From the IMG/VR virus record IMGVR_UViG_2061766007_000580: DNA of 59,798 nucleotides. One strand, given 5' to 3'. Under the pieces are notes generated by a model that saw only the letters and a program-made list of their open reading frames with translations, searched no databases and was not told the DNA's origin. This DNA is from an uncultured virus (IMG/VR IMGVR_UViG_2061766007_000580) (Duplodnaviria > Heunggongvirae > Uroviricota > Caudoviricetes). Of this stretch, positions 1 through 59,798 are shown in pieces (position 1 is the stretch's first letter; each line of letters starts with the position of its first letter). The position numbers and the translations under genes were made by a program.

Positions 1-174
1 TCCCTAAAAATTTCAGCGCGACATGTTTCGTTTTCGCAGGTTATATGCGCGTTTGGGCTTAATAAGCGCACAAATTAAGCGCACATGGGCGCAGGTTCGC
101 ATGTGCATGGGTGCGCACGCGGGCATATGCGGGTGTGCGCGGGAGGATTTTTTCGTTTTTCGGGGCCTGGTGGG

Positions 175-477
175 CTACAGGAACGCTTCCAGCTTCGATT
201 CGCTCGCTGACGTGCCCTTGAGCCAGCGCATTATGTGGCTGAACAGGGAAGATTGCTCCGCTACAAGCTGATGGCGCTGCCTGAAGAGCTTCCCTTCGCG
301 GTCGAGGTCGCGCACATCGTCTGATTCCATCGCCTTGAGGGTGGACTCCAGCTTGGCGATCCTGTCCTCGTTCCACTGGTACGTGCGGAACTCTGCGAGC
401 ACGAACTCGCGCTGTGCGGGGTCGAGTGACGCCGCCTGCTTCTCGATTGCGTCCTTCAGCTTAGCGTTGCGGCTCAT
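175..477 (-). CDS. Terminase small subunit-like protein (paralog A)
   Basis: 100 aa helical protein ending SKLEAFL, as in P27-type TerS; lies in the packaging operon; homologous to 6243-6542. Confidence 0.45.
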   Translation of the reverse strand: MSRNAKLKDAIEKQAASLDPAQREFVLAEFRTYQWNEDRIAKLESTLKAMESDDVRDLDREGKLFRQRHQLVAEQSSLFSHIMRWLKGTSASESKLEAFL

Positions 478-674
478 TCCAGCTCCTTCCCGCAGTCGGG
501 GCAGTAGTCGATCGGCACGCTCGTGGTGAGCGCTATGCCAAGGCGCGTGTTCTCGATGGTCACGTCCATGGTCCAGCTAGCATGCCCGTTTCGCACGAGA
601 GCCCACGTGGTTCGCTTCGACGGCCCTGGCATCTCGTATTTTTCTCGTTTTTCGCACAGCACGCATTCGGTCAT
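474..674 (-). CDS. Small Zn-binding hypothetical protein
   Basis: CxxC ... YCPDCG motifs; ATGA overlaps with both neighbours. Confidence 0.6.
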   Translation of the reverse strand: MTECVLCEKREKYEMPGPSKRTTWALVRNGHASWTMDVTIENTRLGIALTTSVPIDYCPDCGKELE

Positions 675-1024
675 TTCCTGATCACGTTCCCTTCCGAATC
701 GAAGCCGACCCTCGACGGCTCTCCATTGCGCTTGGCTTCGAACGTCCCGATTCCCAGCTGCTTGTGAACCTCCGTGTGGCATTCGTTGCACAGCGCCTTC
801 AGCCGTTCGGGGTTGAGCGAAACGTCCGGGTCGTCCATGTTCTCCACGGTCAGCGGGGTGGTGTGGTGGACCACGTTAGCCGGCTTCACGACACCGCGCT
901 CCAGACACCGCTCGCACAGCCCGTGGGCACGGTCCCACACGAACGACCTGACGTTCTCCCACGCCCTGCTATGGTAGAACCTGTGGGCGAACGGCGTGTT
1001 GCGCCACGTGGCTGTCTTGGTCAT
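671..1024 (-). CDS. HNH endonuclease (HK97 gp74-like packaging nuclease)
   Basis: FYHSRAW..R, LCERC, VHH, LKALCNECHTEVH motifs. Confidence 0.85.
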   Translation of the reverse strand: MTKTATWRNTPFAHRFYHSRAWENVRSFVWDRAHGLCERCLERGVVKPANVVHHTTPLTVENMDDPDVSLNPERLKALCNECHTEVHKQLGIGTFEAKRNGEPSRVGFDSEGNVIRK

Positions 1025-1353
1025 CACACGCTCCAATCTTTCAGGTGCTCTCTCCATGCTCGTTCGTCAAAATCGAGCATCGTCGCATCGATGTCAATGT
1101 CAACCTTGTCGACGACCGACATGCATGGCTCACCGCCGAACGAGTAGACCGTTGATACGAACGGGGAGGTCTCAATCCTGTTGACGAACATGTCGAAGCA
1201 ATGCTTGTGGCCATCGGCCTCGTACCAGCAGTGGCATATCCTGCCAGTAACGCCAGCAATCGCCTGTTCGGTGGTGTATGTGGGGGTTCCGCAGTACATG
1301 CAGTAGTGGCCCTCGATAGGCGCTCCACAGTTTTGGCAATTCGTTTCGCTCAT
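1024..1353 (-). CDS. Zn-ribbon hypothetical protein
   Basis: NCQNCGAP..CMYCGT. Confidence 0.6.
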   Translation of the reverse strand: MSETNCQNCGAPIEGHYCMYCGTPTYTTEQAIAGVTGRICHCWYEADGHKHCFDMFVNRIETSPFVSTVYSFGGEPCMSVVDKVDIDIDATMLDFDERAWREHLKDWSV

Positions 1354-1568
1354 CACAGGGCCCAATCGTCATCATCGTCTTCTTCGTCAACGATCGAGAA
1401 CAGCAGCAGCGAGACTTGCAGCATGAAGCACGCCATCGCCATCGTGAATGCCCCGCGTGGAAAATCGCCAACGACGAAAGCCTCGCCGCCAGCAACCGCG
1501 AACACGACGAACGCGATTACAACGAGCAGGTAAGCGAATTTGTCGTATTGTTCGTTCATCGATGCCAT
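1353..1568 (-). CDS. Small two-TM membrane protein
   Basis: Two hydrophobic segments and an acidic tail. Confidence 0.55.
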   Translation of the reverse strand: MASMNEQYDKFAYLLVVIAFVVFAVAGGEAFVVGDFPRGAFTMAMACFMLQVSLLLFSIVDEEDDDDDWAL

Positions 1569-1608
1569 ACCCCATCTACAGCGTGTACATGCTCGGCCCT
1601 GACCCTGC

Positions 1609-2589
1609 TCATGCCAGACTCCTTATCAGCTCGCAAATCCTCTCCGTGCTGTGACCGTCGCACGCGCCCGCGACCGTCCTGATGCAGTCCCGCTCGACCT
1701 TCGTCATGCCGAACTGCGCCGCAAGCCTGAGCGACATCACGAGCGCCTCCTCGTTGCGCTCCACGTCCAGCCACCTCGAGCTGTAGAAGTCGGGGTAGTC
1801 GTAGTACATGCCGCGGCCCGCCAGGTACTCGCGCATGTCATCGGTGAGCAGCACCACGGGCTTGCCCAGCATGTAGGCGTCGAACATGGTGGAGCTGTAG
1901 TCGGTGATGAGCACGTCGCATGTCCGCAGCAGCCCCCCGGTGGACTCCTCTGGAGGCAGCTCTACGACGCGCATGTTCTGCAAGTCGTGGCCGCGCGTCA
2001 GCTCGTGCTTCGTGAGGTAGTGGCGCTTGACGACCAGATACTCGCCGTCGTGTAACAGGCCGTCCACTTTCGCCCAGTCGATGCGCGGGAGGTGGCCCTT
2101 GTCGGCAGCGCCTCTGAACGTCGGGCAGTAGAGGTACATGCGCTCTATCGGCTCTCCGAACGCCGTCACGAACTGTTCTCCGTCCTCGAAGTAGGCATCT
2201 GTCCTCGCCATGCCCAGAGGCAGCACACGCTCCTCGGGCACTCCGAGCTGGCGCGACACTATCGGCACGCCAGCCTCGGACGTGGCTACGGCGTAGTCGA
2301 TCTGCGCGAGCGCCCTCTTGTCGACCCACGGGTGGTCGCCTTCGTCGAGCGCGTAGAGCTTGCCGCCAGTGAGGCCGTGGCCGAGGTTCACCGACTTGCA
2401 CCGTTTCTTGCCCTCGATGTAGACAGGAAGCGAATCGCACACGACCACGGAGAAACCGTCCCCCTCTGCTGTGCGCATGCCGTCAATCCCGCACCTGAAA
2501 GCCTTGCCGCCGTCGTACATCTCCCATATCCTCGTGGTGCTCTTGCACCTTCCCAGCGGGAGCGGCGATACGAAAAGGACCTCGCTCAT
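1609..2589 (-). CDS. CDP-glycerol glycerophosphotransferase-like protein (TagB/TagF family)
   Basis: HG, GMARTD, LYCPTFRG, KRH, DVLITDYSSTMFD, GKPV motifs; ATG at 2589 overlaps the upstream TGA. Confidence 0.85.
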   Translation of the reverse strand: MSEVLFVSPLPLGRCKSTTRIWEMYDGGKAFRCGIDGMRTAEGDGFSVVVCDSLPVYIEGKKRCKSVNLGHGLTGGKLYALDEGDHPWVDKRALAQIDYAVATSEAGVPIVSRQLGVPEERVLPLGMARTDAYFEDGEQFVTAFGEPIERMYLYCPTFRGAADKGHLPRIDWAKVDGLLHDGEYLVVKRHYLTKHELTRGHDLQNMRVVELPPEESTGGLLRTCDVLITDYSSTMFDAYMLGKPVVLLTDDMREYLAGRGMYYDYPDFYSSRWLDVERNEEALVMSLRLAAQFGMTKVERDCIRTVAGACDGHSTERICELIRSLA

Positions 2590-3209
2590 CTCGCCTCCAA
2601 TACCCTGTCGTGGATGTGGCCGCATCCCACGAGTGGGTCCACCCACACTTTCACGCCATATGCCGCACATTGCTGGCAGAACCAGTAGTCTTCGGAAAGG
2701 CCCTCGCCGTTCGCGTGCTCGACGAACTTGAACCACGGTCGGGCGAACCGCCTGAACACGTCAACCCTCAGCAACGCGCATGCCATGCCGTTGCCCTTGA
2801 CGAGAATCAACCCATCGTCGATGCTGCGAAGGAACGCCCTGTTGTAGCTGTCGTGGAACCCCTGGCTCGACGGCTTTATGACGCTCGTCGTGCCATTGTC
2901 GCTCGAGCCGCGCACAGCCCATCCGGTGCAAACTTCTACGTCGTGGGACAGCAGCCTAGCAAGCGCATCACGTGGCACGACCATGTCGGAATCCACCATC
3001 CACAGGTAGTCGACTCCCTCGTCAATCGCCGCCTGCGCCATGGCGTTCCTCGCGGTGGCAACAGCGTATCCGCTGACATGGTGGTGGACGACGCCGTCGA
3101 GCATCCCCTCAGATTCGGCGAAGTCTATGGCGTTGCCGATGCTCTCGGCTGTAGCCGCCTTCATGGAGCGGTCGAACGTCGGCACGCTCACCATCACTCT
3201 AGCGGGCAT
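2586..3209 (-). CDS. Glycosyltransferase, GT-A fold (GT2-like)
   Basis: ARN, DYLWMVDSD (DxD), GMACALL, SEDYWFC, CGH motifs. Confidence 0.8.
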   Translation of the reverse strand: MPARVMVSVPTFDRSMKAATAESIGNAIDFAESEGMLDGVVHHHVSGYAVATARNAMAQAAIDEGVDYLWMVDSDMVVPRDALARLLSHDVEVCTGWAVRGSSDNGTTSVIKPSSQGFHDSYNRAFLRSIDDGLILVKGNGMACALLRVDVFRRFARPWFKFVEHANGEGLSEDYWFCQQCAAYGVKVWVDPLVGCGHIHDRVLEAR

Positions 3210-3924
3210 TCTTCATCACCCGCTCTTCGTGGAGCTCAAGCACGCGGTCCCACGGCATCTCTCGGTACTTGACCGTGTACTTGTGGTTTTGCCAATACTT
3301 CGGCGGGTCACCTGCGAAGTGCCTAATCCTCACGACGTCTGTTGCGCCAGTGAACCTGTTGTAGTTGTACATGGGCGGCATACAGTGTATGTGACCCTGG
3401 CACAGGAAGCTGTACACGTCCTGCATGTCGTTGAGGTACGCATGCCAGTTTAACGCGTCCACGACCTCCTGGCATTTGCCGTCGCGCAGCTTGTCAAGGT
3501 TGTGGAGCATCACGCCGACGTTGCAGTAGACCATCCACTTGAACGTGATGACAGACTCCTGGCTCGCCGAGAAGTAGCAATCGTCAATGGGCATGTTCCA
3601 TACGTCAGATACGTCGCGTATGCATATCGCGTCGCAGTCGAGAGTCAGGATGCGGTCGAGGTCCTTGAATTCGTCCATGAGGGCGAGCGGCGCACGCATG
3701 AGCGCCATGTGCGATGCCCAGCCCTTGTAGTTCGGTGAATCTGGTGGGAAGAACTTCTGGTCCGACACGTCGACGACTTCGCAGAAGTCTGGCATCCAGT
3801 AATCGAAATCGCCTTCGGTGAACAGCCATACCTTGTCCACGTCGCTGTTGGCGATGAGCGATTTTGCCGCAGTCTGCATGTCGCCGTAGAGGTTCTTCGT
3901 GGCGGAGTAAAGAGCGTGTTTCAT
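3199..3924 (-). CDS. Glycosyltransferase family 8
   Basis: RILTLDCD, YCNVGVMLHNL, DMQD, YN, IRHFAG motifs typical of GT8. Confidence 0.85.
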   Translation of the reverse strand: MKHALYSATKNLYGDMQTAAKSLIANSDVDKVWLFTEGDFDYWMPDFCEVVDVSDQKFFPPDSPNYKGWASHMALMRAPLALMDEFKDLDRILTLDCDAICIRDVSDVWNMPIDDCYFSASQESVITFKWMVYCNVGVMLHNLDKLRDGKCQEVVDALNWHAYLNDMQDVYSFLCQGHIHCMPPMYNYNRFTGATDVVRIRHFAGDPPKYWQNHKYTVKYREMPWDRVLELHEERVMKNAR

Positions 3925-4163
3925 GAGTTCACCTTCCTGTGCAATTCGTCGACCAGGGCGAGCGCCTTGCGCACGACGCGCAGGTCGAACTTCTTACCTC
4001 CGCATTTGACGACCACGGTCCCGTACATCGGGTAGTCCAGGTCGATGAGCGTGTACTCGGGGGAGTGCGGCCAATTGTCGGCCTTGACCGTGTACGAACG
4101 GTACTCGCCGGCCGTCAGTCGCTGGGATGGGTGCAGCTCGAGCTGCGGGATTGTCGTGCTCAT
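3921..4163 (-). CDS. Hypothetical protein
   Basis: ATGA-coupled to TerL and to the GT8 gene. Confidence 0.55.
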   Translation of the reverse strand: MSTTIPQLELHPSQRLTAGEYRSYTVKADNWPHSPEYTLIDLDYPMYGTVVVKCGGKKFDLRVVRKALALVDELHRKVNS

Positions 4164-5866
4164 AGGATTGCCTCGTATTCGTCCTTGTGTCGAAGGTATG
4201 CGACGTACGCGCACAGCTCGGCCATGAAGCCGTCGATTCTGTTCACTGCCTTGCCAGCAACTTTGTGGAACTTGAGGTTGGCGTTGTTGTCGGTGGAGAC
4301 CTGGATGTTCATTCGGTTCCATTCGTTGATCGGGTTGTGTCCGTCCACGACGAAGTTCCCAGCGAACTGGGCACGGAGCTCCTTGCCAGGCATGGATAGT
4401 GTCTGCGGCCCCTGGCGAACCTTCTCGCAAAGCTCCTTGCCCGTGTACTGCACGAGCTGCTCCTCGTCGGTTCCGAGGATGTGCCACGGGTCGTAACCAA
4501 CTGCGAACGTGTACACGTCGTAGTTCTGCTTGATCTCCTCAAGCCATTCTACGAACACGCGTTTCGGAACCGTATTCCCAGGAACGGTGCGCAGCAGCCC
4601 ACGCTCCTCCCACTGGCGGTACGGTACGTCGTCCCGCTCGCGTCGGTATCCGCTGTTCCTGTTGAGCGCGTCCTCTGGGAGCCAGTACATCGACAGCTCG
4701 TAGATCTTCGGGTCTCCTCTGCGCATCATGAGGAACTTGCCGGCGCTCAGGTCGGTGGTGTCGCTCGCGTCGAAGCCGCCGATTCCGTAGCGGAACCCGA
4801 TATCCGAATACTTGCCCGATTCGGGAAGCTCCGGCAGTGGCTCCTCGTTGACCGCCTCCTCGAAGGACAGCCACGCGGCAGCACGCGATTCGGGCATGTT
4901 GAAGTCCTTCGTCATGAGGGTGGGCATGAACGACGGGTCCTGCATGCCCTTGTTGACGGCGTCCTTCATGTAGTCCCACGATTTGATGGTTCCGAGTCCT
5001 GGATTCGCCTTGATCCAGCAACTCTCGTCGGTCCACTCGCCCCGATCGTCAAGCTCGTAAATCACGGGCAGCATGCGGTCATCGTCTATCTTGCCGTCGA
5101 GGATTCCGCATGCATAGTCGTACTGGTCGTCGAACAGGTTCTCGCGCTCGAATCCGTTGGTCGTGATGGCGAGAATCATCGGCTGCTTTCGCGCCGACAT
5201 GGCCTGCTTGATGAGGTCGTACTGGTCTCGGTTCGTGCATGCGGCCATCTCGTCGAACAGGCAGAAGTGGACGTTCAGGCCGTCGAGGTGACGCGTCTGG
5301 TTGGTGAGCACCGTGATGTAGCCGTCGTTGCGGTCGAACATGATGCCGTCCTGGTCGCGGTCTGGCACGGTGCCCTTTCGTAGAGCGTTGCTGAGGTCCT
5401 TCGAGCGCTTGACCATCTTGAGGGCCACGCCGTACGCGAGCGACGCCTGGCTCTTGCTGGTCGCAACGTGGTAGTTCTGAGGTGCGCCCTCGCCATCGGC
5501 GACGAGCATGTACAGGCAAATCGCAGCGCCGGTGGTGGACTTCGAGTTCTTCCTCCCGAGCACCCAGAGCGTTTCCTGGAACTGCCTGCACCCATCGTCG
5601 TCGACGAACCCGAACATCATCTCGATGACTGCCTTCTGGAACGGTTCGAGAATCATCGGCTTGCCACTCTCCGGCAGCACGCAGAACGTCTCTATGAACT
5701 TGACCGGCCTCTCGGCCCTGTCGATGTCGAAGTGCCAGCGCTTGTAGCCGCTCGCGAAGCGGGGGAGCATCATTTCGGCGAGCTGCTTGATGCGCTTGCA
5801 CGCGACGATCCTCCCGTCGAGCACGTCCATCAGGTACTGCTCTGCCGCAGACACTACCCTAGACAT
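4160..5866 (-). CDS. terL: Terminase large subunit
   Basis: LEPFQK, Walker A-like GRKNSKST, Walker B CLFDE, ITT coupling motif, nuclease GFDAS...RIDG. Confidence 0.95.
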   Translation of the reverse strand: MSRVVSAAEQYLMDVLDGRIVACKRIKQLAEMMLPRFASGYKRWHFDIDRAERPVKFIETFCVLPESGKPMILEPFQKAVIEMMFGFVDDDGCRQFQETLWVLGRKNSKSTTGAAICLYMLVADGEGAPQNYHVATSKSQASLAYGVALKMVKRSKDLSNALRKGTVPDRDQDGIMFDRNDGYITVLTNQTRHLDGLNVHFCLFDEMAACTNRDQYDLIKQAMSARKQPMILAITTNGFERENLFDDQYDYACGILDGKIDDDRMLPVIYELDDRGEWTDESCWIKANPGLGTIKSWDYMKDAVNKGMQDPSFMPTLMTKDFNMPESRAAAWLSFEEAVNEEPLPELPESGKYSDIGFRYGIGGFDASDTTDLSAGKFLMMRRGDPKIYELSMYWLPEDALNRNSGYRRERDDVPYRQWEERGLLRTVPGNTVPKRVFVEWLEEIKQNYDVYTFAVGYDPWHILGTDEEQLVQYTGKELCEKVRQGPQTLSMPGKELRAQFAGNFVVDGHNPINEWNRMNIQVSTDNNANLKFHKVAGKAVNRIDGFMAELCAYVAYLRHKDEYEAIL

Positions 5867-6098
5867 CGTCAACTACGCCGTCCCTCGTCACCTTTGCGTA
5901 ATCGGAGTCCCTGTAAACGCTGTACCTGTCAGAGGCGTACTGCGTCAGGTCGCCGAACCCGATGCAACTGTCAGTGCCAGCTTTTACGAGGTACGGGCTC
6001 ATGCAGCATCCGCATCCCTCGATCGCGATTCCGTGCTTCTCGGTCAGCGCATCGAGGTCGGCGATGAATGCCGCAACCTTCTCTACATCAGCACTCAT
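5859..6098 (-). CDS. Hypothetical protein
   Basis: ORF overlapping the terL start; IEGCGCC motif. Confidence 0.55.
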   Translation of the reverse strand: MSADVEKVAAFIADLDALTEKHGIAIEGCGCCMSPYLVKAGTDSCIGFGDLTQYASDRYSVYRDSDYAKVTRDGVVDDV

Positions 6099-6246
6099 CG
6101 ACGCGCCTCTCCCAGTGCTTGCACTCGATCGCGAACGGGAAGTACAGCTGGAAGTCGTTCAGCTCGCACTCCACCATGCGGTTGCCCTGGGCGTCCTGCG
6201 TCTCGGCTGTCTTGTGTGCGCACGTGTCGCAGCTCTTGTCCTTCAT
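6088..6246 (-). CDS. Small Cys-rich hypothetical protein (MKDKSCDTCAH...)
   Basis: Read manually; fills the gap between neighbours, overlapping both. Confidence 0.5.
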   Translation of the reverse strand: MKDKSCDTCAHKTAETQDAQGNRMVECELNDFQLYFPFAIECKHWERRVDEC

Positions 6247-6542
6247 TTCCCCTCCTCGTCCCCGAGAATGTCGAACAGGTCTGCCGATATGCGGCTGTTC
6301 GCCGTGGACAGCTGGTTGTGCTCGTATGCGAGCGCAGACCTCTCGGCTTGCTTGAGCCTTATCTCGTCACGCGTTGCGGCTGGCATGGCGTTGAGCGCCG
6401 ACAGCCTGTCTGCTATCTCGGAAAGCCTCGACTTGTTCCGGCGATACTCGGCAAGCTGGGCGAGCACGATGGCCTTCTGGGCATCGTTCATGCTCGCGGC
6501 ACGTTGCTCGACTGCCTGCTCCAACTTGGTCTTCCTACCCAA
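6243..6542 (-). CDS. Terminase small subunit-like protein (paralog B)
   Basis: TTG start after AGGAG; first gene of the terL operon; aligns with 175-477. Confidence 0.5.
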   Translation of the reverse strand: MGRKTKLEQAVEQRAASMNDAQKAIVLAQLAEYRRNKSRLSEIADRLSALNAMPAATRDEIRLKQAERSALAYEHNQLSTANSRISADLFDILGDEEGK

Positions 6543-6602
6543 AGCCACTCCTAAGCGGTGCGAATCGGTGCCAAACGGGTGCATCGCCGCGCAAGCGGAA
6601 AA

Positions 6603-6654
6603 TGTCCCATTAATGGTACTACGATGTTTAAGCAAGTGTACCATGCATGGGACA
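6603..6654. promoter_or_regulatory. Palindromic divergent (late) promoter region
   Basis: TGTCCCAT-N2-ATGGTAC ... GTACCAT-N2-ATGGGACA; each arm contains a TACCAT -10-like hexamer facing outward. Confidence 0.6.
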
Positions 6655-6665
6655 GCTAGGCGGAT

Positions 6666-7994
6666 ATGGGAAAAATCCTCGACAAGATTCTCGGAAAAAA
6701 CAGGGGAAATGTGACCTCTGCGATGGAGACCGTTGGCAACAAGCCCTACACCGTTGGGTGGAGCGGGTCGATGTACCAGCAGGTTCTCGTGCGTAGCGTC
6801 ATAGAGCGCTTCGCCGTGGCCTGCTCCAAGCTCAAGCCCGAAATCCACGGGACGGCGCGTCCACGCGTCCGCAGGGCCATCGAAACGTCGCCGAACGAGT
6901 TCCAGACATGGCCGCAGTTCCTTTACCGGTGCGCCACGCTCTACATGAACAACACGACGGTGTGCGTCGTGCCCGAGTACAGGCGCGGCAGCGATGTGCA
7001 AATCGGGTTCTACCCAGTGCCGCTTTCGTTCGCTGAGGTGGTGGACCATGCAGGCGAGTTCTGGCTCCGCTGGCAGATGCCGGACGGCGAGCGCCGAGCG
7101 GTGGAGCTCAAGCGAGTTGCGATCGTCACCAGGTTCCAGTACCTGAGCGACTGGTTCGGCGACGGCAACATCCTCGCCAACACGCTCTCGATGCTCAAGG
7201 CGCAGGAGGATGCGCAGAAGCAGTCCATCAACGACTCGGCTCAACTTCGATTCATCGGCCAGCTCAATGGCCAGGTGCGCGAAGAGGACATGAAAAAGAA
7301 GCGCGACCGCTTCGCTCAAGACAATCTCAGCGGGGACAACGATACGCCGCTGATGGTGTACGACAACACGTTCTCCTCGATCGAGCAGCTGAAGGCGCAG
7401 AACTGGACCATCCCGGCAGACGAGATGGAGCGCATCGAGAACAACGTGTTCGACTACTTCGGAACGAACCGTCGCATCCTCCAGAACGCCTACGACGAGA
7501 ACGCGTGGGATGCGTTCTACGAGGGGTGCGTCGAGCCGTTCGCCCTGGCGCTGGGAGAGGCGTTGACCAAGGCCACGTTCACCATGCGCGAACGTCCAGC
7601 CAACCGCATCATGTTCAGCTCGAACAGGCTCGAGTACGCGTCGGCTGCGTCCAAGCGAAACATGAACAAGGACATGACCGACCGCGCACTGATGATGGTC
7701 AACGAGGGCCGCGAGATCCTGGGGCTCCCGCCCGTGGACGGCGGCGACGTGTTCATCCTGCGCGGCGAATACAAGGTGGGCCACTCGCTCGAGGAGATAT
7801 TCCAGGCCCAGAAGGCCAAGGCCGACGCGGACGCGAGGGGCGGTGGCCGCACAGCGACGTCCGAGAGCGACATGGACGGCGCCGACTCCGATTCAATCCG
7901 CCCGGACTCCGAGGGCTACGGAAGCCCCGGCGATACAGACACGGGCGACGTCACATCAGTAAACCAGGACCGCTGGTCCGAGAACGCTTCGTAG
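6666..7994 (+). CDS. Portal protein (HK97-like)
   Basis: PN..QT..QF, MMVNEGREILGLPPVDGGD motifs; precedes protease and capsid. Confidence 0.92.
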   Translation: MGKILDKILGKNRGNVTSAMETVGNKPYTVGWSGSMYQQVLVRSVIERFAVACSKLKPEIHGTARPRVRRAIETSPNEFQTWPQFLYRCATLYMNNTTVCVVPEYRRGSDVQIGFYPVPLSFAEVVDHAGEFWLRWQMPDGERRAVELKRVAIVTRFQYLSDWFGDGNILANTLSMLKAQEDAQKQSINDSAQLRFIGQLNGQVREEDMKKKRDRFAQDNLSGDNDTPLMVYDNTFSSIEQLKAQNWTIPADEMERIENNVFDYFGTNRRILQNAYDENAWDAFYEGCVEPFALALGEALTKATFTMRERPANRIMFSSNRLEYASAASKRNMNKDMTDRALMMVNEGREILGLPPVDGGDVFILRGEYKVGHSLEEIFQAQKAKADADARGGGRTATSESDMDGADSDSIRPDSEGYGSPGDTDTGDVTSVNQDRWSENAS

Positions 7995-8006
7995 GAAGGA
8001 GCGGTC

Positions 8007-8696
8007 ATGCCAGTGAAAACAGACGAGCGCCAGTACCGCACGATGAGCACGCCGCTCTTCGTGCCCGACTTCGGCGACGATGACGACCGCGACATGGACG
8101 AGGTCGTCGACCAGATCAAGAACAGGTTCGGCAGCGACTACTACGTGGAAGGTTACGCCACAACGTTCGAGGACCCGTACCTGCTGTTCGAGGACCCGTA
8201 CGACGGCTGGAAGTACGTCGAGATCATCGACCGCCACGCGCTTGACGACGCCGACCTGTCCGACGTCATCTTCCAGTACGACCACGAGGGCCGCGTGTAC
8301 GCACGAAACACGAACAACACGCTCTACTTCGAGCCGAACGACCACGGAATGTTCATCGCGGCGGACCTCGGAAAGACGAGCCTCGCACGTCAGATGTACG
8401 AGGACATCCAGGCCGGCAACGTGCGCAGCATGAGCTGGGCTTTCGTGCCGTCCGAGGAGGTCCACACCGAGGACCGCGAGAACAGGGTCCACACGTGCCG
8501 CATCACGCGGGTGAAGAAGGTCTATGACGTTTCAGCCGTGTCGTACCCGGCAGACCCGAACACAGAGATAAGCGCCAGGAACCTCGTTAACGGAGAGATC
8601 GAGGCCAGGAAGCTGCGGGAGTCGCAGCAGCGCGAAAAACTTGACCGCATGCGCAGGGAGCTTGCGCTGAAGGCCAAGAGGCTTGCAATCCGTTAA
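8007..8696 (+). CDS. Prohead protease (HK97 family)
   Basis: VEGYATTF, QYDH, SMSWAF, YDVSAVSYPA. Confidence 0.92.
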   Translation: MPVKTDERQYRTMSTPLFVPDFGDDDDRDMDEVVDQIKNRFGSDYYVEGYATTFEDPYLLFEDPYDGWKYVEIIDRHALDDADLSDVIFQYDHEGRVYARNTNNTLYFEPNDHGMFIAADLGKTSLARQMYEDIQAGNVRSMSWAFVPSEEVHTEDRENRVHTCRITRVKKVYDVSAVSYPADPNTEISARNLVNGEIEARKLRESQQREKLDRMRRELALKAKRLAIR

Positions 8697-8712
8697 AGAG
8701 GAAGGGGAAGCA

Positions 8713-10017
8713 ATGGACTTCACCGCCATGGACGCTCGGGCTTACCGAAGCCTGAACTCCGACCAGTACCAGGAGCGCCGCTCGATGGTGCTGTCCCTGG
8801 CAGAGCAGCTGCCCGAGGACGCCACCGAGGAGCAGATCCGCTCGATCGACGACGAAATGGGCATCATCAAGTCCGAGGACTCCCGCCGCGACGCCATGAT
8901 TGAGCTGCGCAACCACAAGGCAGCTGAGGTCATCGGCGGTGCCGGCAAGGTTGTCGGCACGACCGAGACCCGCAAGGCCCCCGGCATCATCCACCGCGAC
9001 AGCACTCTCGGTGGGCGCACGTGGGCCGCTATGCAGGAGCGCGGCTACCACCGCGACGAGCGCTTCCAGCTGCCCAACATCGCGTTCCGCGCATACAACG
9101 ACAACCAGACCGTCGCAGAGCTCGCAGGCGAGAACAGCCCGAACTACTACGATGACGCACTGACCCAGGTCGACCTCGAGATCAAGGAAGGCTACCGCCG
9201 ACCGCTGACCATCTGGGACCTGTTCAACCACGAGACCACCGAGAAGGATTCCGTCGCGTGGTACACCGAAGGCGCGTTCGACGGCTCCGCAGCGATGACC
9301 GCCGAAGCGGGCGCGTTCGCGCAAATCCACGTCAACGATCCCGTGCGTCATTCCGCAGAGCTCAAGAAGGTCACCGCCATCTGGAAGCAGTCCGACGAGA
9401 TCCTGTCCGATGCTCCGCGCTTCGTGAGCCACGTCAACGCACGTGCTGGCTACAACCTCGACATCGTGGTCGAGGACCAGCTGGTCGCAGGCGACGGCAC
9501 CGGCAACAACATCACCGGCATCACGAACGCCACCGGCATCGGCACCGCGACCGCATCCGCATACAACATGGCATTCATCGAGTCCCTGCTCGACGAGCGC
9601 ACCAAGATCCGCAAGGCCACCCCGAACTTCATGGTCGACACGCTGCTCCTGGCTGACGAGGACTACGACACCCTCATGAAGCTGAAGAACAACGCCGACC
9701 AGTACGTGCTTGGTGGGCCCACCGGGTTCGTGTACGGCAACGGCGTGACCATCGGTCGCAACCTGTGGAACACCATCACCATCGTCCCGACTCCCGCTCT
9801 GACCAGCGGCACGTCCATCCTCGGCGCGTTCAAGGCAGGTGCTACCGTCTACGAGCACGTCACCGGGCGCCGCTTCGACGTCGGCTACGACGGCACTGAC
9901 TTCAGCCACGGGCTCGTCAGCTTCCGCGCATACCAGCGCTTCGTGCTGGCTGTCGAGTACCCCGCCGCGTTCACCAAGTACACGGTCGGCTCCGGCCAGT
10001 CCGGCCTCTCGGTATAA
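8713..10017 (+). CDS. Major capsid protein (HK97 fold)
   Basis: N-terminal delta-domain coil, AE.G, S.EIL.D, GDGTG.NITGI; C-terminus SGQSGLSV. Confidence 0.92.
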   Translation: MDFTAMDARAYRSLNSDQYQERRSMVLSLAEQLPEDATEEQIRSIDDEMGIIKSEDSRRDAMIELRNHKAAEVIGGAGKVVGTTETRKAPGIIHRDSTLGGRTWAAMQERGYHRDERFQLPNIAFRAYNDNQTVAELAGENSPNYYDDALTQVDLEIKEGYRRPLTIWDLFNHETTEKDSVAWYTEGAFDGSAAMTAEAGAFAQIHVNDPVRHSAELKKVTAIWKQSDEILSDAPRFVSHVNARAGYNLDIVVEDQLVAGDGTGNNITGITNATGIGTATASAYNMAFIESLLDERTKIRKATPNFMVDTLLLADEDYDTLMKLKNNADQYVLGGPTGFVYGNGVTIGRNLWNTITIVPTPALTSGTSILGAFKAGATVYEHVTGRRFDVGYDGTDFSHGLVSFRAYQRFVLAVEYPAAFTKYTVGSGQSGLSV

Positions 10018-10029
10018 GGGAGGTGCGAG

Positions 10030-10254
10030 ATGAACGTCATCGTGCTGGAAGACTTCCATGACAACCTGAAGGGCGTTGACCGCAAGCGCGGCGAGCAGTT
10101 CGTCGTGTCACGCGAGCGCTTCGATGAGATCAACGCTTTCGGCCAGGAACGCATCGGCAGGCCGATTGTCGGCGACGTCGAAGAGAAGCAGGCACCCGAA
10201 GAGCGTGCAGCAAAGGCGAAGGCCAAGAGGCGCACGGCAAGGAAGGCGCAGTAG
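10030..10254 (+). CDS. Small head-associated hypothetical protein
   Basis: RBS GGGAGG; position after the capsid gene. Confidence 0.65.
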   Translation: MNVIVLEDFHDNLKGVDRKRGEQFVVSRERFDEINAFGQERIGRPIVGDVEEKQAPEERAAKAKAKRRTARKAQ

Positions 10255-10596
10255 ATGGCGCTACTCGACGACATAAAGCTGTCCCTGCGGGTGTCAACCT
10301 CAGCCCTCGACGCAGAGGTCGAGATGCTCGCGGGAGCGGCCATCCGCGACATGGAGCGGGTGGGCGTCGACCCAGAGCTTCTGNNNNNNNNNNNNNNNNN
10401 NNNNNNNNNNNNCGACGCGACCGAAAACTGCGAAGACGCGTTCGTCAAGACCGCAATAACCGCCTACTGCAAGGCTCACTTCGGCTACGACAACATGGAG
10501 GCGAAACGCTTCGACGAGGCGTACAGGCGCATCGTGTGCGACCTGCTCAACTCCTCCGACAACATCGCAGCCGACGAGCCGGAAGGCGGCGAGTGA
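10255..10596 (+). CDS. Head-tail connector (gp6-like)
   Basis: LLDDIKLSLRV...AITAYCKAHFG; spans an N-gap. Confidence 0.8.
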   Translation: MALLDDIKLSLRVSTSALDAEVEMLAGAAIRDMERVGVDPELLXXXXXXXXXXDATENCEDAFVKTAITAYCKAHFGYDNMEAKRFDEAYRRIVCDLLNSSDNIAADEPEGGE

Positions 10597-10970
10597 TGCG
10601 CTGGAACGAGACGTGCGTGCTTGTCGATTCCGAATACGCATTGGACGGCGAGGGCGTTCCCGCGCCGACCGAGACGAGGACCGAGGTGTTCTGCAACCCG
10701 AGGACGGTCGGAGCGTCCACGTGGTCGTCCATGTACGAGATCGGCATATCGTGCGACGCCCAGATCCAGGTGCGGACATGCGACTACGACGAGCAGCGCG
10801 ACGTCGAGTACCGAGGCGAGCGCTACTCGGTCGAGGTCATGCAGGAACGCGGAGACTACACGGTGCTGACGCTGCGCCACCAGAAATCGGACCCAGAAGC
10901 AGAGCATTCGGGTGGCGAGCAGCCAGAACCGGATGACGGCAATGGCGAGGGCGGTGAAAACGATGGGTAG
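10596..10970 (+). CDS. Head-closure / head-tail adaptor
   Basis: EVFCN..V...Y..G, DY...VEYRGERYSV; synteny. Confidence 0.75.
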   Translation: MRWNETCVLVDSEYALDGEGVPAPTETRTEVFCNPRTVGASTWSSMYEIGISCDAQIQVRTCDYDEQRDVEYRGERYSVEVMQERGDYTVLTLRHQKSDPEAEHSGGEQPEPDDGNGEGGENDG

Positions 10971-11373
10971 ACACGATATCACGTGCGACATCGACGGCTT
11001 CGCACGCGGCATCGAGGAGCTCATCGGTGACATCCCCGAGAAGTGCTCCGACAAGGTCGGCAAGGCAACCGAGAGGGCTACGCGAAAGGGCGTCAAGACC
11101 GTCAAGTCGTATGCGAGCGAAGGCGGCATCCACGAGTGGTCAGACCGCTACGTAGGAGGGTTCTCAAGCCACGTCGACCGGAAGGGCCCGGTCACAATCG
11201 GCCAGATCGGCAACAAGAAAGAACCTGGACTTGTCCACCTGCTCGAAAAGGGGCACGCAACGCCGGCAGGAAGGCGCACTAGGTCATTCCCGCACATGGC
11301 ACCAGCGTTCGACGAGATAACGCAGGACTTCATCGAGATGGCGAGCAGGGCGATCGAGGAGGCTATCTCATGA
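10963..11373 (+). CDS. HK97 gp10-like tail completion protein
   Basis: LVHLLEKGHA...PHMAPA motif. Confidence 0.8.
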   Translation: MGRHDITCDIDGFARGIEELIGDIPEKCSDKVGKATERATRKGVKTVKSYASEGGIHEWSDRYVGGFSSHVDRKGPVTIGQIGNKKEPGLVHLLEKGHATPAGRRTRSFPHMAPAFDEITQDFIEMASRAIEEAIS

Positions 11374-11705
11374 GCCACGCAGATGTATACGAGGCGGTAT
11401 CGGCACACGTGCCGTGCTGCCACATGGAGTGGCCCGATGACAAGGCGCCTCCCGTTCCGTTCGCCTGCTACCTGCTCGACTACGACAAGCCGATATGCGC
11501 AGGCGACGTGCAGATAGCCGTCAGGCGCAAGTGGATCGTCGAGCTTTACGAGCGGTTCCGCGACGCGGAGCTGGAAAAGGCCCTCGGAGACTCGCTGAGG
11601 GACGCGTTCGGAGCGGTTCGCCGCGACGAGCAATGGATAGAAAACGACAACCTGCTCCAGGTCGTCTACACGTTTTACCAGATAGAAGGAGACTTCGATG
11701 GCTAG
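11370..11705 (+). CDS. Putative tail terminator
   Basis: Synteny; P.PF..Y, VELY, WIE.D.L.QVVY. Confidence 0.65.
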   Translation: MSHADVYEAVSAHVPCCHMEWPDDKAPPVPFACYLLDYDKPICAGDVQIAVRRKWIVELYERFRDAELEKALGDSLRDAFGAVRRDEQWIENDNLLQVVYTFYQIEGDFDG

Positions 11706-12291
11706 AAAAGTACGTTACGGACTAAAGAACACCAAGTACGCGGTGTGGAATTCCCAGTCGAGCACATACGGCTCGTTGAAGGACCTGCCCTGGGCGGTCG
11801 CCCTTAGCCTCTCCACCGAGGGTGGCGACGGATCCGACTTCTACGCGGACGATGGCATCTGCTTCTCGTTCGCTGGCACCAACGGCGGTTATTCCGGCGA
11901 TTTCGAGCTTTCCAACGTGCCGGACACGGTGCGCGTGGACTTGCTCGGCGAAGTGGTCGACTCTGCAACCGGCGTCCAGTTCGAGACTACCGACGTCGAG
12001 CCGCCCGAGTTCGCGCTCATTACCGAGATGCAGACCGACGAGGGCCCGATCGGCTTCGTGTTCTACAACTGCAAGGCATCCCGTCCCGAGATCAGCGCAA
12101 ACACCAAGAACGACAACCCGGACGTGGACACGGAATCCTTGCCGCTTCGCATCGCATCCCGCAAGTTCACCTACGGCGGCGTCCAGAAGAGCTTCGTGCA
12201 GGGCCACATCCAGAAGACTGATTCGAACACGGCCCAATACACTGCGTTCTTCGCATCGGTCGTCACCCCCGGTGGCGGTCTGAGCGTATAA
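11698..12291 (+). CDS. Major tail (tube) protein, phi13-like
   Basis: KVRYGLKN, FYADD, NGGYSGDFE, FYNCKASRP; C-terminus GGGLSV. Confidence 0.88.
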   Translation: MARKVRYGLKNTKYAVWNSQSSTYGSLKDLPWAVALSLSTEGGDGSDFYADDGICFSFAGTNGGYSGDFELSNVPDTVRVDLLGEVVDSATGVQFETTDVEPPEFALITEMQTDEGPIGFVFYNCKASRPEISANTKNDNPDVDTESLPLRIASRKFTYGGVQKSFVQGHIQKTDSNTAQYTAFFASVVTPGGGLSV

Positions 12292-12303
12292 GGGGGATAG
12301 CTG

Positions 12304-12687
12304 ATGTTCACGTTCGAAGCCAACGGCAAGACCTACACCGCCAAGGTGACGTTCTACACGGCCCACCTCTACGAGATGGAGTTCCGCAGTGACCTCATCC
12401 GTGACCTGTTCGGGGTGCAGACAGCCGAGCAGCCGCTCGAGATCGAGCGGACGGGCGACGGAGAGGACGATTACCGCATCGTGAAGATCGACTTCACGAA
12501 GGTCAACTGGACGGTCGTTGCGAAGGCGCTGTGGGCCGCAGTCAAGACCGCGAACAAGGCTACTCAGAACTACGCCGAGTGGATGCAGTCCATGTCAGGC
12601 GTGAACCTCTGGACGATCCAAGACCAGCTTGGTGAGGAAATCTCCGATTGCTTCTTTCGTGCCGAAGCTCCCGAAGAGGACGCATAG
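12304..12687 (+). CDS. Tail assembly chaperone (gpG-like)
   Basis: Located between the major tail and tape measure genes. Confidence 0.7.
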   Translation: MFTFEANGKTYTAKVTFYTAHLYEMEFRSDLIRDLFGVQTAEQPLEIERTGDGEDDYRIVKIDFTKVNWTVVAKALWAAVKTANKATQNYAEWMQSMSGVNLWTIQDQLGEEISDCFFRAEAPEEDA

Positions 12688-12901
12688 GGAAAAGAGGCAG
12701 AAGAGGGAGAGCTCGGTCAGGCCGTACACGCAGATGCTGCTGTGCGGCCTGGAAGCCGGGCTGACCGTGCAGGACATGCACGACATGAAGTACACGCACC
12801 TTATGCAGACTCTCTACGAATGGGAGGACATGCACGACGCCGACGTCGAAGAGGTGGTCGAGGCCACCTCCGCCGACGTCATGGCGCTTACGAGACTATG
12901 A
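12656..12901 (+). CDS. Tail assembly chaperone extension (gpT-like), probably reached by frameshift
   Basis: Overlapping ORF in the +1 frame that ends just before the tape measure gene. Confidence 0.55.
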   Translation, partial: FVPKLPKRTHREKRQKRESSVRPYTQMLLCGLEAGLTVQDMHDMKYTHLMQTLYEWEDMHDADVEEVVEATSADVMALTRL

Positions 12902-12911
12902 GGAGGAGAGG

Positions 12912-15900
12912 ATGGCCGACGCCTTCAGGGGACTGACGCTGAGGATCGGGGCGGACGCACGCCCGCTGCAATCGGCCATCAGCTCCATCTCACGTTCAGC
13001 CAGCCAGGCACAGAAGCAGATGAACCGGCTGAACAGGGCCCTTAACTTCGACAGCTCGAACGTCAAGATGATGCAGTCCCGCATCGACATCATGGGCGAC
13101 AAGGCGCTGCACTCCGCACGTGCGTTCGCGAAGATAAAGACCGCGATGCAGCAGGCTGCGACGGAGGCGAAGGGCTTCAACTTGAGGAAACTCGCAGCCG
13201 AGACGAAGGACGCGTATTCCGCGACCGAGAAGCTGCGTTCAGAATACAACCACGTCGACGCCGAGTTGCAGCACATCTACGACGCCGTCGGGCGCGTCGT
13301 GATGCGCAACAAGGAGCTTGCGAATGCGGACCACGCGCTTGCGAAGGTGGCATCGAGGCTCAAGGGATTCGACAACAACGACGCCCTTGATTACGTACGC
13401 AAGCTCAGGGAGCAGATGAAGGGCACCGGCGATGCCGCTGACAAGGCGAAGGCGGACTTCCAGGAGCTCGCGAAGGGCGCTCACCTCCAGGATGCCATCG
13501 ACCACGTCAAGAAGCTCAAGGAGCAGATGAAGGGTCTCGGGCCTGAAGCTGAAGCAGCTGCGCGAGAATTCAAGCGGCTTGCCGAGATAGCATCAAGCGA
13601 GTCTGGCATAAACGAGCTGTTCGGCCAGAACAAGGGCGACGTCGAAGCGCTCCTCCGCACGCTCGACAGGCTCATCGAACGGCACAAGAAGCTACACGCC
13701 GAGTACGACAAGATGGACACCGTCCAAGGCTACAGGGCGATGGCTATGGAAGCTCGGATCTACGAGGCGGAGGTCAGGCAGGCAGCTTCCGAGACGGCCC
13801 GCCTGAACACGGAGATGCATGCGCTCGGCACAAAGGGCGCATTGGCTAAGAGCGTCAACAGCATAAAGCTGCTCGGAAACGCGAGCGAGAAGGCCGTTGC
13901 GAGCGCCCACCAGATGATAGACGCATACAGGAAACTGCCAAGCAGCCTAGACAGGTTGAAGGCAAAGGCGTCTGCCGTAGCAGAAGCCGAATCCACCCTT
14001 GCCGCGAGAATGGGTGAAATCAAAAACGCCTTGAGGAAACTCGAATCAGACCCGGCGTTCGACAAAATCGCCGCCTCAACCGAGAACGCGTATGTCAGCG
14101 CTATGAAGGTTGAGAACGAGTACACGGAACTCGCGACGAAGCTGAGCCTTGCTGAGGGGAAAGCGGATGAGCTCAGGACGGAGCTGAACACGCTCAACGA
14201 TTCTGGTGCAGACAGGCTCAACTCAGACTACAGGAAAGTCGAGCGTCAACTTGCGAAGGCGGAAGAAGAAGCACGTCAGCTGAAGACCCAGCTGAACTCT
14301 CTCGACGACGCACATGCAACAGCAGCCCTCATCGTCGAGCAGAGGAGGCTGCGCGACGAGTTGGCGAAGACCGAGATTCAAGTCAAACAGCTCCACACGC
14401 AGATGAGCAAGTTGACGGCACTCGGAACGGCAGGAAAATCGCTCAGGCAGTTCGGTTTCGGAATGTACGCGTCGCTGACTCCAGCCGCGATGATGGCAGG
14501 CAACTACATGATCCAGTCGGCTGAAGACATAGACGCCGCATATCGGAACATGCGCAAGACAGTGAACGGGACAGAAGAAGATTTCCAGACGCTTCTAGAC
14601 CACGCAATCGAGTTCTCCACGACCCACGTGACGACAGCCGACCAGATTCTCGAGATCGAGGCGATGGGTGGACAGCTCGGCATCCAGGTGGAGAACCTCG
14701 AATCGTTCGCGCACACGGTATCGAACCTCGACATCGCCACGAACATGGAAGCCGATGACATAGCAACCCAGCTCGGCAAGATGGCCACGGTCATGGGCAT
14801 GAGCGAGGATCAGTACGACAACTTCGGCGACGCTCTCGTCCGCCTCGGCAACAACATGCCGGTCATGGAGGGTGACATCATGAACCTCACGAACAGGTTC
14901 ATGGGCATGGCGAAGGTCGTTGGCATGTCACCAGACCAGATGCTCGGATGGGCGGCGGCTGCGTCGGCTACAGGTCAGAAGGCGGAAGCGGCTGGCTCTT
15001 CGATGCTGCGTTTCATATCCAACATGGAGACGGCTGTCAACAGCAGCGACGAAGACCTCCAGAAGTGGGCAGACGTCACCGGCATGAGCGTCAGCGAGTT
15101 CAGGAAGGCATTCGACGAGGACGCCAGCGGGACGATGTACAGGTTCGTCCAGGGTCTCGGCGAGATTCAGAAGAGCGGCGGGTCCGTGAACCAGGTGCTC
15201 AGGGACCTCGGCATCAACAACGTCCGCGACAAGCAGCTCCTCGAAGGTCTCGCGAACCAGATGGCAAACGGATCTGGAGAGGCGAACACGCTCGCCCAGT
15301 GCCTCCAGTTGTCGAGCGACGCGTGGAACGGATTAAGCACGAACCTCGGCAACGGCAAGGTCGAGCTCGCAGGCGACGCCATGCGAGAGGCCGACAAGAA
15401 ATCGGAGGGCTTCTCCGGTTCGATTCAAAAACTCCGCAACCAGGCAGCAGCCCTCATGAACGAACTTGCAGAGGGCGCTCAGCCAATCGTTAACAGCATG
15501 GCTAACACGTTCGGCAAGATAGCTAAGGTTTTCCAGGGGTCGAATACGGAGCTGAAGACGTTCGCCATAAAAATGGGGTTGCTCACGGCGGCTGTCGGAC
15601 CGGCAACCGTTGGCNNNNNNNNNNCTGAGGCAATCGGCAACAAGGCAGTTCCAGCCGTCAAGAACGGGCTCGTAAGGCTCGGTACAGCCGTATTGGACCT
15701 CGGCGGCAGAATGGGGCGTGGCGGCACTGCTGTCATGAAGCTCGGAAATGCTATAGGTCTGCTCGGCACCGTGTCGATGGGGCCTGCAATAGCTGGCATT
15801 GCTGCGGTTGGCGGCGCCATATACCTCGCAGTGGGAGCCGTTCAGGCGTACATCAACCACGTCAACAGGATGAAGAAGGCAACAGAGGGCACAGCTGATG

Positions 15901-18206
15901 TGACTAGGCGCTTCTCGGAGCTCAGCAACATCGCCGCTGACGATTTGAGTAAATATTCCGAAGAAGCTGGTCATACATCCATGACGGTCGACGAGCTAGC
16001 TGAATCTGTTTCGAACATGGTCGACGCGCAGAACGCAAGGGCGGAAGCTGCGGAGACAGAAATCGGGAAGCTGTCAGCCGCCCAGCAGATTATCGAGAAA
16101 TACGCGAACACCGACCTCAGCGGCAACATCAGGGCACAGGGCGAATTGCGTGCAGCGGTCGATATGGTTAACGACATCTGCGGAACACAGCTCGAGGTTC
16201 TCGATTCCGTCAACGGCAAGCTGTCAGACGAGGCGGGGCAGCTGGAGACAACCACAGCAGCCCTTTCTGCGTACATCGAGGAAAAGAAGAACCAAATCAG
16301 GGTCGACGCGATAAGCGAATCCCTTGCCGAAGTGTACGAAAAGGAAGCGAAAGCATTCGACGCATACGTTACGGCTCGCACGAAGGCAAATCAATATGAG
16401 ATAGATAACGCTGACATCCTCAACGATAAAAACAATAGAGCATACCACGCAACCAAAAAGGCGTTAGACGAGCTTAATGAGACGGCAGATGAGAACTACG
16501 CGATATGGCAGTCGGTCAACGCGGAAATGGTAGCACTCGAAAGCAATCTTGGAGACGCCGCAGCAGCCATGGATAGCACAAACGCCTCTATCTACACGCT
16601 TGCGAAGGGAAACGCCAACCTCCAAGAAGCATTCAGTGGAATGGATAGCGAGTTCGAAGAATTCGCGTCACAGCTCGACGCAGCCGGCATGACGATGGAC
16701 GAATTCTACAATCTGACATCAGATGACCTTGCGAATCTGGTTATCGAATGGTCGAAGAACGGCCACGACATGAACGCGGCACTTGAGAGTATCGGGCTCC
16801 ATGCACGCTCGCTCTCGGAGCAATATCAGGCCGAAATGGAGAACCTAACTGGGTCCACCGAATCCTGGCAGGCTGCACTCGACGCAACAGGCATGACGAG
16901 CGAAGAGTTCGCCAAGACGTTGCAGGCATCCGGCATATCCGCAGCACAGTTCGCCTCAATCGGCGGAGAGGCTTTCGGCAGTCTTTACAACGCCGCAAAC
17001 GGCGACATCCCGCAGGTGATGGCCCTGATAGACCTGCTGAACGCTGCTGGAATCGACCCGAAGGAAGTCGACATAACCGTCGACGAAAACGGCATTATGT
17101 ACGTCAACGACCAAATCCTTACGCTCAACGAGAGCGTGGCGAGGATTGGCGACCGTAAGTTCAAGATCGATGCAGACGGCAATTTCGAAGAACTCAGGGA
17201 GCAGATAGACGAAACCGAGGTGTCGCTCGACGAGTTCGAGGAATCGTTCGACGAGTACGGAGAGGTCGTCGAGGAGGCGGCGGATGGCATCCAGGCGGTA
17301 GTCGACGCAAACGCAGCACTGTCCAGCGAGCTCTCGAAATCTGGGCTCTCCATAGACGAATTCGGGTCGTTCGTCGAGTCGATGGGCGTCTCTATCGACG
17401 ACCTCGCGAATTCTTCTTCCAATGATGCACGGGCCATGGTCGACGCGTTCGAGACCGTCTCTGGTGCAGCTGAAAAGTGCGGCATGAGCACAGACGACAT
17501 GGCAGCTCAAGTAGCCGCATCGGGTATATCGTTCGACACGCTCGCCGGTATCGGCAGCNNNNNNNNNNNNNNNNNNNNNNNNNNNNNNNNNNAGCTCGTA
17601 AAGCAGAAGATCGACGAGTACAACAGACTGCCGTTCGAGGACAAGAAGAACTTCCTGAAGTCTGATGCGAGTGATGCCACCGCGAAAATCGACAGCACGA
17701 ACAAGAAGCCGCTGAACGACAAGACAACGAAACTCTCAGCAAAGGACCTTGCAAGCGCATCGATAGGCGCTGTGAACAGGCTCTACCTGAACGACCACAC
17801 GACGTACCTATATGCACGTGACCATGCGAGCGCAGTTATTGACAGCGTCAAGCGGAAGCTGAACAGCATCGGCAACGTCACGGCGAACATATTCGCGAGT
17901 AGCTTCAACGCAGCAGGCGGCATCGCCATCCCGAAGCACGGGGACGGCGGATTCGGCGTTGCCACGGGCCCCACGCTCACGTCTGCCGGCTGGGTGGGCG
18001 AGGACGGCTGGGAGGCCATCGTACCGCTCACCAACAGGCGCTACGTGCGTCCGTTCGCGCAAGCGGTTGCGTCTGAGGTCCACCTGCCAAGTGCGGGGAC
18101 TACATTCAACATCACCGTTAACGCATCGGGCGATGGCGAGGACATCGCACGTGCGCTGCGCCGCGAGATGTCGGCGTGGCTGATGACCCAGAAGGCGGGT
18201 GCATAG
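12912..18206 (+). CDS. Tape measure protein
   Basis: ~1760 aa, helical and Ala-rich, with a TP901-like core (GQLGI, DALVRLGNN, AEAAGS); C-terminal VGEDG.EAIVPL; two N-gaps. Confidence 0.93.
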   Translation: MADAFRGLTLRIGADARPLQSAISSISRSASQAQKQMNRLNRALNFDSSNVKMMQSRIDIMGDKALHSARAFAKIKTAMQQAATEAKGFNLRKLAAETKDAYSATEKLRSEYNHVDAELQHIYDAVGRVVMRNKELANADHALAKVASRLKGFDNNDALDYVRKLREQMKGTGDAADKAKADFQELAKGAHLQDAIDHVKKLKEQMKGLGPEAEAAAREFKRLAEIASSESGINELFGQNKGDVEALLRTLDRLIERHKKLHAEYDKMDTVQGYRAMAMEARIYEAEVRQAASETARLNTEMHALGTKGALAKSVNSIKLLGNASEKAVASAHQMIDAYRKLPSSLDRLKAKASAVAEAESTLAARMGEIKNALRKLESDPAFDKIAASTENAYVSAMKVENEYTELATKLSLAEGKADELRTELNTLNDSGADRLNSDYRKVERQLAKAEEEARQLKTQLNSLDDAHATAALIVEQRRLRDELAKTEIQVKQLHTQMSKLTALGTAGKSLRQFGFGMYASLTPAAMMAGNYMIQSAEDIDAAYRNMRKTVNGTEEDFQTLLDHAIEFSTTHVTTADQILEIEAMGGQLGIQVENLESFAHTVSNLDIATNMEADDIATQLGKMATVMGMSEDQYDNFGDALVRLGNNMPVMEGDIMNLTNRFMGMAKVVGMSPDQMLGWAAAASATGQKAEAAGSSMLRFISNMETAVNSSDEDLQKWADVTGMSVSEFRKAFDEDASGTMYRFVQGLGEIQKSGGSVNQVLRDLGINNVRDKQLLEGLANQMANGSGEANTLAQCLQLSSDAWNGLSTNLGNGKVELAGDAMREADKKSEGFSGSIQKLRNQAAALMNELAEGAQPIVNSMANTFGKIAKVFQGSNTELKTFAIKMGLLTAAVGPATVGXXXXEAIGNKAVPAVKNGLVRLGTAVLDLGGRMGRGGTAVMKLGNAIGLLGTVSMGPAIAGIAAVGGAIYLAVGAVQAYINHVNRMKKATEGTADVTRRFSELSNIAADDLSKYSEEAGHTSMTVDELAESVSNMVDAQNARAEAAETEIGKLSAAQQIIEKYANTDLSGNIRAQGELRAAVDMVNDICGTQLEVLDSVNGKLSDEAGQLETTTAALSAYIEEKKNQIRVDAISESLAEVYEKEAKAFDAYVTARTKANQYEIDNADILNDKNNRAYHATKKALDELNETADENYAIWQSVNAEMVALESNLGDAAAAMDSTNASIYTLAKGNANLQEAFSGMDSEFEEFASQLDAAGMTMDEFYNLTSDDLANLVIEWSKNGHDMNAALESIGLHARSLSEQYQAEMENLTGSTESWQAALDATGMTSEEFAKTLQASGISAAQFASIGGEAFGSLYNAANGDIPQVMALIDLLNAAGIDPKEVDITVDENGIMYVNDQILTLNESVARIGDRKFKIDADGNFEELREQIDETEVSLDEFEESFDEYGEVVEEAADGIQAVVDANAALSSELSKSGLSIDEFGSFVESMGVSIDDLANSSSNDARAMVDAFETVSGAAEKCGMSTDDMAAQVAASGISFDTLAGIGSXXXXXXXXXXXXLVKQKIDEYNRLPFEDKKNFLKSDASDATAKIDSTNKKPLNDKTTKLSAKDLASASIGAVNRLYLNDHTTYLYARDHASAVIDSVKRKLNSIGNVTANIFASSFNAAGGIAIPKHGDGGFGVATGPTLTSAGWVGEDGWEAIVPLTNRRYVRPFAQAVASEVHLPSAGTTFNITVNASGDGEDIARALRREMSAWLMTQKAGA

Positions 18207-18207
18207 C

Positions 18208-21200
18208 ATGGCGGTCAACATCACGAAGAAGCCTACTTCACTTCCTTCGAGCCTGGTGCTCAAGCGCAATACGGAGAATGGCAACGCCGCGATAGAAGCG
18301 AATTGGAAGAACCCTGCGGCTGCGACGGATGAGAATAGGAACGACCGCTGGCAGCAGGTCGAGGAGCGGTGGGACTTCAACGCTTCGAAGAACATGGCGA
18401 AGAGCTACGTCACGCAGAACGGTTGGACTCGTAAAATAGCGGACAAGCTATTCATCACGGGCCAGGGCGTCCACACGCGTAGCTGCCAATACTACACTCG
18501 AAGCAAGTACCACCCTCTGACCAACGGGCGTTACCTCAACAGCGTGACCTGCGGCCTGTGGTCTGTGAACTCGAAAGGATGGATTGGCAAGGTTGCAAGC
18601 ACGTACACATTCCAGAAGCCGCGAAAGCCGACCATCACTTTAAGCCCAATCGACCCAGAGACCGGCATCATCACGACCACCATAAAGACCGATCCAGGGA
18701 ACGACGCATACGAGCGCTACGACACGTATTTTTGCATCACCAGACAGGTGAGCTGGAACGACCCGAAGTACAAGACGGAACAGCTATGGTACGGGTGGTA
18801 TGGCTGGCGAAGCACCGAGTTCGAGCTTCGAAACGACTGGGGGAACCTGGCGATTATGCCGGGAGAGTGGATACGCTTTCGGGCGAAGGCGTACGCACGT
18901 GGCTTGAAGGGGAACTCAGAAACCGTCGTAGCCGAGCATATCTTCGCGTATCCGGCGGTTGGCAGCATCAGCAACATCAGGGTCAGCAGCCTGAACGGCG
19001 CAGGCGTTGTTGTCCTCTCGATCAAAACGAACAGCAGCACGTATGCGCCAGTCGATTCCGTAAAACTCCAAAGGTTGGGCAATACGACAATCGCAACAGC
19101 CGCAAGCGCTGCGACGGCAGATGGATGGGAGGACGTCGAGGGAGCAGAGGACAACGCCACCGGTGGCGTCGGGTTCACCGACCAGGTCGTCAACGCGCTG
19201 CCTGACGTCAAGAAGCACACGTGGTATCGGCTCGTCACGAAGCACGACCTGCTCACGAGGACGAGCATCCCGGTCGAAGCGAAGGTATTGTACCGCGACA
19301 AGGACCAGGTCGGTGATGACAAGATAAACTTCGCGAGCGTCGTTGCAGGCGACGACGGCGAATCCGTTCGCATGTTGATCGGGTGGAAGAACGACGACTC
19401 CAACAACACAGAGGTTACGTGGAGCGAGTACGAGGATGCCTGGGAATCAAACAAGCAGCCTGAGTCAATTACGTTGTCGTGGGAAGACAGCACATCACAA
19501 ATTGCAAATTGGGCACATTCCGCACATGTGACCATCCGTGGGCTAGAGGAGGGGAAGCCATGTTACATCAGGGCACGTCGGTTCCTCGATGACGGGAACG
19601 GGATCACCTACGGGCCATGGTGCACACCTGCGAAAGAGAAATACCCAGTTACCGCGTCTACGACGCCAGATGACGTCGTGCTGTCCGCGCCCGCGTTCAT
19701 CGGACGTGGACGTGACCTCACGGTCACGTGGGCGTTCGGTGGCGAGCTGCAAACAGGATGGACTCTCTACTACCTGGTGGGAAGCAAGAAGTACGTCCTT
19801 GCGTCAGGCGACGACCCGAGCAGCGCCGTGACAGTGCCTGCGTCGAAGCTGGAAAGATTCGTCTCGCTGAACCTGCGCGTGTCCGTTTCAACTGGTGGTA
19901 CATGGGTCGATTCCGGCACGGTCGTAACGAAGATAGTGGAGCCTCCAGAGCTGACTGTTTCCACCAATTCGACCTTGACCGCGCAGCCCATGGAGATATC
20001 CATGCATTCGTCGGTTTCGAACGCATCGATTACGGCTTACCTCACAGCGAGCGCAATGTCATCTGGCGGCGTCTCGTCCGACTCGCCTTCCGGCGTGCTC
20101 GTTCAAGCTGCTGGCGACGTCGTGTGGGCAGACGTGCTCCAACCAGCTTGGGACACGGCGTACAAGCTCACAGAAGACGTGGAAATCGATTCTGAGAAGA
20201 CGTATTACGTGCTCGAAGATGGTGATTACGTTGCGGTTGACGAGCCGGACGTCTCCGAAATCGCGACGTATTACGAGACTGACGGGTTCGCTACTTCGTA
20301 TACGCTGCCGATGGGGCTGAACCTCTACGATGGAGGAACGTACGACATCAGCGCGGTCTCGACAGACCCGTCGACCAACCTGCCATCGAACGAGTCGATT
20401 GCCCAGACAAGCATCGCGTGGAGCCATCAGGCCGAGCCGCCTGCAAGCGCGACGTCTCTTGCAGTCGACCAAGAAGAACTCAGGGTGACGATGAGCCCGG
20501 TCGAGCCCTCGAATGCCGAGGAGTCTGCGACTTACCCGTTCACCATCGACGAGGAGATCGACGAGGATAAGACGTACTACGTTGAAGACGGCGGCGCGTT
20601 CGTGCCGGTCCAGAACCCGGACGTCGCAGACATAGAGACGTACCACGAGCGCGTCCTCTCGGACGTGTGCGACATCTACCGCGTGACGATGGACGGAGCT
20701 GTTCTCGTCGCGCAGGATGTCGTGTTCGGCACGTCGGTGACCGATTACTACGCGCCTTATTCCGACAGGGAAAGCAAGCCATCCTACAGGATCTGCACCC
20801 GCACTGCTGATGGGGACTTGGCGTGGAACGACTTCGATTACACGTTGCGTCATGACGGGCTCCGCCTAGATTGGGGAAGCAGCCACGTCGACCTCCCGTA
20901 CAACGTAAGGTGGTCAATCGGCTGGCAGAAGCGGTTCAGTCTCTCGAACCGCTGGGACGGGTCAAACGTCGGGCAGTGGGACGGCGGGTCCACACGCAGC
21001 GAGAAGCTCACCACCGACGTCATCCGCGTTGAATCATGGGAGACGTCGATGCTGCTGAGCGAACTTGCCCGTCACGACGGCCCGTGCTTCGTGCGCACGT
21101 CGATAGGGGAGGCGTATCAGGCGAACGTCGAGGTAAACGACTACAGCGGATCGCACGAGAACGCCGCAATCGCGGTGTCGATTGATGCTACGGAAACCGA

Positions 21201-21255
21201 CCTGACCGACGAGTTCATGATCGGTGCCCCGATAGCGGAAATGGGCGGTGAATGA
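18208..21255 (+). CDS. Large minor tail protein (beta-sandwich domains, possibly Dit-like C-terminus)
   Basis: Follows the tape measure gene; beta-rich; carries two copies of an acidic LTxDxEIDxxKTYY..EP..YYE module. Confidence 0.65.
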   Translation: MAVNITKKPTSLPSSLVLKRNTENGNAAIEANWKNPAAATDENRNDRWQQVEERWDFNASKNMAKSYVTQNGWTRKIADKLFITGQGVHTRSCQYYTRSKYHPLTNGRYLNSVTCGLWSVNSKGWIGKVASTYTFQKPRKPTITLSPIDPETGIITTTIKTDPGNDAYERYDTYFCITRQVSWNDPKYKTEQLWYGWYGWRSTEFELRNDWGNLAIMPGEWIRFRAKAYARGLKGNSETVVAEHIFAYPAVGSISNIRVSSLNGAGVVVLSIKTNSSTYAPVDSVKLQRLGNTTIATAASAATADGWEDVEGAEDNATGGVGFTDQVVNALPDVKKHTWYRLVTKHDLLTRTSIPVEAKVLYRDKDQVGDDKINFASVVAGDDGESVRMLIGWKNDDSNNTEVTWSEYEDAWESNKQPESITLSWEDSTSQIANWAHSAHVTIRGLEEGKPCYIRARRFLDDGNGITYGPWCTPAKEKYPVTASTTPDDVVLSAPAFIGRGRDLTVTWAFGGELQTGWTLYYLVGSKKYVLASGDDPSSAVTVPASKLERFVSLNLRVSVSTGGTWVDSGTVVTKIVEPPELTVSTNSTLTAQPMEISMHSSVSNASITAYLTASAMSSGGVSSDSPSGVLVQAAGDVVWADVLQPAWDTAYKLTEDVEIDSEKTYYVLEDGDYVAVDEPDVSEIATYYETDGFATSYTLPMGLNLYDGGTYDISAVSTDPSTNLPSNESIAQTSIAWSHQAEPPASATSLAVDQEELRVTMSPVEPSNAEESATYPFTIDEEIDEDKTYYVEDGGAFVPVQNPDVADIETYHERVLSDVCDIYRVTMDGAVLVAQDVVFGTSVTDYYAPYSDRESKPSYRICTRTADGDLAWNDFDYTLRHDGLRLDWGSSHVDLPYNVRWSIGWQKRFSLSNRWDGSNVGQWDGGSTRSEKLTTDVIRVESWETSMLLSELARHDGPCFVRTSIGEAYQANVEVNDYSGSHENAAIAVSIDATETDLTDEFMIGAPIAEMGGE

Positions 21256-22091
21256 TGCCCACGGTACAGACATCGATTGACTGGTCTGATTCCATCAGCT
21301 GCAAGTGGAGGTTGATGAGGGTGGACCCAGCCACGTGGGCAGATTCCGAAGAGGTCCTTGGGGTCGTCGGCGCGTCGATAAAACGCGATTCTACCGGGAA
21401 GCTGTTCGAATCCGGGAGCATCTCGATCGAGCGTCCTACTGGAACCGAGACTGATGACGGGCAGTGGGTGAGGATCGAGGTCCTGGCAGAACAGGGAAGC
21501 ATGATCGAACGACATGCCGTAGCAACGTTCAAACTTGCCCAGAAGGACTCCGTGACGAGACGTGGGCTATCCACGTTCAACTACGACGCCGCCAGCGTGC
21601 TCGAGCCGGCAGAGAAACGGACCGTGAAGCCAGGGTCGTTCGCCGCGAGGGGCGAAGACGGTGCATCCGTCGTAGCAGCGCTCCTATCAGAATGCACCCC
21701 AGCGCCAATCGAGGCGGATGGGTCGTTCGCGCTTCAGAAGCATGTCGTGTTCGCGAAGGACACGTCGAAGCTCGATGCGGCGTTGTCTGTTCTCGAAGAC
21801 AGCGGATGGTGCATCCAGGTCGACGTGCAGGGGCGCATCCACATTCGTCCACTGCCATCGTCAGAGTCGTTGACCATCGACATGGAGCACTCCAAGCTGC
21901 TCGGGACGTCTGTGACCATCGGCGACGGCACGCGCCACTACGAACGTGCATGGGTCCCCGGCATCACGGCGTTCGACGTCATCGAGGGCAGGCTCGTCGA
22001 AGCCGGTCTGCTGGGCCCGATGCGCGTCAGGTCGCAGTCTATATCCATCGGAAACCACATGTCAGTCGACGAGGAATGCGAGATGCTATGA
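21252..22091 (+). CDS. Minor tail / baseplate hub-like protein
   Basis: Synteny; W.IQVD..GRIHIRP. Confidence 0.55.
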   Translation: MMPTVQTSIDWSDSISCKWRLMRVDPATWADSEEVLGVVGASIKRDSTGKLFESGSISIERPTGTETDDGQWVRIEVLAEQGSMIERHAVATFKLAQKDSVTRRGLSTFNYDAASVLEPAEKRTVKPGSFAARGEDGASVVAALLSECTPAPIEADGSFALQKHVVFAKDTSKLDAALSVLEDSGWCIQVDVQGRIHIRPLPSSESLTIDMEHSKLLGTSVTIGDGTRHYERAWVPGITAFDVIEGRLVEAGLLGPMRVRSQSISIGNHMSVDEECEML

Positions 22092-23578
22092 ATGAGATAT
22101 CGAAACTTGCGCAGGAGCTCGCAAACCTTGCAGCTACTTCAGCGCCGTCAGCATCAGAACACCAGGCTACGGTACTGAGAACCGACAACGACGGAACCAT
22201 ATGGGTGTCTATCGACGATGGCGCGGAAGAGACGCCGTGCGTCGGAACATACGCTGATTCCAAGCCTGGTGATACCGTCAAGGTGGAGATATCCGAGGGG
22301 CGTGCAACCATTGTCGGGAATGCCACCAGCCCAGCTGCAACCAGCCGCACGGTCGAGGTCGTTAGAGGCGTGGCGGAGGACGCAGGTGACATGGCAGGCC
22401 GTGCACTCGATGCGGCAGGCGTCGCCGAACAGGCAGCTGTCGACGCGTTGCAAAGCGCAGACACTGCTGCAACTGCGGCTGGACAAGCACAGAGCAGCGC
22501 GGCGCAGGCAGTCGAGGACGCCGCCGTCGCGAGCGAACAGGCAATCTCCGCGCAAGGCAGCGCGACGCAGGCGAACGAGTACGCGGTGGGAGCCCTCATG
22601 GGGCTGTCTGACGTGGAGAAGGTCGTCGGTGCGTTGAACTGGATCACCGAGCACGGGTCATGGTCTCCGACGCAAGACGAGACGATTGAGCCTGGAAAGC
22701 AGTATTACGTGATAGACGGCGGGAGCTACAGCCCAGTGCAAGACCCGACCGACGATGACATGTTCAGCTATTCGCTCACATCTGACGTGGAAATCGACCC
22801 CGAGAAGACGTACTACGAGCGGGTCGTCGAATACACGTACGCTCTGACGCAGGATACCGAAATCGTATCGGGAAAGACGTACTACGAGCAGGTCGTCACC
22901 TACGAATACGAGCTGACGCAGGATGTCGAGCTCGACCCCACAAAGACGTATTACGTGCTGATTGAAGGCGAGTTCGTCGTGGTGGAAGAGCCAGACGTGG
23001 CCGACATCGGGACGTACTACGAGCAATCACAGGAAGTGTCATACGATGCGGTGGCGGAGCCAGACGCTGAGGATCTGCCGACCTACTACGAGCGCACGGA
23101 GCACGTGAGCTACGTGGCCGTGGAAGAACCAGTCCTGGCAGACTTACCGACGTACTATGAGCGCACCACGCTCTACTACGAGCTTTCCGTGGACGTGTCG
23201 GTGCAGAACTACATCGCGAGCCACCTGTCGCTCACGGACGACGGGTTGAACCTCACGGCGGATTCCAGCAAGTACAGGGCCGTCCTCGCAACCGATGGCC
23301 TGCGAATCCTCGACCCGCAGGGAAACGTCGTGGGCGTCCACGGGCAGGAAATCCAGCTAGGTAGCACGAGCGGAATCTACTTCTCCGCAACATCCAACGT
23401 GCTCTCGTTCAGGACGGTGGACCAGCTCATCGCATGGTTCGGCCAGAACAGCGACGGCATCTGGGAGATGCACATACAGAACACCTACGCCGAGGACATG
23501 GTTCGCTTCGGCGATTATGCGTTCATCAAGCGGCAGAACGGGAACATGTCGCTCAAGTGGTTGGGAGATGATGTCTAG
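22088..23578 (+). CDS. Minor tail protein with coiled coil and nested acidic repeats
   Basis: OB-like N-terminus (KPGDTVKVEI..GRA..GN), Ala-rich coil, repeats at 22661-23182. Confidence 0.7.
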   Translation: MNEISKLAQELANLAATSAPSASEHQATVLRTDNDGTIWVSIDDGAEETPCVGTYADSKPGDTVKVEISEGRATIVGNATSPAATSRTVEVVRGVAEDAGDMAGRALDAAGVAEQAAVDALQSADTAATAAGQAQSSAAQAVEDAAVASEQAISAQGSATQANEYAVGALMGLSDVEKVVGALNWITEHGSWSPTQDETIEPGKQYYVIDGGSYSPVQDPTDDDMFSYSLTSDVEIDPEKTYYERVVEYTYALTQDTEIVSGKTYYEQVVTYEYELTQDVELDPTKTYYVLIEGEFVVVEEPDVADIGTYYEQSQEVSYDAVAEPDAEDLPTYYERTEHVSYVAVEEPVLADLPTYYERTTLYYELSVDVSVQNYIASHLSLTDDGLNLTADSSKYRAVLATDGLRILDPQGNVVGVHGQEIQLGSTSGIYFSATSNVLSFRTVDQLIAWFGQNSDGIWEMHIQNTYAEDMVRFGDYAFIKRQNGNMSLKWLGDDV

Positions 23579-26098
23579 TGAGTACAACTTTTTACAGTCC
23601 CGTTTGGAAGCCGCTTGCCGCATCTACTGGCAAATTCAGGACGATGTGCACATATGACGTATCGTCAACGAACACGACCGTAACGTATTCTGGAACGATA
23701 TATCTTCAGCATACTGGAGGAACGTTCAATAGTGCTGTAACCAGCATACAAGGTTCGGTTGGATTAGGTCTTACTTACATAACATCCACTTCAACAACGA
23801 TTGAAGGTGGGACGTTTTATGCGTCTATGTGCAGTGTTTACGCGAACACTAATTCATACTCGCCATCGTCTGTTTCAAGTCATTCAAGTTGGACAACGGT
23901 TACGTCGAAGACGTTTAGTCTAAACGTCTCAAAGACAACAACATCAAAAACTATCTATTTGCTTACTGGACTTGAGTATACTAACTCTACAACCGGGTAT
24001 GTTGGATGGGGAAACTACAAAGCTGTTACCATACCAGCCCTACCATCCTACGCCATCACCTACAACGCCAACGGCGGCAGCGGGACACCAGCATCACAGA
24101 CGAAATACTACGGGACGAACATCACCCTCAGCTCCACCAAGCCGACACGGACGAACTACGTGTTCAAGAACTGGAACACGGCCAGCGGTGGAACTGGCAC
24201 GACGTACAACCCAGGGGCGAGCTATACTGCGAACGCGGCCCTGACGCTCTATGCTCAGTGGTACGCGCCGTACACCGTGACGTTCAACGCGAACGGCGGC
24301 ACTGGCGGTCCGTCCACACAGANNNNNNNNNNCACGGGGACGACGTACAACCCAGGGGCGAGCTATACGTCGAACGCGGCTCTGACGCTTTACGCGCAAT
24401 GGTACGCACCTTATACCGTGACCTACAACGCCAACGGCGGTACNNNNNNNNNNNNNNNNNNNNNNNNNNNNNNNNNNNNNNNNNNNNNNNNNNNNNNNNA
24501 GCGGGTACGCGTTCGTCAAGTGGAACACGAAGTCTGACGGAACTGGCACGTCGTACAATTCGGGCGCTACCTACAGCTCGAATGCCAACGTCACGCTCTA
24601 TGCCATCTGGGCGGCGGTGCCGTCAATCGGCACGCTCACGGCGGTGAGGTGCGACGAGAACGGCGACCAGGACGACGAAGGCGCATACGCAACCGTCGCA
24701 TGCACGTGGTCTTGCGTCGGCTCTTCCGCCATCACGGGCACGATAACGCCACAATCGGGCGGCAGCGCCACGTCGTTCACGTTCGGCACGAACCCGAGCG
24801 GGTCTGGAACAGTCACGTCCATCGCGCTCGTCGGCAGCGGCAACGGGATGGTGCTCGACACGGACATGCAGTACACGGTGAGCGTCACCGTTACGTGCAT
24901 CACGGGCGGCACGACCAAGACCGCGACCCGCAATGTCATCCTCACGAGGGCGTTCTTCGTCATGGACTGGAAAGCTGGCGGCGGTGCCGTTGGAATAGGC
25001 CGTGCTGCTCCCGAGAGCGGGTTGGAAGTCGGGTATCCTGCGGTGTTTGACGACAATGTTACGACCTATGGCACAGCTCACATTAAAGACCACGCATTGC
25101 AACTAGATTACCAAGACCTCGACACTTCGTACAACGCAACGTTGTCTGCTCAAAAAGATGCCAACATATTTGTGATGGATAAGAACAACTTAGCGCTTGC
25201 AGCTTTCCGTGGGCGACAGCTCGCCAGTGGTGAGAAACGTGCCGTCATGGAAGCGCATGGATACAACAGCAACGGTGATTCGATATGGTGCAACATTATA
25301 TGCCAAGTGGATAAGAGCGGTGCCCGTTCCTATTCGGTGTCAGATGCTGCTGCTTTCAGGAACGCTATCGCAGCCGTCAACAAAGCTGGCGATACGATGA
25401 CGGGTGCGCTCAGCATCAAGGATGATGAACTTGACCGCAATGGGTCGAACCCGTCTGCCACTGTATGGGGCACTGGCGTCCAACTTCTCGACAAAGACGG
25501 TGAAAGAGTGTCCCAGTTCATCGCTGCCAGGGAGACGGACGGTAGGATAAGGGCTGGCATATGGGCCTACAACGAGAAGACGGACGGCACACAGGTCAAC
25601 AATTCGATAAACGCCTTCATCGACAGAAACGGCGCGAGTACATATTCGGTCAGTGCTCCTGCAGCATTCAGGAACGCTCTCGGCGCTTCATCTGGTGTGT
25701 TCCCAGCGTCGGTTGGCGGAACTGGTTCTGCGTACTTCGACACTCATTCCGTATCTGATGTAAACGGGTCGAACGTCAGCCTTGCAACTGGGGTTACTGG
25801 GGTCTTAGGGTCGTTTAACCTCCCCGCTGGGAAATGGATTGTTGTCGCTGGCTTCAACTTCGCGTCGAATGCAACTGGCAGGAGAATCGCATCCTTAACG
25901 AATGATGGGTCGGCTGGATATGGTGCCAGGTGTCGTTCCGCTTCTGTTCAAGCTGTCAACGGAAACGCCACTTATATAAACATAGTATGGATTACGACCA
26001 CCACTGGGTCGTCGACGACAATCAAGGCATGCGGTTACCAGAACAGCGGGGCCGCTTTGAACGCTACCGTTTACATGTATGTATTCAGGCTCAAATAA
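23578..26098 (+). CDS. Tail fibre / receptor-binding protein with Listeria-Bacteroides (InlB B-like) repeats
   Basis: At least 3 copies of Y.VTYNANGG...WNT..GTGT.Y..GA.Y..NA.LTLYAQW; VNKAGDTMTG fibre motif; the two track ORFs join across N-gaps. Confidence 0.75.
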
Positions 26099-26108
26099 GG
26101 AGGCGTAC

Positions 26109-26720
26109 ATGCGTTACATCCAATTAGATGACTCAAGACGAATCATCGCTCACACGGAAGCGGAGCATAACCTAGACGAGAACATATGGCGGCAATTCAA
26201 CCTCCCAGACGAGCGTCTGCTTGATTTCAACGACTACCTGCTAATCGACGGGAATCTCGTACATGACCCGCTCCCGAAGCCAATCATCCCAGCGACCCCA
26301 GAGGAAGTCCTTGGTGCAATCGTGGAAGCGCAGCAGGAAGAGCTTCTGCCGCTCATCCCAGACGAGCTCATCGAGAGGATGACGCCATGGTTCCAGACGT
26401 GGGATGGGAACGGCCACGCATACGACGTGGGCAACATCGTCGTGTACCCAGAGATAGGGTCGATTCCAACCGAGGAAAACGTCCTCTACCGCTGCATCCA
26501 GGCCCACACGAGCCAGCAGGGGTGGAACCCCGTAGACGCTGCATCGCTCTGGGCTAAGGTGCTCACCGACCCAGACGTCCCGCAGCCGTGGGAGCAGCCT
26601 TCGAGCACGAACCCGTACATGAAGGGCGACCGCGTGACGCACGTCGGCCATACCTGGGTATCCGACATAGACAACAACGTGTGGGAGCCTGGCGTGTACG
26701 GGTGGACCGCAGAGGACTAA
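26109..26720 (+). CDS. Protein with CBM5/12-like carbohydrate-binding modules
   Basis: LYRCIQAHTSQ..W.P...SLW and YMKGDRVTH.GHTW.S...NNVWEPG..GW. Confidence 0.75.
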   Translation: MRYIQLDDSRRIIAHTEAEHNLDENIWRQFNLPDERLLDFNDYLLIDGNLVHDPLPKPIIPATPEEVLGAIVEAQQEELLPLIPDELIERMTPWFQTWDGNGHAYDVGNIVVYPEIGSIPTEENVLYRCIQAHTSQQGWNPVDAASLWAKVLTDPDVPQPWEQPSSTNPYMKGDRVTHVGHTWVSDIDNNVWEPGVYGWTAED

Positions 26721-26734
26721 GGGGGTGATGTCCT

Positions 26735-27109
26735 ATGGAGCTGCATTATCTGGCATTCGACGAGATCGGCATAACGTTCGCGGTCGTCGGCATCGCCATG
26801 GCGTTCGTCGTGCTCGTGTGGAACACCGTCAAGGCCATCCACGACTGGCGCGGAATGGCGAGGAAGCCGACATCCGACCGCATCGAGGACCACGAGCGTC
26901 GAATACTGAAGCTGGAAGAGTGCTGCGACGAGGTTCGCGGCAAGCTGGCGTCGGACTGGGAGTTCCAGCAGGACGAAATCGAGATGAACAGGCTGATGCT
27001 CAAGAGCATCAAGCAATTGTTGAAACACAGCATCGACGGGGATGACGTGGACGGTCTGAAGGCCATGGAAGCCGAGATAGACGGCTACCTGGTGGATCAC
27101 GCTCAGTAA
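26735..27109 (+). CDS. Membrane protein (lysis-associated, one TM plus coiled coil)
   Basis: N-terminal TM; position upstream of the holin. Confidence 0.6.
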   Translation: MELHYLAFDEIGITFAVVGIAMAFVVLVWNTVKAIHDWRGMARKPTSDRIEDHERRILKLEECCDEVRGKLASDWEFQQDEIEMNRLMLKSIKQLLKHSIDGDDVDGLKAMEAEIDGYLVDHAQ

Positions 27110-27120
27110 GGGGGCAAACA

Positions 27121-27327
27121 ATGACAACTTTCTTGAAATCGAACGACTGGAAGTACCGGCTGCTGCGCACCATCGTGCAAGGCGTAATCGGTGTAATCGT
27201 GGCGAACGTTGACCTATTGGTTGGGTACATCGTGCTCGACCCAGCAACAAGGGCGCTCGTGGTGGCGTTCGTGATGGCGGTTCTCTCGCCGATCATGGCG
27301 GAACTTGGAGAACGTTCGGGCGAATAA
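27121..27327 (+). CDS. Putative holin
   Basis: 68 aa, two TMs, RLLRTIVQG motif, directly before the endolysin. Confidence 0.65.
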   Translation: MTTFLKSNDWKYRLLRTIVQGVIGVIVANVDLLVGYIVLDPATRALVVAFVMAVLSPIMAELGERSGE

Positions 27328-27338
27328 CGGGGGGCTGA

Positions 27339-28907
27339 ATGGGAAAAATCCAAGACATGATCGATTACGCTGTGGCTGTCGCGAGGGATGACAGCCACGG
27401 TTATTCGCAGGTACGACGCTGGCCGGAAGACGGGACAGACTTCGATTGTTCTTCGCTCATGTACGAGGCGGCAGACCACGCGGGTTACGAAGTGAAGCGC
27501 GGGTGGCCCCGATACACGGGGAGCATGCTCGATGACTTCACGGCGGCGGGGTTCGAGGCGATTCGCTTCGACGGCAACCTGGGCGACCTCGACCCAGGGG
27601 ACATCATGCTCAACGTCGGCGCGCACACGGAGATGTACATTGGCAACGGCCAGTTCGTCGGGGCGCACATCGCCGAGACGGGTGGTGTCGATGGTGCACC
27701 AGGCGACCAGACGGGCAACGAGATATCCATTTGTCCAGCATACGTCTATTCGTCCGGGTGGGATTACGTGCTCATGCCGCCGAGGGACGTGGTGCCGATT
27801 CCCGATTCGTCTGACTACAGCACGACGCTCGATGGAATCGACATCGCGTCGTGGCAGGCTGGAATAGACATAGCATCGGTGGATGCTGACTTCGTAATCG
27901 TCAAGGCAACTGGCGGAACGAGCTACGTGAATCCCTATTGGCGTGAGTGGGCGAATGCCACGCTCGCATCGGGGAAGATGCTCGGCCTGTACCACTTCGC
28001 ATGCGAGTACGACGGCGAGCCGGGCGGCAAGGCGGAAGCTGAGTTCTTCCTGAGCCAAGTGTCGGATTTTATCGGCAAGGCGGTGTTCTGCTTGGACTGG
28101 GAGGCGCATGCCACGGGCATGCCAGTGTCGTATGCGAAGGCATGGCTCGACACTGTTGCTGATCGCACGGGCTCGACGCCGATGTTCTACGGGTACGCGT
28201 CGAACGTCAACAGCACGGACTACTCGGCAATCAGCGGGTACCCGCTGTGGATGGCGAGCTACCTCGACCGCTACTCCGGTGGTTCGGGATACGTAGACAA
28301 CCCAGCGAACAACTGGGACACGGGCGCATGGCGCGGCATGACGATATACCAGTATTCGTCCACGCGCACCATCCGAGGGTATTCGGGCAACCTCGACGTG
28401 AACGTCTTCTACGGATCAATGGATGACTGGGAAGCTCTGGCTAACGGTTCTGGTGGCGTGACGCCGACACCACGCCCCAGCGGGGACGAAAGCGCAATCC
28501 ACTTCCGCGCATCAATCGACCCCAGCGGACGCTCCTGGCTCGACGAGATGTGGGGGCACTACGACACGGGCGGCTCTGGCGACTGGTTCGCCGGCATCCC
28601 TGGCGTGGCCATGCGCTGGATCGCGATAAAGGGCGTCAAGCGCTACCGCGTGGCGACCACCGCGAGCGGTTGGTTGCCGTGGGTTGATCAGTACAACGTC
28701 AACGACCTCGACCAGGGCTGCGCAGGCGACGGCTCGCCCATCATTGCGTTGCAGGTGGACGACCCCAAGGCACGCTACTGCGTCGGCGTCGTCGGCGGCC
28801 CGCAGTACAGCGACATGGTGGGCCTGCGCGACCTCGGTGGCTCGGGCGACGATTTCGCTGGAGATATGGTGAACCCAATCGACCGGCTGTTCATGAACTG
28901 GGCCTAG
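27339..28907 (+). CDS. Endolysin: NlpC/P60-like peptidase + GH25 muramidase + C-terminal cell-wall-binding repeats
   Basis: DCSS..HTEMY..GAH; GIDIASWQ, VKATGG, LDWE, LDVN; Trp-rich C-terminal repeats. Confidence 0.88.
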   Translation: MGKIQDMIDYAVAVARDDSHGYSQVRRWPEDGTDFDCSSLMYEAADHAGYEVKRGWPRYTGSMLDDFTAAGFEAIRFDGNLGDLDPGDIMLNVGAHTEMYIGNGQFVGAHIAETGGVDGAPGDQTGNEISICPAYVYSSGWDYVLMPPRDVVPIPDSSDYSTTLDGIDIASWQAGIDIASVDADFVIVKATGGTSYVNPYWREWANATLASGKMLGLYHFACEYDGEPGGKAEAEFFLSQVSDFIGKAVFCLDWEAHATGMPVSYAKAWLDTVADRTGSTPMFYGYASNVNSTDYSAISGYPLWMASYLDRYSGGSGYVDNPANNWDTGAWRGMTIYQYSSTRTIRGYSGNLDVNVFYGSMDDWEALANGSGGVTPTPRPSGDESAIHFRASIDPSGRSWLDEMWGHYDTGGSGDWFAGIPGVAMRWIAIKGVKRYRVATTASGWLPWVDQYNVNDLDQGCAGDGSPIIALQVDDPKARYCVGVVGGPQYSDMVGLRDLGGSGDDFAGDMVNPIDRLFMNWA

Positions 28908-28940
28908 CTGCGGGACTTTCCTCCTTTCACCCGCAGCGGT

Positions 28941-28973
28941 GCGCCCCTGGCTTCGGCTGGGGGCGCTTTTTTT
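28941..28973 (+). terminator. Rho-independent terminator
   Basis: GCGCCCCTGGC-TTCG-GCTGGGGGCGC followed by T7. Confidence 0.85.
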
Positions 28974-28981
28974 GTGCCCGG

Positions 28982-29210
28982 AGTGGTGCCAGAAGTGGTG
29001 CCAAAAATCGCACGAAAAAGCGTATCGAAGTGTTCCACCTTGGGACACTTTCCGCGATGACCTGGGAAAGTGTGCCTAAGTGAGACAGTTCGGTACACTT
29101 CCAAAAGTCGGTTGCGGGTTCGATTCCTGTCACTGGCTCCAGAATTTGCGCAGGTCAGAGGGCTAATCCTCTGGCCTGTCTCTTTGAGTGGTGCCAAAAT
29201 GGTGCCGGAA
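28982..29210. other. attP: attP with tRNA 3'-end core (~29105-29141) and arm-type repeats
   Basis: GCGGG-TTCGATT-CCTGT-CACTGGC-TCCA; paired (A)GTGGTGCCA repeats at 28982-29005 and 29187-29210; adjacent to the integrase 3' end. Confidence 0.8.
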
Positions 29211-30280
29211 AGCGTCCTCTGAGCCAGATTTGAGCGATTCGGCGTCCGCGTGGACATATGTTTTCGCTGGTGCTATCGACGACCAACCCGCCCACCTCTG
29301 GAGGTCGAAGACGTTCATGTGGCGGGCCATCATCGAGAGGTTCGAGTGCCGTATCTGGTGGAGAGTCATCCCGTCTGCGCCCAGGGACGCCTTGTTCCGC
29401 TCCCACCACTGGTAGAAGTTCTGGGGCGTGAGCATCGTGCCGCGCGTGGAGCACGCGAACGTCTCGGCGTCGGCGAACCCGAGCGACGCTCGCCTGTCCA
29501 CCCACCTTGAAAGCACCTCGTAGAGACCGTCTGGTATCGGGAGGTCGCGCATGCCCGCGCTCGTCTTGGTGTCGCCCGTGCGCCCGCTGCGCTCCTTGAC
29601 GGCGTGGCGCACGTGGACCATCCTGGCTTCCATGTCCACGTCGGATGCGTGGATCCCGCACGCCTCGCCACGGCGCAACCCGAGGTACGCTATGAGGTAC
29701 ACTGCCACGGTGCGACCGTCCAGCTTCAACGCACCAAGCCTGTCCACCAGCTCAGCCAGCTTGTCGGGCGGAAGCCAGTCCTTCTCCTTCGTGTCCACCT
29801 TCGGCGCCCTTATGCCGGAGAGCGGGTCCCGCGCTATGCGGCCATCGTCGCATGCCTGGCGCATGATGGCGTGGAAGGTCACGAATATCTTGTTCATGTA
29901 CGCGCCCGAGAGGGTGCGCCCGCCGCCGTTGCGGATGGCGGNNNNNNNNNNNNNNNNNNNNNNGCGTCAGCTCGTCCAGGCGGAGCTTGCCGAACTCCGC
30001 GTCCAGGACGTTGATGGCGGTCCTGTTCGCCTCGATCGTGCCCACCTCGAAGCTGCCGGACGCCATGCGGTACGCCAGCCACGACTCTGCATAACCTGCG
30101 AACGTGTCGGCGCAGCGCACCACGGACTCTATCTCTGCGCGGAAGGCTGCGAGCGCGGCCTGGGCCTCGCGGTAGCGGCCCTGGAAGCGGCGGGAGNNNN
30201 NNNNNNNNNNNNNNNNNNNNNNNNNNNNNNNNNNNNNNNNNNNNNNCGAGCTTCTCGATGTAGGCCGTGCGCACCTCCAT
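29163..30280 (-). CDS. int: Tyrosine integrase
   Basis: GLRRGE, TKT, HQIRHS, AGWS, TYVH catalytic residues; split in the track by two N-gaps. Confidence 0.92.
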
Positions 30281-30585
30281 CACATCACCCGCATGAGTTC
30301 CAGGACGGCGATGCGCTGAGCGGTGGACAACCCACGGTACAAGGCGAGCAGCTCCTGCTCGTCTTCTGGCTGCTCGTCAATGTCCACGATGCTATATTGT
30401 AGACTTCGAGTTCCGTACAAAGGCTCGAGGATTGACTGCCGCGTCTTTGTGGTCGTGTTGTCCAACCCTCTCTCCAATGCGTGATAAATCGTATTCTTCG
30501 CAATCCCAGTGGCGTTCGCCATCTTCGGGATGCTTCCGTATTTCCGCTCTATCGCGACGCGGACTCTCTCTTCGTATTCACCCAT
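30280..30585 (-). CDS. HTH immunity repressor
   Basis: YGSIPKMANATGIAKNTIYHAL HTH; DEQELLALYRGL; divergent from cro; stop overlaps the int start. Confidence 0.75.
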   Translation of the reverse strand: MGEYEERVRVAIERKYGSIPKMANATGIAKNTIYHALERGLDNTTTKTRQSILEPLYGTRSLQYSIVDIDEQPEDEQELLALYRGLSTAQRIAVLELMRVM

Positions 30586-30605
30586 CACGCTCACCACCTA
30601 AAAAT

Positions 30606-30693
30606 TTACCAAGCAAGGTAATTATTTCACAAATAGGGGTTGCATGAGTACCAGGATTGGTATATCTTGGTATTACGTTACCAACCTTGGTAA
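30606..30693. promoter_or_regulatory. Three operators TACC-N6-GGTA plus a rightward promoter
   Basis: Palindromes at 30606-30621, 30649-30662 and 30678-30693; TTGCAT(30640)-17 bp-TATCTT(30663). Confidence 0.75.
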
Positions 30694-30708
30694 TTCGGAG
30701 GGCAATAA

Positions 30709-30927
30709 ATGAAAGAAAAGAAATACGGCGAGTATATGAATCTCAAGCTCGAACTACGTCGCGAAGGTGTGACTCAAGAACAGGTCGCAGGACACCTTGG
30801 AATGACGCTTTCAAACCTCAGCTACAAGCTCAATGGGCGAGTTCCGTTCACGGTTGCGGAGATTACCAACATCCGCGACACGTTCACACCAGACGCGACA
30901 CTCGACTATCTACTTCAAACCACCTAA
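30709..30927 (+). CDS. Cro-like XRE HTH regulator
   Basis: GVTQEQVAGHLGM..SNLSYKLNG..PFT..EI. Confidence 0.85.
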   Translation: MKEKKYGEYMNLKLELRREGVTQEQVAGHLGMTLSNLSYKLNGRVPFTVAEITNIRDTFTPDATLDYLLQTT

Positions 30928-30934
30928 CGACTTA

Positions 30935-31260
30935 CCACCCAGGCTAACCGTCCCCGCCTTGCTGGGTACCCTGTGCGTCTCTGAGCCTACGCACGGTCGC
31001 AGCTCCACTGCGGCGCAAGGCAGGCCCGAGCCATCGTCAATGCGGCGCTTCTTGACTTCATCACGACCGCGATGGCATGGCAGGCGGGGGCGCTGGGTCC
31101 GCGCAATGGTGTCGGCGGCTGCTCTGGTGTCCATGTCCACAGCTATGTCTCTCTCGCATCAGAGCGGCCACCGACGCGGATTGCGCGTCACGGCACATTG
31201 AAAACCGCATCGACGCACGGGTAGGTCCCCGATGCGCCCCCGCACGACGAGGCGGGATAC
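30935..31260 (+). ncRNA. Putative structured RNA downstream of cro
   Basis: Multiple nested long helices; no convincing ORF. Confidence 0.4.
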
Positions 31261-31294
31261 AGACAAGTTGACTGCCAGCGATGGGAGGTGCGAC

Positions 31295-31495
31295 ATGGAC
31301 GAGCACTGCTGGATGACGATACCGAAGTTCTGCAAGCTGATGGACATAAGCCGCACCACGTTCTACCGCTGGTGCGAGATGGGCGTGATACCACCCGAGG
31401 CCGTCAGCCGCGAGAAGGGCCGATGGCCGAGGGTGGATTACGCGAGGGCGTTCCCAGAGGGGTACGCCGTGATCAAGGAGTTGATGGAGAGGTGA
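31295..31495 (+). CDS. Excisionase-like winged HTH
   Basis: WMTIPKFCKLMDISRTTFYRWCEMGVIP; RBS GGGAGG. Confidence 0.75.
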   Translation: MDEHCWMTIPKFCKLMDISRTTFYRWCEMGVIPPEAVSREKGRWPRVDYARAFPEGYAVIKELMER

Positions 31496-32161
31496 ATTAC
31501 TACGTATACGACGAACGGCGCGGGGTCGTGCAGGACACCCACGCCGCCAGGGACGAAGATTGGCGGGAACTAATCTTCAAGCCGATTCTAGCAAGCGAGG
31601 AGCGCAAAGGCTACGCCGCGATCGTTGGCATCACCATAACAGCACTTGCCGCGCTGTACGTAGGCGCCGTGCTGGTGTGCAGGGCGAGGGGGTGGATGTA
31701 GTGGCAACGGCGATTTACGTGGTCCGCCACGACGGCAACAACGTGGCAGCTTTCCGCGACGTGTACGAAGCGTTCAAGCTAGCCAAGAACCTGGGCCACC
31801 CATACGACTACGACGATCACGTCGACCGCATCCCGTACATCGAGGAGCTTGTCGACTACGGAAGGTTGGACGGTGATGCCGAATGATGCGCGTCACCAAG
31901 GACAACATCGACCTGCTGGTCGCGAACGTCAAGGGCCGCGAGTACCTGGAGCGCGAGATGGGCCTACGAACGGCACTTGGCTCGTCCGAACCCGTGGTGA
32001 GGGTTGACAGCGTGAAGAAGCTGGCGGAGGTCGCGGCGGTGACGGGACGCAGCATGGAGCGCAACACGACCGCGAAGCGAGTCCGGTACGGCAACGTGGT
32101 GTTCCAGGCTTTCGAGGTCGAGCAACCGAAGAGGTACGAGAGGAGGTTGCCATGGGCGTAG
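31492..32161 (+). other. Three small hypothetical ORFs (31492-31701, 31701-31886, 31883-32161)
   Basis: Overlapping start/stop chain. Confidence 0.55.
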
Positions 32162-32782
32162 TCGCATTGATACTGGGCCATTCTGGATCGGGCAAGTCCA
32201 CCAGTCTTCGCAACTTCGAGCCCGAAGAGGTGGCCGTTCTCAACGTGGCGGGCAAGCGAATGCCGTTCCGCAAGCGCCTGCCATCTGTAGAGAACGCTGG
32301 ATACCCGGACATAATCAACGCGCTTGGGCACAATTCGCGGAGGGTGTACGTAATCGACGACGCCAACTACCTAATGCAGTTCGCGAACTTCGCCAAGGCG
32401 CGGGAGAAGGGATACGACAAGTTCGTTGGCTTCGCCCTGGACTTCGAGACGATGCTGCGGCGTGCGGCCATGACCGACGACGACACCGTCGTGTACATAA
32501 TGATGCACCCAGACTACGACGATTCGGGCCGCATGAAACCAAAGACGGTGGGCAAGATGTTGGACAACCAGCTCACCATCGAGGGGCTCGTCCCGATCGT
32601 GCTCGTGGCGTACGGGGACGNNNNNNNNNNNNNNNNNNNNNNNNNCCATGGGTGTTGCGAAATCGCCAGACGGGATGTTCGAGGTCGCGGTGGTCCCGAA
32701 CGACCTCAAGGCGGTGGACACGGCCATCCGCGAGTTCTGGGACATGAAGCCAGCGCTGGTGGAAGGACGTGATGCCAAATGA
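32152..32782 (+). CDS. P-loop NTPase, Sak4/AAA_24-like recombination protein
   Basis: GHSGSGKST, VIDDANY, KTVGKMLD; C-terminus (KSPDGMF..VPNDLKAVD) resumes in another frame after an N-gap; end approximate. Confidence 0.8.
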
Positions 32783-33326
32783 CCACTGCCGAACAGGTCT
32801 ACGAACGCATGGAGCGCGAATGGCTCGAATCGAGGAAGCGCGGCAGGTGCAAAGACTGCGCGATGTGGACGCGTGTAATCGCCGATGACAGCATCGTCGA
32901 ATCGGTGATGTTCACTATCGGATGGTCATGCAGGAAATCGCCAGACGTGGAACGCACGTGGGATTCCGTCCTCGCGCAGATCAGCTCGGAGATTAAGTAC
33001 GCAATCGAATCCCACGGCCACTGCAACGCCTGCGATTTCTTCCCACTGGAGGACACGCCGGCAGATGGATGCGATGACTGGCTTCCGTTGCCGGGGGTGG
33101 TCAGATGACGCTGTGCAGACATAGCAGCAGGGTCTACATCGACGAGTACGACCTCGAAGGCACGTGCAATGCGCTGTCTAAGCGCATAGAACCAGAAGAA
33201 GAGCATGCCGACATCTACAGGGGAGCGCTCATAGCGCTGGGTATTTTATCCAACCATGAATACATCGACACCCAGCGCGAGTTCCTGCTGCACTTCGACG
33301 CAGAGCTGAAAAGGCTGGGACTCTGA
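32779..33326 (+). other. Two hypothetical ORFs (32779-33108, 33105-33326)
   Basis: ATGA-coupled ORFs. Confidence 0.55.
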
Positions 33327-34567
33327 TGCCGAAAGTCGACATGAGCAGGAATTCGTACTACGGCGCGAAGGACTGGTACAGGGACTTTCTGAGCAGCGAG
33401 GAATGGTTCGAGCTGCGGGAGAAGCGCAAGGAAATCGACGGCTACAAATGCCGGTTGTGCGGATGCGGCAAGAACCTCGTCGTCCACCATCTCACGTACG
33501 CGAACGGGGCAGAGCCCGACATGGACGACCTGCTTACCATCTGCAAGGACTGCCATCGGTACATCCACGCGGACGACGAATCCGCATACGAGAGGCGGAA
33601 GAGCATGTTCCCGTTGGCATACTGCGACAAGAGCAATGCCCTCGACTTCGCGCTCTGCGGATACCACATCGAAACCGGGCGTGGAAACTCATGGGACGAA
33701 ATCAAGGTTTCGAGGAACGAGCTTACCGAAATCATCCAGGTGGACCCCGAGTCCATAGGCGTCATCACGACGCAGGAGACGGCATCGGCGGTTTCCTACT
33801 TCAAGATTGACAACGCAATAAGGAAAGAGGGCGAATCGGACAGCCCGTCGATCGATGGCATCGTCAAAAGGTCCGGACTGACGAAACAGAAGGTTCTCAA
33901 GAGAATCAGACGATTGAAAGAGATAGGAGGCATCATGCCAAGAATCGACATGAACGACTACAACAGTGCCGAGGAAAGCCAGGGCGGCGGCTTCAAGCAG
34001 CTTGTGCCTGGAGCATACGTCGTGCGGACCCAGGCGGTCCGCACCGAATGGTACGACAACTGGAACCAGTGCGATAAGAACTCCGAACAGGACAAGATGG
34101 CCTGGTTCGTGTTCGACATCGCCGAAGGCGAGTTCGCAGGCGAGTTCAGCAGGGACTTCTACATGAAGAACGGCAGGCTCGACCCGAACAAGGACTTCCT
34201 GCACCAGGCTGCGTACGCTTGGTACAACGTCGGCAAGCTGAAGCTGTTCAACCGCGTGCTCGCCGAGTCGAACCCGGGCTTCGACCCGATGGCGGCGTTC
34301 AACGCCGACCGCTGGGAGATGTACGTCGGCAAGCTGTTCGGCGTCGTGCTCAACGGAACCGTGAGCACGAACGACAACGGCTACGACCAGTGGCGCCTGC
34401 GCTCAGGTGACATCATCAGCGTCAACGACGTCCGCACGGGCAACCACAAGGAGCCGAAGATCACCGACAAGCGCACGAAGATCGAAGACCAGCAGGACTT
34501 CGGCAACGGCTACACAGCAGATCCGTACGGCAATAGCCAGGGCTCGTTCGACCCGTTCGGCGAGTAA
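33326..34567 (+). CDS. HNH nuclease fused in frame to a DUF669-like ssDNA-binding protein (internal start 33935)
   Basis: CRLCG..VHHLTY..LLTICKDCH; then AGGAGG-N4-ATG MPRIDM..FKQLVPGAYVV; acidic PF C-terminus. Confidence 0.7.
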   Translation: MPKVDMSRNSYYGAKDWYRDFLSSEEWFELREKRKEIDGYKCRLCGCGKNLVVHHLTYANGAEPDMDDLLTICKDCHRYIHADDESAYERRKSMFPLAYCDKSNALDFALCGYHIETGRGNSWDEIKVSRNELTEIIQVDPESIGVITTQETASAVSYFKIDNAIRKEGESDSPSIDGIVKRSGLTKQKVLKRIRRLKEIGGIMPRIDMNDYNSAEESQGGGFKQLVPGAYVVRTQAVRTEWYDNWNQCDKNSEQDKMAWFVFDIAEGEFAGEFSRDFYMKNGRLDPNKDFLHQAAYAWYNVGKLKLFNRVLAESNPGFDPMAAFNADRWEMYVGKLFGVVLNGTVSTNDNGYDQWRLRSGDIISVNDVRTGNHKEPKITDKRTKIEDQQDFGNGYTADPYGNSQGSFDPFGE

Positions 34568-34573
34568 GACGCG

Positions 34574-35139
34574 ATGCGGGGCATGGAAGTGATTCTGTAC
34601 GAGGATTCGCGTCAGCAGGTCCACGACGGTGATAAGCACGCCCTGAAGCACGAATGGTGGGCAGCGCACGGCATCCAGGTGGAGCGCCGGGCGCTGCCAT
34701 ACGGCGACTACATGCGCGACGGGTCGAACGTGACGGTCGACACAAAGCGGTCCGTCGCGGAGATAGCCCAGAACATATGCGGCAAGAACCATGACAGATT
34801 CAGGCGCGAATGCCAACGTGCGTCAGCAGACGGGTACAGGCTCGTCGTGCTCGTGGAGAACGTCCACGGGTACGAGAGCCCCGCCGANNNNNNNNNNNNN
34901 NNNNNNNNNNNNNNTGCCGTTCATGCAGGCTCTACAAGAAGTACGAATGCAACCCAGGAACGACGCCGAAATGCGAGCGGCACGGTACGAAACCGCCTGC
35001 GCAGGGTCCACAAGTAGCGGCAGCTATGGTGACGATGTCGAGGAAGTACGGAGTGATGTTCGAGTTCTGCACGCCTGATGACGCCGGAAAGACTGTCTGC
35101 GAGTTACTAGGAGTTGATTATGACGATAAAGGCGATTGA
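34574..35139 (+). CDS. ERCC4-domain nuclease (putative resolvase)
   Basis: EDSRQQ, LPYGDY, VDTKRS..E, RFRRE; frame broken at an N-gap. Confidence 0.75.
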
Positions 35140-35809
35140 GACCAAGTACAACGGCTATAACTTCCGTTCACGGCTTGAAGCGCGATGGGCGGTGTTCTTC
35201 GACGCCGCTGGCATCAGGTACGAATACGAGGCTGAAGGCTTTGACATGGACGGCGATTATTACCTACCAGATTTCTGGCTGCCAGACATAGATAACGGGA
35301 TATACGCAGAAGTCAAAGGACAATGGAAAGACGGTGATTACAAAAAGATAGAAAAGTTCTGGGAAACAGGAGATCATCCACTCGTCATACTTGGCGGATT
35401 GCCGACAAAAGAAGAACTTGACAATTATGACGTGTATGGCTATGTCGACAAGTACGAACATTGCTTCGAAATCGGAGGTCCTTGCTACTCAGAAGACGAG
35501 GGTAAGAGCGGTTTCTGGGATTGGCCGTATCTCTTTTGCGTCTGCCCAGCGTGCGGCAAGGTCGGCATCGAGTTCGACGGCCGTGGATGGCGAGTGTGCG
35601 GATACAAGCACGTAAACAAATCGCTTGAGACAATGACATACGAAGACGAGAACGGAAACGTTCATCGTTTCAAGTATCCAGAATGTGCTGGCTGGCGAAC
35701 GGATGACAAAGGCTATTCGTGGAACAATAGTAAGCTCAAGAAAGCATACGACAAGGCCCGTCAGGCACGTTTCGAGCATGGCGAGACGCCAGTGGTAGGC
35801 CATGACTAG
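35114..35809 (+). CDS. PD-(D/E)XK nuclease-like protein
   Basis: FRSRLEARWAVFFD, YLPDFWL, YAEVKG. Confidence 0.75.
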   Translation: MIMTIKAIETKYNGYNFRSRLEARWAVFFDAAGIRYEYEAEGFDMDGDYYLPDFWLPDIDNGIYAEVKGQWKDGDYKKIEKFWETGDHPLVILGGLPTKEELDNYDVYGYVDKYEHCFEIGGPCYSEDEGKSGFWDWPYLFCVCPACGKVGIEFDGRGWRVCGYKHVNKSLETMTYEDENGNVHRFKYPECAGWRTDDKGYSWNNSKLKKAYDKARQARFEHGETPVVGHD

Positions 35810-37913
35810 CCCATTCCTGGACGCTGCGCTCCAGTACATCTCGATGGGATTGAAGGTGGTTATCCTCGGCAAGCATGCCAAGAAGACCGTTACCGTCCAT
35901 ACGCCGAACGGCCTATTGGACGCAACACTCGATCCGAATGTCGCCCGCAAATGGTGGACCATTACGCCGAACTGCAACGTCGGCATCGTGTGTGGGGAGA
36001 CATCAACAGAAGGTAGGTACGTAACCGTTATAGACTTCGACGTCGACGATGACGATGATGTCAACTCAATCTCGGATGTGCTCTTCCCATGGGAGCGTGA
36101 GCACGGCGAGCTTCCTGAGACTGTCACCGAGATTACTGGGCGCGGCGGACTGCACTACTTCTACTATACCGACCGTCCGATTCCGAAATGCGAGAACGAG
36201 AACTTGCACGTCGACATACGCGGCGTCGGCTCGTACGCCATGGTCGCACCGAGCATACATCCGAACGGCAACACCGTTCAATGGGAGAACGACCCTGAAG
36301 AATATCCGATAGCGTGGGCCGATGACAACGTATACGCGTTGATAGAGAAGATCCTCTCATGTATAGACGATGACGAAGACGACAACGATGCGCTGTCGAG
36401 AATAGACGCGTCCGAGTTCAAGGAGGGTGGGAGAAACAAGCAGCTTCATCGCATGGCGTGCAGCATGATGAGCCAGTCATGGCCAGACTCGGCGATAAGG
36501 GCGAGCATCGAATCGTACAACAGCGAATCTGACAATCCACTCGATGACGCAGAGGTGGACAAGATTATCAGGTCAGCGCTCAAACTGCCAAAGGGAAAGT
36601 CAGCGAAATTCTACGACGAAGAACTATCCGATGTTACCGGCGTCGAGCAAAAGCTCTCCCCAAAGAGCCATGTGTCTGTAGCGAACGCAGTCATGGAGCG
36701 GTTCAACGCATGCTATCTGGATGGCGTTCCTGCGGTGTACGACGGTCTCATGTACCGCATGGGATGGGACGAGGTCGAAAAGGCGATACTGAAGGTACGC
36801 GGAGATGCGACCGACAAGGCCCGCACCGAGGTCATCAAGTATCTGCGGCTCGTTATGCCGCACGAGAGCTCGAGCCCTCCGAACTACATAGGTTTCGCGA
36901 ACGGCGTGCTCGACATAGACACCATGGAGCTCATGAGCTTCACACCGGACATGAAGATACCGAACATAATCAACCATGACTGGGTCCCAGATGCCCGGAG
37001 CGACGTCCTCGACAACACGATGCGCAAGATAGCATGCAACGATCCGTTCATAGAGAGCAACCTGTTCGAGTTCATGGGTCTGTGCCTGTACAGGAGCTGC
37101 AAGTACGCGTATTCCGCAGTGCTTCTCGGACGCAAGGGCGAGACGGCGAGCAATGGGAAATCGACGTACATCGACCTGCTTAGAAACATAATCGGTGAAG
37201 ATAACTACTCGGTACTCGACCTCAACGAGCTCGGCCAGAGGTTCCAGGCTGGGAACATGGCGGGAAAGCTCGCAAACCTTGCAGACGACATATCGAGCGA
37301 GTTCGCCAAGGGCAGCAACCTCACGGTGTTCAAGAAGGTCGTGGCCGGAACGGAGATAGGCACCGACGTGAAGAACCGTTCTGGATTCAAATTCGTCCCA
37401 TACTGCACGATGATACTGTCGGCAAACAAGTTCCCGAAGCTCGAGACGCCGGATGATGGAGTGATGCGAAGGCTGTTCCCGATACGGTTCAACGCGCACT
37501 TCACATCCGATGACCCCGATTTCGATCCTGACATCGGCGAGAAACTGAGCAGCGAGGAATGCATACAGGCGGCGATAGTACGTAGCGTCGCTGGACTGAA
37601 ACGCGTGATCGAGAACAAGCGCCCGACGCCAAACGCTGAGAGCGAGAGCATGGCGAGAGAGATAAAGATCGAGAACAGCAGCATCCTTCAATGGGCAGAG
37701 GACGAAGAGATAACGCAGGAGGACTTCACGGACCTGTGGACCACGAAGGGGGCGTACAACGCGTACATCGAATGGTGCCGCGAGAGCGGAATCAGGAACC
37801 CATACGGGAAACCGCAGTTCGGAGTGGAGGTATGCAACCACTTCAAGCTCGAGACGTACCCTACGAGGGACGAGAACAGGCGTGGAATCAGGCGCTACAG
37901 GGCAATCGGCTAA
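35802..37913 (+). CDS. Primase-polymerase / PriCT / SF3 (D5-like) helicase
   Basis: IDFD, TGRGGLHYFY, VAPSIHPNG; GGRN; SNGKST, ANLADD, SAN, RRL. Confidence 0.9.
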   Translation: MTSPFLDAALQYISMGLKVVILGKHAKKTVTVHTPNGLLDATLDPNVARKWWTITPNCNVGIVCGETSTEGRYVTVIDFDVDDDDDVNSISDVLFPWEREHGELPETVTEITGRGGLHYFYYTDRPIPKCENENLHVDIRGVGSYAMVAPSIHPNGNTVQWENDPEEYPIAWADDNVYALIEKILSCIDDDEDDNDALSRIDASEFKEGGRNKQLHRMACSMMSQSWPDSAIRASIESYNSESDNPLDDAEVDKIIRSALKLPKGKSAKFYDEELSDVTGVEQKLSPKSHVSVANAVMERFNACYLDGVPAVYDGLMYRMGWDEVEKAILKVRGDATDKARTEVIKYLRLVMPHESSSPPNYIGFANGVLDIDTMELMSFTPDMKIPNIINHDWVPDARSDVLDNTMRKIACNDPFIESNLFEFMGLCLYRSCKYAYSAVLLGRKGETASNGKSTYIDLLRNIIGEDNYSVLDLNELGQRFQAGNMAGKLANLADDISSEFAKGSNLTVFKKVVAGTEIGTDVKNRSGFKFVPYCTMILSANKFPKLETPDDGVMRRLFPIRFNAHFTSDDPDFDPDIGEKLSSEECIQAAIVRSVAGLKRVIENKRPTPNAESESMAREIKIENSSILQWAEDEEITQEDFTDLWTTKGAYNAYIEWCRESGIRNPYGKPQFGVEVCNHFKLETYPTRDENRRGIRRYRAIG

Positions 37914-37914
37914 C

Positions 37915-38165
37915 CTGGCAACGCATGCAACAGACCGTGGCTACAGCCACAGTACCAGCATGACGTGCATTTCTTAAAACCGCAGGCCGGAGCGTTATCG
38001 CTTGGCAACAGCTGGCAACAGCTGCAACGGCCGAAAAATCATGTGGCAACAGCACAGCTGTTGCTGGCAACAGTACTGCTGTTGCCTATGTTTTGCCTGT
38101 TCACAGGGGGTTGGCAACAGTGCAACAGCGGCGGTGTCATTTTTTTATTAAGGGAAAAAAAGCAG
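37915..38165. repeat. Putative replication origin with GCAACAG iterons and an AT-rich tract
   Basis: At least 7 direct and 2 inverted (G)GCAACAG copies, then ATTTTTTTATTAAGGGAAAAAAAG. Confidence 0.65.
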
Positions 38166-38701
38166 TCCTGCGCGGGGTACGGGTAGACGCGCGCGCGTGG
38201 ATGGAGACAATCATGACGAAACACAGAAACACGAACAACGATATTGGCAACAGATGCCCGTTCACTGGCACTGGCTGCAGCGGCGGGACTGTCTATGANN
38301 NNNNNNNNNNNNNNNNNNNNNNNNNNNTTCAAGGAGGAGCCGGGCGGTTCGTGCGACCTCATTGAGGACGTCAGATCAGACGTGCATCCGAGGGATTGGT
38401 ACAACGCGATGCTCCTGGAGCTCGCGTCATGACCGCCGAATTCGACATCACCAAACACCAGCACGACGAGATAGACGCATGGCTCGCGGCCAACATGGGC
38501 CACCGCCGACACACGGTCAGCTACGCGGTGGACAACGTGCGGCGAATCGCATATCCCGACCTTCCAGACGAGCCGGTGCGAGGCGAGCGCCACAGGGCGC
38601 TGGCAGACCACGTGCGCCGGCGCTGCGCCGCCCTGGGGATCGAGCCGAAACGGCTCNNNNNNNNNNNNNNNNNNNNNNNNNNNNNNNNNNNNNNNNNNNN
38701 N

Positions 38702-39074
38702 ATGCACGGTATGCGGCAGGCTGTTCGTGTCGTGGAAGGGCGCGAAGCGCTGCAAGTTGTGCCGGCTCGGCGCGAAGAGGGCGCCTGGCGACGTGTTCAA
38801 GGAGGCGCTGCCGACGAGGCCGTGCAAGCAGTGCGGCGAGCCGTTCCACCCGCGCAACCGCACGCACCTGTACTGCTCGAAGGAGTGCAGCAGGGCCGCG
38901 AAGCACGACAAGTACGTGGAGCAGAGGTCCAAGCAGCCGCCGAAGCCACCGCCGACCTACGGGTGGGCAGAATGCGGCCTGTGCGGGAGCTGGTTCGAGC
39001 GGAAGGCCCCGAACTCGTGCTACTGCGGCCCATCGTGCCGCAAGGAGGCCAAGCGGCTGTGGAGGAAGCACTGA
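38702..39074 (+). CDS. Multi-Zn-finger protein (5' end in an N-gap)
   Basis: Repeated CxxCG..F...YC...C units. Confidence 0.55.
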
Positions 39075-42000
39075 GTGCGTTCCACGGCGAAAAACACGCG
39101 CAGATGAACAAGGACTAGGGAAACATGCCGAAAACGCTCTGGTTCCGAGCTGAGACATGTTTAACGCGATTCTGAAAGGGGTGTTGGATGCGGGAAATCA
39201 TCCAGATTGACGAAAACACGCGGCTGCGCAAGTGCGACGGCCTCAACTGGACGGCGGAGGTGTGGGCGGAATCCAAGACCAGGGACGGCGAGAAGTCAAT
39301 GAAATGGCGCAACGCCAACCTAGCGAGCGGCACTGGCCCGTACTTCGGCAAAGTCGAGCATGCGTTCCGCTGGCTGCTTGACTACATAACCGAACGCGAC
39401 TTGCCGGAGAAGGTGGACATGAATGGTTACATGGCGGTCTACGAGCGCACTGCGAAGAAGCTGATCGCCGTTGCGAAGGAGGTGGGCTAGATGGGACTCG
39501 CGATACTCACGCTCGTGGTCATGTCGCTCGTGCTATGGACGGTGAGCGCGTGATGGTGGACAAGCACAACGTCGTCATGGCGAACGACCCGAAGCCTTAC
39601 GACGAGTGGGTGATGGAATGCACGCTGCGCTCCGAGCGAACCGAGAAGCTGGGCGGCGGCGAGGTGACGCGCAAGCTCGAATGGAGCGGGTTCGCCACCG
39701 GCAAGGTCGTGGAAGCGATGCTGGAGCTGTTCCGCAGGGAGGTGGACGGATGCACTGCGAGATAACCACGTGCGGCCACTGTGGCCGCGACATGAGCGGT
39801 GACCGCTGGAAGCTCACGATGTACCGGCAGAACAAGCCGTACAGCTGGCGCACGATCGGTTGGAACAAGTACTACTGCCGCGAGTGCGCAGCGAAGATCA
39901 TGGCCGACATAGAGAGGGAGGACGCCGATGGATAGCGTGGACAAGCTGCGCGAATACGCTGCGTACAACTGTCGCGTGAAAGGCTGGAAGGATGACCTGA
40001 AGTCACTCGCGGATGGCATCGAAGCCGAAATAGCCGAGCGCTACATGGAATTGCCAGTGGATGCGGACGGTGTGCCGATTCGGGTAGGTGATGAAATGAT
40101 GCAGGGTGACAAGTTTAAGGTATGCGCCGTCGCACCAGCCAAAATCCACCGTTGGTGCGTTGGCGGCACGTTCGCATACGACCCGAGCGATTGCATCCAC
40201 TACAAGCCGCGCACGCTGGAAGACGTGCTGACTGAAATGCTCGACCGTAAAACTGATGGAGTTGGTCTGCGCGAGTTCAACCGTGATTTTGGCGCTTTCG
40301 TAGCACATTACGCCGACGAAATCCGTGAGCTTCTGGCGGGTGATTCGCAATGAGCTACAGCAAGTGCTTCCTCTGCCGCGAGGACAATTTCAGCGGTAAC
40401 GAGACGGAAATCATCGTGCGCCGCAAGACCGTGGACAAAGACACGCTGGAGCACCGCACGACGGTATGGAGCGCTCACGTCTGCGACCCGTGCCTGCGGA
40501 AGCTGGGGCTGCTGGGGAAGGTGGACAAGTGAGCGAGTACATCGTGGACTTCGGCACCGATGACGAGTTGTTCGTCCGAATCGCGATGGTCAAGCAGCAC
40601 GGGGCCGAGCTGCGTGATGGAATCGTGAGGTGCAGAGATTGCAAGTGGTTCACGCCTGAATATTGGTACGAGGAAGAGCGCGACTTCGCTACGAGGGAAA
40701 TTCTCTGCGAACCGCCTGATTGCGGGAATCCAGAGCGATGCTCCGTGACTTACGACAGCATCACGAAACAGATGGTGCCAGTGCATATCGTTACGGAACC
40801 TGACGGCTATTGCGCGTGGGGTGAACGGATTGAACCATGAGACCAGCAAAACGATTTTCGACCCATCGCTGCGGGAGCATGCCGAAAGGGTACAGCCTGC
40901 GCCGTTACGAGCATGACGGTGACAGGTTTCAATATCCAGAGCCAGGCGGTTGGGTTCTCGGTCATCTGACCTGGGACAGCGAGTGGGATGCTAACTACCT
41001 AGACCCAGTGACGCCTTGGAAAAAGTCGCACGTGAGGTTCTGCCCATGGTGCGGTGCAGATTTACGGAAGGAGGGCGGCGAATGAGCGAGTACATCATTA
41101 CGTGCGACGAGGAAACAGCATCGTGGATAGGAAACGACGTTGACTCGATGCGGCCAATCGTGAGGTGCAGGGATTGCGACTTCTCGCATGAGGACGAGCT
41201 AGGCAACCTGCGCTGCCATGGCCCACTCACAGAGCCGTGGGATTACTACAACGACGAGCCGAGTGATGGTGTGAAAGTCGAGCCTAGCGGCTTTTGCGCC
41301 TGGGCGGTTAAACGAAAGGATGAGGACGAATGATGGCTCAATCACTCGACCCGAAGGCGGTCAACGGACGCGGCCACCAGATACGGCCCTACTACTCGAC
41401 TGGCATAGAGCTCCCTCTTCTCATAGGAGTGGTGGACGAGTTCGGCGTCGAGCACGCCTACGTGAGCAAGCGGGAATGGATAGACGAGCGCAACGCCCGA
41501 GTATCCGAGGTTGCGGCGCTCAAGGCGAGGATAGATGAACTGGAGGTGCGCGATGGCTAGTGTGGCGACCATAACAATAACCGAGAAGGTCAGGCCAGCC
41601 ATGACCAAGACTGGCAAGAAGGTGCTCGTCCACATGGGGCGCGTCGGGCCGAGCGTCGGCGGCTTCGTGTGCGAGCACGAGGACGGGAGCATGAGCGAGC
41701 TGATTCACGCAGACCTCGCCTTCCTCGACAGCAAGGGACTGTTCGACCAGTTCTGCTGGGAGGTGAGCGAATGATTCCGCGCATGACGATTCGGCAGCGC
41801 ATCATAGCATGGCTGCTATGGCGCTTCGAGCGGTTCGACAGCATTGGAGATGCCGAGTCCAGCATCCTCGTCCATCCCGAGCTGTTGCGTTGCGTAGCGC
41901 TGCTGAGCGATTACTGGTACATCAAGAACGCGAAGGAGGGCGGCGATGACTAGCACGAGGTCTGACAAGGCGCATGTCATAGCGAAGAGGGCATACGACG

Positions 42001-42508
42001 CCGCCATGCGTGAGCTGAGTAAGTCCGACGACCTGGGCGTTATGTTCGCGGCTTGCACGAAATGCGGCACATGGCTTGCGGCTGAGGCGTCTGCTGCTGC
42101 GTACATCCAGAGCGACGAGACGGCCNNNNNNNNNNNNNNNNNNNNNNNNNNNNNNNNNNNGCGCAACCGAGAAACATCCGTGCGACATGGGCATCGGCTT
42201 TTACGCTGGCGAATGCCCCGATTGCGGCTCGATGGACTGCCCGAAGACGGTGCCAGGTGCCGAATGCGGCGTGGACATGCAGTACGCGAAAGAGCTGATT
42301 GCTTCGAAGCAACGCTACTACGAGAGGAAGGCGAAGAGATGACCGACAAGATGATGGACAACCGACCGACCGAGAAGAAATCCCCCGCCGAAGCAAAGGG
42401 CGATTGCGCCATTTGCAAAGGATGGATCGATGACGGGAGAGGCGGCACGTGCGTTTTCACCGACGATTTTTGGGCACCGCATTGCCCGTATGACAAGGAG
42501 GCCAAGCA

Positions 42509-42712
42509 ATGACCGACAACCGAACCACCAAGTTGCTGCCGTGCAAGAAGTGCGGCGGCGAAGCCGAAATCGTGTCGGCGAAGCTCGTTAACGAGGCATT
42601 CTCCGACGCATCGTGTGTTGCGCGGTGCAGTGCGTGCGGGAACCGCACGGACAGATGGTACTCCGACAAGGAAGCGGCGGAGTCATGGAACAGGAGAAAT
42701 GGCAATGACTAG
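42509..42712 (+). CDS. Lar-family (restriction alleviation-like) Zn protein
   Basis: LLPCKKCGGEA...CSACG...AAESWNRR. Confidence 0.65.
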   Translation: MTDNRTTKLLPCKKCGGEAEIVSAKLVNEAFSDASCVARCSACGNRTDRWYSDKEAAESWNRRNGND

Positions 42713-43324
42713 AGACGCCGACAACCGAACGACCGAGCTGCTGCGCGAAGGATTGACCAAACACGGCATCGAATGGCGCAGCGGACTTGAAGGCGTCACC
42801 TTCGTGGGCGATTGGTGCTTCGTCGAATACTACAACGGGAAACACAAAGGGAAACTCGCAGCGACTTGCGAACCCGCGCTCACACCCGAGCAGGCCATAG
42901 CCGCGACGCTGGGGAGCGAGCGGGAGAAGGCGAAGTCGCATCCCTACGGATACGAGCGCGACACGGGAGCATATGATTGCACGCGCTGCGAATGCGGCTG
43001 CATCAACGACATAAGCGCCACGTACTGCAACGACTGCGGCGGCGAGATTGAGATAGACGAGAGCGCCGAGAAGGAATACTACGATGGGTACAGCAAGCAC
43101 ACCGTATTCGCCAAGAAACACGATGACGGCTCGCTTGAGTTCTGCGAGCGTCGCTACGTCCCTGAAGATGCCGAGCTGGGAAACGAGCGGGACGCAATCT
43201 ACAACGCAGGCTTCGACAACGGCGTTAAGGCCACGCTGCATCAGCTCGACGGTCTGCTCATTAAGACGGACAGCGCCGTTGAGATACAAGCATGGGTGGA
43301 CGAGCAATGGAAGGAGTACGAGTC

Positions 43325-43734
43325 ATGAGCGATGAAACGACCCTGCTGCCGTGCCCGTTCTGTGGGGGCGAACCTGACGAGTACGATGGCGATTACGGAA
43401 ACGGCGTGTACTGCATGCATTGCGGAGCGATGGTCGGCGAGCCGATACACAACGAATGGCATGTGGATGGGCGCGTGACTTACGAGCAAGCCGCCGAAGC
43501 GTGGAACACCCGCGTCCCGCACGGCACGCTGACAGCCGAGCAGGTGCGCGATGTGGTTTACAGGAATAGTACCTACAACGACATTTACGAGGTTTATCAA
43601 GTGAGTCTCACCGATATGCAGGCAATCGCCGACGAGCTGAACGCCAAGTTTGGGGGCGGGACGTGCGAGTTCGTAGATTGCGGGATATGCAAGTTCTACC
43701 ATGCCGACATACAGCTTTGCGAGTACGGCATCCC
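43325..43734 (+). CDS. Lar-family Zn protein with C-terminal extension (runs into an N-gap)
   Basis: LLPCPFCGGE...CMHCGA...AAEAWNTR. Confidence 0.65.
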
Positions 43735-46700
43735 NNNNNNNNNNNNNNNNNNNNNNNNNNNNNNNNNNNNTGCTCGGAATAGGCGATTACCTGTGCGAAG
43801 CCTGCAAGCACTTCGACACCGATGGAGCAGACGGGAACCATCCATCGTGCGCCAAGCAGTGGGCATCGAGCAAGGCGGTGTGTCTCGGGCAGGAATGCCC
43901 GTACGGATACGAGTTCGGCATTCCGGCAGGCTACCCCGTGAGCATGGAGCGGAACAGGGAGCGTGCTTACGAGATAAAGGCGAAACTTGGCAAGCATGCG
44001 AAGAAGGTGGAGCGATGAGCGAGCAATGCGGCAACTGCCGATTCTGGGAGCGCGGAGCTGCTGATTACGGGCTGGGCGACCGAGACGAATTCGGCACGTG
44101 CAGGCGTTACCCGACGCCCGTGCTCAAGCGCGAGAACAGCTGGTGCGGAGAGTGGACGCCCGATGTGATGGCCGAAATCGAGAGGATGGGGAAGGAGACC
44201 TATGAACCGAGAACAAGCTGAGCACCTGTTGGACGCATACGTGTTGATGGGTGTGCAGTCGATGCCGAAAGCCAAGGAGGCGCTGAAAGAGGTCATCCTG
44301 GATGCGATGACCAGCACGACGTACTACCCGTGCTATATCAGCGCACCGAAGCCGACGCCGTGGCCGCAAGTGACGTACACGACCACCACTGGGGAGGTGG
44401 ACTGATGGAGCACATCGTTCAGTTCGGCATCACGATCGACGATGACGCCATCAGGAAAAATATCGAGAAAAATGCCATGGATGCGGTTGTCAAGGCGTTC
44501 GTCGGGGAGATGAAGTCGAACCTCCCGAAATCGTACGGACGTGTTGACTGGAACCGCGTCGCATGGGATTGCATCGACCGCTTCATCGACCAGCACAAGG
44601 GCGAAATCATGGACATTGCAGCGGATAAGCTCGTCGAGAAGGTAAAGCGCACGAAAGCGTGGCGCGAGAAGTACGGCGAAGCATTGGAGGTGGACGCATG
44701 AAAATCGATCTGAAAGAGGCTGCTGGCATTTCCGACGAAACGACACGCGAAGAGCTGGAAATGCTTGCGGCTGTCACGTGGGGTGACCTTGCATACGAGC
44801 GAGACAGGAACAGGCATCTGTGCGATTTGGTTTCCGAGATGTTCAAGGAGCATATGCGCATCTACAACTCTGGTGGTGTGCCGAGAATGGGGCTATCAGC
44901 CACGAGCGCACAGATGACACACTGGTACAGCGAGTGCATTCGCTGTGGAGTGGAGGTGGACGTATGAGCGAAGAATTCACGCCACTCAGCTGCAAGTGGT
45001 GCTATTGGGAAAACCATGTCACAACCGATGAATCGTGCGTGTGTCTTGTGGACGTGTGCAAGACAGGAAATCCGAAAACGGCATTTGCTCTTGCTTGCGA
45101 TGACTACAACGAGAATTGCCCGTGCGATGAATACGAGGAAGTGGACGCATGACGTACGCATTCTGCGATGCCAGCGATTGCATCAACCACGATGGTGACG
45201 GATGCACGCTAGACACCATTAACCTGAGCCGAGACAACCCAGAATGGGTGCCAGACATCGCGGCATCGGTGAGCTGTCGGGATTACGAGAGGGAGGATGA
45301 CGCATGAGGAACATAGACTGGCTGTATCAGACGAACGACATGTTCCGCGAGACCGTCAACCAGGGCGCTGCTCAGTGGATGGGCAGCGACTCGCCCGTCT
45401 TTGCGGGAGAATGGCTTCTGAGGGAACACGAGTACGAACACCATGACAGCGACTACGAGGACCTGATAGGCCAGCACCTCGACGGGCCGTGCGTGGTGCC
45501 AGACGGGTTCTGCTCAGACGCAGCGAAACTGCAAATCAGTCAGTTCGTTGCGAAGGAAACGGGGGAAACAGCCGAATCCGATGCAGCGAAGTCGGAAATA
45601 CGCGACTTCGATGACAGCCGCGAGAAGCTGGAAGCGGACGTGGACGCCGCCCTGTACGGCGCATCCATGGCCGATGACGGCTACATACCGTTGAAGATGG
45701 CGATTGGATGGCTAGACCGTCAAGCGGCGATAACGGAGCGGGAATGTCGAGAATACGAGAACGCTTTGCGCGAACAGCATCACAAGCGAATCGCCGAGCT
45801 GAGAGCCAAGCTCAACGCCGAAGCCCAACATGCACGCGAGGCGTGGCAGCTATGGAGTGAAGCGGACGCGAAAGCGGAGCAGATGGAAACCGAACGTGAC
45901 AAGCTGGAAGCGTTCGCCAAGCGCCTTGAGGAAGCGGCCAAGCACGGCGATGACGTGACGCTGTTCGGGGTGGACTACGTTCCAGACTCGCGGTACGCAA
46001 CGCTCAGGGAGCACGCGGCTGGGCAAGCCGAGCAATTGCGGCGGCTGACCGACGAATGTGCGGAGCTGCGGAAGCTGGCGGAGAAATACAGGGCTGGCAG
46101 CATAGCGGCGCAGGAGGAAGCGGAAGCGTGGAGGGCGAAATGCGGGGCGCTGCTCGACGCGGCGCACGAGATGATTCGGATAGGGGGCGATGCATGATGG
46201 GCGTCAAAGTGACGAGCATGCGGCTCAAGGGCAACTGGGCCGATGACGAGTGGCCCGACGTGATCCACGTGTCGCATGTGTACACACCGGGGAATTGGCG
46301 TGAGTACGTGCCGGAGGAAGAGCCGAGGGACGAGAGCGAGGGCGATGACCGATGACCGAGACCGCACTTGGGCTGGCGATGCTCGTTCTTGGCGTGACGA
46401 TCGTGTTGGCCTGCGACGTGTGGAGACGGCGATGATCGCGCGGGTGACGCCCTACTGCGACGACGGGCAGTCGGTGCCGAACATGGTCGGCGTGCTCGTC
46501 GAGGGCGAGGACCGCGAGCGGTCCTACGTGCCGAAGGGCGACATGGACTACCGAGAGTACCTGATACGCAAGATGGTGGAAGAGATGGAGCAGTACGAGC
46601 AAGGAATGCCGGCTGCTCCATCGACTTTGTTCCGCAAGCTGGCGGAAGATGCGGGGGTGATGTTTGACGAATGGGACACATAGGAAGGGCGAAGCTGCGC

Positions 46701-47366
46701 GGTCGCAATCTGCTGGACGAGTGCTACCGAGCGACGATCTGCCACGATGACTTCGTGGTTGGCGACGTGACCGTGGACACGTGCTGGGGGCTTGTAGACC
46801 CGATGACAGAAGACCCGTGGGCCGAATGCCGTGGATGCAGGGCGTACTGCCATAACGTGCCAAATCACGAATATTGGGTTGAGTACATCGGGGAGGTTCG
46901 CTGATGCCGGCTAAGAAGCTGCGGTGCGTCGCTCACGCCGATGGTGTGAAAGCCGTGGAGCTTGGGACGAACGACTTCAAGTGGCATTGCACGGTGTACC
47001 GAGAGGGTCGCAGACATGAGTTCCACGTGTTTGACACGGTTGAAGAAGCCATGACTGCGTTTCAGCACGAGATAGTGAACGGGGGATACGGAGAATGAAC
47101 GATACCAATATTCCAACAGACCAAGAGCTTTTCGATGTGGCAGGGCGAATTTGTGATTTTGCAAGTGACGAGATGGAGCGTCGAGGTTACGGATGGGCAT
47201 TCTCTCTTGTGTCGTTGATGTTGGCCGGTGATGCTGCGATCAGATTCATTAAGTTGGTCGATGTATTCGGACTCGATGGTGTTAGCGAACTCAGCGAAGC
47301 CATCAAGGAGAAGATGATCGGAGATATGCTCGGCCAAGCGGAGGACATACTTCGCGGTGATGCCGA

Positions 47367-47639
47367 ATGACGGTGACGATAGGGCCCGTCGAGACGTTCC
47401 CGAACCGCATCCCGGACAAGGCACAGCTGCTCAAGATAACCGAGGAGGCATGCGAGGTCTACAGTGCGTGGGAGGATTGGTTCGACTCGCCGCATCAGAT
47501 GGAGTGCGAGCACCTGCTTGACGAGCTTGCGGACGTGATCCTCGCCACGTGCAACTTTATCTCGGCACTCGGCATTGACGAGTTCGGACCATACATGGAG
47601 CGGTGCAGGCGGAGAAACGAGAAGCGTGGGAGATACTGA
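47367..47639 (+). CDS. MazG-like nucleotide pyrophosphohydrolase
   Basis: KITEEACEV...DELADVI. Confidence 0.7.
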   Translation: MTVTIGPVETFPNRIPDKAQLLKITEEACEVYSAWEDWFDSPHQMECEHLLDELADVILATCNFISALGIDEFGPYMERCRRRNEKRGRY

Positions 47640-47652
47640 TTGGGTAAGATAC

Positions 47653-47808
47653 GGGCGGCACGGGCCTACGCTGGGGAATACGCACGCTGGCGGGTCGCCA
47701 CCGCGAGTGGAGCGGGCTAAACCGGACATGGTGGCCGTTCGCGCGAACGTAAGTCCAATGGACGCATTGGCGGAAAGCGTGTAGGTAGTTCGATCCTGCC
47801 GCCGCCCA
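47653..47808 (+). ncRNA. tRNA-like structured RNA
   Basis: 7-bp acceptor stem GGGCGGC/GCCGCCC+A and T-arm GGTAG-TTCGATC-CTGCC enclosing a multibranch insert. Confidence 0.55.
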
Positions 47809-47838
47809 TATGGGTAAGATAGGAGGTTGGGTAGGATA

Positions 47839-48033
47839 ATGGAAGAAAGCACGGACAAGGTCATCGACGTCGAGAGGGTCAACAAGACCATAGAGAAGAC
47901 GTTGCACCTGTTCGAGAGCGAGAAACTGAACGTAGCCGAGAGCATCCAAGTGGTCATGAGCATCAGCTATGCGCTCAAGGCGCAATACGGCGACGTGTAC
48001 GAACTGCTCGACGGAATCAAGCGGAATGGGTAA
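47839..48033 (+). CDS. Hypothetical protein
   Basis: AGGAGG upstream; last gene of the rightward operon. Confidence 0.6.
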   Translation: MEESTDKVIDVERVNKTIEKTLHLFESEKLNVAESIQVVMSISYALKAQYGDVYELLDGIKRNG

Positions 48034-48066
48034 GATACTCGCAAGTGGGTAAGATACTCTAAGACA

Positions 48067-48100
48067 AGAAGGCCCCGCTCAGGCGGGGCTTTTTTATTTT
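48067..48100. terminator. Terminator between convergent operons (possibly bidirectional)
   Basis: AAGAA-GGCCCCGC-TCAG-GCGGGGCT-TTTTT. Confidence 0.75.
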
Positions 48101-49299
48101 CTGGTTATGGTTTGGCCTATTCTGTGCGGTATCCCAACTACGAGCGCGTTGCCCATGCAGAACGCACGCTGGTTGTCGGTCATCCCCGTGTCGGTCCACC
48201 CGCTCGGGAAGCCTTGGAGGGCGTCCAGCTCGTCGGGTACGAGCCTGCGGAGCCGTCCCGAATCGCCGACGACCACGTGTTTCATGCGCGATGGCGCCTT
48301 TCCGCCCTCGGACGTCAGAATCGTCCTCGAAGGACGGTCGAGTGGGTCTGGAAACGCGATTGGTCCCTCGGAATACATGTATTCGTGGCCGTTCTTGGCC
48401 CTTCTGGGTTCTTTTTTCGCTCCCTTGAGGTACGTCCAGCGCTCCAGGGCCGAACCGTCGATGAAGAACTGCTCCGGAACATCGGAATCGGGCACCAAGA
48501 CGTCCCCGAGCGTCATTTTCGCTCCATGATAGCGCGGTTTGTAGTCGAACGTCTGCACGTAGCCGCCGAACATCGTCCCGTACCCGCGAAACGGGCTCTT
48601 TTTCGGTGTTCCGAACTCCTCGACCGTGTCAGGCAGCGTGAATCGACTGATTTCGCCGTCGAGCGCGATGGGAAACGCCGTTTTGAGCGTTCCGGAGTTG
48701 TCGAGGAGCCCCGCTTTCGTCGCGAGGACGTAAACGCGCCTCCTACGCTGTGGAAAGCCGTAATCCGCAGCGTTCACGACCATCCATTCGACGTCGTAAC
48801 CGAGTTTTTCGTAGTTGGCGAGCATTATGGCGAAATCTCGGCCCCTTGAAGCCGTTGGAGACTTCAGCATGCGGTCGACGTTCTCCAACAGGACGTACTT
48901 CGGCCTTTTCAGGCGGATCATGCGCTCCACCGACCACCAGAGCATGCCCTTGTCACCTTCGATGCCCTTCGCCATCGGCGCGGTCGCCGCAACGGAAAAC
49001 GACTGGCATGGATGGCCCCCGACGAGCATGTCGAAGTCCGGTATGTCGATTTCACCGCTCTCGTAGGCGTCCAGTACCTTCTCGATGTCTTCGTTGACGC
49101 AAGAGCCCGCTCCGAAGCGCTCCTCGTAGCATCTCCATGCGAATTGACGGCTCTCTGAGCCAGGTTCCCACTGGTTGGCCCACACTGTCTCGAATTCGCC
49201 TGCGGGCGGCATGTAGAACGCGTCTCCTGGCTTTTCGTAGCCATCAAGGGCCAGTCGAAAGCCGCCGACGCCGGCGAACATCTCTGCGACGCGAATCAT
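48094..49299 (-). CDS. C5 DNA cytosine methyltransferase, M.Sau3AI-like
   Basis: FAGVGG, WANQWEP, GHPCQ, LENV, QRRRR, YSEG..FPD.LD.PSRT.LTSEG; RBS GAGAGGAG. Confidence 0.9.
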   Translation of the reverse strand: MIRVAEMFAGVGGFRLALDGYEKPGDAFYMPPAGEFETVWANQWEPGSESRQFAWRCYEERFGAGSCVNEDIEKVLDAYESGEIDIPDFDMLVGGHPCQSFSVAATAPMAKGIEGDKGMLWWSVERMIRLKRPKYVLLENVDRMLKSPTASRGRDFAIMLANYEKLGYDVEWMVVNAADYGFPQRRRRVYVLATKAGLLDNSGTLKTAFPIALDGEISRFTLPDTVEEFGTPKKSPFRGYGTMFGGYVQTFDYKPRYHGAKMTLGDVLVPDSDVPEQFFIDGSALERWTYLKGAKKEPRRAKNGHEYMYSEGPIAFPDPLDRPSRTILTSEGGKAPSRMKHVVVGDSGRLRRLVPDELDALQGFPSGWTDTGMTDNQRAFCMGNALVVGIPHRIGQTITRK

Positions 49300-49331
49300 G
49301 GCATCGCTCCTCTCGTGTTTCATGTTTTTCG

Positions 49332-49360
49332 ATTGTATCAGGTATTAGACGTCGGATCAA
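49332..49360 (-). promoter_or_regulatory. Sigma70/HrdB-type promoter of the methyltransferase
   Basis: TTGATC-17 bp-TACAAT on the minus strand. Confidence 0.65.
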
Positions 49361-49986
49361 ACGCCGCTATGGCGCACGATACGCCCCAGCTTGCGCCTTC
49401 CGTCCTGCTCGTGGTCCACGTGGAACGTCTTCGGTGGTTCCAGCCCGATTATCACGAGCGGGGCCGTCAGCAGCATGCCCATCGGCCGCAGGAAGCTGAT
49501 GTACTTCTCGAACGTGCCGACTGCGTTGTCGAAGCCACCTGCGACGCGCATTCCCTCCGTTGCCGTGATTATCACGCCGATGTCGGTCTGTATGGCCTTC
49601 TCGACGTGGTTCAACTCGCTCGCAAGCGTTGGCTTGAGCAGGTTCCACGGCGCGTCGTTGCCGTGATTGAACGCCACCTCCACCGATACCGGCCCCTTGG
49701 CGAAATCGAGCCTGAATATGCGCACGTTATCGACATACTCGTGCTCGGAAAAAATCGGCGATTCTGCTCGCCATCCACGGGCGACGAATTCGTCCTTCAA
49801 CAGCGAATTCACGGTGGGGGATATCGACTTCTTGCTGCCGCTGTGGTGGGTCTCGAAGTGCGCCATGATGCGCTCGTCGGTCACGGATCTGATGGCGTCG
49901 GCTATCTCAGCCCAATACGGGCTGTAATCGGGGACCGTCTCGATGAGATAGTCCCCGTGCCTGAATCCATGTACCCGAAAATCCAT
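49357..49986 (-). CDS. Type II restriction endonuclease, BglII/BstYI-like fold
   Basis: F...GW..E, LDFAK..VSVEVAF, GVIIT, P.VIIGL; adjacent to the MTase. Confidence 0.65.
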   Translation of the reverse strand: MDFRVHGFRHGDYLIETVPDYSPYWAEIADAIRSVTDERIMAHFETHHSGSKKSISPTVNSLLKDEFVARGWRAESPIFSEHEYVDNVRIFRLDFAKGPVSVEVAFNHGNDAPWNLLKPTLASELNHVEKAIQTDIGVIITATEGMRVAGGFDNAVGTFEKYISFLRPMGMLLTAPLVIIGLEPPKTFHVDHEQDGRRKLGRIVRHSGV

Positions 49987-49998
49987 GGTGCAAGTATA

Positions 49999-52900
49999 TC
50001 ACTTGACCTCATGGCGGTCGCACGCTTCCCAGAACGCTCTGCCCTCGTCATCGGTGGCATACTCGTCCTTCAGGGCGTAGCAGCGGCCATCAAACTCGCA
50101 AACCTCGTTCGCTATGGCTTCGACGTCGTAGTCATCTGCGAACTCGCCAAGCGGCTTGATTACCTCGCCGTTGATGAACTCGGGAAACGTCGAATAGTAT
50201 CTCTTCTTATTGGACATGGCTCACCCCTTTCACGTTCCTTCTCTCAGCAGAATATGCATACTTGCAGAACGGCAGGCGACTCTTGTCGGCAGCGTGCCAG
50301 AACATGCACTCCCTCGGGCAATCGTGGGTGGCTCGAAGCGACTTGCACTTCGCTACAGCCTTCACTTGCTTGAATTGGTTCATTCGGACATTCCCTCCAC
50401 GAGCCTGACCATCTCTGCGCGGTACTCGCCCAGGACCCTGATTGCAGTATCGAGGCATTTATACGCGCCCTCAGCGTCGTTATAGTGGTTCATGAGCCGC
50501 TGTGCTTCGATGATGTTGCTCTCGATGGTCACGTTGTAAATCATGATTGCGTTCTTCCACTGCTCCATGGCAGTCTCGCCAAGGATGTTGATTGTCTTGC
50601 TCATTTTGCTCTCCTAATATTCACACCCGTTGTATTCGTCGAAGCTGACAACGTCGACAAACGCGCATTCTCCGAACTCGATTCGCTCAAGCCGTTTGAA
50701 CACCGACCCGCCTTCAATCCAGTCCAGGTTGAGGTCTTGCACCACCTGATACGCCAGCTCGATGTCGAAATTCCTGTAATGTTCATATGCGCTCTCGAAA
50801 TTGTCGAACGACCCGAGCAACGTATTGGAGTCGAAGTGCCTGATTCCGTTGTCGTGCTCGTGGAACACTCCGCCAAACGTTCTGTATTCGATTTTCTTTT
50901 CATTCATGTTCGCACTTCCTATCTGCTTGCCCATTTTGTTCCTCCTACCTCGGCATCCATTTCCCCGGCATGCCGATTGCTTCTTCGATAACCGTCACGT
51001 CCTCGAAGCTGTCGAGCACGATGAACGCGTTCGGATCGCACCCACACATAGCGCCCTGCTTCACGCAGTCGCGCCACCATTTCGTGTCATCGTCCAGGAA
51101 CTCGTAGACCCGCCTCGTGTACGTCCTGCCGTTGAAGCGGATCTTCGCCTTGTGGCTCGTCTTGTAGATTTCCATGTCCTACCTCCCTAGTAGATGTCAA
51201 AATCCCTGCGGAACTTGGCATCGGCCCTGGCGTCCGACACCCCCGCGTAGAGCACGGCGATGACGGGGACGACGACGAAAGCGATGACGATGAACAGCAG
51301 CATTGGCTACCTCCTGAAATTGAATGACGCCCGCAGGCGCCGCTTGCACTTGATATTCGGTTGTGTGTGGTGGGCCCTACTCGACGTAATCCTCGCCGAC
51401 GCCGAGCACCTCCCGCTTCCAGTAGGTGACGGCGTTCACCACGTTGCTGAAGTAGTGTCCCCAGTCCCACTCGTAATCCCAGCGCTCGTAGCCGAGTGCG
51501 CCGTCGTAATGATGCTGCTGGAAGTAGCTGCCAATTACGTACTCGTATGGCCTGTTCGGGCTTTCACATTCGTGCATCAGCAGCATGCGGGTGTTGCCGC
51601 CAGCCTGCTCGTGGGTTGCGAGTATGTGGGTGTTGGTGCTGTTGTAGTTGCTCATGTCTCCTCCTAATCATCGTCAAGTTCGAACCAGTACATCCCGCAG
51701 GGTGTGTCCTGCGTGACTTCGTCCATGTGCAGGTGGACGCCGCTCTTGACGTCGCACTCGAAGTCGAGCAGCTCCGCCTCGGTCATGTCCTCTTGGTACT
51801 GCCGTGCCACTTCGAATGCCTCGCACGCTCGCTCGTAGTTTCGCTCGCCAATCGGAACGATGCATTCCCTGCATGACGTGAACGCGTACCAGAGCCCGGC
51901 CGCGTCGTCGGGGTCGCCCTCCATGAGCTGTCTTGCCCACGTGAACCCCTCGTAGTCGATGGCCTTCTTGCCGTCACGTTCAATAACGCTGTAGCATTCC
52001 ACGAACATCTAGAACTCCTCCCATTCGTAATCGACCCACTTGACGTGGGATTTGACGTACTCCCGTGCCATGCCCAGCAGCGCGTCAAGCTGCCTGATTG
52101 CACAGTCGGTCAGCTCAAGCGGCCCGAACAGCATCTTGTAGGCGCTGCCAGCGATGACGTTCACTGCGTCCTCGCAGTTGTCCACGTCTCGCATGACCTG
52201 AAACCCGATGGAGTCGATGACCGCCCCGCGGATCGCGTCCTGCGGGGTGTCGGCGAAGCACTGGCCCATGAGCCCTCCGAATTCGTCGAAGAACTCGCAG
52301 GCGTGCTTGCCGCCGTACCCGTCATCCACTACGTCGACGAACACTTCCTTGCGCCCGATGCTCAGGTGCAGCACTGTGGAACCTTGAATCGCTTCGCTGC
52401 CCCAGCCGTAGCGCTCAAGGCTTTCGGCCGGCGTCATGTGCTCGTATTTGTTGAGGTCTAGCAGGTTCATCTACATCAACTCCTCCATCAGCTCGACGTA
52501 CTCTTCTGGTGTCAGCTCGCCGTTGGCGTCGCGCTGCTCGACGTTCATGATTTCGATTTCGCGTTCGAGGTCGCGTGGTATGCGCCACCCTTCGAACCTC
52601 GCCGTCTCGCACTGGTCGACGTAGCGCGTTCCCATCAGAAAGTCGGCGGAGTTGATGAACCTCAGCGGGCAGGTGTTCACCCACACGGCTGGCAGCTCCT
52701 CGATGGGGTAGACGTCGCGCTCGTCCCAGCCAGCTGCGAACATCTGCCTGCGCCCATCCTCGGTGTCAGCCAGATAGATCTTGTGGCAACCGTCGTAGAA
52801 AAACTCGGTTGCCTCGAATGCTTTGCCGTTGATGTAACCCTTCATTAGTGCTCCTTACCATCCGTATGCGTATGCCATGCACTCTGTTGCGTGCTCAAGC

Positions 52901-54987
52901 GTGTTGAACGGGCCGCGCTCGCCGTCGCCCGTGTCGACCCACCATCCGTCGTCGTCTTTCTCGTAGTAGAACCCCGAATCCTCTCCGTAGAACGTGTCCT
53001 CCTTGATACGGACAACGACCTCGAAGGTGTCCATGTAGTCGAAATCGCTCATTACCAATCCCTCCCATCGCTCTTCACGTCCAGGCCCAGCGTCACCAGC
53101 GCCAGGTAGACGTGCTCCTTCAGGATTTCCGCCGCTTCCTCGGTGTCAACCTCGATGTGCGTCTCTTCGAGGGTGGACAACTCGCGGACGAAGCCCTCTC
53201 GTTCGAAGTCGCACATCAGGCTCGCCAGCATGTTGTACGTCGCGTCCGCGATGCGGTCATCGACCCTCGCTGCGAACTCCTTGGCGTTGATTTCCCTCAT
53301 CTCTAGACCTCCTCGATGCTCAGGATCTTGACGCCGCGCATCTTGCGCAGCGCTTGGTACGTGCCCCATGTGAGCACGTTGTCCACTTCCACGGGGCCGT
53401 AGCTCCGCGTGGCGACGTAGCGCACCCGCCACAGCCGGCATATGGGGTTCACCCTCACTCGCTTCATTCCGCTCCCTCCAATCTCTCGATGACCGCCTCG
53501 GCGTCCACGCCGAAGAAGTCCGTCACGTTTGCGTACTTGCCCGTGTGGTGCCAGCTCGTCCATTCGAAGAATCGGTTGAACAGCTCCGCCTTCGTGAAGC
53601 GGAACTTCGTAGCGTCGTATTCGATGCCCTCGTCGTCGCAGCACTGCTCGATGGCTTCGAGCATCGCCGCCTTCGTCCACTTGCTTTTCGGGCGCTCGCC
53701 AGACTCGTAGGCGATAACAGCGCGGGTGCTCATCGAGCACCCGCTGTATCCTGCTTGGTTGTATATGACTCTTCCCATGTGGCCTCCTAATCACCTGCGA
53801 CTTGGTCGCCATCTTCGCCGTATGCTCTCAAGTCGGCTCCGAACCAGTTCGGAATCGGTCCGACCGATATGCTGTCCAGCTCGTCTTGCAACTTGCGAAT
53901 CGCCGTGTCTGCGTCGGGCGCTTCGATTTCTACCTCCTGGTAGAACTCGGCCGTCATCGTGAAGCGATACGCTCCGAACGTGCCGCCGCAGCATTCGCAC
54001 GTCCTCGTCTCGAATGGCTTGATCATGCCGTCCTCCTTTTCGCGTTGGCGATTTCGATGTCGCACGCCTTGTGGAACCGCTCCCGCGCTTCGTCGATGCC
54101 CAGCTTGCCGACGATGGCGAAGTCGTAGATGCCGAACATCACCTCGAACGCCATCGCAGCTCCCCTGATTCGCTCGACATCTTCTGAGCACAGTTCGATT
54201 TCCCCGCGAAACGCGTACTGCCTGTGGTTGCGTCGCGACTCGCTTTCGAGCTGTTCCTTCGTTCTCTCGACCGCCTTCTCGAACAGCTCGTATGCTTCGA
54301 TGCTGTCCAGTTTGATTACTCCGCTCATGCCGTCCTCCCTTCTCTAAGCTGCGAATCGCCACGGGCGGATGTCGAAGTCGTGCAACATCTCGCACGACCC
54401 GTATTCGCTGTGGAGAAGCATTCGCACCTGCCGCTCGACCTTCTCGCGTGTGACCACGCTGCCGTACAGCTCGTGGTTCCGCAGGTAGGCTTGCGTCAAG
54501 TCAAGTCCGACCATCTTGGCGAACTCTCCTTCGGTCATCCGACCGTCTGCGTAGCACTCGTTCCAAAGGAGCGCGAAGTTTCCAACTACGTTGTTCGCGA
54601 TTGCGTACCAGTTGTCCAGCTTCGCGTACTCGGCTTTGACCTCAGCTACAAATTCGGGTGTGATTTCCCAGCTCATGCCCATACCTCCTCGCCGTCGATG
54701 TAGAAGTGCGTGTCTCCGCCGTTGATGTACCAGTCGATTTGCCCGTCCTCGAACCTGCCTGACTCGACCAGCGCCGCCTTGAGGTTGCGGAAGATGTAAT
54801 AGATGATTTCGTTCGAGAGTTGCCGCCCGTCGTAGACCAGCTCCTCGAAGTCCTGTTTGACGTACTGCCAGACCTCGCTGTCCGAGTCGATGCCGTGCTC
54901 CGTGCATATGCGCTCGCACAGCTCGTCGGCGTCGTCGATGTGCTCTGGGTAGATGCCTAGGTACTTGAGCACCGCGTTCTCAATCAT
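49999..54987 (-). other. Array of roughly 18 small leftward hypothetical (early) ORFs
   Basis: Strong GGAGG RBSs and overlapping start/stop codons; acidic, aromatic small proteins. Confidence 0.6.
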
Positions 54988-54997
54988 TTTGTCCTCC

Positions 54998-56911
54998 TTA
55001 CGATTTCCTCGGTACGATTCGGCATGTATCGCCGAACACGTGCGGGTAGTTGTTCGGGTTCATCTCGTAGCCCTTCTCGTCGTTCCCATACAGCTTCGCG
55101 TAGGGTTTGCCGAGGAAACCGCGTCCGTTCACGGCGTCGCGTTCGCTGAACCCGATGACCTCGCACGGCTCGGGCATCTTCCCGTACCGCTTGAGGTAGA
55201 CCTTGTCTCCGATTCGCAGCTCGTCAACCGGAACCTCGACGGCTTCGAGGTAGCCACCAAGCTGGTGTTCCTTCGGCTGCGCGGCGTCGATGTCCTTGAG
55301 CATCTCGTCGAGTGGGTAGACCATCTGCATGCGCTCGCTGTGGATTCGCCCGACTATCTCCCAGCCGTCGATGACGAACACGCCGTTGTCGCCGTTCGCC
55401 GCCCGTTCGAGCTTGCCGTACTCGTCGATTCCGACGCTCATCCCATCGGAACCCATGAAGTTCGCGATGACCTCGCACAGCCGCGCCCATCCGTAGCAGT
55501 CGCGGCTCGGGGATGCGAACCCTCGAAGCTCGCAGTATTTCAGAAACGCGCTCACCGAGTCGTAGCCGCCGNNNNNNNNNNTGCTCGATATGGCCGAGGT
55601 TGGCCCCGAGCACCTGCACATCATGTTCGTGAACGGGGTTGTCCACCAGTACGACCCCGAATCGAACCGCATCTACTAGTGGCGCAACGAGCGCCGTCAC
55701 CCTGCGCACTTGAGCGAATCGAGTGTGCAGGGATGGCCGCACTTGAGCGGGAAACCGAGCACATGGAAGGAGCAAACATGAAGCACTTCATCAAGGACAG
55801 CGGGTACGAGTACGATGCGTTCGCACGCTACATCAGCGTGAAGCCGAGGCATCTCGCCGAGGTCAAGCGCAGCTACCGCAGGCGCGAGCGTGCTGCGTTG
55901 AACCGCGAGCTGGCGAGGGAAATCGCCGAATCCGACGAGGGCGCAACCGCCGCCGAGCTGGCCTACCTTGAGCGCAAGATGGACGCCGAGTTCGCGGAAT
56001 CGGAATCCATCGCCGCCGAAATCGACTGGCTCTACGAGATGGGCGAAGAGCCGAGCAGGCTGCTGCTCTCCGCGAGGGAAGCCGCTTGGAGACGAGCGGA
56101 TGCGGCATACAACGAGTGGTGGAATGCGGCATAGGAAGGAGCAACCATGAGCATCTACTGGACGAGCCACGACCTCGAATGCGGTAGCTACAACATCGAA
56201 GAGCTCCACGAGCTCTACGAGATCACGGTCGACAAGACCGAGTACCCCGACTTCCTCGGATGGATTTGGGACATGGAGCGCAGCGCGGTTCTGTACCGCC
56301 ACGAGTGCTAAAAGGTGTATAACGTGAACAACCACGTAGAAGGGAGTGATGCCGATGGCAGACGCACTATGGAGCATGAACGCTGATACTGGCGAGTTCA
56401 CGCTGAACGAGCCGTATGCGACCATGCTCGAAGAGGCACGCGTCGAGGCCACGAGGGGCTGGTACGCGGGCCTTGTGAGCTACCTCGTGACGAGATGCGA
56501 CTACAGCGAAGCCGAGCTTCGAGCGGAGCTGCTGCGCCGCAACGAGGAGCACAGCGGCGGGAAGGTGGACATCTTCGAGAGCTTCGTGCTGGACGCACTG
56601 AGCGGCGATTTGTAAACGACAACGACATACAACCGAGTAACCGAAGGGCGTCCGAGTGGGCGCCCTTCACGTTGAAGGGAGAGAGCATGGGAACTCTGAC
56701 CAATCCTGCCAAGACGNNNNNNNNNNNNNNNNNNNNNNNNNNNNNNNNNNNNNNNNNNNNNNNNNNNNNNNNNNNNNNNNNNNNNNNNNNNNNNNNNNNN
56801 NNNNNNNNNNNNNNNNNNNNNNNNNNNNNNNNNNNNNNNNNNNNNNNNNNNNNNNNNNNNNNNNNNNNNNNTCCTCTTGTCGGTGGTGGTGATGACTGCT
56901 CGATTACCCAT
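54998..56911 (-). CDS. Conserved phage protein (MGNRAVIT...GGYDSV..FL.YC...YGWARL), interrupted in the assembly
   Basis: N-terminus at 56911-56872 and body at 55571-54998 flank two N-gaps and an opposite-strand block. Confidence 0.55.
55778..56615 (+). other. Three small ORFs (55778-56134, 56147-56311, ~56349-56615) in a probably misplaced block
   Basis: GAAGGAG/GGGAG RBSs. Confidence 0.6.
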
Positions 56912-56923
56912 GTCGTTTCCTCC

Positions 56924-57304
56924 CTAGTCGAAGAAGTGAAGTAGATTGCCGTCGGTGATGACGTGGCGCTCAGAGTCGTAGCGGTTCACGTTCTGGCAGT
57001 TGATGATGCAGCCGTACTCCTTGAGCTCCTCGCTCAGCTTCTCGTAGCGCCTGTCGAGCAGCTCGGCCTGATGCTTGCGGTATGCGCTGTTGCAGTTCTC
57101 GGCCGTCTCCGTCTCGTCGAGACGCATTTGAGCTATCGCCCAGCGGGTGCAGCGGTTCAGCAGGTCGTAAGCCTTGTCGAACTGCTCGTCGCTCACGTCC
57201 TCGCTGACGTAGTGGGCCATGTCCCATGCCGACTGCCTGCGCCACAGCCTCGTGAGCGCCCTGTGCGAATGTCCCATCCATTTCTCGTGCATCGGTCGTT
57301 CCAT
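56924..57304 (-). CDS. Hypothetical protein
   Basis: RBS GAGAGG; 126 aa ORF. Confidence 0.6.
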   Translation of the reverse strand: MERPMHEKWMGHSHRALTRLWRRQSAWDMAHYVSEDVSDEQFDKAYDLLNRCTRWAIAQMRLDETETAENCNSAYRKHQAELLDRRYEKLSEELKEYGCIINCQNVNRYDSERHVITDGNLLHFFD

Positions 57305-57439
57305 GTGCTATCCTCTCTCTCGTGTTCGTCGGGGGCGGCGTCCTCCAAAACTCAGCCGCCCTCGTCGTTCCTGATTTGCTCGCGTTCACCCCGTCCCGCC
57401 GACCTCCGTGCAGCGTGGCGGGGGAGTCCCGCGTTTCGT

Positions 57440-57997
57440 TTACCAGCTCGCGTGGTAGTGGAACTTGACGTTCCACTCGTCGGTTTCGCCCTTCTCGCGC
57501 CATTCATCCCACACGAGGTCTGCAACCGAGTGCATCTTGTATTGCTCGATGTTGTCGAGGATGACGTCGATGCATACCGCCGTCCGTGCGAGTTCGTACA
57601 TGTAGTACAGGTCGTATTCGGTGCCGCCGAAGAAGAACCCGCTCGTCGTGGGCAATAGCTCTTCGGCCACCGACGTGTTCTCGATGTGCCAATCGGGTTC
57701 CTTCGCGCTCGTGATCAGCTCGTCGATGTCATCGTCCGTCTCGATGCCCAGCGATTCGACCAGAACCTTCCTGCATGTGTCGCGCAGCTCGATGAGCTGT
57801 TCGACCTCTACCTCGTAAGTACCGCAGTCGTCATCGTCGAACTGGACGTGCTCGACGAACCAGTTGTGGATGGCGTTCGCCTTGCGCCAGTAGAGCGCTA
57901 TTCCTCGTGCTATCTGCCAGTCATCGGTTCCGCCGACCTCGTTGGTTGCCTTGCAGACCTTCTTGCTGTTCGCGTACAAATACATATCCAATCCCAT
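57440..57997 (-). CDS. Conserved phage protein (MGLDMYL..YWRKANAIH.WF..GFFFG family)
   Basis: Recognisable widespread motif set; function unknown. Confidence 0.7.
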   Translation of the reverse strand: MGLDMYLYANSKKVCKATNEVGGTDDWQIARGIALYWRKANAIHNWFVEHVQFDDDDCGTYEVEVEQLIELRDTCRKVLVESLGIETDDDIDELITSAKEPDWHIENTSVAEELLPTTSGFFFGGTEYDLYYMYELARTAVCIDVILDNIEQYKMHSVADLVWDEWREKGETDEWNVKFHYHASW

Positions 57998-58008
57998 GAT
58001 TTCTCCTC

Positions 58009-58188
58009 CTATTCCATCGCCATCTCGCGCTCGTTGACCTCGTTAAGCACGTCGGCCATGAACCAGCTCGCTTCGGGTTCGTCGAGGTTCAGCGCAACCT
58101 CGCGCACCATCGCAACGACCTCGTCCATGTCGTGCGCCAGGCTCAACCCGCTCGCCATTACCTTGTCGGCCATCTCGTTGACGTCCAT
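58009..58188 (-). CDS. Hypothetical protein
   Basis: RBS GAAGGGAG. Confidence 0.55.
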   Translation of the reverse strand: MDVNEMADKVMASGLSLAHDMDEVVAMVREVALNLDEPEASWFMADVLNEVNEREMAME

Positions 58189-58257
58189 GTTCGCTCCCTT
58201 CAACCAGAGGAGCGCCCCGAAGAGCGCCCCTCGACCTGCGTGATTTGTGGTGGTGGA

Positions 58258-59778
58258 CTAAGCCGCCGTGAAGTACCAGCTCTTGCGCTTCTTGGCGAAG
58301 CGGAAGCCCAGTTCCTTCAGCTCGTCGGCGTAGGGCTTGGAATCGCCCTCGACCCATATGCACGCGCCCTCGCGCTTCTGGGTGGCGATGAGCCCCTTGC
58401 CCTCGCACCATTCCTGCATGGCGCTCAGGCTGACCTCCGCCACCGTCTCATGCTCGGCCTTGACCTCGGGCTCGGGTTCAGGCTTCGGCTCGGGCTTGCG
58501 CTTGAGCGATTCGTTCTCCTTCCACACCTGCTCAAGCTCGTCGTTGCGTGCCTTCAGCTCGGCCTTCAGCTCGGCCAGGGCGGCTTCCAGCTCCTCGATG
58601 CGCTTGTTCTCTGCCATGTCGGTTCCTTCCTTCTTCGGCTCGATGACGACGGCCGTCACGCCATCGCCCATGTCGTTCACGGTCGCCTTGACGTCGGCTC
58701 CCGCTTTCTCCTTGGCGGCTCGCTCGATTTCGTCCGCCTGATTGAGCATCTTCACGATGTCGTCTTTGCATTGCGCGGGCTTCAGCTCGGGGTAGGTGAG
58801 GTGAATCTTGCGCTTGCTCCAGCGGCGCTCGATGCAGGTCACGAACTCGCCGTCGCGATACCAGCTCGTGTAATCGCCGTGCGACTCGTGGGTGAGCTGC
58901 CCAGCCCGTTCGTACTCGAACACGATGTTGCGGTCGTAGCTGCTTGCGTTGCCGCCCTCGACGCGGCCATCGGGGTCACTTGCCGCTCGGTCGAGCGCGA
59001 TTCGGTACAGCGAGCGTGCCAGTCTGTCGTTGTCCACCTTCTCGGGTTCGGGCTTGCGCTCGGGCTTCGCCGTCTTGCCCTTGCCCTTGTCCTTCGGCTC
59101 GTCCAACCTCACCGGCATCACGATTACTTCGATGTCGTTCGTGGTCGCCGGCATGAAGCTCGCTGGCGTGATGGGCGAGAGCAGCCTGATTGAGATTTCG
59201 TCGCACTCGATGCTGTTCAGCGCGTCCCTCACGAACTTGGGGTCGAACCCAATCACCAGCGGGTTGCCGTCTGCCCATGCTCTCTCGAACAGCTCGCCAC
59301 CGAACACGAGTTCGTGCTTGTCGGTGATTTCGAGCTTCACGACCTTGGCTTTCGCCTTGACCAGCTCGCGTGTCTTGGCGAGCAGCTCGGAGCGCTTGAC
59401 CTGCAAGATGGACAAATACTTGTCGTTCACGAGCGCCTTCCACTTCGGGTACTTGCCGCTCGGCGTGTAGCTCTTCAGCTCGGAGCCATCGGGCAACGTT
59501 GCCTTGACAACCGCGAATTCGTTGCCGTCCTTCTCGACCTCCACGCTCTTGACGCTCGCCTTCAGATGGGCGAGGTCGTATGAGAGGTCGAACGGGACGT
59601 CGATGTTCTCGCCGCCGTCCCACACGCCATGCTCGACGCTCAGGCGGTAGGAATCGGTGGCAACGACTTCGCCGTGCTCGTCCAGATGCACGCAGCCCAG
59701 GATGGGGCGGCTCGCGTCGCGGCTCGCGTGGCGGATGGCGCGTTTCATCGTCTTGGCAGGATTGGTCAGAGTTCCCAT
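58258..59778 (-). CDS. Truncated DNA polymerase III beta-clamp-like domain fused to a coiled coil and a C-terminal WV.G..KPY..ELKELGF domain
   Basis: SRPIL.CV, VATDSYRL, GKYP, IGFDPKFV.DAL, VMPVRL. Confidence 0.7.
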   Translation of the reverse strand: MGTLTNPAKTMKRAIRHASRDASRPILGCVHLDEHGEVVATDSYRLSVEHGVWDGGENIDVPFDLSYDLAHLKASVKSVEVEKDGNEFAVVKATLPDGSELKSYTPSGKYPKWKALVNDKYLSILQVKRSELLAKTRELVKAKAKVVKLEITDKHELVFGGELFERAWADGNPLVIGFDPKFVRDALNSIECDEISIRLLSPITPASFMPATTNDIEVIVMPVRLDEPKDKGKGKTAKPERKPEPEKVDNDRLARSLYRIALDRAASDPDGRVEGGNASSYDRNIVFEYERAGQLTHESHGDYTSWYRDGEFVTCIERRWSKRKIHLTYPELKPAQCKDDIVKMLNQADEIERAAKEKAGADVKATVNDMGDGVTAVVIEPKKEGTDMAENKRIEELEAALAELKAELKARNDELEQVWKENESLKRKPEPKPEPEPEVKAEHETVAEVSLSAMQEWCEGKGLIATQKREGACIWVEGDSKPYADELKELGFRFAKKRKSWYFTAA

Positions 59779-59798
59779 GCTCTCTCCCTTCAACGTGA

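What the first reader, a model, noticed from the sequence alone, without database searches (positions are those of the whole stretch)
1609..12291. Candidate virion glycosylation system with a glycerophosphotransferase and a shared C-terminal acceptor tag (GLSV)
Seen: GT8, GT2 and TagB/TagF-like genes are translationally coupled downstream of terL, so they are probably late-expressed. The major capsid ends ..SGQSGLSV* (10003-10017, GGC CTC TCG GTA) and the major tail tube ends ..GGGLSV* (12277-12291, GGT CTG AGC GTA). The peptide is identical but the Gly, Leu and Ser codons differ, which points to protein-level selection. Known: some mycobacteriophages O-glycosylate the C-termini of capsid and tail-tube subunits using phage glycosyltransferases. 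Inference: GLSV is an acceptor sequon, and the TagF-like enzyme adds glycerol- or polyol-phosphate, giving a teichoic-acid-like coat on the virion. I do not know of this being described.
Basis: partly seen in the sequence, partly recalled or inferred. Interest (0 to 1): 0.88.

Follow-up and report, generated by a model that had tools for sequence, protein, structure and literature searches.

The report
Phage sugar-phosphate coat on Gly-X-Ser tails
This uncultured gut phage ends its capsid and tail-tube proteins in short glycine-X-serine tails that, among related phages, occur where its sugar-transferring genes occur, so it probably coats its own particle with sugars and perhaps with teichoic-acid-type sugar-alcohol phosphate, a chemistry not yet shown for any phage particle we could find described.

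Summary
Observation confirmed: GT8, a GT-A (GT2-like) gene and a TagF-like gene are translationally coupled behind terL; capsid and tail tube both end GLSV. The tag is not GLSV as such. It is a run of collagen-like (G/A)-X-(S/T) triplets, consensus ending G-L-S-A, appended beyond the HK97 fold. In the window's capsid family and a second one, 17 of 17 genomes with head-linked glycosyltransferases have the capsid tail and 0 of 23 without. In a third lineage the tail sits on a small head protein (20 of 20 versus 0 of 32). All seven well-supported independent tree pairs agree. The GT-A model resembles protein O-glycosyltransferases (COLGALT1, LH3, STIV A197) and also sits beside (GXT)n tail fibres. 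The TagF-like enzyme keeps both catalytic histidines, was seen only with the other GTs and is optional. Best reading (0.78): virion O-glycosylation at G-X-S. Polyol-phosphate capping is about 0.5; a true polymer about 0.2. Nothing is shown chemically; two counter-examples exist. The enzymes are not close homologues of the Che8/Corndog set, and the serine is penultimate: a new variant of a known kind. The scan noted similar systems before on other DNA.

The parts
4160..5872 (-). Terminase large subunit; leads the coupled run that holds the glycosyltransferases
   Evidence: PF03354, PF20441
3921..4163 (-). 80-aa ORF between terL and GT8; not part of the system
   Evidence: Overlaps both neighbours; found in only a few relatives, including GT-less L016
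3199..3924 (-). GT8 glycosyltransferase (LgtC/GlyE-like, 241 aa, no transmembrane segment); likely chain extender
   Evidence: PF01501 41.2 bits, cut-off 24.3; profile hits 5gvv and LgtC 1g9r; D96-x-D98, N135-x-G-V, Q168-D169, H202 invariant in 14 rows; best 19-residue hydropathy 1.08
2586..3209 (-). Minimal GT-A enzyme (207 aa), A197/COLGALT1-like; best candidate for the protein O-glycosylation step
   Evidence: AF2 model pLDDT 91.7; top Foldseek hits COLGALT1, STIV A197, LH3, mimivirus R699; D73-S-D75, E173-D174, H198 invariant in 13 rows; D174 aligns with A197 D151
1609..2589 (-). TagF-like CDP-polyol phosphotransferase (326 aa, catalytic GT-B domain only); optional capping enzyme
   Evidence: PF04464 111.9 bits; TagF, TarL, Cps3D hits by profile and fold; H71 and H190 (TagF H444, H584) in 29 of 29 full-length phage homologues
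6555..6665 (.). Divergent intergenic region between the terS/terL/GT run and the portal-head-tail run; TGTMCC…GGKACA-type elements recur in relatives
   Evidence: seen by eye in relatives; no sigma-70 consensus promoter in 1-13000
8713..10017 (+). HK97-fold major capsid protein
   Evidence: PF05065, TIGR01554; profile position 428 aligns with HK97 residue 384 of 385
9988..10017 (+). Capsid C-terminal tail GSGQSGLSV*, with two G-X-S triplets (GQS, GLS): predicted acceptor
11698..12291 (+). Major tail tube protein
   Evidence: phrog_88 E 4e-36, TIGR01603
12271..12291 (+). Tail-tube C-terminal tail GGGLSV*, with one G-X-S triplet: predicted acceptor

Best explanation
The phage glycosylates its own virion. 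Late in infection the three soluble enzymes are made together with terminase (coupling shown in sequence; timing inferred). The minimal GT-A enzyme recognises the flexible (G/A)-X-Ser tail appended beyond the folded core of capsid and tail-tube subunits and adds a first sugar to serine, from a host nucleotide-sugar (inferred from fold, gene position and co-occurrence; that it rather than GT8 primes is about 0.65). GT8 extends the glycan (inferred from family chemistry). In this phage and a subset of relatives the TagF-like enzyme transfers glycerol- or ribitol-phosphate from a host CDP-polyol onto the glycan (about 0.5), more likely as a cap than as a long chain. The result is a sugar coat, possibly anionic, on head and tail. 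Its benefit is unknown: protease or antibody shielding, altered adsorption to mucus, feed particles or non-host cells are guesses.
For: Capsid tail with head- or terminase-linked GTs: 17 of 17 versus 0 of 23 among 40 distinct capsids of two lineages, 4 changes on the tree, 4 of 4 independent pairs concordant. Third, unrelated lineage: the small head protein (phrog_909) ends in (GXT)n in 20 of 20 rows with the GT-A gene and 0 of 32 without; 3 starred pairs, 5 on the best tree. Record level there: close GT-A in 23 of 23 tagged and 0 of 26 untagged records, GT8 in 9 of 23 and 0 of 26 (4 of 4 complete tagged, 0 of 6 untagged at 90% or more), TagF-like in 7 of 23 and 0 of 26. In the window's lineage the GTs lie 5-9 kb from the tagged genes on the other strand, so adjacency does not explain the link. 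Ser(-2) uses both TCN (33) and AGY (12) codons in 45 tagged ends. Ser/Thr upstream of the last four residues is in triplet phase 49 times and out 11 times; shuffle mean 23.6. GT genes often sit right behind the tagged gene (L065, L066, L156, L161, L197, L222, L223). In three untagged, GT8-less records, one complete, the GT-A gene follows a (GXT)n collagen tail fibre; the other 21 records of that set had neither. Fold neighbours are protein O-glycosyltransferases. C. difficile SgtA O-GlcNAcylates Thr or Ser in collagen-repeat peptides (PMC7157674, passages).
Against: No chemical or expression evidence. L141 (complete record G041) has GT8 and GT-A inside the head module, yet its capsid ends …FVKITK and its tube …KLGIS. 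L065 and L069 have the GTs but an untagged, divergent tail tube. L130 has Ser/Thr tails and a GT8-TagF-like fusion but no GT-A match in a 56% complete record, so the priming enzyme is not settled. Each tree alone gives too few independent pairs for significance (p 0.125 and 0.25). The tag rule was set after seeing the data. Most GT-less records are fragments. GT-less relatives do carry 1-4-residue Ser/Thr ends (ATS, TASS, TKAS, TEASA). In lineages B and C tail and GT gene are adjacent and could travel as one piece of DNA. The fibre plus GT-A cassette may be a single event.
Confidence: 0.78

Rival explanations
1. Same target, different order of steps: GT8 primes the serine (as glycogenin-type GT8 enzymes act on protein), or the TagF-like enzyme puts polyol-phosphate directly on serine.
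For: L130 has tails with a GT8-TagF-like fusion and no GT-A match. GT8 directly follows the tagged gene in L156, L161, L139 and L223. All 4 complete tagged lineage-C records hold GT8. L128 and L135 carry GT8 with a different GT2 and capsids ending GS.
Against: The nearest solved GT8s are LgtC and 5gvv, recalled as sugar-to-sugar extenders. Complete GT8-less G001 keeps GT-A beside a (GXT)n fibre. The TagF-like gene is missing from many tagged phages and was not seen without a GT8 or GT-A in the same locus (31 distinct hits).
Confidence: 0.25
2. The enzymes modify host wall polymers (teichoic acid or capsule) to block superinfection, as prophage TarP or gtr cassettes do, and the tails are unrelated.
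For: The phage looks temperate (tyrosine recombinase at 29897-29163). The two Atopobiaceae MAGs that hold related capsids have TagF-family genes of their own. Wall-polymer modification can be done by soluble cytoplasmic enzymes (recalled).
Against: The genes are coupled to terL, about 25 kb from the integrase, and in other lineages lie between head genes. No transmembrane segment in any of the three. The small membrane ORF after the TagF-like gene had no match in any fetched locus. Phage TagF-like protein is only about 26% identical to the longest-matching host one and its nearest Atlas clusters are 86-100% viral where taxa are recorded. It does not explain why tails on three different virion proteins track the GTs.
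Confidence: 0.1
3. The shared ending is a by-product: stop codon overlapping the next ribosome-binding site, plus 9-nt slippage repeats, co-inherited with neighbouring genes.
For: GTATAAGGG is shared after both genes. The TAAGGAGG context is general in the family. Triplet repeats can grow by slippage.
Against: The same stop and RBS context occurs in untagged relatives. Ser(-2) is kept across TCN and AGY codons. The tails vanish together with GT genes 5-9 kb away.
Confidence: 0.05
4. The enzymes hypermodify phage DNA before packaging.
For: Position next to terminase; GT-B and GT-A folds occur among DNA glycosyltransferases (recalled); a C5 methylase lies at 49323-48094.
Against: The sequence and fold neighbours are protein and glycan transferases. 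It does not explain the tails. I did not search for base-hydroxymethylase genes.
Confidence: 0.04

Closest known systems
Mycobacteriophage virion O-glycosylation (Che8 gp108-110; Corndog gp35-38; Freeman et al. 2023, Cell Host Microbe)
   Same: Phage-encoded GT cluster near HNH/terminase or head genes; capsid and tail tube share a Gly/Ser ending. The paper was not held; I saw only passages citing it in PMC11256854, PMC11600133 and PMC12582341. That the glycan sits on the C-terminal serine is recalled.
   Different: Che8 capsid and tube end …TGS and …DGS; Corndog gp41 and gp49 (taken as capsid and tube by position) end …VGS and …GDS: Ser is last. Here Ser is penultimate within G-X-S triplets. 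Their enzymes are GT25, GT2 and methyltransferase types; no hit to the GT8 or TagF-like profiles, best E 0.0047 for Che8 gp109 against the GT-A profile in an 11-protein set. No TagF-like enzyme among the seven genes scanned.
STIV A197 glycosyltransferase
   Same: Minimal stand-alone viral GT-A of about 200 aa; only sequence hit in the PDB and fourth fold hit; D151 aligns with D174. Proposed to glycosylate the STIV capsid (PMC10551542, passages).
   Different: Archaeal virus, double jelly-roll capsid; donor and acceptor undetermined there; 16% identity.
Collagen O-glycosyltransferases COLGALT1, LH3, mimivirus R699; C. difficile SgtA/BclA3
   Same: Protein O-glycosylation of Gly-X-Y repeats. SgtA adds beta-GlcNAc to Thr, and to Ser, in peptides of the GPT-rich collagen region and is encoded next to its substrate (PMC7157674, passages).
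   Different: COLGALT1 and LH3 act on hydroxylysine (entry titles; recalled). Homology to SgtA was not tested.
TagF/TarL/TagB teichoic-acid and Cps3D capsule CDP-polyol phosphotransferases
   Same: GT-B fold, TM about 0.7 to TagF; both histidines kept. Their roles, H444 as base and H584 binding pyrophosphate, are from PMC11666461 (passages), which also describes TagF-like domains that transfer Gro3P onto a sugar.
   Different: 326 aa, starting at the catalytic domain; far below the TarF, TarB and TarL cut-offs; phage-encoded in late gene runs; predicted acceptor is a virion glycan, not a lipid-linked one.

Membership tests
Mycobacteriophage-type virion O-glycosylation | Phage-encoded glycosyltransferases in the late/assembly region | tested here: met
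Mycobacteriophage-type virion O-glycosylation | Capsid and tail tube end in a terminal serine | tested here: not met
   Ser is at -2 in 36 of 36 distinct tagged ends; last residue in Che8 and Corndog
Mycobacteriophage-type virion O-glycosylation | Enzymes homologous to Che8 gp108-110 or Corndog gp36-38 | tested here: not met
   No significant profile match; weakest hint E 0.0047 for gp109; different Pfam families
Mycobacteriophage-type virion O-glycosylation | O-linked glycan detected on virion subunits and lost in GT mutants | not testable with these tools
   Needs virions and mass spectrometry
TagF-like CDP-polyol phosphotransferases (PF04464) | Profile score over cut-off and GT-B fold | tested here: met
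   111.9 versus 22.1 bits; Foldseek E 1e-14 to TagF
TagF-like CDP-polyol phosphotransferases (PF04464) | Two catalytic histidines (H444, H584) and DYSS motif | tested here: met
   H71, H190, D230, S232 in 29 of 29
Wall teichoic acid primase/polymerase proper (TagB, TagF, TarF, TarL) | Equivalog score; N-terminal membrane-binding region (feature recalled) | tested here: not met
   57, 35 and 26 bits against cut-offs 1000, 550, 500; model starts with the first beta-strand at residue 3
Wall teichoic acid primase/polymerase proper (TagB, TagF, TarF, TarL) | CDP-glycerol donor and processive polymer formation | not testable with these tools
   Glycerol versus ribitol, cap versus chain cannot be read from these data
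GT8 | PF01501 over cut-off; DxD, NxGV, QD and C-terminal His | tested here: met
GT2 (PF00535) | Score over the curated cut-off | tested here: not met
   20.2 versus 23.3 bits; better described as an A197/Anp1-like GT-A
Prophage surface-conversion cassettes (gtrABC type) | Membrane flippase and polytopic transferase, in a lysogeny-expressed unit (features recalled) | tested here: not met
   No transmembrane segment in the three enzymes; coupled to terL

The most novel reading that the evidence does not exclude
A family of gut siphoviruses uses a portable collagen-like G-X-S/T sequon, grafted onto whichever virion protein is to be coated (capsid, tail tube, small head protein or fibre), read by a phage A197/COLGALT1-like O-glycosyltransferase. 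In a subset including this phage, a soluble TagF-like enzyme then builds polyol-phosphate on the glycan, so the virion wears a teichoic-acid-like anionic coat that mimics its host's wall.
Probability: 0.4. Interest if true: 0.85.

Novelty: new variant of a known kind. Interest (0 to 1): 0.68.

Why it matters
In the passages I read, virion glycosylation of tailed phages is attributed to a few mycobacteriophages. This case extends it, by comparative evidence, to gut phages with a different enzyme set and names a short sequon that can be tested with synthetic peptides and three small soluble enzymes. A polyol-phosphate cap would be wall-polymer chemistry on a virus particle; searches for it found no paper in the held library (subscription journals are mostly missing). 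A small enzyme that glycosylates a G-X-S/T tag would also be a useful labelling tool.

Tried and rejected
GLSV as the exact sequon: rejected. RBS artefact: rejected as the main cause. 'GT-A alone suffices in lineage C' and 'TagF-like occurs without GT8': first read from 20-kb loci, withdrawn after whole-record searches found GT8 further away in all 4 complete tagged records. A blind scan of all ORF ends for Ser/Thr tails did not separate GT8 loci from GT-less loci (14 of 26 versus 11 of 26; spurious ORFs dominate). tblastn of GT8 against GenBank phages: no match; TagF-like: 8 weak, unannotated records. No whole genome is held for the window. No RNA holder listed. No consensus promoter in 1-13000; terminators at chance level. 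No solved structure for the tail tube. TagD search in the two host MAGs: one match under the cut-off in 1 of 2, so donor supply is only suggested. Look-up of earlier findings by the GT-A sequence: nothing. The BclA/GXT paper search returned none. No complex prediction was run. Freeman 2023 and its supplements, which I could not see, may list further phages and enzyme families and bear on the novelty claim.
Full report
1. What is there. The window is a temperate siphovirus-type genome. Its closest capsid relatives in the genome collection lie in two Atopobiaceae MAGs titled roe deer and sheep jejunum (70% identity over the whole capsid and 96% over its C-terminal half). The portal-to-tail genes run on the plus strand. 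terL and the three transferases run on the minus strand from a divergent intergenic region at 6555-6665, a layout shared by most close relatives. The order is terL, an 80-aa ORF, GT8, a GT-A enzyme and a TagF-like enzyme, each overlapping the next. The TagF-like gene starts at ATG 2589, where the family alignment begins, not at the GTG 2736 listed by the ORF finder. Capsid and tail tube end GLSV at the stated coordinates with different Gly, Leu and Ser codons; no other of 468 ORFs ends LSV.

2. What the tag is. Among relatives, 36 distinct capsid and tube extensions end [LVI]-S-[AV]. Ser is at -2 in all 36; Ser/Thr is at -5 in 29 of 35 and at -8 in 17 of 25, each preceded two places earlier mostly by Gly or Ala. 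Upstream of the last four residues, Ser/Thr is in triplet phase 49 times and out of phase 11 times; shuffles give a mean of 23.6. The rows are related, so that p-value is not one of independent events. Ala is the usual last residue (33 of 36). Ser(-2) is written with TCN 33 times and AGY 12 times in 45 ends, while the TAAGGAGG-like context is shared with untagged relatives. The HK97 fold ends at about profile position 428, so the tail is an appendage. That it faces outward is inferred from recalled cases of C-terminal display on capsids and tubes, not tested.

3. Does it track the enzymes? Lineage A is the window's capsid family; lineage B was found through GT8 and sampled with the L156 capsid. 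I scored 40 distinct capsids whose GT slot could be seen: tail (5 or more residues with [GA]-X-[ST], a rule set after inspection) in 17 of 17 with head- or terminase-linked GTs and 0 of 23 without; four changes on the capsid-core tree, four independent pairs, all concordant, p 0.125. Left out were duplicates and contigs too short to show the slot, tagged (such as L001, L003, L015, L027, L045-L049, L053, L186) and untagged (L009, L011, L025, L068). L008, L195 and L199 were scored GT-less although they hold a fibre-linked GT-A gene. L084, L191, L192, L209 and L061 were checked in the fetched locus only. Tail tubes follow: 8 of 8 GT-positive lineage-A genomes with the homologous tube are tagged, and none of L008, L014, L061, L185; 4 of 4 in lineage B. 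Lineage C has an unrelated capsid (phrog_29) with no tail; there the small head protein upstream ends in (GXT)n. Of 82 loci, 52 were scored (25 duplicates, 3 without that gene and 2 missed by the anchor pattern were dropped; those 2, L148 and L241, are tagged and GT-positive): 20 of 20 versus 0 of 32, three starred pairs, five on the best tree. Pooling the seven starred pairs gives a two-sided sign test of about 0.016 (my arithmetic). Whole-record searches of 49 lineage-C records gave close GT-A in 23 of 23 tagged and 0 of 26 untagged (one untagged record has a distant paralogue), GT8 in 9 of 23 and 0 of 26, TagF-like in 7 of 23 and 0 of 26. Further GT8-bearing lineages also end capsid or tube in Ser/Thr-rich tails (L120, L123, L125, L130, L139, L153, L163, L164, L171, L173), but without GT-less controls.

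4. Against. L141, a complete 27.5-kb record, has GT8 and GT-A among its head genes and no tail on capsid or tube. L065 and L069 tag only the capsid. L130 is tagged with no GT-A match in a 56% complete record. GT-less relatives have short Ser/Thr ends of up to four residues on the capsid. In lineages B and C the tail and GT gene are neighbours and may move together; in lineage A they are not.

5. The enzymes. The GT-A model (pLDDT 91.7) is closest to COLGALT1, STIV A197, LH3 and mimivirus R699. Its invariant E173-D174 aligns with A197 E150-D151, whose D151E change delays replication (PMC10551542, passages). Of 24 records picked as GT-less at the capsid locus (one, G007, is a short tagged fragment), three hold the GT-A gene, each directly behind a tail fibre with about 100 or more G-X-Y triplets, mostly Thr at Y, and only those three match a (GXT)4 pattern. 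G033 has a second GT-A copy in the same place. This makes GT-A the likeliest reader of G-X-S/T; SgtA acting on BclA3 collagen-repeat peptides is a precedent (PMC7157674, passages). GT8 resembles LgtC and 5gvv. The TagF-like protein keeps both histidines in 29 of 29 homologues (roles from PMC11666461, passages), begins directly with the catalytic domain, belongs to mostly viral clusters, occurs in 0-2 copies per genome, and was found in none of the 24 and none of the 26 records above. Both host MAGs carry TagF-family genes, and one a TagD-like match under the cut-off, so a CDP-polyol donor is plausible.

6. Mechanism, shown and inferred. Shown: gene order and coupling, family and fold assignments, intact catalytic motifs, triplet nature of the tail, co-occurrence. 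Inferred: late expression, surface exposure, Ser O-glycosylation by GT-A, extension by GT8, polyol-phosphate transfer. Unknown: sugars, polyol, chain length, benefit.

7. Comparison and novelty. It works like mycobacteriophage virion glycosylation but fails two membership features tested here: terminal Ser and enzyme homology. Freeman et al. 2023 was not held; I rely on citing passages and recall. Four searches for this chemistry or sequon on phage virions found no paper. Earlier notes of this scan describe similar systems in other genomes, including a Gly-x-Thr tail on a head decoration protein with a TagF-like enzyme (e1-5797412); I had noted the triplet reading before seeing that, and these notes are not independent support. 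Verdict: new variant of a known kind, interest 0.68.

Noticed in passing
window 175-6665: Packaging genes are split off and inverted relative to the portal operon, with two similar small proteins (6554-6243 and 477-175, terS-like by position only) and HNH downstream of terL; the layout recurs in most close relatives.
   Followed up: partly
window 6555-6665: Divergent intergenic region with recurring TGTMCC-N-GGKACA and AAGTGTACCA elements in GT-positive and GT-less relatives; candidate late-activator sites.
   Followed up: partly
window 56667-56716 and 59749-59798: Perfect 50-nt inverted repeat beside an N gap (56717-56871) and the window end: scaffolding artefact or an invertible 3-kb segment.
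   Followed up: no
L214:8228-12621, L215:7690-12397, L216:2759-7484, L224:5169-7654, L129:3566-11268: Collagen-like (GXT)n tail fibre followed directly by the GT-A gene (GT8 then GT-A in L129): candidate glycosylated phage fibres.
   Followed up: partly
L152, L158, L160, L174 (lineage C records): Larger GT islands with fused GT2-GT8 and double GT8 proteins upstream of terS.
   Followed up: no
L012:4562-7411 and L195:2885-5734: terL reading frames of about 950 aa, far longer than the 570-aa homologue; possibly an intein.
   Followed up: no
window 20161-23162: Repeats of 50-117 nt, some in 69-nt steps, shared between two tail genes.
   Followed up: no
window 48094-49323: C5 cytosine DNA methylase (PF00145).
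   Followed up: no
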